A program made the translations under genes and the position numbers. The notes below the pieces were generated by a model. It was not told where the DNA came from. It ran no database searches and worked only from the letters and a program-made list of their open reading frames with translations. Shown piece after piece: positions 1 through 64,000 of a stretch of 64,000 nt of DNA (positions within the stretch are counted from its first letter, which is position 1; every line of letters begins with the position of its first letter). The DNA is taken from the NCBI GenBank assembly GCA_963708075.1, contig OY970194.1:864001-928000 (forward strand), written 5' to 3'. This DNA comes from Sedimentisphaerales bacterium. Lineage in GTDB: Bacteria > Planctomycetota > Phycisphaerae > Sedimentisphaerales > Anaerobacaceae.

Positions 1-1
1 T

Positions 2-814
2 GCGCCTATCCCCAGTGATTGTACGCGGGTCGAGATCGAGTACTACCCATCTATATGGGACTACTTCAGGTGGTATCCCATGAGCCCCGATATCTTCAGT
101 TCGAAAGAGATGGACAGGCTCCAATCGCACGAACCGTTCATCATCAACGATCAGATGCTCATCGAGTCTGTCAGACGCACTCTCCGTCCGATAGCCGTTC
201 TGAACGGCAACGCGGGCCCGGGGGATGAAGCCAAGTACATAGAGGTTCGATGCTTTCGAGGTAACGAGCCGTTGGCGTCCCTCCGCTTGTATCGGCCGGA
301 TCTCATGGTGACTAATGACGGGCGCAGATTCCGAGTCAACGTCTGGAATGACGGGCCAGGAAGCTACAGCCTTGAATTGAGCCCGCTTATACATCGCGCC
401 ATGTGTGCGCGGAATCTGTTGTTGCTGCATCGGTTCATGTTTGAATACATGAGTGGGAGATACCCTCCGCCAGCCAACTGGTGCGATGTTCTGCGCAAGC
501 CTGTCCGCCAAGAGTCTGTCGATTGGAGGCGGCGTCGCGACTTCCCGTCTCCGTCTCCTGCTGCTGGCCATTTCTCGTGTTCCAGTATGCGCCGAGGCAA
601 ATGCAGTTATGCGATGAATCCGGATTGCCAGCCGAGTTCACCACCCGATACGGTCCTTTTGTTTGAGACGAGAGATGGATGGAATCAGCATGGTGGCCCG
701 GAGTTGTTTACGTTTGACAATCACTTTCCCAGGGGCGGCTCCGTTCTCCTGAATGATGGGACCGTCAAGTTCATTCGGACTGAAGAGGAACTGAAGCAGC
801 TTCGCTGGCAGTAG
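2..814 (+). CDS. Hypothetical protein with H-X9-DG-like C-terminal motif (5' partial; frame is open from the window edge)
   Basis: No stop from nt 2 to 814. The C-terminus SYAMNP...VLLFET..GWNQHGG...NHFPRGGSVLLNDGTVKF resembles the planctomycete H-X9-DG motif. Confidence 0.7.
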   Translation, partial: APIPSDCTRVEIEYYPSIWDYFRWYPMSPDIFSSKEMDRLQSHEPFIINDQMLIESVRRTLRPIAVLNGNAGPGDEAKYIEVRCFRGNEPLASLRLYRPDLMVTNDGRRFRVNVWNDGPGSYSLELSPLIHRAMCARNLLLLHRFMFEYMSGRYPPPANWCDVLRKPVRQESVDWRRRRDFPSPSPAAGHFSCSSMRRGKCSYAMNPDCQPSSPPDTVLLFETRDGWNQHGGPELFTFDNHFPRGGSVLLNDGTVKFIRTEEELKQLRWQ

Positions 815-988
815 GCCCGAGGCGGCCCCGAACAGGCAAACCGGGGTGACGGGGAAAAGGCTTTGCAGCGGGGGCGGTTCGCAGTAGGATTCTCATCAAG
901 GTACCGGCGGGTCGGTCGGGATGGATCGGCTTTGGCCGGGTGACGGAATTCAGGAGTTGTGCACTTGATGGGATGCGGAGCGGCGATT

Positions 989-3900
989 ATGAGCAGCATT
1001 CAACGCAACTTGTCTGTCTGTATCTGTTTTGTGGTCCTGATTCTGGTTCAGGCGGGGCCGGGGTGGGCGAAGCCGAAGGCCAGGGCCTGGGAGGGGACGG
1101 TCACGATCCCTACCTATGGCTGGGAGGAGGACGTCAACCCGAAGTTCTGGGCCCTGGAGGACCAGATCAAGCTCTCGACGACCGTGAAGGGGGCGATTGT
1201 GTATCCGTACACGATGCAGGACCATCTGTCCCGGGAGAAGAAGGACCGCACGTACAAGGCGCTGTTCCTGGAGAACGAGTACCTGAAAGTGACCTGCCTG
1301 CCGGAACTGGGCGGGCGGCTCCATTCCGTGCTGGACAAGACCGAAGGCAAGGAGACGTTTCACCTTAACCGGGTGATCAAGCCGAGCATGATCGCCATGC
1401 GCGGGGCGTTCATCAGCGGCGGTGTGGAATGGAACGCCGGACCGCAGGTGCACACGGTGACGATTGTCTCGCCCGTCGATGCCCTGGTCGGGACGAATCC
1501 GGACGGCTCGGCCTACCTCGAGGTGAGCAACCTCGAAAAGACCCTGCGGACCCGCTGGACCGTCCGCGTGACGCTGCATCCCGGCCGGGCCTATCTCGAT
1601 GAGCAGATCCGCATTTCCAACCCCATCGACGCCGTAAACCCTTACTACTTCTGGAATTGCACCGCGTTCCCATGCCGGCAGGGGACCCGGTTCATCTATC
1701 CCATGACGCTCGGGACCGACCATAACGGCGTCCGGTTCTTCTCCTGGCCCATTCACGAGGGCAAGGATCTGTCCTGGCTCAAGAACTACGATTCGCCGTC
1801 GTCGATCTTCTCGGTGGATTGCACCTACGATTTCTTCGGGGGCTACGACGTGGACGCGGACCGGGGTGTCGTGCAGGTGGCGGACCATTACGAGCTGGTC
1901 GGCAAGAAGGCCTGGACGTGGGGGACGTCGCAGTTCGGCCTGGTGTGCCAGCAGAACCTCACCGACGAGGATGGCCCTTACATCGAAATCCAGAGCGGTC
2001 CTCTGCCGACGCAATCCGATTACGGCATGCTCGCACCGAGGCAGGTGGTCGCCTGGCGCGAGTGGTGGTACCCGATTCATGGTCTTGGCGAGGGATTCGA
2101 GTTCGCCACAAGGGACTTGGCTGTCCAGACGATCCGCAAAGACAGGCAGCTTGAGCTTCGTATGCTGGCGACGGGGAAATTCTCCGATGCCACCTGTTCG
2201 ATCCGTCCGAAGGGAGCCGAGGGCGTCACGAAGCGGCTGGACCTGTCTCCAATGGAGCCGCAGGTCGTGATCGTGTCGGCGGACGCGAACACGCCGGTCG
2301 ATGTGACGGTTAGGAGCAGTAGCGGAAGTATCCTGGCGACCTTCACGACGCCTTTGCCCATCGCCAAGCTGAGTCCGCCGCAGGTATCCAGACTCATGGA
2401 TAAGCCCGAGGCCGAGCTGACTGTCGAGGAGAAGTACCTGAGGGGCCAGAAGCACGATCTCGGGACGAATCGCAAGAGGGCCCGCGAGTACTATGAAAAG
2501 ACCCTTGCGGTTGATCCCGCATACGCACCGGCGCTGCGTGGCTTGGGCGTGCTCGACCTGGAGGCGGCGCTCTACGAGTCCGCGACAGGACGGCTGCAGA
2601 AGGCCGTCGAGCGAGATCCCGGGGATGGCCTCGCATGGTATTTCCTGGGCGTGACCCACCTGAAGACGGGCGATGCAAAAGAGGCGCTTCGCTGTGCCCG
2701 TCAGGCGACCCGATGCGCCGGGACCGGCTCGCTGGCTCTCGATCTTGCCGGCCGGGCCCATATGGCGCTGGGAGATCGCCGAGAGGCCCACGATGCCTTT
2801 GAAAAGGCGGTCCGCATGGACGCGCGGGACACAGTTGCCCGCGACCACTGGTTGCTGGCCCTGTATGCCAAAGGGGATACTCGTGCCGCAGTTGTGCAAG
2901 CACGGAAAGCCGTCGCACAACAGCCTACCAGCCTTGTGCCAAGAGCGCTGCTCGCGCTACAGGGCGACAAGGAAATGAACCGCTTTGTGAAAGAGGCCTG
3001 GGCTTTCGTAGGTGAAGACGAGTTTGAGATACTGGAGACCAGCCTCGTCTTTGCCGAGGCGGGATTGGCGAAGGAAGCGGCGAAGGTTCTTTCCGCCACT
3101 TGCGTGGATGCGGTTCCTCAGGCCGAACGCAGTCCTCTGCCGCTTTACTATCTCGCGTGGCTCGCTTCTCTACAGAACGATGAGGGGACATCACGGACAT
3201 GGCTGAAGCAGGCGGCCCAAACCTGCAAAGACTACGTGTTTCCTTCGCGTCCGGAGGAACTGGAAATCCTGAAATATGCAATTCGCGAGAATCCGGGGGA
3301 TGCCTACGCGCATCTCCATATCGGGAATCTGTACGCTCACCTTGGCCGTCCGGCGGAGTCCGGGGAGCACTGGCAAAAGGCGGCCGAGCTGGACCCGTCT
3401 CTGAGCGTCGCCTACCGCAATCTAGGACTGAATGCCTGGGCGGCGGCAGAGGATCTGGCCGCGGCGGAGCGATTCTACAAGAAGGCGATTGAGGCTCGGC
3501 CGAGGGATCAGACATTGTACCGCGACCTGGCGGAGATCGTCATGGCGCAGGATAGACGCCCCGACGCGATCCGCATCCTGGAATCGACGCCTCATGAGAA
3601 GCTGCCTCGCGCGGATATCATCATCATGCTCGCGCAGGCGTACCTGGATGAGCAGCAGTACAGCCGGGTGATCGAGCTGCTCGAATCGACGCCGTACTTC
3701 GTGAACTGGGAGGGTCAGACGATCACGTGGGACCTCTACTACCGGGCGCACATGAAGCGCGGCCGGGCCCGCCTTGACGACAAGGACCTTGCGGGGGCGC
3801 TGCATGACTTCGAAGCCGCCCTGGCGTATCCGGAAAACATCGGCGTCGGCCGGTCGAACAGGCCGAGAGAGGCCACAGCGCAATACTGGAGGGGAAAGGC

Positions 3901-4030
3901 GCTCCAACTCCTCGGCCGCCTGGACGACGCGAGATCGGCCTGGAAGCAGGGCGCGGCGGGCATCGAAGGCGGCGACGAGCAGAACGAACATCGCCAACTC
4001 TGTGCCACAGCGTTGCAGGAGACAAAGTGA
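989..4030 (+). CDS. Exported DUF5107-domain, TPR-repeat protein
   Basis: GGAG before ATG 989; signal peptide; LENEYLKVTCLPELGGRL and GAFISGGVEWN motifs; many TPR-like helical repeats in the C-terminal half. Confidence 0.85.
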   Translation: MSSIQRNLSVCICFVVLILVQAGPGWAKPKARAWEGTVTIPTYGWEEDVNPKFWALEDQIKLSTTVKGAIVYPYTMQDHLSREKKDRTYKALFLENEYLKVTCLPELGGRLHSVLDKTEGKETFHLNRVIKPSMIAMRGAFISGGVEWNAGPQVHTVTIVSPVDALVGTNPDGSAYLEVSNLEKTLRTRWTVRVTLHPGRAYLDEQIRISNPIDAVNPYYFWNCTAFPCRQGTRFIYPMTLGTDHNGVRFFSWPIHEGKDLSWLKNYDSPSSIFSVDCTYDFFGGYDVDADRGVVQVADHYELVGKKAWTWGTSQFGLVCQQNLTDEDGPYIEIQSGPLPTQSDYGMLAPRQVVAWREWWYPIHGLGEGFEFATRDLAVQTIRKDRQLELRMLATGKFSDATCSIRPKGAEGVTKRLDLSPMEPQVVIVSADANTPVDVTVRSSSGSILATFTTPLPIAKLSPPQVSRLMDKPEAELTVEEKYLRGQKHDLGTNRKRAREYYEKTLAVDPAYAPALRGLGVLDLEAALYESATGRLQKAVERDPGDGLAWYFLGVTHLKTGDAKEALRCARQATRCAGTGSLALDLAGRAHMALGDRREAHDAFEKAVRMDARDTVARDHWLLALYAKGDTRAAVVQARKAVAQQPTSLVPRALLALQGDKEMNRFVKEAWAFVGEDEFEILETSLVFAEAGLAKEAAKVLSATCVDAVPQAERSPLPLYYLAWLASLQNDEGTSRTWLKQAAQTCKDYVFPSRPEELEILKYAIRENPGDAYAHLHIGNLYAHLGRPAESGEHWQKAAELDPSLSVAYRNLGLNAWAAAEDLAAAERFYKKAIEARPRDQTLYRDLAEIVMAQDRRPDAIRILESTPHEKLPRADIIIMLAQAYLDEQQYSRVIELLESTPYFVNWEGQTITWDLYYRAHMKRGRARLDDKDLAGALHDFEAALAYPENIGVGRSNRPREATAQYWRGKALQLLGRLDDARSAWKQGAAGIEGGDEQNEHRQLCATALQETK

Positions 4031-4065
4031 CAGCGCGTCTGCGAAGGTCTCACTCCGTTGAGTAT

Positions 4066-4159
4066 GGGTGGCAGCGGCAAGCGCAAGCTTGCCGATGGCT
4101 CTCTCATGCGGCGGAACACCATCGGCAAGCTCCGCGGGCTGCGCTTGCCGCTGCCACCC
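4066..4159. repeat. Nested-palindrome (REP/MITE-like) element, copy 1
   Basis: Outer IR gggtggcagcggcaagcgca/tgcgcttgccgctgccaccc and inner IR agcttgccgatgg/ccatcggcaagct; related copies at 53159 and 62209. Confidence 0.85.
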
Positions 4160-4187
4160 GTCACCGGCGTTATCTCAGTAGTAGCGT

Positions 4188-5447
4188 ATGACAGACATGA
4201 TGAGCAGACGTGAGAGACTGATGGCCACCCTGCAAGGCCGACCGGTGGATCGCCCGGCTGTCAACTTCTACGAGGTCGGCGGATTCGCGATTGATCCGGC
4301 TGATCCCGATCCACTCAACGTGTACAGCGATCCCTCCTGGCGGCCGCTGCTGCAACTGGCCGAGGAGCGCACCGACCTGATCCGGATGCGAAGCGCGGTG
4401 AGAGCCCGGTCGTGGGACCCACAGACGGCGGTAGGGAATTGCGGAGTGCGGAGTGCGGAGTGCGGAGTGGCGCCGGGGCCCGAATCCGAAATCCGAAATC
4501 CGAAATCTGAAATGATTCGGGCCCCCAACCTTCGATCCGATCTCGTACGGACACATCAGTACGCAGAAGATCGCTGGCGTTGCACTCGCGTGACGATTCG
4601 CGTTGGCGGCAGAACCTTATCATCTGTCCGACGCCGCAATCCTGACGTAGATACGGTCTGGACGACGGAGCACCTGCTCAAGAACGTTGAGGACCTGCAA
4701 GCCTATCTTCAACTGCCCGACGATTTCTTTGCGGAGGAGATCGATATCGCCAGGCTCATCGACGAGGACAGCCGGCTCGGCGACCGCGGTATTGTCATGG
4801 TTGACACCGAGGACCCCATTTGTGCGGCGGCGTCCCTGTTCAGCATGGAGGATTTTGTTGTCCTCGCAATGACGGAGCAGAGGCTCTTCCACCGCCTCCT
4901 GGAGCGACTCTCGCAGTTCCTGCTCGCCAGGACACAGCGCGTGTCCGAGGCATTCCCGGGGCACTTGTGGCGGGTGTACGGCCCCGAGTATGCGGCCGAG
5001 CCGTTCTTGCCGCCGCATCTGTTCAGGGAGTATGTCGTCCGTTACACGGGGCCCATGGTGAAGGCCATCCAGAAGCACGGCGGCTTCGCCCGTGTCCACT
5101 GTCACGGCCGGCTCCGGGCCATTCTCGACGACATTGTGGCCATGGGCGCCGACGCCACCGATCCCATCGAGCCGCCACCGCAGGGAGACGTCGAGCTGGA
5201 CTATGTGCGCCAAAGGTACGGCGACCGGCTCGTGCTCTTCGGCAACATTGAGCTTTGCGACATCGAGCTGATGGAGCCGGTCGAGTTCCACAAGGTTGTA
5301 GAAAAAGCCCTCGCGGAGGGGACCCAGGGACAGGGCAGGGGTTTCGTCCTGATGCCTTCGTCCGCCCCGAACGGCAGGCATATCTGCCCGCGAATCCTGA
5401 AGAACTACGAGACGATGGCAGAACTCGCCGAGACCTTCCGCCCCTGA
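4188..5447 (+). CDS. Uroporphyrinogen decarboxylase (UroD/MtaA/CmuA) family protein
   Basis: M(T/S)RRERLMATL.G..VDR N-terminus; HCHG, DPIEPPP.GD, LFGNI and GFVLMPS motifs. Confidence 0.8.
   Translation: MTDMMSRRERLMATLQGRPVDRPAVNFYEVGGFAIDPADPDPLNVYSDPSWRPLLQLAEERTDLIRMRSAVRARSWDPQTAVGNCGVRSAECGVAPGPESEIRNPKSEMIRAPNLRSDLVRTHQYAEDRWRCTRVTIRVGGRTLSSVRRRNPDVDTVWTTEHLLKNVEDLQAYLQLPDDFFAEEIDIARLIDEDSRLGDRGIVMVDTEDPICAAASLFSMEDFVVLAMTEQRLFHRLLERLSQFLLARTQRVSEAFPGHLWRVYGPEYAAEPFLPPHLFREYVVRYTGPMVKAIQKHGGFARVHCHGRLRAILDDIVAMGADATDPIEPPPQGDVELDYVRQRYGDRLVLFGNIELCDIELMEPVEFHKVVEKALAEGTQGQGRGFVLMPSSAPNGRHICPRILKNYETMAELAETFRP
4440..4513. repeat. Two opposed heptamer tandem arrays inside the UroD-family CDS
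   Basis: (tgcggag)x4 at 4440-4467 and (aatccga)x3+aatctga at 4483-4510. Confidence 0.9.
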
Positions 5448-5543
5448 TGCGTCATATCAATACTGCCGGGTGACGACGGCAATCGCAGCCATTCACGGCT
5501 CTTCGATCCATCGCAGGAAGATGAAAATACCCTTGAGCTGCTC

Positions 5544-5618
5544 GTAGGGTGGGTCCTTGACCCACGCGGTTCTTCGAGTGAAACATCCCTTCACGCGTGG
5601 GTTGAGAACCCACCCTAC
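5544..5618. repeat. GTAG-type REP doublet (REPIN-like) between convergent genes
   Basis: GTAGGGTGGGTCCTTGACCCACGCG ... CGCGTGGGTTGAGAACCCACCCTAC; the 25-nt arms are inverted with 3 mismatches and each carries its own gtgggt/acccac hairpin. Confidence 0.85.
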
Positions 5619-5665
5619 ATGTTAACGCCATCCGCGATCTGGAACCTGCGCTTTGAGCACTGGGG

Positions 5666-7690
5666 TCACTGCCTTGGCGTCGCATCGAATACGAGGACCT
5701 CAAAGGGCTTCAGCTCGAACGCATGTTCCTTGCCTGCTGATAATTCGACCGCTGGGGCTGCGGCATCGCTCTTCCATGGGCTTTTCAGGGAGCACTTCTG
5801 AGCAGCCCCTTCGGGAAGCTCGAAGGCTTTGCCGATGTCGAGGGTGATTCTGCCGGGCTTGTCGCTGGGGTTGCGCAGGCCGATGATGCCTTTGCGTTTG
5901 GACCAGGAGGCCCAGCCGTACACTTCGCCCTTGATCGGGTCGCCGCCGATCCAGTGCGTATCCACGAGAGTGTCGGCATTATCGCGCGACCATTTCGCCG
6001 CCTCGGCCAGTGCGTCCCAAGCCGCCGCATCCAGCAGAGAGGGCGTGAGGTACAGTTCCTGGCAATTCGTGCCGCTGGCGAAGAACGCACGGATGTCTCC
6101 CACCAGACCTTCCGGCTCATCGGGCAGCCCGTGATTGGCGAACATGACGCCCTGGGTCATGAGGGAGTTGATCGGGTACAAGGGCGCTCGCAGCACGACG
6201 TTGTGGTAAGTCTCGTTGTCTCGGTACGTGATCTGCTGCTGGCGTTTGGAGCCCCAGCCGCACGTGCCCCAGTCATTGCCCGACCGCCAGGTCGAGTCCG
6301 CGTACCACAACCAGTAGGGCGAAGACCACGTGCCGGTCGTGACGTTGACGAAGAGATCGGGCTTTGCGTCGCGCAGATCGGTGATCAGCCGCAGCAGGGC
6401 CTCTACGTCCCCGGCATACTCCGGCTCGGCCCCCGTGGGCGCGCCGCTTCCGCTGATGCCGTCGAACTTGAAATAGTTCACATCGTAGTTGCGCAGCATC
6501 TTCATGCACGCGTCACGGAATCTCCCATAGTACTTCGGCCCCGCCAGAGAGAAGCCGCGTTTATTCGTCTCGAATCCCTCCTGCTCGCCATACTTCATCC
6601 GCTGCTCTTTGGATTTTCCATACCCGCCCCAGGGCGACAGCCACACGCCGAGCGTCGATCCATACTTCGCCGCCATCTGTTGCAGCGGCGCGAACCCGTT
6701 GGGCAAGCCGTCATGGAATTGCCACAGCGTCGCCGGATTGTCCCAGCCATCATCCAGCACGAGCGAGTCCAAGACAACCTTCCGCCCTTCGATCAACTCC
6801 TTGCCAAACAGATCGATCACCTTGAGAGCATCGCCCTCCAGTATCTTCTCGCCACCATAGCCGATATCGTACCAGCTATTGTAGTGAAGAAACGGCCGAT
6901 AGGGCTGTGCCCGCTCCCGCTCAACATAATACAGGAACGCCCGGCGAAGCTGCCCCTTCGGAGCCACGCCCATCACTGAACTGTACGTCTCCTCGTTTCC
7001 TGACATTAGCGAGGTTGTTCGAGGCAAGCTGCATTGGAGTTCCGAGTCAACTGTTCGAATCCTGGATAGCGGCTGCTCGAAGGCGAAAAAGAACATGTTG
7101 GCGACTACGACAGGGCAGCCATCCAGCGTGCCCACCGGTTTTGCCTCCGATGCTCCCAATTGCATCAGGACAATTTCCCTGACATCGGCAGCGTTTTTCG
7201 ATGCAAGCGATATGTACTGACGAACGTAGTTGGAGCCGTTACGCAGTTCGGCACGCCACCGAACCACGAGACTATCATCTGATGTGGCCATGACCACGCT
7301 GATCCGCTTGCCGCTGTCGCTAGCTTCAACCTTAGGGTCTGGCCGGGGGCTGTCAATATCCGGCCCGCGCACGACTTTGAGGTCAGACGCTTTTACAGTT
7401 CGCCCGTCCTTCAATCGCAGTTGAAAGCACTCTCTCTCCCGCAACCATAGGGCGACAGAACCTTTGTGCCAGATGTGGAAGGGCTTGAGATGTCCATCTG
7501 TGACAGTCCACCTGCATTCCAGGGTGTCGTTGTGCAAGAGGATGTTCCCCTCTTCGGCAAAAGCGATTGCCTCTCCAGGAGCCCGGCCAGGGTACTCGAC
7601 AGGACCTCCCGCCTTGACACTATCGACAGTGGACAGTCCGATCAAGATCGTCCAGCAGGCGAGATCTCGTTTCCACCATATTGCTGCCAT
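5666..7690 (-). CDS. Exported GH36/GH27-like TIM-barrel glycoside hydrolase
   Basis: Signal peptide; YNSWY, VLDDGW, GVWLSPWGGY and YFKFDG motifs of clan GH-D-like barrels. Confidence 0.65.
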   Translation of the reverse strand: MAAIWWKRDLACWTILIGLSTVDSVKAGGPVEYPGRAPGEAIAFAEEGNILLHNDTLECRWTVTDGHLKPFHIWHKGSVALWLRERECFQLRLKDGRTVKASDLKVVRGPDIDSPRPDPKVEASDSGKRISVVMATSDDSLVVRWRAELRNGSNYVRQYISLASKNAADVREIVLMQLGASEAKPVGTLDGCPVVVANMFFFAFEQPLSRIRTVDSELQCSLPRTTSLMSGNEETYSSVMGVAPKGQLRRAFLYYVERERAQPYRPFLHYNSWYDIGYGGEKILEGDALKVIDLFGKELIEGRKVVLDSLVLDDGWDNPATLWQFHDGLPNGFAPLQQMAAKYGSTLGVWLSPWGGYGKSKEQRMKYGEQEGFETNKRGFSLAGPKYYGRFRDACMKMLRNYDVNYFKFDGISGSGAPTGAEPEYAGDVEALLRLITDLRDAKPDLFVNVTTGTWSSPYWLWYADSTWRSGNDWGTCGWGSKRQQQITYRDNETYHNVVLRAPLYPINSLMTQGVMFANHGLPDEPEGLVGDIRAFFASGTNCQELYLTPSLLDAAAWDALAEAAKWSRDNADTLVDTHWIGGDPIKGEVYGWASWSKRKGIIGLRNPSDKPGRITLDIGKAFELPEGAAQKCSLKSPWKSDAAAPAVELSAGKEHAFELKPFEVLVFDATPRQ

Positions 7691-7702
7691 GCGTCGTCCC
7701 TT

Positions 7703-8824
7703 TCAAACTGTGTGCCCGGGGGTGCTTTGAAAGACCTTTTCGACCAGGGCGTTCATGGCTTTTTCCTGGTCCATGATCGACTCCACCAGCACCATCTGTG
7801 TACGGCAGCGGTCCAGGTTGTGGCCCTCGCGGTGGACCTTGTAGTACACGTCGCCATTGAGGTAATCCGTCAGAAACCGGATGAACTGCTCGAATGTGAT
7901 GAGCTTGGCGCCGAAGACCAGGTGTTCGCGTTCAGCGGGCGTGAGGAATTCGCCCGCTCCGCTCACGAATCCACGAACGAGGGCGCAGAACATGGAGAAG
8001 CTGACAACGACTTTCGAGAGGTCGCGTTCATCCTCCGCTGCTCGGCAGCCGGCGGTCCGCACGAGGTCGCCGAAATCGAAGATCGACAGGCCGGGCATGA
8101 CGGTGTCGAGGTCGATCACGCAAACGCCCCGGCCGGTCCGCTTGTCCAGCATCACGTTGTTGATTTTGGCGTCATTGTGCGCGATCCGGACGGGGATCTC
8201 GCCCTCCTTCACGAGATCGGTCAGGACGTCGCAGATTCCGGCGTAATGGAGCAGAAAGTCGATCTCCGCTTTGGCGTCCTTTGCCCGGTTGAACTTGTCG
8301 GCCTTCAGCACGTCGTGGAAGACCTGCAGGCGGCGAGGCGTGTCGTGAAAGCCGATGATCGTCTCATGCAGCGGGGGGCCCGGAAGGTCGATCAGCATTT
8401 TCTGGAACCAGCCGAACATGCGGGCCGCCTCGTAGGCCGGCTCCGTGGATGCCAGGGTATCGTGCGTGACGGCGTCCTCGACGAAGTTGTATACCCGCCA
8501 GACATTTCCGCCCGTGTCCTGGTGGTAGCCGAGGCCGTCGTGCGTGCTGACGACCGTCAACTGGCGAGCGGCTAATTCCGGATCGCTCTGAATCGTCTTT
8601 TTCTGGAGGTGCTCCGTGACGCGCAGGATGTTGTCCATCGTAGGGACAGGCTCTTTGAATACCGCGTGATTGATCCGCTGAAGGATGTACCGGGTGGCGT
8701 GGCCCTTCTCCTGCGCAGTCAGAATGAACGTGTCGTTGATGTGCCCGGTGGTCAGAGGCTTGATCTCCGCTGGCTTACCCGACAGGCGAAATTGTTTCGC
8801 GATGTGATTGAGATCGTGCTGCAT
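7703..8824 (-). CDS. APH-family sugar kinase (N-acetylhexosamine 1-kinase/AmgK-like)
   Basis: GHINDT, YILQRIN, HNDAKINN and VIDLDTVMPG motifs; ATG 8824 just after the upstream stop at 8827. Confidence 0.85.
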   Translation of the reverse strand: MQHDLNHIAKQFRLSGKPAEIKPLTTGHINDTFILTAQEKGHATRYILQRINHAVFKEPVPTMDNILRVTEHLQKKTIQSDPELAARQLTVVSTHDGLGYHQDTGGNVWRVYNFVEDAVTHDTLASTEPAYEAARMFGWFQKMLIDLPGPPLHETIIGFHDTPRRLQVFHDVLKADKFNRAKDAKAEIDFLLHYAGICDVLTDLVKEGEIPVRIAHNDAKINNVMLDKRTGRGVCVIDLDTVMPGLSIFDFGDLVRTAGCRAAEDERDLSKVVVSFSMFCALVRGFVSGAGEFLTPAEREHLVFGAKLITFEQFIRFLTDYLNGDVYYKVHREGHNLDRCRTQMVLVESIMDQEKAMNALVEKVFQSTPGHTV

Positions 8825-8826
8825 CG

Positions 8827-9732
8827 CTATCCCCAGAGCCTTTCCGGGTAGACACCTTCCGCGATCAACCTGTGGATGCACTTCATCGCCAGGTCCCGGT
8901 CCTCACGCCAGGTGACCCCGAACCACGTATCGTGCGTTTGAAGGACTTTGACCCTGGCCTGGCCGCAGGCGATGAGCGCATCGACGACGGAGGGGATGTA
9001 CATTTCCGTCTTCGCCTCGCTCCCGTGATCGCGAAGGAATCGCTCGAATTGCACCTGGAGGTGGGAGAAGATCGAGGGCTGAAATCCCCAGAGGTTCATC
9101 GAGACGATCTCATCGCCGGTCAGCGCACGGGATGTCCCATCGCCGTCGAGGTATCGAGCGCCGGCCCCGGCCTTTTCGATCTTCTTGCATTCGACAATCC
9201 TCTTGAGGAACATGTGCTCATCGTACTGTGTAACGCCTCTGGACACGCCCCCGTGCTCGCTCAGGGTGTTTCGCAGGATGTATCCGACCATGGCGTAATC
9301 AGTGTCGGTGACGTCCTCGCCGGCCAGAAAATCCGCGATTGTCGTGAGGGAATCGACGCCGTAATAATCGTCGGCGTTCACTACGGCGAATGGCTCGCGG
9401 ATCAGGTCCCGACAGACGAGGATCGCGTGGCCGGTTCCCCAGGGCCTGTCGCGATGCGCGGGCAGCTTGAAGTTCCCAATACAGGCATCCAGCTCCTGGT
9501 AGGCATACATGGTCTCGACGAAGCGGTCGAACTTGCTGCTGACCTTCTCCCGGAACGCGTCCTCGAAGTAATGCTGAATCACAAACACCATCTTGCCGAA
9601 TCCGGCCTGGATCGCATCGTAGATGGAATAGTCGATGATCGTCTCGCCGTGCGGACCGATGGAGTCGATCTGCTTGAGCCCGCCGTAACGCGTGCCCAAT
9701 CCCGCGGCCAGAACTAACAACGTTGGTCTCAT
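8827..9732 (-). CDS. Sugar-phosphate nucleotidyltransferase
   Basis: LVLAAGLGTRYGGLKQ, PWGTGHA and NADD motifs. Confidence 0.9.
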   Translation of the reverse strand: MRPTLLVLAAGLGTRYGGLKQIDSIGPHGETIIDYSIYDAIQAGFGKMVFVIQHYFEDAFREKVSSKFDRFVETMYAYQELDACIGNFKLPAHRDRPWGTGHAILVCRDLIREPFAVVNADDYYGVDSLTTIADFLAGEDVTDTDYAMVGYILRNTLSEHGGVSRGVTQYDEHMFLKRIVECKKIEKAGAGARYLDGDGTSRALTGDEIVSMNLWGFQPSIFSHLQVQFERFLRDHGSEAKTEMYIPSVVDALIACGQARVKVLQTHDTWFGVTWREDRDLAMKCIHRLIAEGVYPERLWG

Positions 9733-9740
9733 GCAGGTCC

Positions 9741-12700
9741 TTAGCGGAGTTGTTTCTCGTATTTTGCCCACAGCTTCTTTGCCACTTCGATGCTGTCCCC
9801 CTGGGGTTGCGTCGGATACGTGTCCCCCTGGTCCGACCAGTCGGCCGTCCATTTTCCGCTCTTGGCCTGGAACGCCTTGTCATCGAATGGTTGGCCGCTC
9901 TTGAGCGATTCGACGAAGTCACGCAGGAACAACTCCCAGCGTTTGAGATAGTATCCGTTGAGCATGCCGGACCATTCCTTGCGGGCGTAGTCATCGAGCG
10001 CCGCGGTCTGGCCCCATTGCGTCAGGACGCGTCGGGCGTTCCACTCAAACCGTGCCCGCTCAGCGTCCGTCGTGCCCCAACGCCTGGCGTCTTCGAGCCA
10101 GCTACCGAGCAGGAACTCCCTGCGCGTTGCCAGCAACTCGTCCACGTCGCGGATCAGTTGCAGGAAGGGTACCGATGCATCATTAAATGCCTGAACATTC
10201 TTATCCTTCGCCGCTTTCATCATTGCGGCGTGAAGCACAGCCGCGTGATTCGACAACACCTGCCGTGCCACATTGGCGAGGTCGAAGCGGAATGTGTCCA
10301 CGTTCCCCAAGTCGTCTGCCGCAGCAAGCAAAGCCTGCCATGCGCCAGCTAATCGCACATTGTTATACGGCGCCTGTGCGGCCGCGGTCTGGACTTGCGG
10401 CCCCTGGTCCACGATGGAACGGGTGTAGTGGGCCCCATCGTAGACGACGTCCAGCAAGATCTCCCAGGCGCGTCGGGCGTCCTCATTGTCCCGGCCGTAA
10501 CGGTGCCATGCGTACTCGCTGATCCATTGCTTGAGATCGACCGGTCCATCCCGCCAGGCCATCTCGAACATCAGATCGTATACGACCGGGTTGTACCCAA
10601 GCCCTTCGTTGACAAAGCCCAGGCCGGAGAGTTTGCCGGAGCGAGGCTCGCATCGAAGAGCCGGAAGGTCCTGGCCGATCCTGCTCAGCGCGCCACTGAG
10701 ATGGACGGAGCGGCCGAAGGTCTCGATATTGCACCACAGCCACGGCTTGCCGCAGAAGGCCTCGGTCTTGTCCCAGGCCGGCGTCTGCTCGCACATGAGA
10801 TCGAGTACGACCATGCGGTCGTCGGGCACGGCGCCGAACATGGCCCGAGCCTGGGGCAGCTTCCAGAAACTCGGATTGTGGACGAAGAGCCAGCCCTGCA
10901 GGACCCACACGGCCTGCGGGTCGCTTGCCGTCATGCCGCGGAAGATGGCTCGCGCCAGATCCGCCAGATAATTCGGGTCATTGCTCGGCGGCTGCATCTC
11001 GATGAAGGTATCGGCGGCATACAGATGGTCCGTGCCGAATCGCTTGGCCTGTTCCTCAAGATATATCGCCGCGAGCCTGGCGAACAGCGGGTCGAGCGGA
11101 TCGAGCAGGCATGTCTCCCATTCGATCCAGCGGATGCGGTGGAGCTTTGCCTGAGGATATTGCCCGGCGATTGGCGATGGCACGTGCCCGGTAAAGCCCT
11201 GTAAGACCGGCGTCATACCCAACTCCCGCTGGCGAGCAAGAATCTTTTTGGCCAGTTCCTCGTGCCGATCGATCCAACTCTGTGGCAGGGGACCGCCCCA
11301 GCCATCGAGGCAGCCCATCCACTGAAACGGCAAGTACGGCGGGCCGGCCAGGAATCCAGTGACCTGTTCATCGGTCATCCCCAGCCGCTTGCATACGGCC
11401 TGCCAGACCGCCTCCTGGCCCGTCACCGCCAGCGGCATATTGACGCCGTTCATCGCCATCCAGTCGATCAACTCCTCCCACTGGCTCCAATCCCACCAAG
11501 GCAGGGAGTACCCGAAACAGCAGTAGTTCAGGAAGTAGCGGTATCTCGCCCAGCTTGTCTGCCGCACTTTCGGCTGGATTACCGGCAGCGGGTCGGGCAG
11601 GTCGAGTTGGCGGCCGTACCACGAAGTGTGACAGTGACAGTAGTGCTTGAGGTACCAGTTCAGGCCAGTCGCCATGGCGACGCCGGTATTGCCGCGAATA
11701 ACGATCTTGCCGTCGCGGCTCTCGATCTCAAAAACATCCTGCCCCTGCTCCGCCGGGATCGCCTCAAAGGTGAAGCGGTCTGCGTGCTCGGGCAATAACC
11801 GTGCGAGTAATGAGCGTGCCGCCGATGACGCCTGGCCGTTCGTGTGGCTGGGTCGGCTCATCGGCGCTTTGTCAAAAGGGCGGTAGTTCACCTCCATCGC
11901 CTTGAACCGCTTCGCGTGCTCGGCAAGCCGGGTCAGGAACACGTCGTAGTTCCGGTCCGCCTGAGGCGACCAGAGGATTTCGCTCATCGCCGCGGCCCGG
12001 GGATAGGTCATGTACTGCAGGTGACTGGCGTTGGTGATGAATTCGCCCCAGAGCTGTGCCTGTCCGCCGAGCACGTGCCTGGCCTGCTCAGCATTGAGCA
12101 CGGCGGGAATCGGCTCATACTGATACACCTTGTCGAGGGGGATGAGCCCGCCGATGGCTTTTGGTTCCTTCTCAGGTGGACCCTGGTAGTAGTCGAAGTA
12201 CGTGTGGGAAGTCGGGGCCATGACGACATCGTGTCCGGCCTTGGCCGCGGTGATGCCTCCGTCCTCTCCTCGCCAGCTCATCACCGTCGCCCCCGGCGCC
12301 AGGCCGCCCTGGAGAATCTCGTCCCAGCCGATCAGCCGGCGGCCATGCGAGGCCAGGAACGAATCCATCTGTGCGATGAACCAGCTATGCAGCCCCGCTT
12401 CGTCCTTGACATCCAACTCCCGGATCAGGGCCTGCATCTCCTCGCATTTCTTCCAGTGCTCGATATTGGCCTCATCGCCCCCGATATGAATGTACTTGCT
12501 CGGGAACAGCTCCATCACTTCCGTCAACACGTCCTGCATGAAGGCGACGCTTTGCCTTCGCGGGGCGAGGACTGCCTCGTGGGCCGTCCATCGCTTGTCC
12601 GGCGGAAGAGCGTTCAGCTTCTCCGGGTACAAGCCGAGCTGCGGGTAGGAGACGATCGCTGCCCCCGTGTGGGCGGGCATCTCGATCTCGGGCACGATTG

Positions 12701-13523
12701 TGATATATCGCTTGGCGGCGTAGCGAACCAAGTGCCGGATCTCGTCCTGCGTGTAGAACCCGCCCGGCCGCTCGCCGTCATCTTTCGGTTTGCCCCCGTT
12801 CCATATCGTCGTCAGGTCCATCCACGCGCCCGTCGCGGTCAACTGCGGGTACTTCTTGATCTCGATCCGCCAGCCCTGGTCGTCGGTCAGGTGGATCTGC
12901 AGCCGATTGAACTTGTGCAGGGCCATCACGTCGATGAACTTCTCGACCTCCCGCACGGGGATGAAGTGCCGGGCCGGATCGATCAACAGCCCGCGCCACT
13001 GAAACCGCGGATAATCAGTGATGCGCACGGTCGGCACCGTCCACTCGACTCCTTCAGCCTTCTGCTTGCTCAGATTGGCCGGTGGGAGCAACTGCCGCAA
13101 GGTCTGAGCGCCGTAGAACAATCCTGCCGGCCCGGCGGCTTGGATCGTGATCGATTCAGCCGTCGCGACAAGCCCATATCCCTCTTCCCCGAGCCGATCT
13201 GCCATGTTCGCTTCGATTTTTAACCGTATGGTGTTCTTGACAGCGGACGAATCCTGGACGACGTTCAAGCGAAATCCCATAGCCGGCGCCAAGGCGTCTA
13301 CGAGCTTGGCTGCCTCGGCCGCCGCGTTACCCTCAGCAACCACCCGCGTCGATGGCGTAATAGAGAACGTCCCTTCACCGTACTCGATGAAAACGGGCAG
13401 GGGAATGATGCTGACTGTCTCACGGGCGCCACTCGCCACGCATGTGAGAGCCAGAGACAGGTAAAGAGTCGTGATCGCACTAGTCATTATTCTGCGTGCA
13501 TGTCGATTCATGGTCGTCTCCAT
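9741..13523 (-). CDS. Fused GH20 beta-N-acetylhexosaminidase + GH89 alpha-N-acetylglucosaminidase
   Basis: N-half: DYPRF.WRG..ID.ARHF, HLTDDQGWR, HIGGDE. C-half: RYFLNYCCFGYS, DTFIEM, WVLQGW, DYARKEWSG. One signal peptide and no internal stop. Confidence 0.9.
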   Translation of the reverse strand: METTMNRHARRIMTSAITTLYLSLALTCVASGARETVSIIPLPVFIEYGEGTFSITPSTRVVAEGNAAAEAAKLVDALAPAMGFRLNVVQDSSAVKNTIRLKIEANMADRLGEEGYGLVATAESITIQAAGPAGLFYGAQTLRQLLPPANLSKQKAEGVEWTVPTVRITDYPRFQWRGLLIDPARHFIPVREVEKFIDVMALHKFNRLQIHLTDDQGWRIEIKKYPQLTATGAWMDLTTIWNGGKPKDDGERPGGFYTQDEIRHLVRYAAKRYITIVPEIEMPAHTGAAIVSYPQLGLYPEKLNALPPDKRWTAHEAVLAPRRQSVAFMQDVLTEVMELFPSKYIHIGGDEANIEHWKKCEEMQALIRELDVKDEAGLHSWFIAQMDSFLASHGRRLIGWDEILQGGLAPGATVMSWRGEDGGITAAKAGHDVVMAPTSHTYFDYYQGPPEKEPKAIGGLIPLDKVYQYEPIPAVLNAEQARHVLGGQAQLWGEFITNASHLQYMTYPRAAAMSEILWSPQADRNYDVFLTRLAEHAKRFKAMEVNYRPFDKAPMSRPSHTNGQASSAARSLLARLLPEHADRFTFEAIPAEQGQDVFEIESRDGKIVIRGNTGVAMATGLNWYLKHYCHCHTSWYGRQLDLPDPLPVIQPKVRQTSWARYRYFLNYCCFGYSLPWWDWSQWEELIDWMAMNGVNMPLAVTGQEAVWQAVCKRLGMTDEQVTGFLAGPPYLPFQWMGCLDGWGGPLPQSWIDRHEELAKKILARQRELGMTPVLQGFTGHVPSPIAGQYPQAKLHRIRWIEWETCLLDPLDPLFARLAAIYLEEQAKRFGTDHLYAADTFIEMQPPSNDPNYLADLARAIFRGMTASDPQAVWVLQGWLFVHNPSFWKLPQARAMFGAVPDDRMVVLDLMCEQTPAWDKTEAFCGKPWLWCNIETFGRSVHLSGALSRIGQDLPALRCEPRSGKLSGLGFVNEGLGYNPVVYDLMFEMAWRDGPVDLKQWISEYAWHRYGRDNEDARRAWEILLDVVYDGAHYTRSIVDQGPQVQTAAAQAPYNNVRLAGAWQALLAAADDLGNVDTFRFDLANVARQVLSNHAAVLHAAMMKAAKDKNVQAFNDASVPFLQLIRDVDELLATRREFLLGSWLEDARRWGTTDAERARFEWNARRVLTQWGQTAALDDYARKEWSGMLNGYYLKRWELFLRDFVESLKSGQPFDDKAFQAKSGKWTADWSDQGDTYPTQPQGDSIEVAKKLWAKYEKQLR

Positions 13524-13551
13524 TTCCTTGCAAGCCGGTCACGCGCCGGCG

Positions 13552-16500
13552 TCATTCGAAAATAACCCCTAGTTCCGCCACCGAGGTGAAGGACTGGCCA
13601 CTGACCTCGCTCAACGCGACAAGCTTGATGAACCTTGCGTCGTGCGGTTCGTCGAAGCGGACGGTCTTGCGTTCAGCGTCGTTGGGCCATGCGCCCTCCG
13701 CGACCGGCTCACCCCAGTTCTCGCTGTCGGGACTAGCGTAGATCTCGTAGCGCGCGATACGGCCATTGGTCATGTCCTGTCTGGGAAGATAGGTCAGACC
13801 CGATATGCGGACGGATTTCTTCACGTCGAGGATCAGATGGTGGGGCGGCTGCGCCATCGGCTCCCAGTTCGTGTGCCAGATGGTGGAAGGATTGTCATCG
13901 ATCGCCAACTCCGGGGCGTGGTTTGGGTGATGATTGTCCGCCGTGACGGTTGCACCGAGCTTCTGCAAGGCGCTGGGTTGCCTCCAGAGTTCCGCCAGTT
14001 GTTCAGTCGTCATGCTGCACTTGGGGTCGAACCGCGTGCCGGCCATGTACGTCAGCAGGCTGTGACGCATCTGCCGGGCCACGAGGCGGTTGTCGAGGTC
14101 GCTGACCAGGTCGCAACTGCATGCCAGGAGCTTGCCCTTGCCGACGCGGGCTTCGAACACGAGAGCCAGCTTTCTGGCGGTGACCCAGTCGTCCACAACC
14201 TGCACGACAGGCTGAAGGTCACGATGATCCGTGAGAATGAATGGGGCCGTGTCGTGCATCAACTCCCACCACTGCCAGTTGGAGTGGTACTCGGTGGGGA
14301 ACTGTGCGAGGGCCGGATGCTTCGGGTCACACAGGATGCCCAGCGTGTGCGGCGGCTGCCAATTCGTCCAGACCGTGTTCCAGAAGATGCTCGAAAAGCC
14401 CATCGTGATCGGATGTTTCTCATCGTTCCGGATCGTCGCAGGCAGAGGAAGCAGCAGGACCTTCCCGCCCTCAGCGAGACGCTTGGCCGCCTCGTCGTTC
14501 ATCTCACGTGTGACCAGGATGTCTTTGGTTGGTTCTGTCGGTACGTCCCTGGGGAAAACCCAGAGGTCCCAATCGTTGACTGCGTCCGTGCCGGGGATGC
14601 TGACCTCAAGGTTCAGCTTCTGGCGCGCTTGACGTCGTCCAGCTCGATATTCACTTCGGCCAGCGTACTGAGCGTCCCGGCCTTGATCGTCTGCCGGGCC
14701 AGGCGGCCCTTATCCATGACAGCGGCGGCGGAATCGCGGAGCGTCCACTGCGGCTGGGTGTCCTTCAGGTCCCTGGGACCGAAGTGCGCCAGGTCGATGC
14801 GGGCGTGCAACTCTTCGCCGGCCTTGAAGATGCGCCGCTCCAGCCGGGCTAGTGGGACAATCGGCCCGGAGAATCGGTGGTACTGCTCGGCGGTGACATA
14901 TCCTTTCGCACCCCAGAAGGGGTCCAGCACGCCGACCAGCGCGGTGCCCTGGCCGGGGAAATCGTGCAGGTCGAGCAATTGGAATCCGCCGAAACCGGGA
15001 GTGCGAAGGGCCGACTCGATGTCCTCCTTGTACAACAGAGTCTGCAACTTGCCCGAGGCCATGAGGAAATCGCGGGCCTGGGGCAGCATGCCGTTGCGTT
15101 CGAGCTGCTCGCGGAAGATCTCGAAGCTCTTCGCCTTGAGCAGGCCGGTGTATTTCTTCATCTCGTCGAAGTTCGGGTACACGCACCATTGGCCGATCTC
15201 ATGGCTGATCACTGGGGCCTTGTGCTGCTGGACGAAGTCGCTGTAGTCGGTCATCGTCTCCGGCGGCTTTGCGTTGACCCGGCTGCCCACGCCCTGACCC
15301 CACTGCTGAATCCGCGGTGCCGGTGTGCTGTAATAGTCGCTTTGTGGAAGTATCGGCCAGCCGGCGGCAGTGGTGTACAGCCGTCGCGGGTCGTGATTCT
15401 TCCAGTAGGTCACGAAGTCGCCCAGAAACTGATTCTGGTTCTTCCCGCCGGGCTCGTTGCCGTAGGCCATGAACGTGAAAGACGGGTGATTGCCATAGGC
15501 TTTGATCATGGCTTCGCTCTCTTTGTAGAGCCACTTGTCAAAGGGGCCGCCGTCACCGACCGTTGCCCAGGCGGAGCACTCGACATGATAGTAGAATCCC
15601 AGCTCATCGGCTGCATCGAACGCTGCCTCGGGCGGGCACCAGGAGTGGAAGCGGATATGGTTCAATCCGTGCGCCTTGCAGATGCGGATGATCCGCCGCC
15701 ACGAGTCCACATCGGTAGGGGGGTGTCCTGTCAGGGGGAAAATGCAGCATTCGAGAGTCCCCCGGATGAACGTCGGCTTGCCGTTGATGGTGATTCGCGT
15801 ACCCTGGGTGCCCATTTCCCGCATGCCGAAGCGAGTGGTTGTGCGATCCTGGTACCGCCGGCCCGAGACACCGGCCTGCAATTCCACCGCCATCTCGTAC
15901 GTCACCGGATTGAACTCATCCCACAGCTTGCAGTCCTTGCCCATGGCGTACGTGCATTTCGCCTGACCGCCTTCTTGTCCCCACGAGACAGGGACCGACA
16001 TCTTCTTCCCCGCTCCCGGGACACGAATGGTCAGTGTCGCGTTACCGGCCTGGCCTGTGAGATTGCCGATGGTTGCCCTCACGCCGACGGTCTTATCCTT
16101 GATATTAGGGTACAGACGCACATCCTCAATCCAGACCGGGTCAGTCGCGAGTAGCTCGATCCGCCCGGCGATTCCGTTCCAGTTGCCCTGCGTGTGATCC
16201 GAGACGCTGTGGGCGTCGCGGCCGACATCCACGATCATGCGATTGTCCACGCGGATGGCCACGCGATGCTTGCCGGGAGTGACATTCGTGCCCAGGTCAT
16301 AAGAGTGGGCGGTACCGAGGCTATCCTGCGAGCCGATCTGTTGTCCATCGATCCAGACGGTGGTCTTCCAGTGCGGCCGCTCCAGGAACAGCACGATGCG
16401 TTTACCTTGCCAGTTTTGCGGGACTTCAATCTGTCGTTGATACCAGGCGGCGCCGACGTAGTGCCGGTCCGGCTGGAGCCAGAACGGCATCTTGAAATTG

Positions 16501-16787
16501 TCCGGCGTCTGATACTGCTTGTAGTAAGGGTCCCTCTGCCAGATGGGATTGATGTGGCCCGTCCACTGGGTCTGCATCGACGGCGGATCGCCGTATCCCT
16601 GGGCCGTCAGCACGCCGGGCAGCGCGATCCGGTCGGGAAGGTCACGCTCGAACCATTTGCCCGCCTCGCCCTGGTCCTGGCGGTCCAACTGGAAGGACCA
16701 TGTGCCCGCCAGATCGACCTGATCCGCGCGGGCGGTTAACGGGAGGAGTGAAAACGCCAGCAGAAACAGTCTCATCGTGCTCTCCAT
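13552..16787 (-). pseudogene. GH2-family glycosidase with C-terminal F5/8C (CBM32) domain, one apparent frameshift at ~14622
   Basis: FLERPHW, HIRFHSWCPP, GNE and HEIGQW motifs in ORF 14613-16862. Restoring one C in ...cgc gcc (c)ag aag... gives KLNLEVSIPGTDAVNDWDLWVFP and joins ORF 13552-14502 (AIDDNPSTIWHT...LPRQD, F5/8C). Possibly a sequencing error. Confidence 0.8.
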
Positions 16788-16823
16788 GCAGGACTCCTTC
16801 ACAAGTCTTGAGCTTTCCCGGCG

Positions 16824-16890
16824 AGTATACTGTAGAAGCCCGACCGCCTCAATACTGCGCATTGAAATCCCCGCACCTCGGCGGTATACA
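16824..16890. promoter_or_regulatory. Back-to-back divergent sigma70-type promoters
   Basis: Minus strand TTGAGG-N17-TATACT (16852-16824) toward GH2; plus strand TTGAAA-N17-TATACA (16862-16890) toward the aldolase. Confidence 0.55.
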
Positions 16891-16959
16891 GGGCGTACCT
16901 TATCCTCTGGGCATCGCGGTTACACGTGCCCACAGGGGACACGGGCAGAAAGGGCGATT

Positions 16960-18252
16960 ATGCGATACGAGTATCTCCATCCGCGGGACGAGCTTGTGCT
17001 CACGATGCAGCGGATCTATCGGTACAAGATGACCACCACCTCGGGCGGCAACCTGTCGATCCTGGACGAGAACGGCGACGTCTGGATCACGCCGACCGGG
17101 GTCGATAAGGGGACGCTGACGCCCAACGACATCATGTGCGTGCGTGCCAACGGAAAGATCGAGGGCCTGCACCGGCCCTCCTCGGAGTATCCCTTCCACA
17201 AGGCCATCTACGCAGCTCGCCGCGACATCAAAGCCGTTGTGCACGCCCATCCCATGGCCCTGGTGGCCTTCAGTATCGCGCACAAGGTGCCGGACACCCG
17301 GCTGTTCCACCAGGCCTGGCGGTCCAACGGCAGCGTCGGTTTCGCACCCTATGGCGTGCCGGGCAGCGCGGACCTCGGCAACAAAATCGCCCAGAAATAC
17401 GCGGAGGGATTCGATAGCGTCATTTTGGAAAACCACGGTGTCTGCTGCGGCGGCAGGACCCTCCAGGAAGCCTTCCAGCGATTCGAGACGCTCGAAATGT
17501 GCTGCAAGGTCCTCATCAAGGCCAACGCCATCGGCGAGCCCAAGTACCTCACGGATCAGCAGCTTCAGCTCCAGGGCAAGAGCGACATCCTCATTGATGC
17601 ATTCGAGTACGATCCCACGATGATGACCATTCGCGAGAAGGAACTTCGCAACCAACTCTGCCGGTTCATCGAGCGGGGCTATCGCCAGGGCCTGCTGACG
17701 ACGACCACCGGCTCGTTCTCCGCACGGATCGATAGCGAGAAATTCCTCATCACGCCGTACCCGCTGGATCGACATTCCGTCTTAGCCGAGGACTTGGTGA
17801 TGATCCGCAAAGGCAGGAAGGAGTTCGGCAAACACCCCAGCCGGGCGGTCTTCGCCCACAAGGCGGTCTATGATGCTCAGCCCGATGTGATGGCCGTCGT
17901 CAACGCCTCACCGATCAATGCGATGGCCTTCAGCGTCTGCCACCGGGCCATTGACACCTACACGATTCCCGAGAGCTACATTTTCGTCCGCAAGGTGGGC
18001 TTGCTGCCCTTTGAAACGGCCTTCAACGATCACGCCACCCTCGCGCGGATGCTGACACTGTGCAGTCCGGCAGCCGTGCTGTGCAATAACGGCGTCATGG
18101 TCGTCGGCGACAGCGTACTCTCGGCGTTCGACAAGCTCGAAGTCCTGGAGCACTCCGCGGAAGCCGTGCTCGATTCCCAGCCCATCGGCGGTCATGTCGC
18201 CATGTCCCAGAAGATCATCGACGACCTGAGCGAAGCCTTCCACCTCCAGTGA
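16960..18252 (+). CDS. Class II aldolase/adducin family protein with two tandem domains
   Basis: TTSGGNLS, ITPTG, PSSE, HAH and ENHG in domain 1; a second homologous domain follows. Confidence 0.9.
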   Translation: MRYEYLHPRDELVLTMQRIYRYKMTTTSGGNLSILDENGDVWITPTGVDKGTLTPNDIMCVRANGKIEGLHRPSSEYPFHKAIYAARRDIKAVVHAHPMALVAFSIAHKVPDTRLFHQAWRSNGSVGFAPYGVPGSADLGNKIAQKYAEGFDSVILENHGVCCGGRTLQEAFQRFETLEMCCKVLIKANAIGEPKYLTDQQLQLQGKSDILIDAFEYDPTMMTIREKELRNQLCRFIERGYRQGLLTTTTGSFSARIDSEKFLITPYPLDRHSVLAEDLVMIRKGRKEFGKHPSRAVFAHKAVYDAQPDVMAVVNASPINAMAFSVCHRAIDTYTIPESYIFVRKVGLLPFETAFNDHATLARMLTLCSPAAVLCNNGVMVVGDSVLSAFDKLEVLEHSAEAVLDSQPIGGHVAMSQKIIDDLSEAFHLQ

Positions 18253-18280
18253 AGTGACCAGCGGATGCGGGGCTCTCGCC

Positions 18281-18362
18281 AAGGACCTGGCCGCCGAATG
18301 GGAGGTTCCTCTTGCTCGCAGCCCAGATCCTTCACTCCGCTACGCTTCGTTCAGGATGACAA
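18281..18362. repeat. REP-like palindromic element of the TGTCATCCTGA...GAAGGATCT type between convergent genes
   Basis: Minus strand TTGTCATCCTGAACGAAGCGTAGCGGAGTGAAGGATCTGG; partial partner aaggacctgg at 18281. Confidence 0.55.
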
Positions 18363-18390
18363 GCCGCGCTGGAGCCAGTCATGACTCCGT

Positions 18391-21300
18391 TCAGGCGTTG
18401 GTTTGCATGCGTCGACGGGCCCGCCATGCGGCCGGTTTCGTTCGGAGGGCTTCCATGTACAGGTAGAAGACCGGCGTCACGTAGAGGGTCAGGGTCTGAG
18501 AGAACAGCAGGCCTCCCACGACGGCCAGCCCGAGGGGCTGGCGGGATTCGGCGCTGCGCCAAGACCCAGTGCGATGGGCAGGCTACCCATCAGCGCCGCC
18601 ATCGTGGTCATCATGATGGGCCGGAACCGGATGAGGCTGGCCTCCAGAATCGCATCGTGCGGATTCTTGCCCTCGGTCCGTTGCGCCTCGATGGCGAAGT
18701 CCACCATCATAATGCCGTTCTTCTTCACCAGGCCGACGAGCATGACGATGCCGACGAAGGCGTAGATGGAAAGCTCGACGCCGAAGATCATCAGGGTGAC
18801 CAGCGCGCCAAAACCTGCGAAGGGCAACGCCGAGAGAATGGTGATCGGATGAATGAAGCTCTCGTACAGGATGCCCAGCACGAGGTAGATGACGAGGATC
18901 GCCAGAGCGAGGAGCCAGCCGAGCCCTTTCAGGGACGACTGGAAGGCCTGGGCCGTGCCCTGGAAATTCGTGGTGATCGAGGCCGGGAGAGTCGTGGCGG
19001 CCAATTCGTTGACCGTATCGACCGCCTCGCCCAGAGAGACCTCGGACGTGAGGTTGAAGGAGACCGTCACAGAGGGCAACTGGCCCTGGTGGTTGATGGT
19101 CAGCGGCCCGACGCTCGTGCCGACCTCGGCGACCGCATTGAGCGGGACAAGCTGTCCGGTCCTGGCGCGGACGTACAGCATGCTGAGGGCGGAGGGGTCC
19201 AGTTGATACTGATCCTGCAGCTCCAGAATCACGTAGTACTGGTCGTTTGGCGCCAGGATCAGCGAGAACCTGCCGGGAGCCGTAAGCGTTGTACAGGGCA
19301 TCCTCGATCTGGGCGGCGGTGATGCCGGTTGCGGAGGCCTTATCCCGGTCGATCCGGACGTCCACTTGCGGATTCTTCATTCTCAGATCGCTCGTGACAT
19401 CCTGGAAGCCGGGTAGATCGCGGATTTTCTGTTCCATCACCGTGGCATATTGATACAGCTCCTCCGTGCTGGGACTTTGCATCGTGAACTGGTACTGGCT
19501 CCTGGAGACTCGGCCGCCAATGGAGATGGTGGGCGGGTTCAGCAGAAAGACCCGGATGCCGGGAACCGAATTCAGGCCCGGCCTCCATTGCTGGATCAGA
19601 TCGTCGACGCTGTGCTGGCGCTGCGACTTGGGCTTCAGGCGGATCATCAGGTAACCGTTGTTGCCTCCGGAACTGCCGCGAGAACCGGCGCTCGACATGA
19701 ACGAGGCCACTTCGGGTTTCTCGCAGAGCACGGCGGCGACGGCCTGCTGATGCTCGAACATGGATTTGTACGAAATCCCTTCGACCGCCTCCGTCGAGCC
19801 CGAGATCTGCTCGCGGTCCTCGCTGGGCAGGAAGCCCTTGGGGATGTGGAGGAACAGCCAGACGGTGGCCGCCAGGGTGGCTACGGAGAAGACCATCGCC
19901 CCGAGCCTGTGTGCGAGCACCCAGCGCAGTGTCCGCTCGTAGAACCGCAACGTGATCTGGTAGATCCTCTCGGAGAACGCGTAGGCCCGGCCGTGATGGA
20001 CTTCACTGGGGGGACGCAGGAACCGGCTGGCTAACATGGGCGTCAGCGTCAGAGCGATGAAGCCGGACACGAGCACGGCCACGCCGATCGTGACGGCGAA
20101 CTCCCGGAACAGCCGGCCGATCAGACCGCCCATGAAGAGGACCGGGATGAACACGGCGGCCAGTGAGAGCGTCATGCTCACGATCGTGAAGCCGACCTCC
20201 TGGGCGCCATCGATCGCCGCTTTGAAGGGGGCTTTGCCCTTTTCCATGTGCCGCACGATGTTCTCGAGCATGACGATGGCGTCGTCCACAACAAAGCCGA
20301 CCGACAACGTCAGGGCCATCAGCGAAAGGTTGTCGAGGCTGTACCCGCACAGGTACATAACGACGAAGGTCCCGACGATCGCCATAGGCAAGGCTAAGCT
20401 CGGGATCACCGTAGCCGATACATTGCGGAGGAACAGGAAGATGACGAGCACGACCAGAAACAAGGTCAGCAGCAGGGTGTACTCGACGTCCGTAACCGAC
20501 TCTTTGATGGAGAGCGACCGGTCAAACAGGATGTGGATCGTGACGGACGCCGGCAGTTGGTCGCGGAAGGTGGGAAGGAGCTTTTTGACAGCCTCGGCCA
20601 CCTCGACGGTATTGGTGCCGGGCTGACGCTGGACCGCGAGGATCATGGATCGTTGCTGGCCCGTGCCATCAAAGAACCACGCAGCCGATTTGTCGTTTTC
20701 CACGCTATCAATGACTTCGGCCACATCGCCGAGCCGTACGGGCGAGCCGTTGCGGTAGGCCACGATCAGCGGCCGGTAGGCATCGGCCGTGTTGAGCTGC
20801 CCCGACGCCAGAACGGTGAACGCGCGATGCGGGCCGTAGAGAATCCCCGTCGGCATGTTCACATTGCCGGTCCCGATGGCCTCCGTCACTTCATCGATGC
20901 TGATCCCTTTGCTCGACAGCGCCATGGGGTCGAGTTTCACTCTCACGGCATACTTCTGTGAGCCGAAGACCTGCACCTGGGCCACGCCAAGAACAGTGGA
21001 GATCCGCTGAGCCAACAGGGTCTCGGCGTACTCGTTCAGCTCGTATAAGGGAAGCGTCGGACTGGTCAGGGCCAGGTAGAGAATCGGCTGGTCGGCCGGG
21101 TTGACTTTCTGGTACGTGGGCGGACTGGGCATGTCCCGCGGCAGGCGACGCACGGCCCGCGAGATGGCCGCCTGCACGTCCTGCGCGGCCCCGTCGATGT
21201 CCCGCGTCAGGTTGAACTGGAGAGTGATCGAGGTGCCGCCGAGCGAGCTGGACGACAGCATGGAGTCGATCCCGGCGATGGTGGAGAACTGCCGCTCCAG

Positions 21301-21498
21301 GGGCGTCGCCACGGCCGCCGCCATCGTTTCGGGGCTGGCCCCGGGCAGTGACGCCGACACCGAGATCGTGGGGAAGTCCACGTTCGGCAGGTCGCTCATC
21401 GGGAGCTGGCGAAACGCCGAGATGCCGAACAGCAGGATCGCCAGCATGACGAGTGTCGTCATCACCGGCCGGTTGATGAACAGGGCGGAGAAACTCAT
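18391..21498 (-). pseudogene. RND efflux permease (MdtB/MdtC-like), two apparent frameshifts (~19268, ~18554)
   Basis: FINRPV, LPNVDFPTI, GFVVDDAIVMLENI and GLVKKNGI..RFRPIMMTT motifs. Removing one T at ~19268 and adding one G at ~18554 restores QVSLILAP and [18 protein letters not shown]...NA*. Confidence 0.85.
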
Positions 21499-22742
21499 GG
21501 ATTACCTCGCTTCGCCTTGTCATCGACACTCTGGGGCGTTGGCGACTGCGGGGAGTTCTTGATCTGCACGCGCGCCCCCGGCACCAATCGAAGCTGGCCA
21601 TCCGTGACAATCACCTCGCCTGGCTGCACCCCCTCGACCACCGTCTCGCTGTTGACGGCTCTCTTTGTCGTGATCGGCCTCGCCTCGACGCTCTGGTCCG
21701 GCTTGACGACGTACACGAACTGGTTGTTCTGGCCGGTCTGGATAGCCTCTGATGGGACGACAATGGAATCCGGCTCTTGCGCGATCGTCAGGACGACGTT
21801 GACGTATTGGCCCGGCCAGAGTCGCCCATCCGCATTCGCAAATGTGGCACGCAAATGGATGGTGCGGTTATCGGGGTCCACGGTATTGTCGATGAAGGAC
21901 AGAATGCCGTGGATGGCTTCACCGCTCTCGCCGGGGGGCGTCACTGCGACGTCCAGCTCATGGGGCGCCATCTCTCTCTTTATCGCGGGCAAGTGATTCT
22001 CCGGGACCCAGAAACTGACGTAGATCGGGTCCACTTGCCTGACGCTCACGACCGCAATGTCGTTGGCCTTGATCAGATTGCCCTGGTGGACGTGCAGGCT
22101 GCCGGTGCACCCGTCCACCGGCGAGCAGATAGAACAGTAATCGAGCTGAAGAGCGGCGTCCTCGATTGCCGCCTTGTTCGCGCTGACTGCCGCCCGCAGC
22201 GTCTCCACGGCCGTCATCGCCTGGTCGTAGATATCCTGGGAGGCGTACCCCTTCTGGAGCAGTTCCGTCTGGCGTGCGGCCTCTCTCTCTGCGTTCTTCA
22301 GTTGAGCTGTATCCCTCTCCAGGTTGGCCTGGGCCATCTTGAGGGCGGCCTGGGGCTGGCGAGCGTCAATCGACAGGAGCTTGTCTCCCTTCTTCACCAT
22401 CTGGCCCTCGGTGAAGTGCACCTGCGTCAAGACGCCGGTGACCTGGGCTTTGATCTCCACGTTCGCGTAGGCTTGGACGGTGCCGAAACTCCGCACGGCG
22501 ATGGGCGTGGTCCTCTGTTCCACGGTGGCCACGCTGACCGGAACCGCCATGCCGCCTTCGCCCCTGGGGCCTTTCCCGGCCGGCGACTCCTTCGGGCAAC
22601 CGGCAAGCAGGAGCAGGCTCACTACTGAAAGCATGAACCCGAAAGAACAATAACGGTGTCGCCGGTGAGGATCCCGGTTCTGGATTTCAAATTTCAGACC
22701 TCGAATTTCTAGTCTCACGATCATAGCATTTCCCGCGAGCAT
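21495..22742 (-). CDS. RND efflux membrane-fusion (periplasmic adaptor) protein
   Basis: VEIKAQVTG, EGQMVKKGD, SPVDG and LWPGQYV motifs; stop overlaps the permease start (ATGA). Confidence 0.9.
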   Translation of the reverse strand: MLAGNAMIVRLEIRGLKFEIQNRDPHRRHRYCSFGFMLSVVSLLLLAGCPKESPAGKGPRGEGGMAVPVSVATVEQRTTPIAVRSFGTVQAYANVEIKAQVTGVLTQVHFTEGQMVKKGDKLLSIDARQPQAALKMAQANLERDTAQLKNAEREAARQTELLQKGYASQDIYDQAMTAVETLRAAVSANKAAIEDAALQLDYCSICSPVDGCTGSLHVHQGNLIKANDIAVVSVRQVDPIYVSFWVPENHLPAIKREMAPHELDVAVTPPGESGEAIHGILSFIDNTVDPDNRTIHLRATFANADGRLWPGQYVNVVLTIAQEPDSIVVPSEAIQTGQNNQFVYVVKPDQSVEARPITTKRAVNSETVVEGVQPGEVIVTDGQLRLVPGARVQIKNSPQSPTPQSVDDKAKRGNP

Positions 22743-22745
22743 CGA

Positions 22746-24377
22746 TTATCGATCCGCTTGAAGTGGAGTCGCATCGGACAATTCTACGGGTTCGCGTCCC
22801 GGGCCGGCAATCCCCCGGCGCTCCAGCAGCGAACCTTCCTGCCGGTACATCTCCACGAACGACTGCAAATAGTTGACGACGGCCTGGACTTCGGTGATCT
22901 GGCTCAAAACCAAGTCCCGCTGCGCCTGGGCGACGAGCAGGGAGGTGGATTTGCCGAGGCGGAACTTCTCTGTCTCCGACCGCAGCTTCTCCTCCTGGAG
23001 CTTTAGCGTGGCGGCGGTGGCGGCCACCTGCTCTTGCGAGCGGGCGATTTCCAGATACGCTGTCCGGACGTCCACCTCGATCAGTTGGGACAGGTTATCG
23101 ATCGCCTCGCGTGCCTGTTGTCGAGTGAGCACCGCGCGAAGGTGGCGGGCCTGGGCGCCGCGATTCAACGGTGGATACTCGATATTGAGCCCGACCAGCG
23201 TGTCATAGCTGTCCCCATCGAGGTCCTCAAGCGATCTGCCGAACGAGTCCGCGTAGCCGGTCTTGCCGAGGGTGACGAACAGGTCCAGCCGCGGCAGTAG
23301 GCCGTTGCGAGTCTTGACTACTTCGAGATCGCCGCGCTGCCAGAGGAGCTTCGCCTGGTTCAGGTCGGGGCGCATCCGCATCGCCAGCGCGACATGGGTT
23401 TCCACGTCGTCAAGCGTGATGGAAGGGATCGTTGGGAGGCTGGCAAGCTCGACCTGCCGGTCCCAGGGATTGCCGCCGGGCGGATTGACCAGTCGCAGCA
23501 ATATCAGCTTGATCTTCGCCAGGTTACTGCGGGCGTTGATGAGATTCTCGCGGCGCGAGGCAACTTCCGCCTCGGCGGCCGAAAGCTCGGTCGCCGCTAT
23601 GTCGCCGACTCTGATCCGTTCGCGGGTCTCCTCCAGTTGCTTTTGAGCCAAATCCAGCGACTGGTTGAAGATCTCGATCCGGCGCTCGGCGAGGGCGTAA
23701 TCCCAGTATGTCTGCTCCACCTGAGCGACCAGCGTCTGGGCGAACCCGCGCAGCTCGTATTGCGATATCCGCGTGTCAATCTTTGCCTGGTTCACGGAGG
23801 CCAGGTTCACCGTCGGTCCAAAACCACGGAGCAGCGACTGGGTCGCATTGAACGCGATTCGTGATGCCCGTTCATCGTCAGTAAGTCCCGCGAGTATGGC
23901 GGGAAATGTACTTCCCGTGACGCCGAGAGAGGTGCCTGTCGGCAGAAACTGGTCAACGCCGACTGCGGCGGAGACCCCGCTGACCTCAGATGTTATCGGT
24001 CCTGCATCAATCTTCTCTTTCTCATAGGCCAGTTGTCCGGTCAGAACCGGATCGAAGACAGCGCGTTGCTCCTGCTCGAACGTGCGGGTGATCTGCGGGT
24101 CGATTCGCTGCACGATGAGCGATTTGTTGTTCTCCAGCGACAGCAAAGTGGCCTGTCCGATAGTGATTTGGAGAGGACCCTCGCTATCAGTGGCCGGCTG
24201 GATGGGTGGCGCATTGACTTCGGCAACGGCATTGGCCTCTGCAGGCGGCTCCGATATCTCCGGGCCGATATAGTCGGCGGGACTGCGGACCTCGTATGGG
24301 GCGCAGGAATGACACGCGCAGGCCAGAAGCGATACCGCCAGAAGACCTGGAATGGACCGCAATCGCATGATGCCCAT
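22746..24377 (-). CDS. TolC-family outer-membrane efflux protein
   Basis: Signal/lipobox-like N-terminus, two helical OEP-like repeats (LPRLDL, FRLGKST); first gene of the RND operon. Confidence 0.85.
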   Translation of the reverse strand: MGIMRLRSIPGLLAVSLLACACHSCAPYEVRSPADYIGPEISEPPAEANAVAEVNAPPIQPATDSEGPLQITIGQATLLSLENNKSLIVQRIDPQITRTFEQEQRAVFDPVLTGQLAYEKEKIDAGPITSEVSGVSAAVGVDQFLPTGTSLGVTGSTFPAILAGLTDDERASRIAFNATQSLLRGFGPTVNLASVNQAKIDTRISQYELRGFAQTLVAQVEQTYWDYALAERRIEIFNQSLDLAQKQLEETRERIRVGDIAATELSAAEAEVASRRENLINARSNLAKIKLILLRLVNPPGGNPWDRQVELASLPTIPSITLDDVETHVALAMRMRPDLNQAKLLWQRGDLEVVKTRNGLLPRLDLFVTLGKTGYADSFGRSLEDLDGDSYDTLVGLNIEYPPLNRGAQARHLRAVLTRQQAREAIDNLSQLIEVDVRTAYLEIARSQEQVAATAATLKLQEEKLRSETEKFRLGKSTSLLVAQAQRDLVLSQITEVQAVVNYLQSFVEMYRQEGSLLERRGIAGPGREPVELSDATPLQADR

Positions 24378-24566
24378 CAACACGTTACCTTTACCTTTTG
24401 CCGCAAAGACCCATGATAGACGCTTGCGGGGGGAAGGAAATTGCCGCCGTGTTGCCTTGTACCATTTCCCGCAAGAGCTTATAGGTTAGCGCGAAGTCGC
24501 AAGAATAGGCCATCAGCGGCGAAATGTCCAGAGGTTCTTTGACTCGATAGGTCGAGCGTCGGATTG

Positions 24567-25957
24567 TCAAATCCGCCACGGGCAGCGCATGGCGCGGCGC
24601 AAAGGCGGTTGGCGGCATCATCGTTGACGAACTGCTCTGCGGCGGGGTCCCACTGCAGTGACCGTTGCAGCTTGTATGCGATGATCGCCAAATGGCCGAG
24701 AGATGCGCCGCGATGACCAATCTCCTCTGGGCAGTTCGGCGGCCGGCGGGTGCGAATGGATTCAAACCAGTTCGCGTGGTGATTGTTGTCCCCGATGTTC
24801 ACTTCACGGGTCGTCAGGTTCATCTCCTTGAGCAGTTCTTCGGGACCTCCCTCGATGGGGCCGCCGGTGGACAGCGATGTGACCCAGCCTCGCTCGCCCA
24901 CGAAGATGCCGCCGAAGTTGCCCTCTAATCGGGCGGTCGCCGGGACTGCTTTGTAAACGTCCTTCACCATTCCCCAATGATCGACGTGGTGCAGGAGCGT
25001 GCCGTTGGCGTAGCGATACGTGAGTGTCGGGTACTTCCCACTGCTCGGATGGATGATCTCGACCGGTCCGCTGTTTTCCATGCCGAGGGCGTACTGAATC
25101 ACGTCCGCAGCGTGAGAATGATACCAGGTGACGGCTCCGGCCCCGAAATCCTCGTGGAATGCCCAGGGCACGACGCCCGGCACCGGATTCCTGTGGTAGG
25201 CGCGGTTGTATGGCTGCCACGGGGCCGGACCCACCCACAGGTCCCAATCGAGCCCGTCTGGCACAGGCTCGGCTGCCAATGCCGGACTCACGGGCGCGTA
25301 TGAACGACCGAAGTTGTCTCCCAGGCTGCTCCAGAGCGTGAAGACCGATTTGACCTTACCCAGTCCGCCGGCTCGAACGAATTCACAGACTTGGCGGATG
25401 GTCGGGATGGAGCGGTACTGAGTACCGGTCTGAAAAATCCGCCCGTACCTTTGCACGGTTTCCACCAGCCGGCGGCCCTGCTGAATCGTCAGCGAGATCG
25501 GCTTCTCGCAATAGACGTCCTTGCCAGCTTTGATCGCGTCAATCGCTTGGAGAGAGTGCCAGTGATCCGGTGTGGCAATCACGACCGCATCGATGTCCGG
25601 CTTGGCCAGAAGCTCACGATAATCGTTGTACGTCGCGCAGCCGCTGTACCCGCTTTCAGAGCGGGCCGCGTACGTCTGCTCCACATGTCTCTTGCCTTCC
25701 TCCCGCCGCACCGCATCCACATCGCAGACGGCCAGAACCTGAATCTCGCGATCCCCGGCCAGTCGATGCAGATGCCCGCGCCCCATGCACCCGTTTCCGA
25801 TCAGGCCCACCGCGGTCCGCTCGCTCGGGGCAACATTCCCATTTGCTCCTCGCGCCGAGGCAGGAATGATCCACGGCAGCGCGACGGCGCCTGAACTGCA
25901 TGCCGCAGAGGTTAGAAATGTGCGTCTTGTGATCCCAGGTGTATTCGGTCGTGTCAT
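24567..25957 (-). CDS. Tat-exported Gfo/Idh/MocA oxidoreductase (apparent 1-nt deletion near the 3' end)
   Basis: TRRTFL twin-arginine motif; GLIG.G.MG, ATPDHWH and CEKP motifs. Adding a T at ~24602 gives the typical end ANRLLRRAMRCPWRI*. Confidence 0.85.
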
Positions 25958-26002
25958 GGTGCACCTTTGTCTATCGACGGTAACGTGGCCGTGTTGAAAA
26001 GG

Positions 26003-27329
26003 TTAATCACCGGCGCGGCGACCGGTCAGCAGGATATCGTACTCGTTGCATAGTCTCATGATCACATCCCGCATGTCGGCCGGCGGCGTCGCGATGATCT
26101 GCTCAACGCCCATTTTTCGGGCAAAGGCGAAGATTTCCCGGCAGCCGGGCTCATCAGAGGGCATACGATCTACGTGATACGTCAGTAGACGAACGCCGGC
26201 CGTGTCCAGCTTCAGTCGCACCTGCTCCATTTCTTTGCCGTCAAGTCGCCCATCAAACGCCTTCGGAATGTCACGGCTGATGACCTGGCTGTTCCAGCCG
26301 CCGACGTTCAGCAGACCGAGTTCTGCTGCCTTGTCGATAACCTCGAAAAGCGTCAGTTGTCTGGCGCTGAAGAATGGCTGGCCGTCGATGGGCATCTGCT
26401 CCTGGGCGCGGATCTCGGGGGTCAGCTTGGCGCTTGGAGTTGTCGGGGCGGGCAGATCACCCAAGGCAAACTGGGTGGCGGCGAGGTAGAACCGGAGCAT
26501 CTTCGGGTCCCAGAAGATGGAAGGGTTGTGGGCGAAGCCGCAGTAGAAGACGCATCCCCGGCCGTACTGCCGGACCCAGGCAAGAGCGTAATCGTTGTCC
26601 GCGCGTTCGAGCTTGCCGTAGGCGGGGCCCTGGTTCATGTCTGTTTTCGTGGTGTCAATGCTCAGGAGCACACGCACACGGTTTCGCGAGTACGGCTCGT
26701 GTACGCGGAAGAACTCGTCGCGGTAATCGAAGCCCTGGCCCGCGAAGACCCGGTTCACGGGGTGAGTAGGGTCGTCCAGCTTGATGAAGACGTGCTCGTC
26801 GCTGGCGCGGTGGTTGGCGCCGCGGGCGCCGAGCATGATGCCGAACTCGGGCCAATCCTCGATGGCCCCCGGCCATTTCATGAAGGCCACGGATGTGCCG
26901 TGAACGCCCATCAGTCCGCCGCCGCCATATACGAACTCGACAAGGCTCTGTCTCAATGCGACATCCTCAAAGAGGTTGCCCACGGTGTTATTGAAGAATA
27001 CCGCATCGAATTGCTTGAGGCTGGCGGGTGCGAAGACTGCTGGATCACTGCTGACTACAGTTTCCCACGCGCCGGTCCGCTGGCCCATCAAGGTAAAGGC
27101 GACATTGGCGGTCTTAGCAGAGCGGTGGCCACCATAGTTGACGTTGAAGTCGAAGATCAGGAGCTTTCGCGGCTTGCGTGGCTTGGCGAACGCCCTAGCA
27201 GGAATCGCCGCTTCGATCTTCTGACGCTCCTCAGTGTCACCGGGCCTTGTCTGTGCAATGACACGCGCCAAGTGTGGCCGCTGCCGCGGCAGCGCCAAGA
27301 AATTCACGCCGAGTTGGATGGTTTTGCAT
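26003..27329 (-). CDS. Tat-exported ThuA-like domain protein with C-terminal partial TIM/xylose-isomerase-like region (apparent frameshift ~27266)
   Basis: FDAVFFNNT, GGGLMGVH, YGRGCVFY...AHN motifs. The signal MQNHPTRREFLGAAAAAATLG starts at ATG 27329 in another frame. Confidence 0.75.
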
Positions 27330-27334
27330 GGGAG

Positions 27335-28090
27335 TCACGCCTTTCCTTCGAGCTTGCTGTTGGATGTTTGTGAGGGCTGCTTGTTCTCAACAAGTGGCGC
27401 AGACCGTTCCGGGGGAGTGATGCCCGGAGGCAGTTCCATGATCCGGATGTTGCGGAAGCGGATGGGAGCGCCCTCGGATTCCAGGCAGATGTAGCCCTTC
27501 TTGATTTGGGAGTTGCTGATGCCGTTGACAAACTTGCCGTTGACCGCTAGCTTGATTGTGCCGTCCACACACACGATTGTGTAGTTGTTCCACTGACCCT
27601 TGCCTTTGCAGCGGTTCTCGGCGGACTTGCTTCGCTCGCCGCGAGGATTGTCCGGCTGGGTCTTGATGCCGCCGGTGCCGAAGATCTCGCCGTGCACGTA
27701 GGCATCGGTCTGATTGTGCTGAACGGCCCACTCGAGTTCCAGGATCTGAACCTCGATGCCTCTCGGCAGTTGCTTGCCTTCGGGAACTGTCCCCTCGCAC
27801 CAGACGAAGCAGCCGGAATTCCCACCTGCTTCCAGGTGCATCCAGTCGAGCTGCAGGATGAAGTTCTCATACTGCCGGTCGGTCCGCAGGACGCCAATCG
27901 GCTGGCCGCTGCACGCGAGAATGCCGTCCTGCACCTGCCATGTGTCCTTGGCCGTGTTGACGTTGACCCACCCCGACGGGTCCTTGCCGTTGAAAAGGTC
28001 CCGAAACTGCGGGATCTCCTGCGCCGGGGCCACAACCTCCGCCGAGAGCACTACGACCGTGACGCAAATCAGCGTTACGCAACTCTTCAT
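27335..28090 (-). CDS. DUF1080 (3-keto-disaccharide hydrolase-like) protein
   Basis: LFNGKD..GW, GNSG, EVQI, WN.Y.I and FRNI motifs; signal peptide. Confidence 0.85.
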
Positions 28091-28191
28091 GGCTATTCCT
28101 CCATCGTCAACACCGCTGTACCGTTCAACGACACCTGCAACACGCTGGGGCCTCAGTGTAAGGAGAATCGATCCAAAACACAAGGTCTGGC

Positions 28192-28220
28192 TTGGCAATG
28201 AGAGGGCGGCAGGCTATAAT
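28192..28220 (+). promoter_or_regulatory. sigma70-type promoter
   Basis: TTGGCA-N17-TATAAT upstream of ATG 28277. Confidence 0.55.
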
Positions 28221-28276
28221 AGCTCCCCATGTACGTCTGGAAAGTTGAATAGAATACGCACATCGGGAGGACACAA

Positions 28277-29500
28277 ATGCATACAGTTCGTCAGGCTATG
28301 ACCGTACTCACACTTTCCGCAATTATGTCTCTTGCCGTCGGAGGCCAAATGGCGGCCGGGGCGGATTGGCCGAACTATCGCGGGCCGAACCATGACGGCA
28401 TCAGCAGCGAAACGGATTGGCAATCACAGTGGGGGGAAACCGGTCCCGCCGCACTGTGGAAGAAGTCGATTGGCATCGGGTTCTCGACGACGGCCGTGGC
28501 GAACGGCCGGGCGTACGTCTCGGGCAATACCGACAAGAACACGGACATCGTTTTCTGCTTTGACGCAGAGACCGGCAAGGAACTCTGGCGGCACTCTTAT
28601 CCGTGCCCGCTCGAACCCAAGAGCTATGAGGGCGGCACGCTCGCCACGCCTACCGTGGATAACGGCAAGGTCTATACGCTGAGCAAGATGGGCGACCTGT
28701 TCTGCCTGGACGCCGCCACGGGAAAGGTGATCTGGAAGAAGCAGTTAAATGAGGACATGGGCTTTCAGTTACCGACGTGGCACTTCTCCAGCTCCGGCCT
28801 GATCGCCGGCGACATGCTGATCTTCAACATGGGCTCGGCCGGTCTGGCCCTGAACAAGAATACGGGCGATATCATCTGGCAGAACGGCAAAGGCAAGTGC
28901 GGCTATGCGACGCCCGTGCCATTCCAGATGGATGGACAGCCGTGCCTGGCGATCATGAGCGAAATCACGCTCTTTGCCGTCAAGCAGGCCGATGGCAAGC
29001 AACTCTGGCAGTTCCCCTGGAAGACGCAGTACGAGATCAACGCTGCCGATCCGGTGGTCGTCGGCAACCAGATGTTCATCACATCCGGCTACAAGCACGG
29101 CTGTGCCTTGCTGGAAATCAGCTCGACCGGCGCCAAGCGGCTCTGGGAGAACAAGGCGATGTCGATGCAGATCAACTGCCCGGTCGTGCGCGACGGGTAT
29201 GTCTATGGCTTCGATGAGAGCACATTCAAATGCCTCAAGCTCCAGGATGGCGCGGAGCAGTGGCAGGACAGAAGCCTTGGCAAGGGATCGCTCATGATGA
29301 GTGCCGATGGCAGGCTGATCATCACGAGCGACAAGGGCGAGCTCGTGATCGCGCAGGCCGATCCGCAGAAGTTCAACGTGCTGGCCCGTGCCCAGGTTCT
29401 GCCGAAGAGCAAGTGCTGGACCTCGCCGGTCCTGGCCAACGGACGCATCTACGCCCGCAACGCCAGCGGCGACTTCGTCTGCGTCGACGTGAAGAAATGA
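28277..29500 (+). CDS. PQQ-binding-like beta-propeller protein
   Basis: GGAGG RBS; signal peptide; DWPNYRGP; repeated CLDAATGK..W blades; WTSPVLANGRIYARN. Confidence 0.9.
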   Translation: MHTVRQAMTVLTLSAIMSLAVGGQMAAGADWPNYRGPNHDGISSETDWQSQWGETGPAALWKKSIGIGFSTTAVANGRAYVSGNTDKNTDIVFCFDAETGKELWRHSYPCPLEPKSYEGGTLATPTVDNGKVYTLSKMGDLFCLDAATGKVIWKKQLNEDMGFQLPTWHFSSSGLIAGDMLIFNMGSAGLALNKNTGDIIWQNGKGKCGYATPVPFQMDGQPCLAIMSEITLFAVKQADGKQLWQFPWKTQYEINAADPVVVGNQMFITSGYKHGCALLEISSTGAKRLWENKAMSMQINCPVVRDGYVYGFDESTFKCLKLQDGAEQWQDRSLGKGSLMMSADGRLIITSDKGELVIAQADPQKFNVLARAQVLPKSKCWTSPVLANGRIYARNASGDFVCVDVKK

Positions 29501-32500
29501 TCACTCGAAGCCGTAGGTCGAGATCTTAGATTCATTGCCGTCCGGGCGGTGGTCCAGGACCATGTGAATGAAGCGGATGTTCCTGGTTTTCAACTGGTCC
29601 AGGATGCTTTGGGATACTCCTGGCTCAAGCCGGGGCTCGAACAGGAAATTCTCGATGAAGTTGTGATGCTCCGGCCGGTACGTCTGAGAGTAATAGCCTT
29701 CCAAGATGATCGGCTCGGCAGCGAGTCCCTGGATCGTCGTGCGGCCCCATCGTTTCAGCGGCGCGGTTGACCCCGCATCCGCCACCCAGTCCGTCTGTCC
29801 CGGCGGCGGGACGGGGTAGTAGAAGGTCGTCTGGATTGAGACGCCGTTAGAGGAGAAGATTCTCTCCTGGAAGATGTCGTCGTCGCTGGGTTCTGTATGC
29901 AGCCAGAGGCGGACCCGGTTCGCCGTGGTGGAGCGCAGGCCGGAAGATGGACCGCCGTTGCCGATCTGCTGATACCACGACATCACAGGATGCTCGTACT
30001 CCGCATCCAGTGTCAGGCATCTGAAGGGCACATTGAATGCACGCGGGCCCAAGTCGGACAGCGTGAACACTGGACTCTGTGTCTGCAGGACGGACGTTGG
30101 GATCTTCGCGGTACGCAGGTGGTACGTGCGAGGGTTGCCCAGGTCGGGCAGTCGCCAGTTGTCCACAACGTCATTGCCATCGTAGGCATGCTCCGCGAAA
30201 GGCAGCAGGGGCATCTCGCCGCTGATCGTGCGAACCTGGTCGTCATCCAGGTACTCAATGTTCACCTTGGTGTAGAGGCCCCGGCTCAGATTGTTGCTGT
30301 CCAGCGTCATGCTCAGTGTTTCGAGCGTCCAGCGGGACTTCAAGCGATGATCGGCGAAAACATCGGTGGGATCAAACAGGTCGAACTCACCCGTATAGAC
30401 TTCGAATTCCGCCGGCGAGTTGACCAGGAAAGGCGTCTGCCTGCGGTCCGGCGATGGCACCTGGCGCACCTGTTTGACGATCAATCCACCCGTGGGCATC
30501 GCCTGCCCGCCCGGGCCCACCTTCTTGTATTCCAGGTCGAGGATGTAGGTGGTCTTGCCTGTCACGGTGCGGAACTGATCGCTGACGTCCATCAGCAGGC
30601 CGACCAGATTCCTGTAGTCGTTGGGCCAGTCCATGACGGTCCTGCCGACGGGGACGAGACTGGACTGGCGTTTCTGCGAGGCCGGCGTCAGCTTCACGAA
30701 CCCGGTGGACAGTACCTCGACGACGACCTCTTCCGGAATGGCCGCGCCCTCGGGATTGGTCACGGACACCGAGCCCTGCTGGGTGACGAGGGTCACAATC
30801 GTGTTCTGGCCCGCGCCTTTTCTCTCGACGGTGGCCACGCCGTTGGCCAGCTCGATTTCATCGGGGAAGGAGTGGTGGACGAGCAGGGCCATACCTACCT
30901 GTGCCTCGTTCACGTCACGGCGGAGCCGCTCGAGGAACGCATTATCATTGTAGAAGCTCGCGAACGCCTGCCGGATTGCCTCGAAGGCCCCGTCCTCGGT
31001 TTCGTCGTTCGGATCGCAGGCGCAAGGCCCGGCCGTGTCGTCGTCCAGGTCGTCGGCGAGGCAGCCGCTGTAGCTGTCGTACATGCCCGCCCCGACGAAA
31101 TCGTCACTGTCCTCCACGTTGGTCGAGCTTCGAAACCGCAGCTTGGCGCTGGGGTCAAAACCATATTGCGGGTCGGTCAACACGTTGGCGACGGCGTCGC
31201 GAAGTGCCGGATCAAGAGGCGTCAGGCTGCCGCTGGTGAAGAACGTGCGAATGGACGCCAGGTCGGCCGCCAGCATCTGCAAATCGTCAGGCGGGTAAGA
31301 ATCGTATTTCGAAAGCCGCTGCCGGATTTCCTGACGAAGTGTCGCCCCGGTGGTGGCGGGGGGGATCTGCCATTTGGTTGGCTCATTTACATCGTCGGTC
31401 AGGTACAGGCCGTTCAAGACGATGGCGCGGTCCGAGGCGTTGTACAACTCGATCCAATCGGGGTACTCGCCCGGCTCGCACGGGTCCTGGATGGTTTGTG
31501 TGTTGGCGGCCATGAGCTCATTGATGACCAGCCCGGGACCAGTCCGGCCGGGCTCGCCGGAGTTCGGCCGGCCGGGCGTCGGTTTGGTGAAGGACTCCCA
31601 CGTGTCGCCGCCATCCACGGATCGTCCATACGAGACATCGTTGTTCTGACGCCCGAAGTTGATCACATCGATCCGGGTGGCGCCGTCGCGGGCGTACAAA
31701 GCCACGGACTCCCCACCCTTGCTCAATGCGAAACTCGTATGTGTCGGGCCCTGTTCTTCGTCGTCATCGACCCAGAACAGCATGTGCTGCCCCGGTCCCA
31801 GGATCATCTCGGGAGCGGGCAGCAACGGTTGATCGAGGAACGCGTTCCACAGATCGAAGCTCAGGGCGATGGCCTTCGGACTATTGTCAGGGATTGCCCG
31901 GCGCAGCAGGCCCGAGTTGGCGGCCTTGCCCCCGAAATACTTCCCATCCACAGGAATCAGCCCGTCCGTCGATGTACCCATCGCCCCATAGGGAACCATG
32001 GGCGATATGTTCAGCGCAGCCGGCCGCTTGAGATCGAGTATCTGCGCCACCGTCGCATCGTCCAGAAGACCATTCGTATCGATCAGCTTGATATCGACGG
32101 CTCCATACTGGTCGTCGTAGGCGCTGTAGATGATACGGTTTCCCACCAGTTGTTGTGCCCGCTCGGCATCGTCCGGCACGGCCAGGTGAACGAACGGCAC
32201 GGCATAGCTTTTGGCCAGGATGGCCACGTGGGAGTTCGGCGTCGATGGCGCCAGGGAGACGATGCCGGCCAGGAAAGGCACCTCGGCGGGAATGCCATCC
32301 GTGAGCAGGATATCGTTCGGCGCAAGCTGTCCGCTGTGATAGGCCGTATCAATCTCGCCGGCGGGAACGAACTTCAACAGGCCTAGGGCCCAGCCCTGTG
32401 AGTAACAGGTATTGCCCTTGGCCCACCGGGCCGTGGAACCCAGCGATATGCCTTGCGACTCGAACCAGTCGCGGTCTTTCTCGGCGGCTGACTGCTGTTC

Positions 32501-33040
32501 ATAAGTCGGAAAGTACAGGGCCTGCACCTCGGGCGGGGCCCCGATGCTCGCCTTCACCAGGTTGAACATGTCGCGAATCTGCTCGCGCTCATAGGGGTCC
32601 TGCCGCACGAACTGGATGCCGTACTCGTTGAACTGCGCCTGCGGCGGTGTCCCGCTCGTCGGCGGAAAGATGACGGTACCCAGGACCGCTTTCTGATTAT
32701 CCCGGAACAGGGTGACCGCATTGAACTGCTGCACGCTCATTCCGATGAACGGCTCCAGGTACTTGACCGCGAATGCATAATGGAACATGAACTTCTTGCT
32801 GTCCTGGAAGCAGAGCTTTGGACTGTTGGGATCGAGCAGGATGGTGAACTTGACCCACCTGGCGCTGCCTTCCTGGCCATAAGCGAGGAATGCATCATCA
32901 GGGAAGGTGATCTTGTCCTTGGAGACCGAATTGGTCGTCTGGCTGTATGCGGATGAAGAACACACGATGGCTATCAGACATGTCAAGCGCATCCACAATG
33001 CCAGGTTATTCCCTCTGGTTCCGCGGTTCATGGTCTTCAC
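29501..33040 (-). CDS. Exported PEP/pyruvate-binding (dikinase-type) protein with His-swivel motif and inserted lamin-tail domain
   Basis: Signal peptide; NSHVAILAK; FGGKAAN; RFRSSTNVED...GAGMYDS; DLEYK...KQVR; LTD motifs VINELMAAN, DWIELYN and SYGR..DG...W...PTPG..N. Confidence 0.8.
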   Translation of the reverse strand: MKTMNRGTRGNNLALWMRLTCLIAIVCSSSAYSQTTNSVSKDKITFPDDAFLAYGQEGSARWVKFTILLDPNSPKLCFQDSKKFMFHYAFAVKYLEPFIGMSVQQFNAVTLFRDNQKAVLGTVIFPPTSGTPPQAQFNEYGIQFVRQDPYEREQIRDMFNLVKASIGAPPEVQALYFPTYEQQSAAEKDRDWFESQGISLGSTARWAKGNTCYSQGWALGLLKFVPAGEIDTAYHSGQLAPNDILLTDGIPAEVPFLAGIVSLAPSTPNSHVAILAKSYAVPFVHLAVPDDAERAQQLVGNRIIYSAYDDQYGAVDIKLIDTNGLLDDATVAQILDLKRPAALNISPMVPYGAMGTSTDGLIPVDGKYFGGKAANSGLLRRAIPDNSPKAIALSFDLWNAFLDQPLLPAPEMILGPGQHMLFWVDDDEEQGPTHTSFALSKGGESVALYARDGATRIDVINFGRQNNDVSYGRSVDGGDTWESFTKPTPGRPNSGEPGRTGPGLVINELMAANTQTIQDPCEPGEYPDWIELYNASDRAIVLNGLYLTDDVNEPTKWQIPPATTGATLRQEIRQRLSKYDSYPPDDLQMLAADLASIRTFFTSGSLTPLDPALRDAVANVLTDPQYGFDPSAKLRFRSSTNVEDSDDFVGAGMYDSYSGCLADDLDDDTAGPCACDPNDETEDGAFEAIRQAFASFYNDNAFLERLRRDVNEAQVGMALLVHHSFPDEIELANGVATVERKGAGQNTIVTLVTQQGSVSVTNPEGAAIPEEVVVEVLSTGFVKLTPASQKRQSSLVPVGRTVMDWPNDYRNLVGLLMDVSDQFRTVTGKTTYILDLEYKKVGPGGQAMPTGGLIVKQVRQVPSPDRRQTPFLVNSPAEFEVYTGEFDLFDPTDVFADHRLKSRWTLETLSMTLDSNNLSRGLYTKVNIEYLDDDQVRTISGEMPLLPFAEHAYDGNDVVDNWRLPDLGNPRTYHLRTAKIPTSVLQTQSPVFTLSDLGPRAFNVPFRCLTLDAEYEHPVMSWYQQIGNGGPSSGLRSTTANRVRLWLHTEPSDDDIFQERIFSSNGVSIQTTFYYPVPPPGQTDWVADAGSTAPLKRWGRTTIQGLAAEPIILEGYYSQTYRPEHHNFIENFLFEPRLEPGVSQSILDQLKTRNIRFIHMVLDHRPDGNESKISTYGFE

Positions 33041-34953
33041 TCGGAATCAAGCCCCTGCAGATTGGATTGGGAGGCTTCTATGGTGCCGCCGTAGGCCCCC
33101 ATATTGATGATATAGCCGTTGGGAAACATCTCACGGCCCACAAAGCCGCTCGGATCACCCGCATCGATACAGGGACTGAAAACGGCATCCTTCATCCATC
33201 GACCTATCCTAGCGTCCCACCGACCGGTTTTAGATCGCAAATGGTAATCGCCCATGACCCAGGCGGCGCCTGGGGCATCTGGTTCGACTTCTACGTCCGG
33301 GTGCTCGTCATCCACCCAGTACCCCTGGCCGGCAAACAGTGGATCGGCCATGAGATTGCCCGAGCCCGGTGAGCCGCCCGTGATGTCGCTGTAGCTTATG
33401 TCGATCGCCCCGGTCCCGAGATGGAGCACTTCACTCGGCGAATTGCCCCAGAGAATCGAGTTGGTCACGACCACGTGACTATTCGATGAGTACAAACCTG
33501 CGCTCGATTCGCCGGCATGGTTATCCGCGATCGTGCAGTTGATGAACAATGCGTTGCTGTCGGCGCAGGACACGATCGCGCCATTCGAATCGCTCGCACG
33601 GTTGCCCGCAATCAGGCAGTTGGAGACGATGGGGCTGCTGGCCGTGCATCGGATGGCCGCTGCGCGATCGTCCTTGCCGCCCGTGATCACAAAGCCCTCC
33701 AACTTGCAGTCCGGGCCCTCGCCGCGAGTGAAATTCACGACCGGACCTGTCCCGCCACCTTCGATCGTCGGCCACCGAGGGTTGTTGGCTTCGGCCGGAT
33801 CAAATCCGGTTAACCAAATTCCTTTGCCGAGCAGGTCAATGTTCTCGCGGTACCTCCCCGCATGGACAAAGACAGTCGCTCCGTCGGCCGCAGCATCGAT
33901 CGCCTCTTGAATCCGGTCAAAAGGATGTCCCCGCATCCCGTTCTCCTTTGGATCGCTCACGCTCGCGTCGCCCGGGCGGGGATCGCTGGAGGCGTCGTCA
34001 TCCACATGGAGCACACGCGCGTCCATCAGGGAATCATCGGGAAGGTCGTGGTCGCCACTGGGGTCGTTCACACTCCTGAAGTTCGCCCGGATTTGATGGT
34101 CCTGCTCAACCGTTACGGAGACGGGATTGTCCGACGTGATGTACGTGCCGGAAAAGCCGGCGAACACGAAGCCCGGTTCGGCTTCCGCCTGCACGAAGAC
34201 GATCTCGCCGTTGTCGTACAGGAACTCACCCTCTCCGGGATCGCTGATGTGCCCTCCCGCCGTGGAGGAGAATACCACTCGGTGCCGGGCACAGGCGTTA
34301 TGCCGGATATCCAGGCCGGGATTGTTGGCGATGATCTGTGGGATGTGAACGGTGCACGCATTCGTGTTCAGCGGATTGCCGCGGATGTCGAGAAACGCAA
34401 GTTCCGTCAGTCCCGCAAGGGCCGAGATATCGCTGAACTGATTGTACTGGAGGTTGGCCTCCCGCAGATTCGTCAGACCGGACAAGCCGGAGATATCGGT
34501 GATTCTATTCCATTCAAGGTGGAGATGGCCCAGGTTGGTCATACCCGACAGCGCAGAGACATCGGTAATGGAGTTGTACCGAATGATCAGCGTCTCCAGG
34601 TTGGTGAGCCCGGCCAGAGGCGATATGTCACTGATGACGTCATTGCCATGACCGTCCAGAAAGCGGAGATTCGTCAGGCCGGCCAGGGGCGAAAGGTCAC
34701 TGATCCGGTTCCACCGGATCCACAGCCTCTCCAGGTTCAAGGCATGCTCGATGCCCGTCAGGTTGGTGATCCCCCTGTCCTCTGCGGCCAGGGAGGTCAG
34801 GCCCAGCATGTCCTCCGGCGTCGGGTCCGATATCCACAGCGTCTCCTCGACGACGGCTTTCAGGTGAGGATCGGCAAAGTAGACCGGGTCCGACGCCCAG
34901 ACAGGGACCCATAGCCACAATAACAGCGCCGACGCAAGTACTACCCTACCCAT
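33037..34953 (-). CDS. Exported LRR + InlB-B-like repeat + beta-helix protein, paralog A (~7 LRRs)
   Basis: Signal peptide; 22-aa internalin-type LRRs; ST.GG...PGEG..F..FSG...ANF; PFD.IQEAID beta-helix; C-terminal GDYHL.S..GRWD...SPCIDAGDP...NMGAYGGT. Confidence 0.85.
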   Translation of the reverse strand: MGRVVLASALLLWLWVPVWASDPVYFADPHLKAVVEETLWISDPTPEDMLGLTSLAAEDRGITNLTGIEHALNLERLWIRWNRISDLSPLAGLTNLRFLDGHGNDVISDISPLAGLTNLETLIIRYNSITDVSALSGMTNLGHLHLEWNRITDISGLSGLTNLREANLQYNQFSDISALAGLTELAFLDIRGNPLNTNACTVHIPQIIANNPGLDIRHNACARHRVVFSSTAGGHISDPGEGEFLYDNGEIVFVQAEAEPGFVFAGFSGTYITSDNPVSVTVEQDHQIRANFRSVNDPSGDHDLPDDSLMDARVLHVDDDASSDPRPGDASVSDPKENGMRGHPFDRIQEAIDAAADGATVFVHAGRYRENIDLLGKGIWLTGFDPAEANNPRWPTIEGGGTGPVVNFTRGEGPDCKLEGFVITGGKDDRAAAIRCTASSPIVSNCLIAGNRASDSNGAIVSCADSNALFINCTIADNHAGESSAGLYSSNSHVVVTNSILWGNSPSEVLHLGTGAIDISYSDITGGSPGSGNLMADPLFAGQGYWVDDEHPDVEVEPDAPGAAWVMGDYHLRSKTGRWDARIGRWMKDAVFSPCIDAGDPSGFVGREMFPNGYIINMGAYGGTIEASQSNLQGLDSE

Positions 34954-35024
34954 GTCCTCCTCGGATGCGAAGTTGCCTGGAGCGTCAGGAAGATCCCTCT
35001 GTGCGACACCCATTTGAAGCGCTT

Positions 35025-35053
35025 ATCATAGCAAAAAAATCCGGGATTTTCAA
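35025..35053 (-). promoter_or_regulatory. sigma70-type promoter (extended -10) of paralog A
   Basis: TTGAAA-N17-TATGAT with TG-n before the -10. Confidence 0.55.
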
Positions 35054-35240
35054 GAGAAAAGTGGGATTCATCTATCTGGGGTGTGGCTACATTTCGTGGC
35101 ATGGCTCTGGCTTCGGGCCAGAAGGTCGTGCGAGGCCCCATGGCCTTTGAGATATCGGCGGTCCCGCGTGCACGGCGAGCGTCCTCGGTCGCCTCGTGAA
35201 GCTATTGAGACCCGTGAGAATCAGTCACTCGCATCGGCCT

Positions 35241-37118
35241 TTAGCGCCCGCCTCTCCATCCGGGGACTATGGATGGCATGTAGGACTTGCATGCCTGGGC
35301 TGTGCCGCCGTAGACGCCCATATTGATGATACCGCCATTCGGGAACGGCTCGTCGCCCACCCAACTGCGCGGATCGCCGGCATCGATGCAGGGGCTGCTC
35401 GCCCTGTCCCGCACCCACAGGCCCGAGGCGGGGTCCCAGCGGCCGGCCCTGGACTTGAGGTGATAGTCGCCCATGATCCAGACCGCATCGGGGTTGGTCG
35501 GGCTGACAACAACCTCCGATCGATTGGGATCTACCCAGGAGCCGGTCCGTACAAACAACGGGTCAGTATCCACGTTCCCCCGGCCCGGCCAGCCGCCGGC
35601 TATGTCACTGAAGCGAACATAGGGGGCGACACCTTCCGCGCTGATTCCTGTGGGGGCGTTCGCCCAAATGACGGAATTGACCACCACCACACGGCTTTCG
35701 CGCAGACACAAGCCCGCGCCATTGTCGCCGGCATGGTTGTCGGCAATCACGCAGTTGATGAATGCCGCCTGGCTGTCTTTGCAGAATACCGCGACGCCAT
35801 TCGGATCCGTCGCACGGTTTCCCACGATCAGGCAGTTGGCAATCGTCGGACTGCCGGCGACGCATTGGATTGCCCCGGTGGACCGGGCTCTGCCACCCGT
35901 GATCGTGAAACCGATCAGCATGCTGTTGGGGTCTTCTCCGCTGGCAAACCTCACGACCGTATCGGCCCCATCCCCGTCGATGACCGGCCATGTCGCTCCA
36001 TTGGGTTCGTTGACCTCCATTCCGATCAGCCGAATGCCTTTTCCGAGGAAATCGATGCTCTCGCGATAGACTCCCGGGGCGACGATGATGAAGGCGCCTT
36101 CGGCAGCGACTTCTATCGCCTCCTGGATCCGGTCGAACGGACACTCGGGTGTCCCGTTCTGCAGGGAACGGCTCTCCGCGGGCACGGGGGCATCCCCGTT
36201 CTGAAGGGCGAGGTTGCTGACGTAGATGACGTCCCTTGTACACAGGAAATTGGCTCGCATCACGAAGTTGTCGTCCATCGTGAGGTACAGGGAACTGCGC
36301 GGCTCGGAATAGCTGCCCGACCAGTTGAGGAAGACGAAACCAGGTTCCGCCTCCGCCTGCAACCAGACGACCTCACCGTGCTCCCAGGTGAACTCTCCTT
36401 CACCCGGATGTATGACCGAGCCGCCTGCAGTTGATGAGAGCACCAGGTGTCGGCGCGTCGATGGGTAATATGCCAACCACATTCCCGGATGGTTCTGAAG
36501 CATCTGCGGGATGTGACTGCCATAGGTTTCTTCGCTCAAGGGATTGATCCGCAGGTCCAGCCATTCGAGTGACGGCAATTCGACCAGGCCGAAGATGTCG
36601 CTGACCTGGTTCCTGTGCAAGTCGAGCGAGCGCAGCCGGGACAGGCCGGACAGGGGGGAAACGTCCCTGACCTCATTGCGCTGAAGGTTCAGGATCTCGA
36701 GATTGCCCGCTGACGAGAGGGCCGAAATATCGCTGACTTCGTTGCTGAAGAGATCCAGTTCTTCCAGATTACTCAATCCGGCGAGCGCCGAGATGTCGCT
36801 GACCCGGTTGCTCCTGAGCGACAGCACCCGCAGATTGGCCAGGCCGGACAGAACTGCAATATCGCAGATGTCGTTGTTGGGAAGTTCCAGGGTCTGCAAG
36901 TTCGTGGCAGACTCCAAGCCCGTCAGGTCGATGATGCCATCGTCGCCTGCATAAAGACAGGTCAGCCCCAGCATGTCCTCCGGCGTCGGATCCGGGATCC
37001 ACAATTCCGCCTCTACCGCCTCCTTGAGGTTGTCGTCGGCAAAATAAACCTGCGCCTCCGCGCACACCAAACCCGACCAAGACAATGCCAGGAATAGCAC
37101 AAGTAGTCGCTTTTCCAT
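35241..37118 (-). CDS. Exported LRR + InlB-B-like repeat + beta-helix protein, paralog B (~7 LRRs)
   Basis: Same architecture and motifs as paralog A. Confidence 0.85.
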   Translation of the reverse strand: MEKRLLVLFLALSWSGLVCAEAQVYFADDNLKEAVEAELWIPDPTPEDMLGLTCLYAGDDGIIDLTGLESATNLQTLELPNNDICDIAVLSGLANLRVLSLRSNRVSDISALAGLSNLEELDLFSNEVSDISALSSAGNLEILNLQRNEVRDVSPLSGLSRLRSLDLHRNQVSDIFGLVELPSLEWLDLRINPLSEETYGSHIPQMLQNHPGMWLAYYPSTRRHLVLSSTAGGSVIHPGEGEFTWEHGEVVWLQAEAEPGFVFLNWSGSYSEPRSSLYLTMDDNFVMRANFLCTRDVIYVSNLALQNGDAPVPAESRSLQNGTPECPFDRIQEAIEVAAEGAFIIVAPGVYRESIDFLGKGIRLIGMEVNEPNGATWPVIDGDGADTVVRFASGEDPNSMLIGFTITGGRARSTGAIQCVAGSPTIANCLIVGNRATDPNGVAVFCKDSQAAFINCVIADNHAGDNGAGLCLRESRVVVVNSVIWANAPTGISAEGVAPYVRFSDIAGGWPGRGNVDTDPLFVRTGSWVDPNRSEVVVSPTNPDAVWIMGDYHLKSRAGRWDPASGLWVRDRASSPCIDAGDPRSWVGDEPFPNGGIINMGVYGGTAQACKSYMPSIVPGWRGGR

Positions 37119-37344
37119 AGCCTTTCCTCCGCCATGCGGCCCCTCGCAGGCGTTGTCCTGGATACAGGACGTATTTCGCCCGGGAAAATTTCACTCGTTG
37201 TGAAAAAAAGTGCATTTGGAGGCGGAGATCGACGTGCGCGGATTGGGCAGCCAGGCGGATGCGAATGACGGACAGCAGTGGATGTCATCCGAACGAGTCC
37301 CTGCTCGGCGGGGGGTATATATGTGGTAGCCTTGGCGAGAATCC

Positions 37345-39147
37345 CTATGGGAAGAGGGGGGATTTGCTGGCTTCTGCTGTACCGCCGTAGACGCCCATGT
37401 TGATGATTGCGCCGTTGGGCGACGGCTCTTGACCGATGGGAGCAGCGGGATCGCCGCCATCGATGCACGGGCTGGTGACTTCGTCCGGCAGCCACGTGCC
37501 TGTCTTCGGGTCCCAGCGGCCGGCTCGTGATTGCAGGTGGTAGTCGCCCATGACCCAGATTGCATTGGGATCGTTCGGCGTGACCGTCACGCCGGGATTG
37601 CCCCGATCTGTCCAGCGGCCGAGGCCGACGAATAAAGGATCGACCGTGAGATTGCCCAAACCCGCCCAGCCGTCCGCCACCACGCTGTAACGAATGGAAG
37701 GCAAATCATCCCCTTCCGTCAGGATCGCCTTGGGCCAGTTGCCCCAGAGAATGGAGTTGACCACAGCCACCTTGGCGTTCACAAGGGACATACCGGCGCC
37801 GAATTGTCCTACGTGATTGTCAGCGATCGTGCAGTTGATGAAGGCAGCGTTGCTGTCCGTGCAAAGGACCGCGGCGCCATTCCAATCAGTCGCACGGTTG
37901 CCTGCGATCAGACAGTTGGAAATGGTCGGGCTGCTTTCCGTGCAACGGATGGCCGCGGCAGTTCGGCTCGTGCCTCCGGTGATCACCAGGCTGGCCAGCA
38001 GGCAGTTCTGATCCTCCTTGTGAGTGAAACTTACCACCGGACCGTTGCCGCCTCCGTCGATCACAGGCCATGCGGCTCCGTTAGGATCGTTCGGATCAAA
38101 CCCCGTCAGTGCGATGTGCTTGCCCAGGAAATCGATGGTTTCCCGGTATGTCCCCGCATGCACGAAGATGGTTGCACCTTCGGCGGCGATGTCAGTCGCC
38201 TCGCGAACGCTGTCGAATGGATGCTCACGGGTCCCGTTCTCCTGCGGGTCGCTGATCGCCCCGTTGCCCGGGCCCGGGTCGGCCGGAGCATCATCATCCA
38301 CGTGGATCACACTGAGGATGCTGACGAAATTGGCCCGCATCGTGTAATCCTGATCCACCTTCAAGGGCAGCGGATTCTGGGTCGTGACCCACGAGCCGGA
38401 CCACCCCGCGAAGGCGAAGCCGGGATCGGCCTGGGCCTCCAGCGACAAGGTCTCGCCAAAGGCAACGGTGAACGTTCCTTCGCCCGGGGTGACCACCGAT
38501 CCGCCGGCCGACGCGGAAAGCACCAGTTGACCGGCAAAGAACCCGTCGTACAACACGGTGATGCCAGGATTGTTTGCCTTGATCTGCGGGATGTAGGTAT
38601 GGTATGCATCCTGGTTTAGCGGAAGAGCACGCAGGTCAAGCCACGTGAGAGACGTCAGGCCCGCCAGAGGCGAGATGTCGCTGATGAGGTTCCTGTGAAG
38701 GCACACGGACGCCAGATTGGGCAGTCCGGAGAGAGCCGAGATGTCAGTGACCTCGTTCGATTCAATGTCGAGGGACTCCAGCTCCATCAAGCCGGACAAC
38801 GGGCCAATACTGCTGAATCCGTTGCCGAGAAGGGCCACCGACCTCAGATGGATCAACCCGGAGAGGGGGGACAGGTCATAGACCGTGTGGTACTTGAGGT
38901 TCAGGGTAGTCAGATTCATCGCGTATTCCAGGCCTGAGAGGTTCGAGATGGCATTGATTCGCTGCCATGTGAGGGGAATCACCAGTTCTGTCAGGCCGAG
39001 CATATCGGTCGGCGTCGGGTCCGAAATGAACAGCTTATCCTCTACGGCGGCCTTCAACTTCGGATCGGGGAAATGGACGGGCTCTTCGGCCCACGCCGTA
39101 CCGAGGAGAAGGCTGGACAACACTAGGGCAAGAGGTATTCTCCTCAT
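37345..39147 (-). CDS. Exported LRR + InlB-B-like repeat + beta-helix protein, paralog C (~6 LRRs)
   Basis: Same architecture; GGAG RBS before ATG 39147. Confidence 0.85.
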   Translation of the reverse strand: MRRIPLALVLSSLLLGTAWAEEPVHFPDPKLKAAVEDKLFISDPTPTDMLGLTELVIPLTWQRINAISNLSGLEYAMNLTTLNLKYHTVYDLSPLSGLIHLRSVALLGNGFSSIGPLSGLMELESLDIESNEVTDISALSGLPNLASVCLHRNLISDISPLAGLTSLTWLDLRALPLNQDAYHTYIPQIKANNPGITVLYDGFFAGQLVLSASAGGSVVTPGEGTFTVAFGETLSLEAQADPGFAFAGWSGSWVTTQNPLPLKVDQDYTMRANFVSILSVIHVDDDAPADPGPGNGAISDPQENGTREHPFDSVREATDIAAEGATIFVHAGTYRETIDFLGKHIALTGFDPNDPNGAAWPVIDGGGNGPVVSFTHKEDQNCLLASLVITGGTSRTAAAIRCTESSPTISNCLIAGNRATDWNGAAVLCTDSNAAFINCTIADNHVGQFGAGMSLVNAKVAVVNSILWGNWPKAILTEGDDLPSIRYSVVADGWAGLGNLTVDPLFVGLGRWTDRGNPGVTVTPNDPNAIWVMGDYHLQSRAGRWDPKTGTWLPDEVTSPCIDGGDPAAPIGQEPSPNGAIINMGVYGGTAEASKSPLFP

Positions 39148-39230
39148 TGTTTTCTCCACGAAGTGACTTCGCGTATCCGATAGCAGGCAGATCCCTCCGC
39201 GTCATGGATGCCCCCATGCAACCAGGTTCG

Positions 39231-39259
39231 AGTATAGCAGTTCAGATGCGAGATTTCAA
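39231..39259 (-). promoter_or_regulatory. sigma70-type promoter (extended -10) of paralog C
   Basis: TTGAAA-N17-TATACT with TG-n. Confidence 0.55.
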
Positions 39260-39284
39260 GGAAAACCTGTACGGTGTCGCCTCC

Positions 39285-41344
39285 TCACGGCGAATGAAGT
39301 TGAGGACCCGATTTGGCGGCTTCGGCGGTGCCGCCGTAAGCGCCCAGGTTGATAATTCCACCGTTGGGCAGCGGCTCACGGCCAACCGGGATGGCCGGGT
39401 CGCCGGCATCTATGCACGGGCTGGTTGCTTTATCCTGTAGCCATTTGCCGGTTCTCGGGGTTCCAGCGACCTGTCTGTGACTGCAGATGGTAGTCTCCCA
39501 TGACCCAGAGTGCGCTGCGATAGTCCGGCTTGACGGTCTCCCGCAGGATTGTCTTTATCCACCCAGTGGCCGGCTACTGCGAACCGCGGATTGGCAGAAG
39601 AATTCCCCACGCCGGGCCAGCCGCCTGCGACATCGCTGTAGCGGACAGTGGGCTTGCTCGTGTCGCTGGAGAGGATTTGCGCCGGCGCGTTGCTCCAGAG
39701 GATCGAGTTGGCTACGATCACGGGACTGTTGCGCAAGTACAGAGCGGCACCGGTCGCGCCCGCATAGTTGTCGGCAATCGTGCAGTTGATGAATGCGGCA
39801 TGGCTGTCCGTGCAGTAGATCGCTGCACCATCGGAATCGCTCGCACAGTTGCCCACAATCAGGCAGTTGGAAACTGTCGGGCTGGCGGCGGTGCATAGGA
39901 TCGCTCCCGCCTGCCGGCCTTTGCCTCCCGCGATCACAAGACCCGTCAGCAGACAGTCTGTGCCCTCGTTGTGCGTGAAACTGACGATCGGACCGATGCC
40001 GCCGCCATCGATCACCGGCCATGCCGCTCCGTCGGGATCATCCGGATCAAACCCTGTCAGCTCGATGCGCTTTCCGAGCAGGTCGATGTTCTCGCGATAC
40101 GTCCCCGCATGGAGGAAGATCGTTGCGCCACTGACAGCCGCATCGATCGCCTCCTGGATTCGGTCGAACGGATGCTGGCGGGTCCCATCCTCCCGGGGAT
40201 CGCTGATTCCTGGATTTCGGGGGCCAAGGTCGCCCGGAGCATCGTCATCCACGTGGATCGCAGTCCGCTCGCTGACGAAATTCGCCTGGATGTCATGATC
40301 CCGATCCATGGTTATGAATGCGGGATTCTCCGCAGAACTGTATGTGCCTGAGAAGCCGGTGAACTTGAAGCCGGGATCGGCTACTGCTTCCAGGCGGACT
40401 GTTGCGCCTTCCTCGAACCCAAACTGACCTTCGCCGGGAGAGACCACGGATCCGCCGGCCGTCGTGGAAATGGATAGCCGCCGAGAGGTGCACGGATCGT
40501 ACTGCAGGTGGATGCCCGGATTGTTTGCGAGGATCTGGGGGACGTAAACGGCACACGCGTCGCTGGACAAGGGATTGTTGGCAAGATCCAGATAGCCCAG
40601 GGACGTGAGACTCGCCAGGGCCGCGATGTCACTGATCAGGTTGCCCGAGAGTTGCAGCGATGTCAGGCCGCTCAGGCTGGACAGCGGCGAAAGGTCGCTG
40701 ATCTGGTTGGCGTAGACACTCAGGGTTTCCAGATTGCTCAGCCCGGAGAGAGGCGACAGATCACTGATCTCATTGATGCCCAGCCGCAGGGCTCGAAGGC
40801 CGTTGAGCCCGGAAAGAGGCGAGATGTCGCTGATCTGGTTGCCTTCCAGGATGAGAGTCTCCAGACTGGTCAAGCCTGATACTGCCGAGGCGCTGCTGAT
40901 CTGGTTGGCGTGGAGGTCCAGCATCTCCAGCTTGCTCAGGCCCGCCAGCGGGGATATGTCGCTGATCTCATTGTCATGGAGGATCAGGCTGCGCAGATCG
41001 GTCAGGCCCGCCAGGGGCGACAGATCGCTGATGTTGTTCTCGTTGAAAGCCAGGCTCTCCAGATTTACCATGCCGGCCAGGGGCGCCAAGCTGGTGAGCT
41101 GGCTGTGAATGCATTCAAAGGTGCGCAGGTTCATCGCGTATTCCAGGCCCGTCAAATCCGCAATGCCCACTCCGCTCGCGTCGAGAAAGGTCAGACCCAG
41201 CATGTCCGCGGGAGTCGGGTCCGTGACCCACAGTTCCATCTCGACGAGTTCCTTCAGCTTCGGATCAGCAAAATAGACCGGTGACTGGGCCGATAGGGAA
41301 CCAGCCGGCGCCAATAGCAGCAACACGACGAGGACCTGTCGCAC
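39285..41344 (-). CDS. Exported LRR + InlB-B-like repeat + beta-helix protein, paralog D (~10 LRRs; two apparent +1 insertions near the 3' end)
   Basis: GAGGAGG RBS and GTG start. Removing one base at ~39541 and one at ~39452 restores WVMGDYHLQSQTGRW...SPCIDAGDP...NLGAYGGTAEAAKS...*. Confidence 0.8.
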
Positions 41345-41420
41345 GCGTTAACCCTCCTCAAACACTGTGATTGTGACACACCCTCAAAAAATGCATCCCG
41401 GCAGGCGACTCCATCAGACT

Positions 41421-41515
41421 ATTATAGCAGGAATCCCCCGGCCTGCAAGTGAAACCGTGTGTGTGTCCGGCCGGGGGGAGAAATTGCTTGTCGGGGGTCC
41501 AGCCGTGCGGATAAT
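41421..41515. promoter_or_regulatory. Divergent sigma70-type promoters (paralog D and Gfo/Idh/MocA)
   Basis: Minus strand TTGCAG-N16-TATAAT (41448-41421) with TG-n; plus strand TTGTCG-N16-GATAAT (41488-41515). Confidence 0.5.
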
Positions 41516-41614
41516 AGAGGACGTTGGGCCGTAGGGCGGCCCGGGTCGCATGCGCGACCACTGGAATGCAGAGTACGTCTGGCTCGAGCAGCAGCCAGCA
41601 GGAGGCAAGTCACT

Positions 41615-42961
41615 ATGGAGAAGACTGCAGGACGAGTCACATCGCGTCGCGAATTTCTGAAGCGCTCCGGCCGGATGACTGTGGCTTCGGCCGTGCTGGC
41701 CGCTCTCGGACCGCGTATCTATGCCGCTCCAAACGACGTCATCAGACTCGCTCTCGTCGGCTGTGGAGGGCGGGGCACAGGTGCTGTGGCTGACGCATTC
41801 TCGACGACGGGAGGGCCGGTAAAGCTGTACGCCGTGGCCGATCTGTTCGAGGCGCGAGTGCAGGCGAGCCTGAAGAATCTGAAGGGAGGTTTTGCGGATA
41901 AGCTGGACGTCCCGCCGGAGCGGCAATTCGTGGGTCTTGATGCCTACAGGAAAGCCATCGATTGCCTCGGCCCCGGCGATGTCGTGCTCCTGACCACGCA
42001 TGCCGCATTTCGGCCGATGCACTTTGAGTACGCCGTGAGCAAGGGCGTCAATGTGTTCGCGGAGAAGTCGTTCGCGACCGATGGTCCGGCCGTGCGCCGC
42101 TGGCTTAAGGCGGCCGAGATGTCCGAGCGAAAGAACCTGAAGGTCGGCGTCGGCTTCATGTGGCGTCACTCCAAAGCCCGGCAGGAGACCATCCGGCGGA
42201 TTCGCGACGGGGCCATCGGCGACGTCCATACGATGCGGATATATCGCGTCCATGGCCCGGTGCAGTGCCCGCCGTTGCCCAAGGATGCCAATGAGCTGGT
42301 GTTTCAACTTCAGAATCCCAACAGCTTCACGTGGGTTTCCTCGGGATTCTTCATCGACTGGCACTGCCACAACATCGACGTGGCCTGCTGGACGAAGGGG
42401 GCCTGGCCGGTCTCGGCCCAGGGCATGGGCGGCCGATGCTACGAGCAGGCGGGCAGCCAGTTCGACCACTACACAGTCGAATACACCTTCGCGGATGGGA
42501 CTAAGCTGTTCACTTTTTCGCGACACATGCCCAACTGCTGGGAGACCTACGCGGACTATGCGCACGGGTCCAAGGGCTCGGCCGTCCTCATGGCCACCCT
42601 CGGTGAGCCCAAGCCCAGAATCTACAAGGGGCACAACATGGTCCCGGAGAACCTCATCTGGGAGTTCGGCCAATCGGACCCGAACCCGTATCATGTGGAA
42701 TGGCAGGTCCTGCTCGATGCAATCCGTCAGAATAAGCCGCACAATGAAGCCCGCCGCGCGGGCGAGGCCGAGGTCGCCGCGCTGATGGGACGCGCGGCCA
42801 CGCACACCGGACAACTCATCACGTGGGACCAGGTCCTCAGCTCGAACTTCCAGTTCGTGCAGGACATCGACAGCATGACCTTCGAGACGCCCGCCACCGT
42901 TCACGCAGGTCCTGGCGGCATCTACGCCCCTCCACAGCCCGGGCTCACAAAAGAGTGCTGA
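41615..42961 (+). CDS. Tat-exported Gfo/Idh/MocA oxidoreductase
   Basis: GGAGG RBS; SRREFLK; ALVGCGGRGTGA; FAEK; HNIDV. Confidence 0.9.
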   Translation: MEKTAGRVTSRREFLKRSGRMTVASAVLAALGPRIYAAPNDVIRLALVGCGGRGTGAVADAFSTTGGPVKLYAVADLFEARVQASLKNLKGGFADKLDVPPERQFVGLDAYRKAIDCLGPGDVVLLTTHAAFRPMHFEYAVSKGVNVFAEKSFATDGPAVRRWLKAAEMSERKNLKVGVGFMWRHSKARQETIRRIRDGAIGDVHTMRIYRVHGPVQCPPLPKDANELVFQLQNPNSFTWVSSGFFIDWHCHNIDVACWTKGAWPVSAQGMGGRCYEQAGSQFDHYTVEYTFADGTKLFTFSRHMPNCWETYADYAHGSKGSAVLMATLGEPKPRIYKGHNMVPENLIWEFGQSDPNPYHVEWQVLLDAIRQNKPHNEARRAGEAEVAALMGRAATHTGQLITWDQVLSSNFQFVQDIDSMTFETPATVHAGPGGIYAPPQPGLTKEC

Positions 42962-43003
42962 CGGCGGGGGATGTGTATCCGATCTTGACGAAAGGCAGGG
43001 GAT

Positions 43004-43228
43004 ATGGCGGTGAAGCGGCAAGTGTGTGGTTGGCTGGCGGGGCTGATGGTCCTGTGGGTCTGGAGCCATTGTGCTGGAGCGAGTGAGGGACTGTACTACT
43101 GCGGATCGGCCCTGCGGCTGGCGTCCGCCAAAGAGAACGAAGAGACCCTGCGCCAGGCCAAGGCCCAGGCTCCTCCTGCCACCGACACGGATTCATCGAA
43201 ACCTACAGAGGACGACCACGAAGATTGA
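43004..43228 (+). CDS. Small exported hypothetical protein
   Basis: AGGGG before ATG; signal-peptide-like N-terminus; fills the gap between co-oriented genes. Confidence 0.45.
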   Translation: MAVKRQVCGWLAGLMVLWVWSHCAGASEGLYYCGSALRLASAKENEETLRQAKAQAPPATDTDSSKPTEDDHED

Positions 43229-43240
43229 CGGAGCAGTAAC

Positions 43241-43603
43241 ATGTTCGCGAAGCATGATCCTGGACAATACAAGACGCCGCTGCCGGGGATTCAGATGAAG
43301 ACCCTGTGCTACGGCGAACGGACACTCATGACTGAGTTCATTCTGGAACGGGGCCGCACGTTGCCCGTGCACAACCATCCCTACGAGCAGACCGGCTATC
43401 TCGTCAAAGGGCGCATCCGCCTGAGGATCGGCGAGGAGAAACACGAGACGATGCCCGGCGACAGTTGGTGCATCCCTGCGGACGTGGAGCACGGGGCGGA
43501 GATTCTGGAGGACTCTGTTGCCGTGGAGGTCTTCTCGCCCGTGCGGCCGGACTATCTGCCGAGACAAGACGAGCCCACCCTCAGCGAAGGTTCATCTTCT
43601 TGA
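43241..43603 (+). CDS. Cupin domain protein
   Basis: H.HPYEQ.GY...G and PGD...IP..V.H motifs; EVFSPVRPDY. Confidence 0.9.
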   Translation: MFAKHDPGQYKTPLPGIQMKTLCYGERTLMTEFILERGRTLPVHNHPYEQTGYLVKGRIRLRIGEEKHETMPGDSWCIPADVEHGAEILEDSVAVEVFSPVRPDYLPRQDEPTLSEGSSS

Positions 43604-44447
43604 ATGCTTCCGGCAGGGCGTCGATGATATCGGTTGCCATGACGCTGATTTGGCCGAGCTTGTCTGCGGCGATATCGCCTGCCAGGCCGTGAACGTAGAC
43701 GCCCAGGACCGTGGAATCGAAATTGTCCATGCCCTGGCCCATCAGTGCGGCGGTGATGCCGGTCAGCACATCACCTGAGCCGGCGGTCGCCATGCCCGGA
43801 TTGCCGGTGGTATTGATGTAAACGCGATTCCCGTCGGCAACCACCGTTCCCGCTCCTTTCAGGGCGACGACAGCGCCCGTCGTTGAAGCCAGACGTGCCG
43901 CGGCCTCCTGGCGGTCTTTCGGCATCTCCTCCCGGAACAGCCCGGACCACAATCGCTTCATCTCGCCCGGATGCGGTGTCACAGTCATGTGCGCCTTACG
44001 TTTCTTTGGCCAGCCGGTGAGCATGCTCAAATTATTGAGGCCGTCACCGTCGATGATCAGTCGCAGACCTTCCTGCTGGAGCAGCGCCTCCACAATGGAT
44101 CGTAAGCCGGTCGTTTGGCCCAGGCCCGGACCGATAGCTACAACATCGTTCTCCGCCGCTGCGTTAAGGATAGCGTTGATCGCCTTTGCGGAGACTCGGC
44201 CGGCACTGTCCTCGGGTAGGGGGGCCGTCGTGTACGAAGGCTCGATAGACGCCACGATGGGCAGCGCGCTCTTCGCGGTGGCGACTCGCACGAGGCCCGC
44301 TCCCGCGCGCAGTGCGGCCCGGCCGACCAGGGCCGCCGCGCCGGTCATGCCGATGCTGCCGGCAATAACGTAGACCCGGCCGAACGTACCCTTGTGTCCG
44401 TCCGCAGGCCGCGGCTTGAGCTTCGGCACCTCGCGCACGATTTCCAT
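43581..44447 (-). CDS. nnrD: ADP-dependent NAD(P)H-hydrate dehydratase (stand-alone)
   Basis: HKGTFG, GAGLV, GPGLG, TPHPGEM, LKGAGT and MATAGSGDVLTG motifs. Confidence 0.9.
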   Translation of the reverse strand: MEIVREVPKLKPRPADGHKGTFGRVYVIAGSIGMTGAAALVGRAALRAGAGLVRVATAKSALPIVASIEPSYTTAPLPEDSAGRVSAKAINAILNAAAENDVVAIGPGLGQTTGLRSIVEALLQQEGLRLIIDGDGLNNLSMLTGWPKKRKAHMTVTPHPGEMKRLWSGLFREEMPKDRQEAAARLASTTGAVVALKGAGTVVADGNRVYINTTGNPGMATAGSGDVLTGITAALMGQGMDNFDSTVLGVYVHGLAGDIAADKLGQISVMATDIIDALPEAFKKMNLR

Positions 44448-44450
44448 GTC

Positions 44451-45218
44451 TCACTCCGCCCCATCGATCTTCCGGTTGATGATCGTCGCGGTCACGGCCG
44501 CCGAAAAGCCGTTGTCGATATTGACCACGGTGATGCCCGAAGCACAGCTATTGAGCATGGTCAGCAGAGCGGACACCCCCTGGAAGCTGCATCCGTACCC
44601 GACGCTGGTCGGCACGGCGATCACCGGGCAGCTCACCAGCCCGCCCAGCACGCTCGCCAACGCGCCCTCCATGCCCGCCACCACGATAATGATGTTCGCC
44701 TTCTGCAGGTCGGGCAGGTGTCCGAACAGGCGGTGCAGGCCGGCCACGCCGACGTCGCAGACCAGCTCGGTTCGCTGGCCCATGATTTCGGCGGTCACCT
44801 TTGCCTCCATCGCCACAGGCAGATCGGCCGTGCCCGCCGTCACGATCGGCAGCACGCTCTTCGACCGGGGCAGTTCCTTCTGCTCCAGCACGATCGCCCG
44901 CGAGAGCTCTTCGTACCGGGCCGCGGGGAACTCGCCGGTCTTCGAAAGGGCCGCGAAGACTTCCGGATTGGCCCTTGTCGCCAACACGTTATTGCCTTTG
45001 GAGGCCAGCGATTCGAAGATACGGATGATCTGCTCGGTGGTTTTGCCTGGACAGAAGATGACCTCAGGAAAGCCCCGACGGAGCTGCCGGTGGTGGTCCA
45101 CGCGGGCAAAGCCGAGATCCTCAAAGGGCAGGAGGCGAAGCCGCTGCATGGCTTCGTCGATCCCGACCTGGCCATCCTTGACTTGTTCCAGCAGTTGTCT
45201 CAAGTGCTCTGGTTGAAT
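44451..45218 (-). CDS. larB: Nickel pincer cofactor biosynthesis protein LarB (PurE-like); start ATT 45218 or TTG 45203
   Basis: DHHR..RRGFPEVI, TAGTAD, DVGVAG.HR, AGMEGAL, PTSVGYG and VVNIDNGFSA motifs. Confidence 0.9.
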   Translation of the reverse strand: MQPEHLRQLLEQVKDGQVGIDEAMQRLRLLPFEDLGFARVDHHRQLRRGFPEVIFCPGKTTEQIIRIFESLASKGNNVLATRANPEVFAALSKTGEFPAARYEELSRAIVLEQKELPRSKSVLPIVTAGTADLPVAMEAKVTAEIMGQRTELVCDVGVAGLHRLFGHLPDLQKANIIIVVAGMEGALASVLGGLVSCPVIAVPTSVGYGCSFQGVSALLTMLNSCASGITVVNIDNGFSAAVTATIINRKIDGAE

Positions 45219-45230
45219 GATCGGGTCCTC

Positions 45231-45265
45231 GATTTACAATTTGCGATTTATGATTCGCGATTTGG
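45231..45265. repeat. Degenerate heptamer tandem repeat in the tsaD-larB spacer
   Basis: gatttac aatttgc gatttat gattcgc gatttgg. Confidence 0.7.
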
Positions 45266-45291
45266 GCTGACGCCCGTCGCCGCAGTCCTAT

Positions 45292-46335
45292 TCAGCCGTT
45301 AGCGCTTGGCTCCAAGGTCAGCGGCGCGAGCAGCCCGGCTTTGTACATGTAGTACGCCAACGAGGCTACCATAACGGCGTTATCGGTGCAATATGCTTTC
45401 GGCGCTACCAGCAGGCGCCGGGGCGGCCGGCTCTTCTCGCACATCTTCTGCATCGCCTCGCGCAGGGCGCTGTTGGCGGCCACACCGCCGCCGAGCAGGA
45501 CCGTCCTCGCGCTGATCTTGTCCGCCGCCCGCCGGGTCTTTTTCACCAGGACGTCGACCACCGCCGCCTGGAACGACGCGGCGATGTCGGCGATCTCCTG
45601 CTCGCTCATGGAATCGGCCCGGTTCTCGCCCTTCATGTCCTGGCCCCGGCAGTAGTAAAGGACCGCGGTCTTGATCCCGCTGAAGGAGAAATCCAGCGAA
45701 TCCCGGCCAAGCATCGGATGAGGAAAGCGGACGGCCTTGGGATTGCCGGTTCTCGCGATCCGCTCGATATTGGGCCCGCCGGGGTAGGGCAGCTTGAGGA
45801 TCGTGGCAACCTTGTCGAACGCCTCGCCGGCCGCGTCATCGATCGTCGAGCCGAGCAGCCGCAGATCCAGCGGCGAGTCCGCCTCGTACAGGCTCGTATG
45901 CCCGCCCGACACGATCAACGCCACCGCGGGCAGCTCCAACTTCTCCTCGTTCAGCATTGCTGATTGCAGGTGGGCGTGGAGATGGTTGACCGCGATCAGG
46001 GGCTTGCTCCACATGAAACTGAGCGTCTTGGCTGCCGTAACGCCCACGACCAGGGCGATGGTCAGTCCGGGCTGGCTTGCCACGGCTACCGCGTCAAGAT
46101 CGTCCTTGCCGACACCGGCCTGCGCCATGGCCTCCAAGATGACCGGGTAGATCTTTTCGATGTGCGCCCGCGAGGCGATCTCGGGCACGACGCCGCCGTA
46201 TTTCTCGTGCAGCTTGGTCTGAGAGGCCACGACGGAGGATCGGACCTGCCGGCCGTCGGCGACAACCGCCGCCGCCGTCTCATCACAGCTCGTCTCAATG
46301 CCAAGGATATTGATTTGTTTCTCTTGAGCCGCCAT
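45292..46335 (-). CDS. tsaD: tRNA N6-adenosine threonylcarbamoyltransferase TsaD
   Basis: ILGIETSCDET, GGVVPEIASRAH, SGGHT, DDAAGEAFDK, FSFSG.KTA, GGVAAN and CTDNA motifs. Confidence 0.97.
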   Translation of the reverse strand: MAAQEKQINILGIETSCDETAAAVVADGRQVRSSVVASQTKLHEKYGGVVPEIASRAHIEKIYPVILEAMAQAGVGKDDLDAVAVASQPGLTIALVVGVTAAKTLSFMWSKPLIAVNHLHAHLQSAMLNEEKLELPAVALIVSGGHTSLYEADSPLDLRLLGSTIDDAAGEAFDKVATILKLPYPGGPNIERIARTGNPKAVRFPHPMLGRDSLDFSFSGIKTAVLYYCRGQDMKGENRADSMSEQEIADIAASFQAAVVDVLVKKTRRAADKISARTVLLGGGVAANSALREAMQKMCEKSRPPRRLLVAPKAYCTDNAVMVASLAYYMYKAGLLAPLTLEPSANG

Positions 46336-46342
46336 TGCCCCG

Positions 46343-46371
46343 ATGATAGCCGCAGCGGGCATTCCTGTCAA
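46343..46371 (-). promoter_or_regulatory. sigma70 promoter of tsaD (probably leaderless)
   Basis: TTGACA-N17-TATCAT ending 7 nt before the ATG. Confidence 0.65.
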
Positions 46372-46534
46372 CGCGGCTGCAACAAGGCGTTGGCGGTGGA
46401 GTACGTGCTGCTGGTGGCTGCACAAAAGAAGTGGGCGCCTCACTCATGCGTCCACGAGCAAGGCACCCTATAGATTAAACATATCCACGCTGTGTGGATA
46501 TGAACGCGATCCTTCCACGCGTCGCGTACAGCGG

Positions 46535-49500
46535 CTATCTCACCGCTTGCGCGATCCTCAGATACTCATCCACCGTGCGGCAGTTCGTCTCGACGACCGG
46601 ACAAGCCGAGCCCAACAGCAGGCTATCGCCTGTCGAGCCCAAAGCCTGTCCAGGTATCTGGCAGCCACCACACTGCGTTTTTATGACCGGGCAAATCGTG
46701 ATGCCCTGAGCACACACGGTCGGCGTCAGGGGGCACTCCGTGTATGTCGGCGGACACTCCGTCTCCACAGCGGGACACTCGGTCTGCACCTGCTGGCACC
46801 GGGTGGCTGTCGGGGGACATTTCGTCTGCACGATCGGACATTCCGTCTCCGTCGGCGGGCAAGCGGTTTTCACTGCGGGGCACTGCGTCTGCACCTGCTG
46901 GCATTCCGTTACCGTCGCCGGGCACTTGGTCGTCGCCGGCGGGCATTTCGTCGTAGAGGGCGGACACTTCGTCACCTCGGCAGGACACTGAGTTGCAACG
47001 ACCTGGCACTCCGTTGTTGTCGCCGGACACTTCGTCAGCTCCGTCGGACATCTCGTCGGATAGACCGGGCACTTCGTCTGCTCGACCCAGCATTCCGTCT
47101 CGGTGGGCGGGCACTGTGTCTGCACGACGGGACATTGCGTCTGGACTACCTGGCATTCCGTGGCTGTGGGCGGGCACCTGGTCGGTGCCGGCGGGCACTG
47201 GGTCAGCACCGCCGGACACTTTGTATCCGTGGTCGGACAGGACGTTTCCACGACGGGACAAGTCGTCTTCACGGTCTGGCACTGCGTCACCGTCGCCGGG
47301 CAGGTCGTCTGCGTGGCCGGGCATTGTGTCAGTGCCACCGGCTGGGACGTGGGCTGGACAGTATCCACGGTGAACTGCAGGCAGAACGACATGTCGATGG
47401 AATTGCGCTCCACGGAGAAGTACTTGTGGCCGAGCGGATAATGCAGCTCATGCCAGCCCACCGCGCCTGTACTGAGCGCGGAGAAGACGGCGTCATCCAT
47501 GAAGTGCTCCGGCCACCGCCGCGTCTTCCAGCCGAATTGGCCATCGACGGTTTCCGCCGCGACTTCCAGCCAGTAAATCCGCGGCTCCTCGGACGAGCCC
47601 TCCTGTACGAAGGCCTTGTCGGGGTCGATCTCGAACGCGAGCTTCCAGACCTGCTTGTCGCCGCCCGGAATGGCGTCGCTCAGGGCCGGGTCCCACCACC
47701 ACTCGCCTGCGATGTCGGCGGTGTGGTAGAGTTCCTCGGTGAACTGGCCGGCGAGGAATTCCCCTTGCCACAGGGTTTCCGGAGCAGGCATGGAGTACTT
47801 GTTCTTCGAGTCGGGCCCTTCAGGTCCGATGGGGTCATCCGGATGGATGCGCAGGCGAATCTTCTTGATCTCGCCTTTGACATCGCCCTTCCACGAGCCC
47901 CACAAAGTGATGGAGGTGAGCCGGCCGCGCTGCCTGCATTCGAAATCGTCCGCGATCGTTCGCGGGAGGTTCTCGCCGTTGTCGACGCGGATGTCGATGC
48001 CTTCCGGCGTCAGGTCGGGCAACTGGCACCACTGCTTCGCCGCAGCGGGCTGTGACACAATCCAGACCTCGTGATCTTCGACCTCGCCGTCCCTGGCCTC
48101 GCCCTCCGGGCTGAGTCCGCCTTCCCTGCTGATTCGGAATCGAGCGAAGGTTTGGCCGATCAAGGCGCTGCCCGGGGTCGTGAAGTTGATCGTGTGGAAT
48201 CCGTCGGGCAGGAAGCCGTCGAAGACCTTCTCGGTGGCTTGCCATGCGAAATCACGATTGAAGTCGATCCACGCCTGGACTACGCCGCCGCCTCCACCGA
48301 CCATGACGCCGGCCGCGGCCGGTAAGCCGGGGAACAGGGGCAGCAGCGAGGCGCCGTTCTCATCGTCGTTTCCTGCATTATCATCACCATGAGCGGTGGT
48401 ATCAGGCTGGCCGTCGGACTCTGAGTCGGGCATATCTTTCTCGTTGCCCAGCCACGGACCTGTGGCCAAGTGCCGAGCGCCATTGTTGAAGTTTATCGTC
48501 GGATAACCGGGGGCGATGGTTCCGGTGGGAGCATCACCCCAGTCGTACCTCAGGACGCCGACGGGTATCGTTGTCGGTTGAATGTAGTAGTCCTCGGTTT
48601 CGCCGTACTTGTAGCCGGTTGCGGGGCCGCATCCGGCCGTCGAGGGGATGCCGCTGGTCGGTCCCCATGGCCGGTCAGCAATGGAAATCCGCAGCCACAT
48701 CGGATCGATCCTATCCTTGACAGGATGCCAGGAGCGGAATGCCGGCGTAGTGAACGGGTACACACCGGGAGCGGCCAAGCTGATCACCTGATTCTGCACG
48801 GCCCACTCCGGGACGTCCGTGCCATCGGGGCACTTGAGTATGTCGTCCCAGTCGCCATCGCGATTCCAGTCGCACCAGACGTTCACGTAAGGTCGCTGCG
48901 CGGATGTGGCGGTCATTGTGACGAAATAATCGAGAGTCGTCGTATCGCAGAACGGCATGCTGACGGGAAGCTTCAGGCCGTCATCGGCCCCGTCGCGGTT
49001 GGCGATGTCATTCAGCGGGTCAATGTTGGTAATTCCGTCGTCGTCGATCCCGATGTCAGCCTCCGTCTCCAGGCTGACCCACTTGCCCAGGTAGTACATG
49101 TCGCGCGGGAGCTGGTGCATGGGCCCGTACGGAGGCGAGCCCGCCTGGTACACGGTCGGGTAACTGGCGATGACGCCGCTGGGATAGGCCAGCATTTTCG
49201 CGCCGGGGATGCTGTTGGAACTGTCGGGAGCGTCGCCAAGGTCACGGCTGGCCAGAAGGTCCGTGCCGTCGGTAATCACAAAGGCCAGGTCCAGGGATGC
49301 ACCCGTGTACTTGTGCCCTTTAGGATACGCCATCTCCACCCAGCCGGTCGCATTCGACTGAAAATACACCGCGTCATCATTCCATCGCAATTCCCGGGTC
49401 GTTGTCTTCCATCCAAAACTGTAGTTGCCCGTCGCAGACAATTCTCTCACCGCAAGCCAGTAAATCTTCCCTTCCTCCTGCGTGAAAGGCTCCCGGTCGA

Positions 49501-50470
49501 TACAGAAGTTGTATTGGAAAGCATAGCGATGGTTGGCGGCCACGTACTCGCCCTTCACGGGGTTGTACCAGTCCTCGGGGCCGTCATGGACTCGGCGCAC
49601 TGTGTATTCGCCGGGTTTGAAGGTCCGCGTCCATTTTCGATCGCCGGGGTGGCTCCACATCTTGTCGGTGGCCGGGACATCGGTGTAAATGCTCACCTCG
49701 AAGGTGAGACCACCCGGTCCTTGTTTCGGCAATTCATCCTTGTAGAAAGAGCCCCAGATGTGAATATCGCGGATCGGGCCCGTGGCGGTGCATTTGAAGT
49801 CATCCGCTAACGCCTCCTGCGACGCGCTGATGTCGATGCCCGTGAAACCGAGATCGGGCAGTTGCGGCCAGTGCATCTTGTGCGGGCTGCCCGGCTTCCA
49901 GTCACAGGGGCCTCCCTCTCCGGCCGCGATCTCTACACCCGGCTGGTCCTCGTAAGCCCAGCCATCGAACGTCACCCTGTGCGTATCCGTCCCGATGTTC
50001 GATTGGCTCAGCATATGGAGCCATCCGAAGTTGCCCATGGCTGTACGAAGACCGATATACCCGCCGTCTTCACTGAATGATGATAAGCTGATTTCTGTGA
50101 ATACGTCAAAGAATGAGTCCCGGCCGATAGAGCCACCCATCGGCAGGTTCATGGCCATCCCTCCCATGCCGAGGACGCCTCCCATGCCCATGTTCGTCCC
50201 CATGCCGCGCGGCGCATAAAGCGCCAGCTTGGTCCCCATGCCCATCATCATCGCGCCGGGCATGCCCATGTCCAGCCACAACTCGACCCGGAAGTCGTCC
50301 CAGTCCGCAGCCATGCCGCCCAACTGGATCGTTCTCGAGTCCATCGGAGACATGGGATTCAGGGCAAGCGTCACGTCCTGGGAGCCTGAGTAGACGATGG
50401 CCCCGAACGCCGGCGCCGAAATCGCCGCAGCTACAGCGACAGCACAGAATGCAATTGCGAGCCCTTTCAT
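46535..50470 (-). CDS. Large exported protein: Met-rich N-domain, two W.QLPD..ADDF.C domains, two D.GDAP/GEVED-type domains, Cys/Thr heptad tail
   Basis: GGAGGA RBS; signal peptide; WPQLPDL..LADDFKC and WCQLPDL..IADDFEC; DLGDAPD..GETEDY and DWGDAP..GEVEDH; 32 T-x-C heptads. Confidence 0.85.
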   Translation of the reverse strand: MKGLAIAFCAVAVAAAISAPAFGAIVYSGSQDVTLALNPMSPMDSRTIQLGGMAADWDDFRVELWLDMGMPGAMMMGMGTKLALYAPRGMGTNMGMGGVLGMGGMAMNLPMGGSIGRDSFFDVFTEISLSSFSEDGGYIGLRTAMGNFGWLHMLSQSNIGTDTHRVTFDGWAYEDQPGVEIAAGEGGPCDWKPGSPHKMHWPQLPDLGFTGIDISASQEALADDFKCTATGPIRDIHIWGSFYKDELPKQGPGGLTFEVSIYTDVPATDKMWSHPGDRKWTRTFKPGEYTVRRVHDGPEDWYNPVKGEYVAANHRYAFQYNFCIDREPFTQEEGKIYWLAVRELSATGNYSFGWKTTTRELRWNDDAVYFQSNATGWVEMAYPKGHKYTGASLDLAFVITDGTDLLASRDLGDAPDSSNSIPGAKMLAYPSGVIASYPTVYQAGSPPYGPMHQLPRDMYYLGKWVSLETEADIGIDDDGITNIDPLNDIANRDGADDGLKLPVSMPFCDTTTLDYFVTMTATSAQRPYVNVWCDWNRDGDWDDILKCPDGTDVPEWAVQNQVISLAAPGVYPFTTPAFRSWHPVKDRIDPMWLRISIADRPWGPTSGIPSTAGCGPATGYKYGETEDYYIQPTTIPVGVLRYDWGDAPTGTIAPGYPTINFNNGARHLATGPWLGNEKDMPDSESDGQPDTTAHGDDNAGNDDENGASLLPLFPGLPAAAGVMVGGGGGVVQAWIDFNRDFAWQATEKVFDGFLPDGFHTINFTTPGSALIGQTFARFRISREGGLSPEGEARDGEVEDHEVWIVSQPAAAKQWCQLPDLTPEGIDIRVDNGENLPRTIADDFECRQRGRLTSITLWGSWKGDVKGEIKKIRLRIHPDDPIGPEGPDSKNKYSMPAPETLWQGEFLAGQFTEELYHTADIAGEWWWDPALSDAIPGGDKQVWKLAFEIDPDKAFVQEGSSEEPRIYWLEVAAETVDGQFGWKTRRWPEHFMDDAVFSALSTGAVGWHELHYPLGHKYFSVERNSIDMSFCLQFTVDTVQPTSQPVALTQCPATQTTCPATVTQCQTVKTTCPVVETSCPTTDTKCPAVLTQCPPAPTRCPPTATECQVVQTQCPVVQTQCPPTETECWVEQTKCPVYPTRCPTELTKCPATTTECQVVATQCPAEVTKCPPSTTKCPPATTKCPATVTECQQVQTQCPAVKTACPPTETECPIVQTKCPPTATRCQQVQTECPAVETECPPTYTECPLTPTVCAQGITICPVIKTQCGGCQIPGQALGSTGDSLLLGSACPVVETNCRTVDEYLRIAQAVR
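46658..47329 (-). repeat. 21-bp coding tandem repeat, 32 units of T-x-C-(P/Q)-x-x-x
   Basis: Counted in the translation from TQCPATQ to TQCGGCQ with no break in register. Confidence 0.95.
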
Positions 50471-50619
50471 GGCGTGATCCTCCATTTGCGACAACCAGTG
50501 CCCACTTTCGCGTCCAACGTCGAATCAGACGTACCCGATGCTGATAGAGAGAAGTGCCTTTTTGTCCGACCCGACTTGTGTGTATTGCCTACGTACACCC
50601 ACACGAACTATTGCGTTAC

Positions 50620-50648
50620 AGTGTAGCAGGGGGACATCGCTGCGTCAA
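50620..50648 (-). promoter_or_regulatory. sigma70-type promoter
   Basis: TTGACG-N17-TACACT with TG-n. Confidence 0.55.
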
Positions 50649-50728
50649 GTCCGAAAAAAATAATTCCCAGAATACCCCTCGGCTCGCAGGGTTTTATGGG
50701 AACATGGGACGCACGGCAAGGGACGTGA

Positions 50729-53062
50729 CTACCTGGGGGCCGGTTCCCGATAGGGCCTTCGGGCCAGATACAGGGTCAGGCGGGACTCGAGCGTTTCCGT
50801 GGAGGCCTTCGGGTTGGCTCGGACGAGCTCAATAGCCTGCCGGGTGACCTTCACGGCCTGATCGAACTGGCCCAGTTCCGCGTAAGCGGCCGCCAGGCTG
50901 TCCAGCAGGGGGGGCGACTTGTAGGATGTGGCCTTGCACGCCCACTCCGCCAGGCGCAGAGCGCGCAGCCCGTCACGGTAGGCGGCATCGGGACAGGTGG
51001 CCAGCAGCCAGGCGAGGTTGTTCGCGACAGTCACGTCCCCGGCGTTGGCTGCATAGGCCGCCTCAAGGTGGGCCAAAGCCTCGCCGTACTGCCCCGTGCT
51101 GCACAGGAGGCTGCCTAGCAGGCCGTGCGCCAGCGGGCTCTTGGGGGCGATGGCGGCCGCCTTCCGGGCATAAGAGATCGCTTCCTGCTCGCGGTCGAGC
51201 CGGGCCAGGCAGGAGGCCAGCAGGTACAGCGACTCCACGTGGTTGGGCTCCTCGCTCAGGGCCAGTCGGAACTCCTCGAGGGCCTTTGCATATTCGTGGC
51301 GTTGCTCGTGGCCGACTCCGATCCGGAAGTGGGTGTAGTAGTCCGCAAATTCCTGCTTGATCCGGGCGAACTGCCCGGGTCTGACGTTGACGAATTCCGG
51401 AATGTTAGCGGCGCGGTCGGCCGCCGTGAAATGCTCCAGAAGCACGGCGGGGCTGTCGTTGCCCTCGGTGTCGATGTGCGTCAGCCAGAGCTGCGTAAAT
51501 GGGCCGTGGGCCTTGGAGGCGAAGACCAGCCATCTGCCGTTCGGTGACCAGCTATGCCAGGAGTTCATTTTCCCTGGGAAGTTGCATCGCATCTTCCGGG
51601 GTGTCCCGCCGGTGGAGGGCATGATGTACAGGGTGCTGTCGGGCCGCAGCAGCATGAATGTGTCGCTTTGACAGAAGACGATCCACCTGCCGTCGGGCGA
51701 GTATCGCGGAAAATAGTTGCTCACCCCGTTGCCGGAGGCGCCGGGTAGTGGCGCCGGGTCGCCGCCTCGACCCTCGTTGAAGTCGATTCGATAGAGGTCG
51801 TAGCGGAACTTTCTGCCGCCTTCGAAGAACTCCGCGACTTCGTCCGTTTCCACCACGGCCGAGGAGGGATCTTTGAGTCCCTTAAGCGTGTAGGACTCGC
51901 TGCGGGCGAAGAGGATGATCTTGCCGTCGGGGCTCCACACGGGATTGCTCTGCACGTATTGCCGGTCGCCGGCGCCCTTGAGCGGCGAGAATTGCTTTGT
52001 CTGCCGGTCATAAATGACCAGGATGCCTGCGACAGGAAAGAACCGCTGGGAGTAGTCCAGCTCGTCCACGGCCGCGAACACGGAGCGGTCCTTGACCGTG
52101 CTGATGACGTATCGGCCGTCTGGGGAGATCTGCGCGAGCAGGCCGAAGGTCGGTTCCTTGTCGTCGCGACGATAATCGCTCCAGGAGATCACGTTATCCC
52201 TCTTCAGCACAGTCTCGGGCCCGGTATCCGCGATGACGTAAGACCCTTTGTCGCTGCCATAATCGACATCCATTGCGAGGGTCTTGCCGTCGGCCGTGAA
52301 GGAGTGACAATTGCCGCAGACCTTCATGCCGGTCAGGAGGGTGGGCGGCTTGTGTGAAGAGACCTCCCCCAGACGCCAACGGATCGACTCGATATTGTTG
52401 AGGACGTGGCGGAACGGCAGCGGCACATCGCGATAGAAGATTGGTGCGCCCACGAGGTCATCCGAGACGCTCAGCTTCATGCGCCCTCGGGACAATATCT
52501 TGGCGGGCTTATCGCTGCACAAGCCCATGATCGTGACGGTCGCGCCCGGCCCGGCGGACAGTCGCCTGATTCGTCCCCACGTCTCCTCATCCGGCATCCA
52601 TCGTTTGGGCGGGACAGCAGGGGCGGGCGGATTATAGGCGGCGGCGATTGCAGAGGCCGTCCGCGGGTCGTCATCGCGCGCGCGGGGCGGCGTGGCCCCT
52701 TGCGTGAGCACGTATAGGTGGTCGTCTGAGCCCCGGCGCGCCACATCGATTAGCCAAGTATCGGCCTTTCGAGTCAGACAGGCCGGATCGCTCCACACAA
52801 ATGTCGGGGCCGCCATGTCCGGCGGGAACACCGCTTCATCCAGCGGATAATCAATCGTCAGCGAAAGCAGATCATTGGCAGTCGAGGCCGCCTTTATCGC
52901 CCGGCGGATGACCTTGCCAAGGCTCCCATCGGGCAGGGAAGGCCCATCCCCAGTGGGTGCATAGACCACCGCATTGGCCTCACCTAAGAGCACGTGACCT
53001 GCAGGCCGCGCGACGCTCATCAGGACCCCAACGACCATTGCGAATACGGCGGTGTATCTCAT
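50729..53062 (-). CDS. Exported TolB-like (PD40) propeller + TPR protein with one CxxCH motif
   Basis: Signal peptide; CGNCH; repeated P.WSPDG blades; C-terminal TPRs (NNLAWLLAT, LDSLAAAYAE.G.F..A). Confidence 0.85.
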   Translation of the reverse strand: MRYTAVFAMVVGVLMSVARPAGHVLLGEANAVVYAPTGDGPSLPDGSLGKVIRRAIKAASTANDLLSLTIDYPLDEAVFPPDMAAPTFVWSDPACLTRKADTWLIDVARRGSDDHLYVLTQGATPPRARDDDPRTASAIAAAYNPPAPAVPPKRWMPDEETWGRIRRLSAGPGATVTIMGLCSDKPAKILSRGRMKLSVSDDLVGAPIFYRDVPLPFRHVLNNIESIRWRLGEVSSHKPPTLLTGMKVCGNCHSFTADGKTLAMDVDYGSDKGSYVIADTGPETVLKRDNVISWSDYRRDDKEPTFGLLAQISPDGRYVISTVKDRSVFAAVDELDYSQRFFPVAGILVIYDRQTKQFSPLKGAGDRQYVQSNPVWSPDGKIILFARSESYTLKGLKDPSSAVVETDEVAEFFEGGRKFRYDLYRIDFNEGRGGDPAPLPGASGNGVSNYFPRYSPDGRWIVFCQSDTFMLLRPDSTLYIMPSTGGTPRKMRCNFPGKMNSWHSWSPNGRWLVFASKAHGPFTQLWLTHIDTEGNDSPAVLLEHFTAADRAANIPEFVNVRPGQFARIKQEFADYYTHFRIGVGHEQRHEYAKALEEFRLALSEEPNHVESLYLLASCLARLDREQEAISYARKAAAIAPKSPLAHGLLGSLLCSTGQYGEALAHLEAAYAANAGDVTVANNLAWLLATCPDAAYRDGLRALRLAEWACKATSYKSPPLLDSLAAAYAELGQFDQAVKVTRQAIELVRANPKASTETLESRLTLYLARRPYREPAPR

Positions 53063-53073
53063 AGACAAAGAGG

Positions 53074-53103
53074 ATGCTACGCCATTCGCATCCCGCCTGT
53101 CAA
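53074..53103 (-). promoter_or_regulatory. sigma70-type promoter, short or no leader
   Basis: TTGACA-N18-TAGCAT, 11 nt before ATG 53062; no Shine-Dalgarno. Confidence 0.5.
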
Positions 53104-53158
53104 TCGGCAGAACGCGAGGGAATGGGTACGCAAGGCGAACGCAAAATTGCTCAAGTCG

Positions 53159-53248
53159 CGGGTGGCAGCGTCAAGCGCAGCTTGGCGATGGCGACTTTCC
53201 TGTGCGTACGACCATCGCCAAGGCCTTCGGCCTTGACGCTGCCACCCG
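53159..53248. repeat. Nested-palindrome (REP/MITE-like) element, copy 2
   Basis: Outer IR cgggtggcagcgtcaag/cttgacgctgccacccg; inner IR cttggcgatgg/ccatcgccaag. Confidence 0.85.
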
Positions 53249-53390
53249 GCTCGTGCCTTGAATAAATGTATCTTTGAGACTTTGCGTTTGCCCTGAAGGG
53301 GCACGTACAGGGCATTGTCGCGCCGGGCATTTCGGTTTAGAATAGCCGCCTGTCGTCAGGGAATGTGACTCTTCGTGATGGAGTGACTTT

Positions 53391-53822
53391 ATGAGCAGAG
53401 TGGAAGATGCGGTGAGTTGCTTTTGCCGGGGCGCCGCCTGTTCGCAGGCGATTCTGGGGACGTACGGCCCGTCGGTGGGCCTTCCGCGAGAGCAGGGGAT
53501 GAAGCTCGCGTCCGGCTTCGCCGGCGGCATGCGCCTGGCCCAGACCTGCGGGACGGTCACGGGGGCCTTCATGGTCCTCGGCCTCAAGCTCGCCGGACCC
53601 AACTGCGACCAGCGTGACGGCCGAAACGACGTCTACGCCGCCATGCGGGACTTCGCCACCCGATTCCAGCAGCGAAACAACACCGTCGTCTGCAAGGAGC
53701 TGCTCGGCTGTGACATCAGCACCCCCGAAGGCGCCCAGAAAGCCACAAAAGAAGGCCTCTTCCGAACCATCTGCCCCAAATTAGTCCAGGACGCCGCCGA
53801 AATCCTCGAAGAGATGCTCTGA
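53391..53822 (+). CDS. C-GCAxxG-C-C family protein
   Basis: CSQA, GFAGGM..TCGTVTG, C.ELLG.D and C..LV motifs; upstream TTGTCG-N17-TAGAAT (53315-53343). Confidence 0.9.
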   Translation: MSRVEDAVSCFCRGAACSQAILGTYGPSVGLPREQGMKLASGFAGGMRLAQTCGTVTGAFMVLGLKLAGPNCDQRDGRNDVYAAMRDFATRFQQRNNTVVCKELLGCDISTPEGAQKATKEGLFRTICPKLVQDAAEILEEML

Positions 53823-53932
53823 AGGTATATTCTGCCACAGAGGGCACCGAGGACACAGAGAAGAGTGATCCAGACACGGATTCGCCGATAGCTGATAGTG
53901 GGCTTCGCCCAGCACTTCTTTGCCTCCGGATA

Positions 53933-54883
53933 TCATCTTTGTGTATTCGACAACAACTTGGCGAGCCTGGATGGAAAGTCGTGAGCTGTGCTTGGGATGC
54001 TCAGAATCTTCTGTGCGATGGCGAGCCTCTTCTGCGCATGTGAATCTGCGGTTGCGAAACACAGCAGGAAAATAGGGATACCACGCCGCTTGTTGAGCGG
54101 CAAGGGCTTCTCCACGACATGTGGGAAGATTGTCTTCAGCCGCTCCACGAAGTACCTGCTTATCATCCTCCAGTCGGTTGCCGTCTTCACCGTCTTGGTC
54201 CCCTTGCCGAAGAATTGTGGACGGCTGACCGTCTTGTAGAATGCATCGTACCAGTTGTGCGACCCAAACAGCAGGTCCAATCTATGCTTGTTGGCGGTGG
54301 CGATAGGTCCATTTCGTTTGAGGAGCCGGTTCACCGCGTCTATGGGGAACAAGTACCAGACGTCAATCGCGCCCGTGCGAGCGACCGCCTCAAGGGTAGC
54401 CCACCCAACTTGCAGACCGCGCGGGTCGAGGAAGAGGGCAGCGCACCGTTGAGTCCAGTCGGTCTTCTCGCAGAGTCTTCTTACACACGCGTTCGCATCG
54501 TCGTTGGTGACCCTGGTGGCGTGACGCAGGTCTTGGAATTCCTCTTCCTCCAGCAGATACCTTAGTTTCACGAGCGTGGCACGGGTCTTGTCATTAAAGA
54601 TGTATCTGTCGAATGGGGGGACAACTTGCAGCGCCCTCCGGGCTGAGCCGTCGATCAACGATGGGGAGTTGAAGAGAGGCCTCCGTGATGTCCTCTTGCG
54701 ACTGCTGAGGTCGACTCTGCCGGTCCCTGCGAACGCATCGATATAGACGGTCGGGTACGCACCCTTCATCGTCTCGGTGAAGAGCGGGAGATAGCTGGCG
54801 ACGCGCTCCAGCTTCACCCTTGTCCAGCAATGACCTTTCATGTGTCCCTTGTTCTGGCGACTGTCCTCTTTCTTCTGCGCCAT
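53933..54883 (-). CDS. tcmP: Three-Cys-motif partner protein (TcmP family, SAM-methyltransferase-like)
   Basis: WT..KL....YL, YIDAFAG.G, DGSARRAL, DAN, FLDP.G.Q..W.T and DVWYLFP motifs. Confidence 0.8.
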   Translation of the reverse strand: MAQKKEDSRQNKGHMKGHCWTRVKLERVASYLPLFTETMKGAYPTVYIDAFAGTGRVDLSSRKRTSRRPLFNSPSLIDGSARRALQVVPPFDRYIFNDKTRATLVKLRYLLEEEEFQDLRHATRVTNDDANACVRRLCEKTDWTQRCAALFLDPRGLQVGWATLEAVARTGAIDVWYLFPIDAVNRLLKRNGPIATANKHRLDLLFGSHNWYDAFYKTVSRPQFFGKGTKTVKTATDWRMISRYFVERLKTIFPHVVEKPLPLNKRRGIPIFLLCFATADSHAQKRLAIAQKILSIPSTAHDFPSRLAKLLSNTQR

Positions 54884-55224
54884 TGTTTCGTCCTTTCATG
54901 AAATAGTTGGAATCATTCAGAAGGAAACCTCATTCCTTCTCATTCTTTATTATCGTAGAGCGTTTTGTCATTTGGCCGAAACGCTCCGAAAACCATGGAG
55001 ATAGCGTCCAAGTAGATCGCCTGCATTAACACAAAGCGTGTGGCTATAAGCAGTTAGCTGCATGGAGTATTTCTTGCCCCTCTATATGGGAGGCAAGGGA
55101 TTTCTGACGCAGAGTTGAGGTGCTGACACCAATTACAGCATGGGCGTGGGTCTTGTCGCCCGTCAGCATGATTGCTGAGCGGTTCCGCGCACGACGTGCC
55201 TCCAGGAGGCGCTCATCCTCAGTT

Positions 55225-55623
55225 TCACCGAATTCGATCCCATTTCTCGCGGAAAGCTTCTATGCAATAGGCTGGCGGCTGGAGCCAGTACGAGATCCTT
55301 CCGTCTTTCTCTCCCCGGTGGGCCAGTCGCCTGACTTCCGAAGGGATAAGCACATAGGCCGCGGGCGATGTGCTGACGTTGTTTACGACAACCCAGAAGT
55401 CGCCCATGATCTTGTCGAGCGAGGTGCCCAGGGGAACAGGGTTCTTCTTGCTGAGTGTCTTGACTTGGATGCTTACTTTGCGAGAGCAATCATGATTGTA
55501 TGCGAGGACATCCACCCCGCGTGCATTGCGTGTGGTAGGCATGGCATTCCACCCCATCAGTGACAGACGGTAGCACGTCCAATACAGCCCGACATTGCCT
55601 GTGATCTGCGCGTCTCTGTTCAT
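55225..55623 (-). CDS. Small PD-(D/E)XK-like nuclease-fold protein
   Basis: TGNVGLY...L...GW....T.RN..G.DVLAY......IQVK pattern. Confidence 0.6.
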   Translation of the reverse strand: MNRDAQITGNVGLYWTCYRLSLMGWNAMPTTRNARGVDVLAYNHDCSRKVSIQVKTLSKKNPVPLGTSLDKIMGDFWVVVNNVSTSPAAYVLIPSEVRRLAHRGEKDGRISYWLQPPAYCIEAFREKWDRIR

Positions 55624-55671
55624 ATCCACCTGCACTATACCGTCTTCTGATCGTTTAAGACAGCGTACTCG

Positions 55672-56163
55672 CTACCATCTCCAATTCCTTGCGTCAAAGC
55701 TCACGTGTATGTGGAGGACATTGGCGTCTGATGCGTACTTCTCCCGATATTTTGGGCACATTTTCCAGTCATCAATTGCTTTGCCGGCGATTTGATAGTT
55801 GCGGTCGTAGTTGTCCAGACTGGTCAAGTAGACATCTGCTTCATCAGTCGTCTCAACGTAGACCGCCACCCACGGGTCACACGCAAAAGTTCTACATGCC
55901 TGGCGGACTTTCTCCCGATCATCTTTCCCTCTTTGATAGGAGAGGAGATTCACCGACTCATGTTCAGTCCCGCGTTTCCGTGTTCTGGATTTGACCGTGA
56001 TCCCAAGTCTTTCATCCGTCGAAGGTTTATATGCGACGATGTCGATGCCGGTGTGGTCTACGAGAGTCACTTCGAAGCCCGATCTCGATAGCCAATTGCA
56101 TATGATGCTCTCGCCGAAGTCGCCAATGATCTTCTGGTGTCGTGTGCTTTTGATTATGTCCAT
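55672..56163 (-). CDS. Small PD-(D/E)XK-like nuclease-fold protein
   Basis: GGAGGT RBS; G.FGE.....WL...GFEV..VD..GIDIVA.......ITVKSR pattern. Confidence 0.6.
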   Translation of the reverse strand: MDIIKSTRHQKIIGDFGESIICNWLSRSGFEVTLVDHTGIDIVAYKPSTDERLGITVKSRTRKRGTEHESVNLLSYQRGKDDREKVRQACRTFACDPWVAVYVETTDEADVYLTSLDNYDRNYQIAGKAIDDWKMCPKYREKYASDANVLHIHVSFDARNWRW

Positions 56164-56362
56164 GTTGACCTCCAACGGGCCTCTCACAGCATCTGCCATT
56201 CCTCAAGGAGCCGCTGCCGCTACTGATTATCATTATATGTCATCGATGGGTGCACGCAAACGATCTTTGCGCGGGTTGAGAACCTACCCCACACTACGTT
56301 GTGGCTCTGGGGCTTTGAGTCAGATAGAATGTCACCGGCTTTTGAATGGAAAGGGCAGGGCT

Positions 56363-57373
56363 ATGAGCAGCGTTGGTATGGCGTTGATGGTTGTGCTGGC
56401 GATGGCCGGGGCGGACGGCGTGTCGCGAACTTCGTCGCGGGAGTTCCGGTGGAGCTATGGGTCGCCGGTGGTGGAGGCGAGAGCGGTGGAGGGGGTGGAG
56501 TTTGTTTCGGTGAAGGACCCTTCGATTGTGCGAGATGGGGACAAGTGGCATCTATTCTATACGGTGCGCGGGCCGAAGCGGACCCATGCGATTGTGTATT
56601 CGAGCTTCGGCGAGTTCAGCGAGGCCAATCGCGCGCCGCGGCATATCCTCTCGTGTCATCCGGGGTACTTCTGTGCGCCGCAGGTGTTCTACTTCACGCC
56701 GCAGAAGAAGTGGTACCTGATCTGCCAGGCGGCGGATGAGTCGTGGGGCGAGCCGCCGTACAGGCCCGCGTTTTCGACCACGACGGAGATCAGCGATCCG
56801 AATTCGTGGACGAGGCTTCAGCCTCTCTATGACACGAAGCCGGACATCGTGAAGGGCTGGCTTGATTTCTGGGTGATCTGCGATGACTCGAAGGCGCATC
56901 TATTCTATACATCACTTGACGGCAAGATGTGGCGGGCGGAGACTTCGCTATCCGCGTTCCCCAAGGGCTGGTCGACGCCCACGGTTGTCCTGACGGGTGA
57001 CATCTTCGAGGCCAGTCACACGTACCGGCTTAAAGGGCTCAATAAGTACCTGACGCTGGTCGAAGCCCAGAACGGTTACGGCTGGCGATACTACAAGGCT
57101 TATACGGCGGATCGGCTCGACGGGCAGTGGCAGCCGCTCGCGGCTGAGAAGGACAACGCTTTTGCCTCCATGCGGAACGTGACGCCGAAAGGCGAGAAAT
57201 GGACCGATGTCGTCAGTCACGTCGAGCTGCTGCGCAGCGGCCGCGACGAGAAGCTCGAAGTGGACCCGGCGAATCTGCGCCTGATCTTCCAGGGCGTTCT
57301 GGAGAAGGATCACCAGGGCAAGTCGTATGGCGAGATTCCCTGGAAACTCGGCCTGCTGGAGTCCGCCCGCTGA
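56363..57373 (+). CDS. GH62-like alpha-L-arabinofuranosidase
   Basis: KDPSIV, APQVFYF.P.KKWYL, DFWVICD, FEAS and W...VSH.EL.R motifs; signal peptide. Confidence 0.8.
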   Translation: MSSVGMALMVVLAMAGADGVSRTSSREFRWSYGSPVVEARAVEGVEFVSVKDPSIVRDGDKWHLFYTVRGPKRTHAIVYSSFGEFSEANRAPRHILSCHPGYFCAPQVFYFTPQKKWYLICQAADESWGEPPYRPAFSTTTEISDPNSWTRLQPLYDTKPDIVKGWLDFWVICDDSKAHLFYTSLDGKMWRAETSLSAFPKGWSTPTVVLTGDIFEASHTYRLKGLNKYLTLVEAQNGYGWRYYKAYTADRLDGQWQPLAAEKDNAFASMRNVTPKGEKWTDVVSHVELLRSGRDEKLEVDPANLRLIFQGVLEKDHQGKSYGEIPWKLGLLESAR

Positions 57374-57527
57374 TTTGTCACTATCGGCCTGATTGCCCAT
57401 GTTGCGGAAGGAAGCCTGCAAATGGATGTGCTCATCAGAGAGGCACGCCAGGATCGGCGCCCGTTACATTGACGAAGTCATTATTGAGAAGTTTCTGTAG
57501 CAACAGGGACAGGGAAGGGGACATGGT

Positions 57528-58172
57528 ATGCGGCTGGCATTGTGGATGGTGAGTCTGCTCGCGCTCGCGGGAGGAACAGGCGGGGTGAGGAGTTGGGACT
57601 TCGATCAGGTGGAACCGGGTTCGTTGCCGGAAGGCTGGAAGGTGGAGGCGACAGGACAGGAAAAGGCGACGGCGAAATGGCAGGTCACGAGAGATGAGGA
57701 GACGCCATTGGGACCCGGGGTCCTGGAACTGACGGCGACGAATCACAACGAGCGGGACGTGTTCAATCTCTGCTGGACGGATGCGGTGCAATTCGGCGAG
57801 GGCGAGATCGCCGTGTTCCTGCGGGCGCGGTCCGGCAAGATCGACCAGGGCGGCGGGCCCATCTGGCGGGTCCGGGACCGCAACAACTATTACATTGCCC
57901 GTTACAATCCGCTCGAAGATAATGTGAGCGTGTACTACGTAAAGGACGGCAAACGGACCATGCTCGCCTACTCCGGCAGAATCGAGTTGCCGGACGGCTG
58001 GCATCTGCTCAAGATCAGCCACCGGGGCGACCGCATCCGGGTGTTGCTCGATGGCGATATGAAGTTGATGGTCAACGCCGGCGACTACATCCCCGGCAAG
58101 GGCGGCGTCGGCCTCTGGACCAAGGCGGATGCTGCGACCGCATTCGACAATTTCACCGTGGTCACGCAGTGA
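57528..58172 (+). CDS. Exported ConA/DUF1080-like beta-sandwich protein
   Basis: Signal peptide; DQGGG..WR..D.NNYY..R.NPLEDN; G.VGLWTKAD....FD. Confidence 0.75.
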   Translation: MRLALWMVSLLALAGGTGGVRSWDFDQVEPGSLPEGWKVEATGQEKATAKWQVTRDEETPLGPGVLELTATNHNERDVFNLCWTDAVQFGEGEIAVFLRARSGKIDQGGGPIWRVRDRNNYYIARYNPLEDNVSVYYVKDGKRTMLAYSGRIELPDGWHLLKISHRGDRIRVLLDGDMKLMVNAGDYIPGKGGVGLWTKADAATAFDNFTVVTQ

Positions 58173-58191
58173 GTCTGGAAGGAGATACACC

Positions 58192-58500
58192 ATGTTCGGC
58201 TACAGTCTCATCCTGCAGGCGCTCTATGTCGTTGCGTGGATCATTTTGCTGGTCGGTTCCGTGGTGCTTCTGCGGCGAGGGTACGCCAGCGCCGCAGTGT
58301 CAATGCTCCTCGGGGCCGCCATCGCCTCGCTCATGACGATATTCAGCCTGTGCGTCACAGTGTGTCTGGCTGCCGGGTGGTTCAGGGGGACCTACCCGAG
58401 CAAAATGATGATGCTGGCAGGACTGGTGTCGGTGGTGGGCTTGTTCCTGTTTGCCCTCGGGTTCCTGCAGTTGGCTCGGATGACAAGACGGGAGGGCTGA
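58192..58500 (+). CDS. Small membrane protein (~3 TM)
   Basis: AAGGAG RBS; hydrophobic helices. Confidence 0.65.
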   Translation: MFGYSLILQALYVVAWIILLVGSVVLLRRGYASAAVSMLLGAAIASLMTIFSLCVTVCLAAGWFRGTYPSKMMMLAGLVSVVGLFLFALGFLQLARMTRREG

Positions 58501-58505
58501 TACGC

Positions 58506-58895
58506 ATGATGACGAAGACTCGATTGAGCCTGTTCTACCTGGTGGGGTACCTTTTCCCTGCCGGCCTGGGGTTGCTCCTGGCGCCCCGGCCGACCGCGAA
58601 GCTGCTTTTGTCCAATGCCGAGTATGATACCATCATGCTCCGGCTGGCCGGCATGTTCCTGCTGGGGTTGGGCATCATCGTGATGCAACTCATTCGCCTG
58701 CGCAACGAAGCGCTCTATCCGACAACGCTGGTGGTGCGAGTGTTCTTCTGCGTGTGTATCTCGGTATTCTACCTCATGAGCGGCGACCCGCTCTTCCTGA
58801 TGATGCTCGGGATTGTGGGACTGGGCCTGCTACTGACCGGGTCGTGTTATCTGGTGGATCGCCGTCGCGAGGGCACTGCGCAGGCTGCGGATTGA
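58506..58895 (+). CDS. Small membrane protein (~4 TM)
   Basis: GGAGG RBS; hydrophobic helices. Confidence 0.7.
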   Translation: MMTKTRLSLFYLVGYLFPAGLGLLLAPRPTAKLLLSNAEYDTIMLRLAGMFLLGLGIIVMQLIRLRNEALYPTTLVVRVFFCVCISVFYLMSGDPLFLMMLGIVGLGLLLTGSCYLVDRRREGTAQAAD

Positions 58896-58958
58896 GACGA
58901 TCCGCAACTGCTATGACAATCGAAACCTCCAGGAGAATCGGTGGGGCCGAAGGGTAAT

Positions 58959-59537
58959 ATGGCAAAGGTGTCGGGTCAGCGGCATTTTGATGGACGCGAT
59001 GAGTGGCGAGCCTGGCTGGCCGAGAATCACCAGGCCGCGAAAGAACTTTGGCTGATCATCTATAAGAAGCATGCCGGCAGGTCCGGCCTGACGTATGTGG
59101 AGGCCCTTGAAGAGGCGCTATGCTTCGGGTGGATCGACGGGATCCTTAAGCGCATCGATGACGAGAAGCATACGATCCGCTTCACGCCGCGAAGGAAGAA
59201 CAGCATCTGGTCGGAGCCCAACAAGAAGCGCGTCCGCAAGCTGATCAAAGAGGACCGGATGACGGACGCAGGCCTGGCCAGAATCCGGGAGGCCAAGGCC
59301 AACGGCCAGTGGGACAAAGCCGCCCAGCGAGAGGATATCACCGTTGTCCCCGCCGAGTTAACCGAGGCGCTGGCGAGAAATGAGAAAGCCCGGCTGAATT
59401 TCGAGGCCCTCGCGCCGTCCTATCGCAGGCAGTTCATCTACTGGGTCGCCGTCGCCAAACGGGACGAGACCCGCCGCAAGAGGGTTGACGAAACTATCGA
59501 GTTGCTGATTCGTAATAAGAAGCTTGGGATGAAGTAG
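58959..59537 (+). CDS. YdeI/OmpD-associated family protein
   Basis: EWRAWL..NH, EALCFGWID, FTPRR..S.WS..N and AKR.ETR.KR motifs. Confidence 0.9.
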   Translation: MAKVSGQRHFDGRDEWRAWLAENHQAAKELWLIIYKKHAGRSGLTYVEALEEALCFGWIDGILKRIDDEKHTIRFTPRRKNSIWSEPNKKRVRKLIKEDRMTDAGLARIREAKANGQWDKAAQREDITVVPAELTEALARNEKARLNFEALAPSYRRQFIYWVAVAKRDETRRKRVDETIELLIRNKKLGMK

Positions 59538-59581
59538 AACCATTGAGGCTGAACTATCCGAAATGATGGTCGGGCTTCTCT

Positions 59582-60112
59582 ATGAAAATCAAATTCGGTG
59601 AGTACATGATTCGGGATTGGAGGAAGGACGACGCGGCGTCCATCGCTCGATATGCGAATAATCGCAATATCGCGATGTGGCTGCGCGACCGGTTCCCCTA
59701 TCCGTACACCATTTACGATGCCGAGGGGTTCGTCGCGGCGGTCACCCGGCAGGACCCGCGAGCGTCCTTTGCCGTCGCCACGCGGCAGGAAGCCATCGGC
59801 GGGATCGGGCTCGATATGGGCATCGATATTCACCGTTTCACCGCCGAGCTGGGTTACTGGCTGGGCGAGCCATTCTGGGGCAAGGGGATCATGAGCGCGG
59901 CGGTCACGCAGTTCACGGCCTGGGCCTTCAGCCATCTCGACTTGTATCGTATCTACGCAAACGTTTTCGCCACCAATGCGGCGTCCGCCCGGGTCCTCGA
60001 AAAGGCAGGGTTCGAACGTGAAGGCCGCCTGCGGGCCAGCGTCTTCAAGAACGGCCAAATCCTCGACCAGTTCCTCTACGCCAGGATCAAAGACGAGATT
60101 CAATATGCCTGA
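59582..60112 (+). CDS. GNAT acetyltransferase (RimJ/RimL type)
   Basis: ELGYWLGEPFWGKGI and N.AS.RVLEKAGF..EG motifs. Confidence 0.9.
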   Translation: MKIKFGEYMIRDWRKDDAASIARYANNRNIAMWLRDRFPYPYTIYDAEGFVAAVTRQDPRASFAVATRQEAIGGIGLDMGIDIHRFTAELGYWLGEPFWGKGIMSAAVTQFTAWAFSHLDLYRIYANVFATNAASARVLEKAGFEREGRLRASVFKNGQILDQFLYARIKDEIQYA

Positions 60113-60527
60113 GCAGATGTTTCCGGAGCCGACAGTTGGGGCGCTGATCTTCAATCGCGAAGGGAAGGTCTTTTTGATGCGGTCGCACAAGTGGCGGGGC
60201 AAGTGGGTCCTGCCCGGCGGGCACATCGAGCTCGGCGAGCGAATGGAGGAGGCGCTGCGGAGGGAAGTGAAGGAGGAAACGAACCTCGACATCCGCGACA
60301 TTGAGTTCATCTGCTTTCAGGAGTTCATCTACGACGAGCGATTCTGGCAGCCCCGGCATTTCATCTTCTTCGATTATGCGTGCACGACGGACTCCGCGGA
60401 TGTACAACTCAATGAGGAGGCCCAGGAGTACGTATGGGTCACACTGGAAGAGGCTCTAACAATGCCAGTGGAGCACTATACAGACGCGGTCATCCGCGAG
60501 TACGTGAAAGTGAACGCGGGAAGATAG
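60105..60527 (+). CDS. NUDIX hydrolase
   Basis: Nudix box GGHIELGERMEEALRREVKEETN. Confidence 0.92.
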   Translation: MPEQMFPEPTVGALIFNREGKVFLMRSHKWRGKWVLPGGHIELGERMEEALRREVKEETNLDIRDIEFICFQEFIYDERFWQPRHFIFFDYACTTDSADVQLNEEAQEYVWVTLEEALTMPVEHYTDAVIREYVKVNAGR

Positions 60528-60549
60528 ACGAGATAAGGAGCGGAGAAGT

Positions 60550-60942
60550 ATGACAGAGTTGTGGCTAAGAAGACAACGATGGGCCGCCCTCGTAGTGGTT
60601 TATGCTTTAGCCGTGCTCTTCGGTGTTTGGAGTGGACTTGCGGGAGGTGGGGCTTGGACAAAATCCGATGCCGGTATGTACTTCTTCATCGCCATTTCGA
60701 TGAGCCTTGGTTTTGTGTGGCTTTGCACGGTCGATGCCAGGCTATTAGGCGAACCGCTGATGTGGTCGGCCAAGATGGGCATCTTTTTCGGTTGGCCGGT
60801 GGGGGTGCCCATATACATACTCTGGTCCCGCGGCACAAAGGGCATCGGGCTCTTGCTGTCATATGGCATTTTGTTCTTTCTTGTGGCAGCGATGTCTATG
60901 ATCGCCGTCGGCATTTGCTCTGGTGACCCGTTCGCCAGCTAA
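60550..60942 (+). CDS. Membrane protein (~4 TM)
   Basis: RBS; hydrophobic helices; WPVGVPIY..WSRG. Confidence 0.65.
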   Translation: MTELWLRRQRWAALVVVYALAVLFGVWSGLAGGGAWTKSDAGMYFFIAISMSLGFVWLCTVDARLLGEPLMWSAKMGIFFGWPVGVPIYILWSRGTKGIGLLLSYGILFFLVAAMSMIAVGICSGDPFAS

Positions 60943-60969
60943 TCGCCAGCACGCGGAATCGCTCAAACG

Positions 60970-61509
60970 ATGGAAATACGAAAAGTAAACGAATCAGACG
61001 GTCCGATGCTGCGGGAACTCCATCTGCGGATGTATGCGGATTCGCCGAATGCGTTTGGGGAGAGCCTGGCGGAGGCACAGGCGATGCCGATGGAGCGGTG
61101 GGAGGGGCGGGCGCGGAAGCTCGCAGACGCGGGCGAGGCCGTGGGATTCGTGGCGGTGGAGGGAGACAGGGTTGTCGGGTTCATCGCCGGACTTGTCGGA
61201 CAGTACCGGGATGGCGAGGTTCACAGCGACGTGCGTGAGACCGTGACGATGGCGAGGGCCTGGGTGGACCCGCAGTCGCGACGAATGGGGATCGCGCGGG
61301 CGATGGCAAATGCCGTGGAATCCTGGGCCTGCGAAAAAGGGGCAAAAATGCTCGAAGTGCAGGTGACGGAGAACAACGGCCCGGCCATCGAGTTCTACAG
61401 GAAGCTTGGCTTCGCCGACACCGGCCGGCGCGAGCCGCTGCTATCCAATCCGACCCTCCAGATCCACTTCCTCAATCGGTCGCCGCGGTGCGCGGACCGG
61501 CCGCGATAG
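60970..61509 (+). CDS. GNAT acetyltransferase
   Basis: WVDP..RR.GIA and V...N..AI.FYRKLGF motifs. Confidence 0.9.
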   Translation: MEIRKVNESDGPMLRELHLRMYADSPNAFGESLAEAQAMPMERWEGRARKLADAGEAVGFVAVEGDRVVGFIAGLVGQYRDGEVHSDVRETVTMARAWVDPQSRRMGIARAMANAVESWACEKGAKMLEVQVTENNGPAIEFYRKLGFADTGRREPLLSNPTLQIHFLNRSPRCADRPR

Positions 61510-62134
61510 CCGCTTGCTTGAGCCGCTCGATGTCCAGGTCGCGGATGTATCTGACGAGGTTCTGCCAGCCGCTGTAGAAGCCGAAGCCGCCCTGGGTCAT
61601 CTCGGCGATGGCCTGCTCCTTGGTCCAGCCCTGCACGGCCACGCGATAGATCGCCGTCATCATCCCCGTGCGGTCGGCGCCGCGGCGGCAATGCACGAAC
61701 ACCGGCGTGCGATCTTTGTCCATGACAGTCTGCAGGAATTGCACGACATCCTTATCCTCCGGCTGCCAGGCCGTGGAGGGGATTCGCACATAGGTCATGC
61801 CGGTCCCGCGAAGATCATCCGGCGCGCCTGAGGAACGCAGATCGATGACCGTCTTGATTCCGAGCTTCTGTAACTGCCGTATTCCCTCCGGCGTCGGCTC
61901 CGCGCCGCGATACAACTCATCCGAAACCTTGTGCAGGTTCGGCAGGCCTGCCGACTCCATCGCGTCGGCCCAGTCGCCGGATGACGCGTTGCTCGCCACC
62001 CGGGTGTCGTTGTCCACCCCCAGAGGCAGCGGCCCCGCCCAATAATGACAGCCTGGGATTGCTCCCCCCACAAGCAGGGCGCACGCCAGCAGGGGCCAGA
62101 TCAACCATCGATAGAATCGCGTTTCGTATAGCAT
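61472..62134 (-). CDS. Cys-based protein tyrosine/dual-specificity phosphatase family protein (probably exported)
   Basis: LYRG, GIKTVIDLR and P-loop HCRRGADRTG; hydrophobic N-terminus. Confidence 0.85.
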   Translation of the reverse strand: MLYETRFYRWLIWPLLACALLVGGAIPGCHYWAGPLPLGVDNDTRVASNASSGDWADAMESAGLPNLHKVSDELYRGAEPTPEGIRQLQKLGIKTVIDLRSSGAPDDLRGTGMTYVRIPSTAWQPEDKDVVQFLQTVMDKDRTPVFVHCRRGADRTGMMTAIYRVAVQGWTKEQAIAEMTQGGFGFYSGWQNLVRYIRDLDIERLKQAAIAAGPRTAATD

Positions 62135-62208
62135 AGCACTCTTACCGCCCGAACGGCCAATGTGTTCATCTCCTGATTGCATTTGTGCAGGCTTTTGGGC
62201 ATTGTATC

Positions 62209-62301
62209 GGGTGGCAGCGGCAAGCGGAGTCTTCGGAGCTTGCCGATGGCTCTCTCGGACCCAGGCAAAGCCATCGGCAGACAAGTTTGCCGATGCCACC
62301 C
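62209..62301. repeat. Nested-palindrome (REP/MITE-like) element, copy 3
   Basis: Outer gggtggcagcggcaa/ttgccgatgccaccc (1 mismatch); inner tgccgatggct/agccatcggca. Confidence 0.8.
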
Positions 62302-62381
62302 ACCACTGTTCTCGTTAGAAGGCCTGGATCAAGCTCGTGGAGGACTGCCCTTTCATTCTTACAGACACCCTTGATTGCCCT

Positions 62382-63353
62382 TTACTTGGCTGACGGGGCG
62401 GGCCGGCCGGACTTCGGCCGCTTGGCGAGTAGCAGGATCTGCCTGGTGATACTCCGGCAAACGTGTGTGAAGGAGAACTTCACGGGGGCCAGGTCCGGCA
62501 TTTGAAAATCGGTGATGGGCGAGGGCAGGGCGTCGCCGAGGATCTCGATCTGATCAAGGTCCGCGCAGCCGAAGCCGGTCCGTTTTGCGGTCACGATGAT
62601 CGGCACCTGCTCGGGCTGGATATTCACAAGCCGGCAGCAGACCCTCTCGCAGGCGATGGGATCGGTGCCGCCGATGAGCCAGCCCAGCGGCTTGCTCGGA
62701 CCGCGGATGGGGCCCTGGCCTTCCATCGCGACGATGCCGTCGATGATCGTCAGGACGGGATGAAGATACCGGTAGGTGTCGATGAGCATCTCATAGAATT
62801 CGTCCGGGTTGCCGCCTTTGCGGAAATGCCACAAGGCCTTGTGCTTGCCGCTGATGCAGCCGAACATGTTCTTGACGGCGAAGGTGGCGACCAACTGCTG
62901 GTGGGCCTTGAATTTCGGCAGGTTGATGATGGCATCGGCCTCCAGCGCCAGGGTGCTGATGCCCACTCTCGGCTTGCCGGGTCCGAGCCGGCATTTCTTC
63001 GGCGCGTCCAGTTCCTTGAGGGGCACACCGAGTTTCGCCAGCGGCTCCGTGAGTTCCAGAGCGCGGGCACAGGTGGCCGCATTCGTCCAGGCGGACGAGT
63101 CCCCGACAAACGGCTTGGCGCCGAAATCTTTCAGCATTCGGGCCAGTTCGAGGATCACAGTGGGATGCGTCTGTGCGGCACTGACGTGATGCGAGCGGGG
63201 AGCGATGAAATTGGGTTTGATCAGGACTGTATCGCCGCGTTTGATGAATCGCGCCATACCGCCGAGCAGATCGAACTGCCGCCGGACCGCTTGCGCGACC
63301 CGCCCGGGATCGTAGTCATCACATCGAGTTAGCACAACATTGGCCGAAGGCAT
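62382..63353 (-). CDS. DUF362 domain protein
   Basis: VLIKPN, THP, GDS, INLPK.K.H, VKNMFG and DGI.AMEG.GP motifs. Confidence 0.9.
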   Translation of the reverse strand: MPSANVVLTRCDDYDPGRVAQAVRRQFDLLGGMARFIKRGDTVLIKPNFIAPRSHHVSAAQTHPTVILELARMLKDFGAKPFVGDSSAWTNAATCARALELTEPLAKLGVPLKELDAPKKCRLGPGKPRVGISTLALEADAIINLPKFKAHQQLVATFAVKNMFGCISGKHKALWHFRKGGNPDEFYEMLIDTYRYLHPVLTIIDGIVAMEGQGPIRGPSKPLGWLIGGTDPIACERVCCRLVNIQPEQVPIIVTAKRTGFGCADLDQIEILGDALPSPITDFQMPDLAPVKFSFTHVCRSITRQILLLAKRPKSGRPAPSAK

Positions 63354-63356
63354 GGG

Positions 63357-63998
63357 TTATTCGGTAATGCCCCCGCAAATCAGGACATAAACGCGGGCGC
63401 TGGACTTGAACTTCGGCGGATCGGATCGGGTCGGGTCGAAGAACAGACGGCCCTGCGGGTTATTGAAGAACAGCCCGCCGAGAGTAAGCTGCTCGCCCGT
63501 GTAGGCATCGGGGCCCAGAAGCAGGAAATCACCCGGCCCCATCTGGGTGGCAAAGGCGGCCGGAGCGAAGTAAAACTCATTTTTGCGAGCCATCAGGTGC
63601 AACTGGGGGATGGCCGCCGAGGTCGGCAGGGTATAAGTAGGATATGCAATGATCTTGCGCACGCCGCGGGCCCAGGGGATCGGCTCCGCCCGCAGCCGCA
63701 GCACGAGCGAGCCCGGCCCGACGTTCACGGTCTGGCTCGCCAGATTGTTGCCCACGAACGCGATCGTGCGGCCCGCCGGAAGGTCCGCAATCGGCAGGTC
63801 GCTGGTATCGCTGTCGGGAATCGCCAGCGACAGCGTCGCCGTCCTCTGGGCGCCCGCCTCCGCCAGGGCCTGCTGAGTCTTCTCCCACGCTTCCATCCGC
63901 CCGGATTTCACGCGGAACGAATTGTTCGTGAAGGCGTTATAGCTGCTCATGAAGACACCCTTGGGCGAGAGCTGACGCCAGAGGTCATCGAGCTGGTC
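63357..63998 (-). CDS. Hypothetical protein (5' partial; frame open to the window edge)
   Basis: Frame stays open from 63998 to stop 63357, 3 nt upstream of the DUF362 start. Confidence 0.65.
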   Translation of the reverse strand, partial: DQLDDLWRQLSPKGVFMSSYNAFTNNSFRVKSGRMEAWEKTQQALAEAGAQRTATLSLAIPDSDTSDLPIADLPAGRTIAFVGNNLASQTVNVGPGSLVLRLRAEPIPWARGVRKIIAYPTYTLPTSAAIPQLHLMARKNEFYFAPAAFATQMGPGDFLLLGPDAYTGEQLTLGGLFFNNPQGRLFFDPTRSDPPKFKSSARVYVLICGGITE

Positions 63999-64000
63999 CA

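Follow-up and report, generated by a model that had tools for sequence, protein, structure and literature searches.

The gene at positions 29501..33040 (minus strand) of the window, i.e., the 64,000-nucleotide stretch of Sedimentisphaerales DNA analyzed here, encodes a dikinase in which the relay histidine precedes the ATP-grasp domain. Its catalytic residues are invariant among homologues, its predicted model matches known dikinases in fold, a circularly permuted lamin-tail domain (LTD) interrupts the ATP-grasp, and the gene is linked to an LRR gene array. Judged from its sequence, the protein is very probably exported and likely to be active by the mechanism of RPH and glucan-water dikinase (GWD). 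For the acceptor, an amino acid or peptide is the leading class, although it does not command a majority.

Domain order and the lamin-tail insert

The 1179-residue protein is encoded by a single, intact ORF that starts with GTG and overlaps the stop codon of the upstream LRR gene. The first-pass annotation had described a signal peptide, then a phosphohistidine motif placed before the ATP-grasp motifs, and we found these elements where it had put them. All features given here lie on the minus strand. A Sec signal peptide is predicted for residues 1–33 (32942..33040) from the sequence and a heuristic rule. It is followed by an α/β N-domain (residues 41–208, 32417..32920), the putative acceptor site, and by the phosphohistidine swivel domain (residues 209–335, 32036..32416), which holds the relay His271 (codon 32228-32230). 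The ATP-grasp comes in two parts, i.e., residues 351–405 (31826..31990) with Lys372, and residues 563–862 (30455..31354) with Arg637, Ser656, Glu837, Gln857 and Arg859. Between them lies the LTD (residues 406–562, 31355..31825), and a C-terminal β-rich domain completes the chain (residues 868–1179, 29504..30439).

Beyond His271, the dikinase carries Lys372, Arg637-Asp644, Gly650-Ser656, Glu837 and Gln857-Arg859; the nucleotide-binding residues of the PPDK_N-type ATP-grasp are present, and all catalytic residues are invariant in the homologue alignment. In the Pfam scan, the ORF matched PPDK_N (E 1.6e-10) and LTD (E 7.2e-10), with a weak PEP-utilizers match below the Pfam cut-off. In the predicted model, the ATP-grasp fold is intact on both sides of the insert. 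The best structural matches were RPH and HpeI, covering the ATP-grasp only. As the annotation had noted, a pyruvate barrel is missing: PF02896 had no match in the ORF, and its four matches in the genome all lie elsewhere, one of them within a canonical PPDK. The C-terminal domain consists mostly of strands in the model and, among the sequences compared, is confined to the clade of the query. The N-domain, for which no known family had been recognized, indeed had no match in Pfam or among PDB sequences.

The annotation had overlooked that residues 406–562 are a permuted LTD. PF00932 matched there with 39.6 bits (cut-off 34.3) in two stretches with the halves swapped, i.e., the C-half precedes the N-half, and both halves occur in this order in 118 of 118 homologues. 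A single alignment (E 4e-23) joins the whole insert to the junction of two tandem LTDs in a signal-peptide CotH kinase of the same genome. In one paralogue (B), the flanks of the LTD site are joined directly, without insert. The insert region is modeled as all strands with a pLDDT of about 83–95; no LTD chain was listed in the whole-model fold searches. At the sequence level, the permuted LTD is a clear example from nature of how circular permutation can allow one domain to be inserted into another.

LTDs are common in this genome. We counted 90 LTD and 31 CotH matches; 82 of the 90 LTDs have a CotH domain no more than 5 kb away, and all 28 CotH loci have an LTD. Signal-like starts were found in 22 of the 28 CotH frames, each of which offers several candidate starts. 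The genome scan for CotH gave no match at the dikinase locus. CotH matches number 10–31 in each of 24 genomes of the genus, including three in which the query had no match. The expansion therefore points to a lineage with many exported enzymes that use ATP and to no specific partnership, and the LTD may have been recruited simply as a frequent donor domain.

Family, export signals and genomic neighbourhood

Far from being a singleton, the dikinase belongs to a very large family, of which it represents one clade. With the query, 1642 of 7999 candidates were retained as matching proteins, and the 120 matches listed share 53–100% identity; named relatives belong to Sedimentisphaerales/Phycisphaerae. 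Within the order, 25 of 41 genomes had a match, one of them by the LTD alone. Five paralogues are present in the genome: one more with an LTD, two without (one of these frameshifted), and a minimal form of 651 residues with only signal, N-domain, His domain and ATP-grasp. Searching with the minimal form gave 3916 proteins among 7992 candidates, and its profile matched 2211 clusters at E < 1e-30 among 1.84 billion representatives, where the weaker matches will include ordinary PEPS. A quick 47-row tree gave 100% SH-aLRT and a long branch to the clade that has the C-terminal domain, and it placed rows without LTD outside the main LTD group. Paralogue C (L012:8264-11231) is split by a frameshift near the site of the LTD insert in other members, either a sequence error or a pseudogene. 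The genome also encodes two other barrel-less, signal-less PPDK_N proteins (C1:2730102-2732972 and C1:3355048-3357756), one without recognizable swivel motif and one with RPH order.

We assessed export with a heuristic rule other than SignalP, i.e., a charge-free hydrophobic 10-mer within the first 45 residues and a non-negative n-region. The query passed, as did 102 of 113, 90 of 115 and 93 of 144 Met-starting homologues in three sets, compared with 79/2400, 29/2400 and 63/2940 internal control windows. A domain scan of 36 of about 390 homologues, picked for extra length, revealed fusions to a T9SS tail, SLH, RTX, CUB, cadherin, Fn3, LamG, dockerin and LRR domains, a CPT-like kinase in one protein and a protein-kinase domain in another. 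Two giant surface proteins (P0242, P0243) carry two complete dikinase modules each. An Asp-rich loop in ATP-grasp part two is clade-specific, with Cys660 in 119 of 119 rows, Cys673 in 99 and Cys675 in 116; these cysteines would suit a disulphide. ATP-driven enzymes are not expected outside the cytoplasm. Thousands of proteins in this family combine a complete catalytic site and an acceptor domain of no known class with signals for export and anchors for the cell surface. This implies that ATP is used extracytoplasmically, for an as yet unrecognized phosphorylation.

The dikinase gene forms the end of an array of four signal-peptide LRR/InlB-B-repeat/β-helix genes upstream on the same strand (33037..41344; genes 33037-35013, 35241-37118, 37345-39159 and 39410-41344), which are about 50% alike. 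Gene 39410-41344, the first in the tandem, is interrupted by frameshifts near 39540 and 39455; both may be assembly errors. Of 21 LTD-type loci with more than 1 kb of upstream DNA, 17 have an LRR/InlB-B/β-helix gene as their immediate upstream neighbour in the same orientation, and the other four have none; six loci had too little DNA to be included, two pairs among the 21 may be the same genome, and the loci are kin, not independent. At the five LTD-less loci no such gene was present. In two of the 120 listed homologues, an array-type LRR cap is fused to the N-terminus. Elsewhere in the window lies an RND-type efflux set of outer-membrane factor, adaptor and permease (18492-24383, minus strand); the reading frame of its permease appears broken near 19300-18500.

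The acceptor domain and possible substrates

From its position and conservation, the N-domain is probably the acceptor site. All 62 diverse rows compared keep Lys64 and His87. Identity across clades is only 10–26%, hence acceptors may differ between clades. A plasmid search found three Streptomyces proteins covering 92–93% of the minimal form at 24% identity, which take their own long branch in the tree. Against a profile built without Streptomyces rows, the N-termini of all 120 listed Streptomyces proteins scored 17–29 bits (controls <2); the relay-His motif was present in 120 of 120, and one of 120 passed the signal rule. This sister thus appears, from sequence comparison, to be cytoplasmic and to share the α/β N-domain of about 170 residues with the dikinase. 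At all three loci read, which are close kin, its gene is flanked by those for an ATP-grasp ligase and an MFS protein (L035:10475-15302, L036:10481-15161, L037 ~6400-11300). A divergent PAS/HTH regulator lies beside the operon, and at least 120 close homologues of its dikinase come from many Streptomyces. Our literature search found no paper on this operon, which likely represents an orphan phospho-peptide pathway. Its gene logic matches that of the tal cluster; for this reason, an amino acid or peptide is our first-ranked acceptor. With three genes and culturable hosts, the operon, together with the 651-residue paralogue, makes the acceptor question directly testable.

We propose that the predicted exported dikinase would split ATP into AMP and phosphate, with His271 taking the β-phosphate. 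At the N-domain, the phosphohistidine would then likely hand it to an amino acid or peptide-type molecule on the cell surface, which would accept it on an amine or hydroxyl. Positioning or recognition may be the task of the LTD, of the C-terminal domain and of the LRR neighbours. A more specific form, which we consider unlikely, is a new class of surface protein or peptide kinase that transfers the β-phosphate via phosphohistidine onto N-termini or side chains of envelope proteins. Its targets would be, e.g., the co-encoded LRR proteins or their ligands, and it would work beside about 28 secreted CotH kinases in an ATP-fed extracytoplasmic phosphorylation system of Sedimentisphaerales.

The same exported enzyme might instead phosphorylate a surface or substrate polysaccharide, as GWD does. 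We rank this reading second and hold it to be rather doubtful. In its favour, the domain order equals that described for GWD1, LamG/ConA lectin fusions (L031, L032, P0304) fit glycans as well, β-helix genes adjoin, and a GWD1_pHisD cluster ranked second for the N-domain in the Atlas search (score 0.77), which we take as a lead only; against it, the dikinase has neither a CBM nor a 20-helix central domain, and its small N-domain is common to the cytoplasmic enzyme of a small-molecule operon. Nucleotide processing, i.e., ATP conversion to AMP and two phosphates with water as acceptor, or the reverse recharging of AMP for secreted CotH kinases, is hardly favoured either. The excerpt of the GWD1 study (PMC13553574) reports that GWD1 also moves the β-phosphate to water, and most of the 31 CotH matches have signal-like starts; simpler hydrolases would do, however, and a conserved separate N-domain with invariant Lys and His implies a second substrate site.

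It is quite improbable that the protein is an exported RPH-like kinase inactivating or tagging a non-peptide small molecule such as an antibiotic or aromatic. RPH and HpeI lead the structural matches and acceptor domains are swapped among family members, but the match is limited to the ATP-grasp, a RIF-binding domain is missing, RPH order is found in another, signal-less enzyme of this genome, and fusion to long adhesin stalks suits fixed surface targets better. We regard a cytoplasmic or catalytically dead protein with an incidental hydrophobic start or motifs as very improbable. The 157-residue insert could hinder the swivel, and Bacillus subtilis CotH illustrates that such kinases need not be exported; yet signal-like starts, T9SS tail, SLH and dockerin occur in the family, every catalytic residue is invariant, and the modeled ATP-grasp fold is intact around the insert.

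Comparison with known dikinases and kinases

To our knowledge, PEPS/PPDK-type dikinases of known function reside in the cytoplasm or plastid. PEPS and PPDK have the order ATP-grasp, His, barrel and no signal peptide, to which the dikinase does not conform. Compared with RPH (PDB 5hv1) and PEP synthase (2ols, 8a8e), its order is acceptor domain, His, ATP-grasp, and it has a signal peptide, the LTD insert and an extra C-terminal domain but no RIF-binding domain or pyruvate barrel. In RPH, the RIF-binding domain stands between ATP-grasp and a C-terminal His domain; in the dikinase, His comes before the ATP-grasp, and NCBIfam PRK06241 scored 17.5 bits on it (cut-off 883).

The likeness to GWD claimed in the first-pass annotation holds for domain order and is otherwise an analogy. 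According to the excerpt of PMC13553574, StGWD1 and PWD have the acceptor side, then the His domain directly followed by the RPH-like ATP-binding domain, as in the dikinase. The acceptor side of GWD1 is described there as two CBM45 and a 444-residue central domain of 20 helices, hence only the order is common to both. The dikinase has no CBM family in a Pfam scan to E 1, and in size and modeled secondary structure it offers only about 170 residues before the His domain. Unlike GWD, it is a predicted exported bacterial protein whose ATP-grasp is not C-terminal in its clade.

CotH, a Ser/Thr protein kinase according to the excerpt of PMC7821199, has the LTD module in common with the dikinase, as well as, in this genome, signal-like starts, but its catalytic fold is unlike that of the dikinase, where the LTD is permuted and inserted. 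TalE of phosphoramidon biosynthesis, as far as the excerpt of PMC6482885 describes it, is a PEPS/PPDK-like kinase that N-phosphorylates a dipeptide; its gene, like that of the Streptomyces sister, is accompanied by genes for an ATP-grasp ligase and an MFS protein. The tal cluster has a glycosyltransferase, whereas none was seen beside the sister, and TalE, as described, is not exported. The tagged size of TalE (~79 kDa) is similar, but the ATP-grasp end of the sister is not seen in its last four residues, as read from a primer. The dikinase would use the chemistry already established for swivel-His enzymes of this type; for the acceptor domain, the export and the permuted insert, our literature search found no description.
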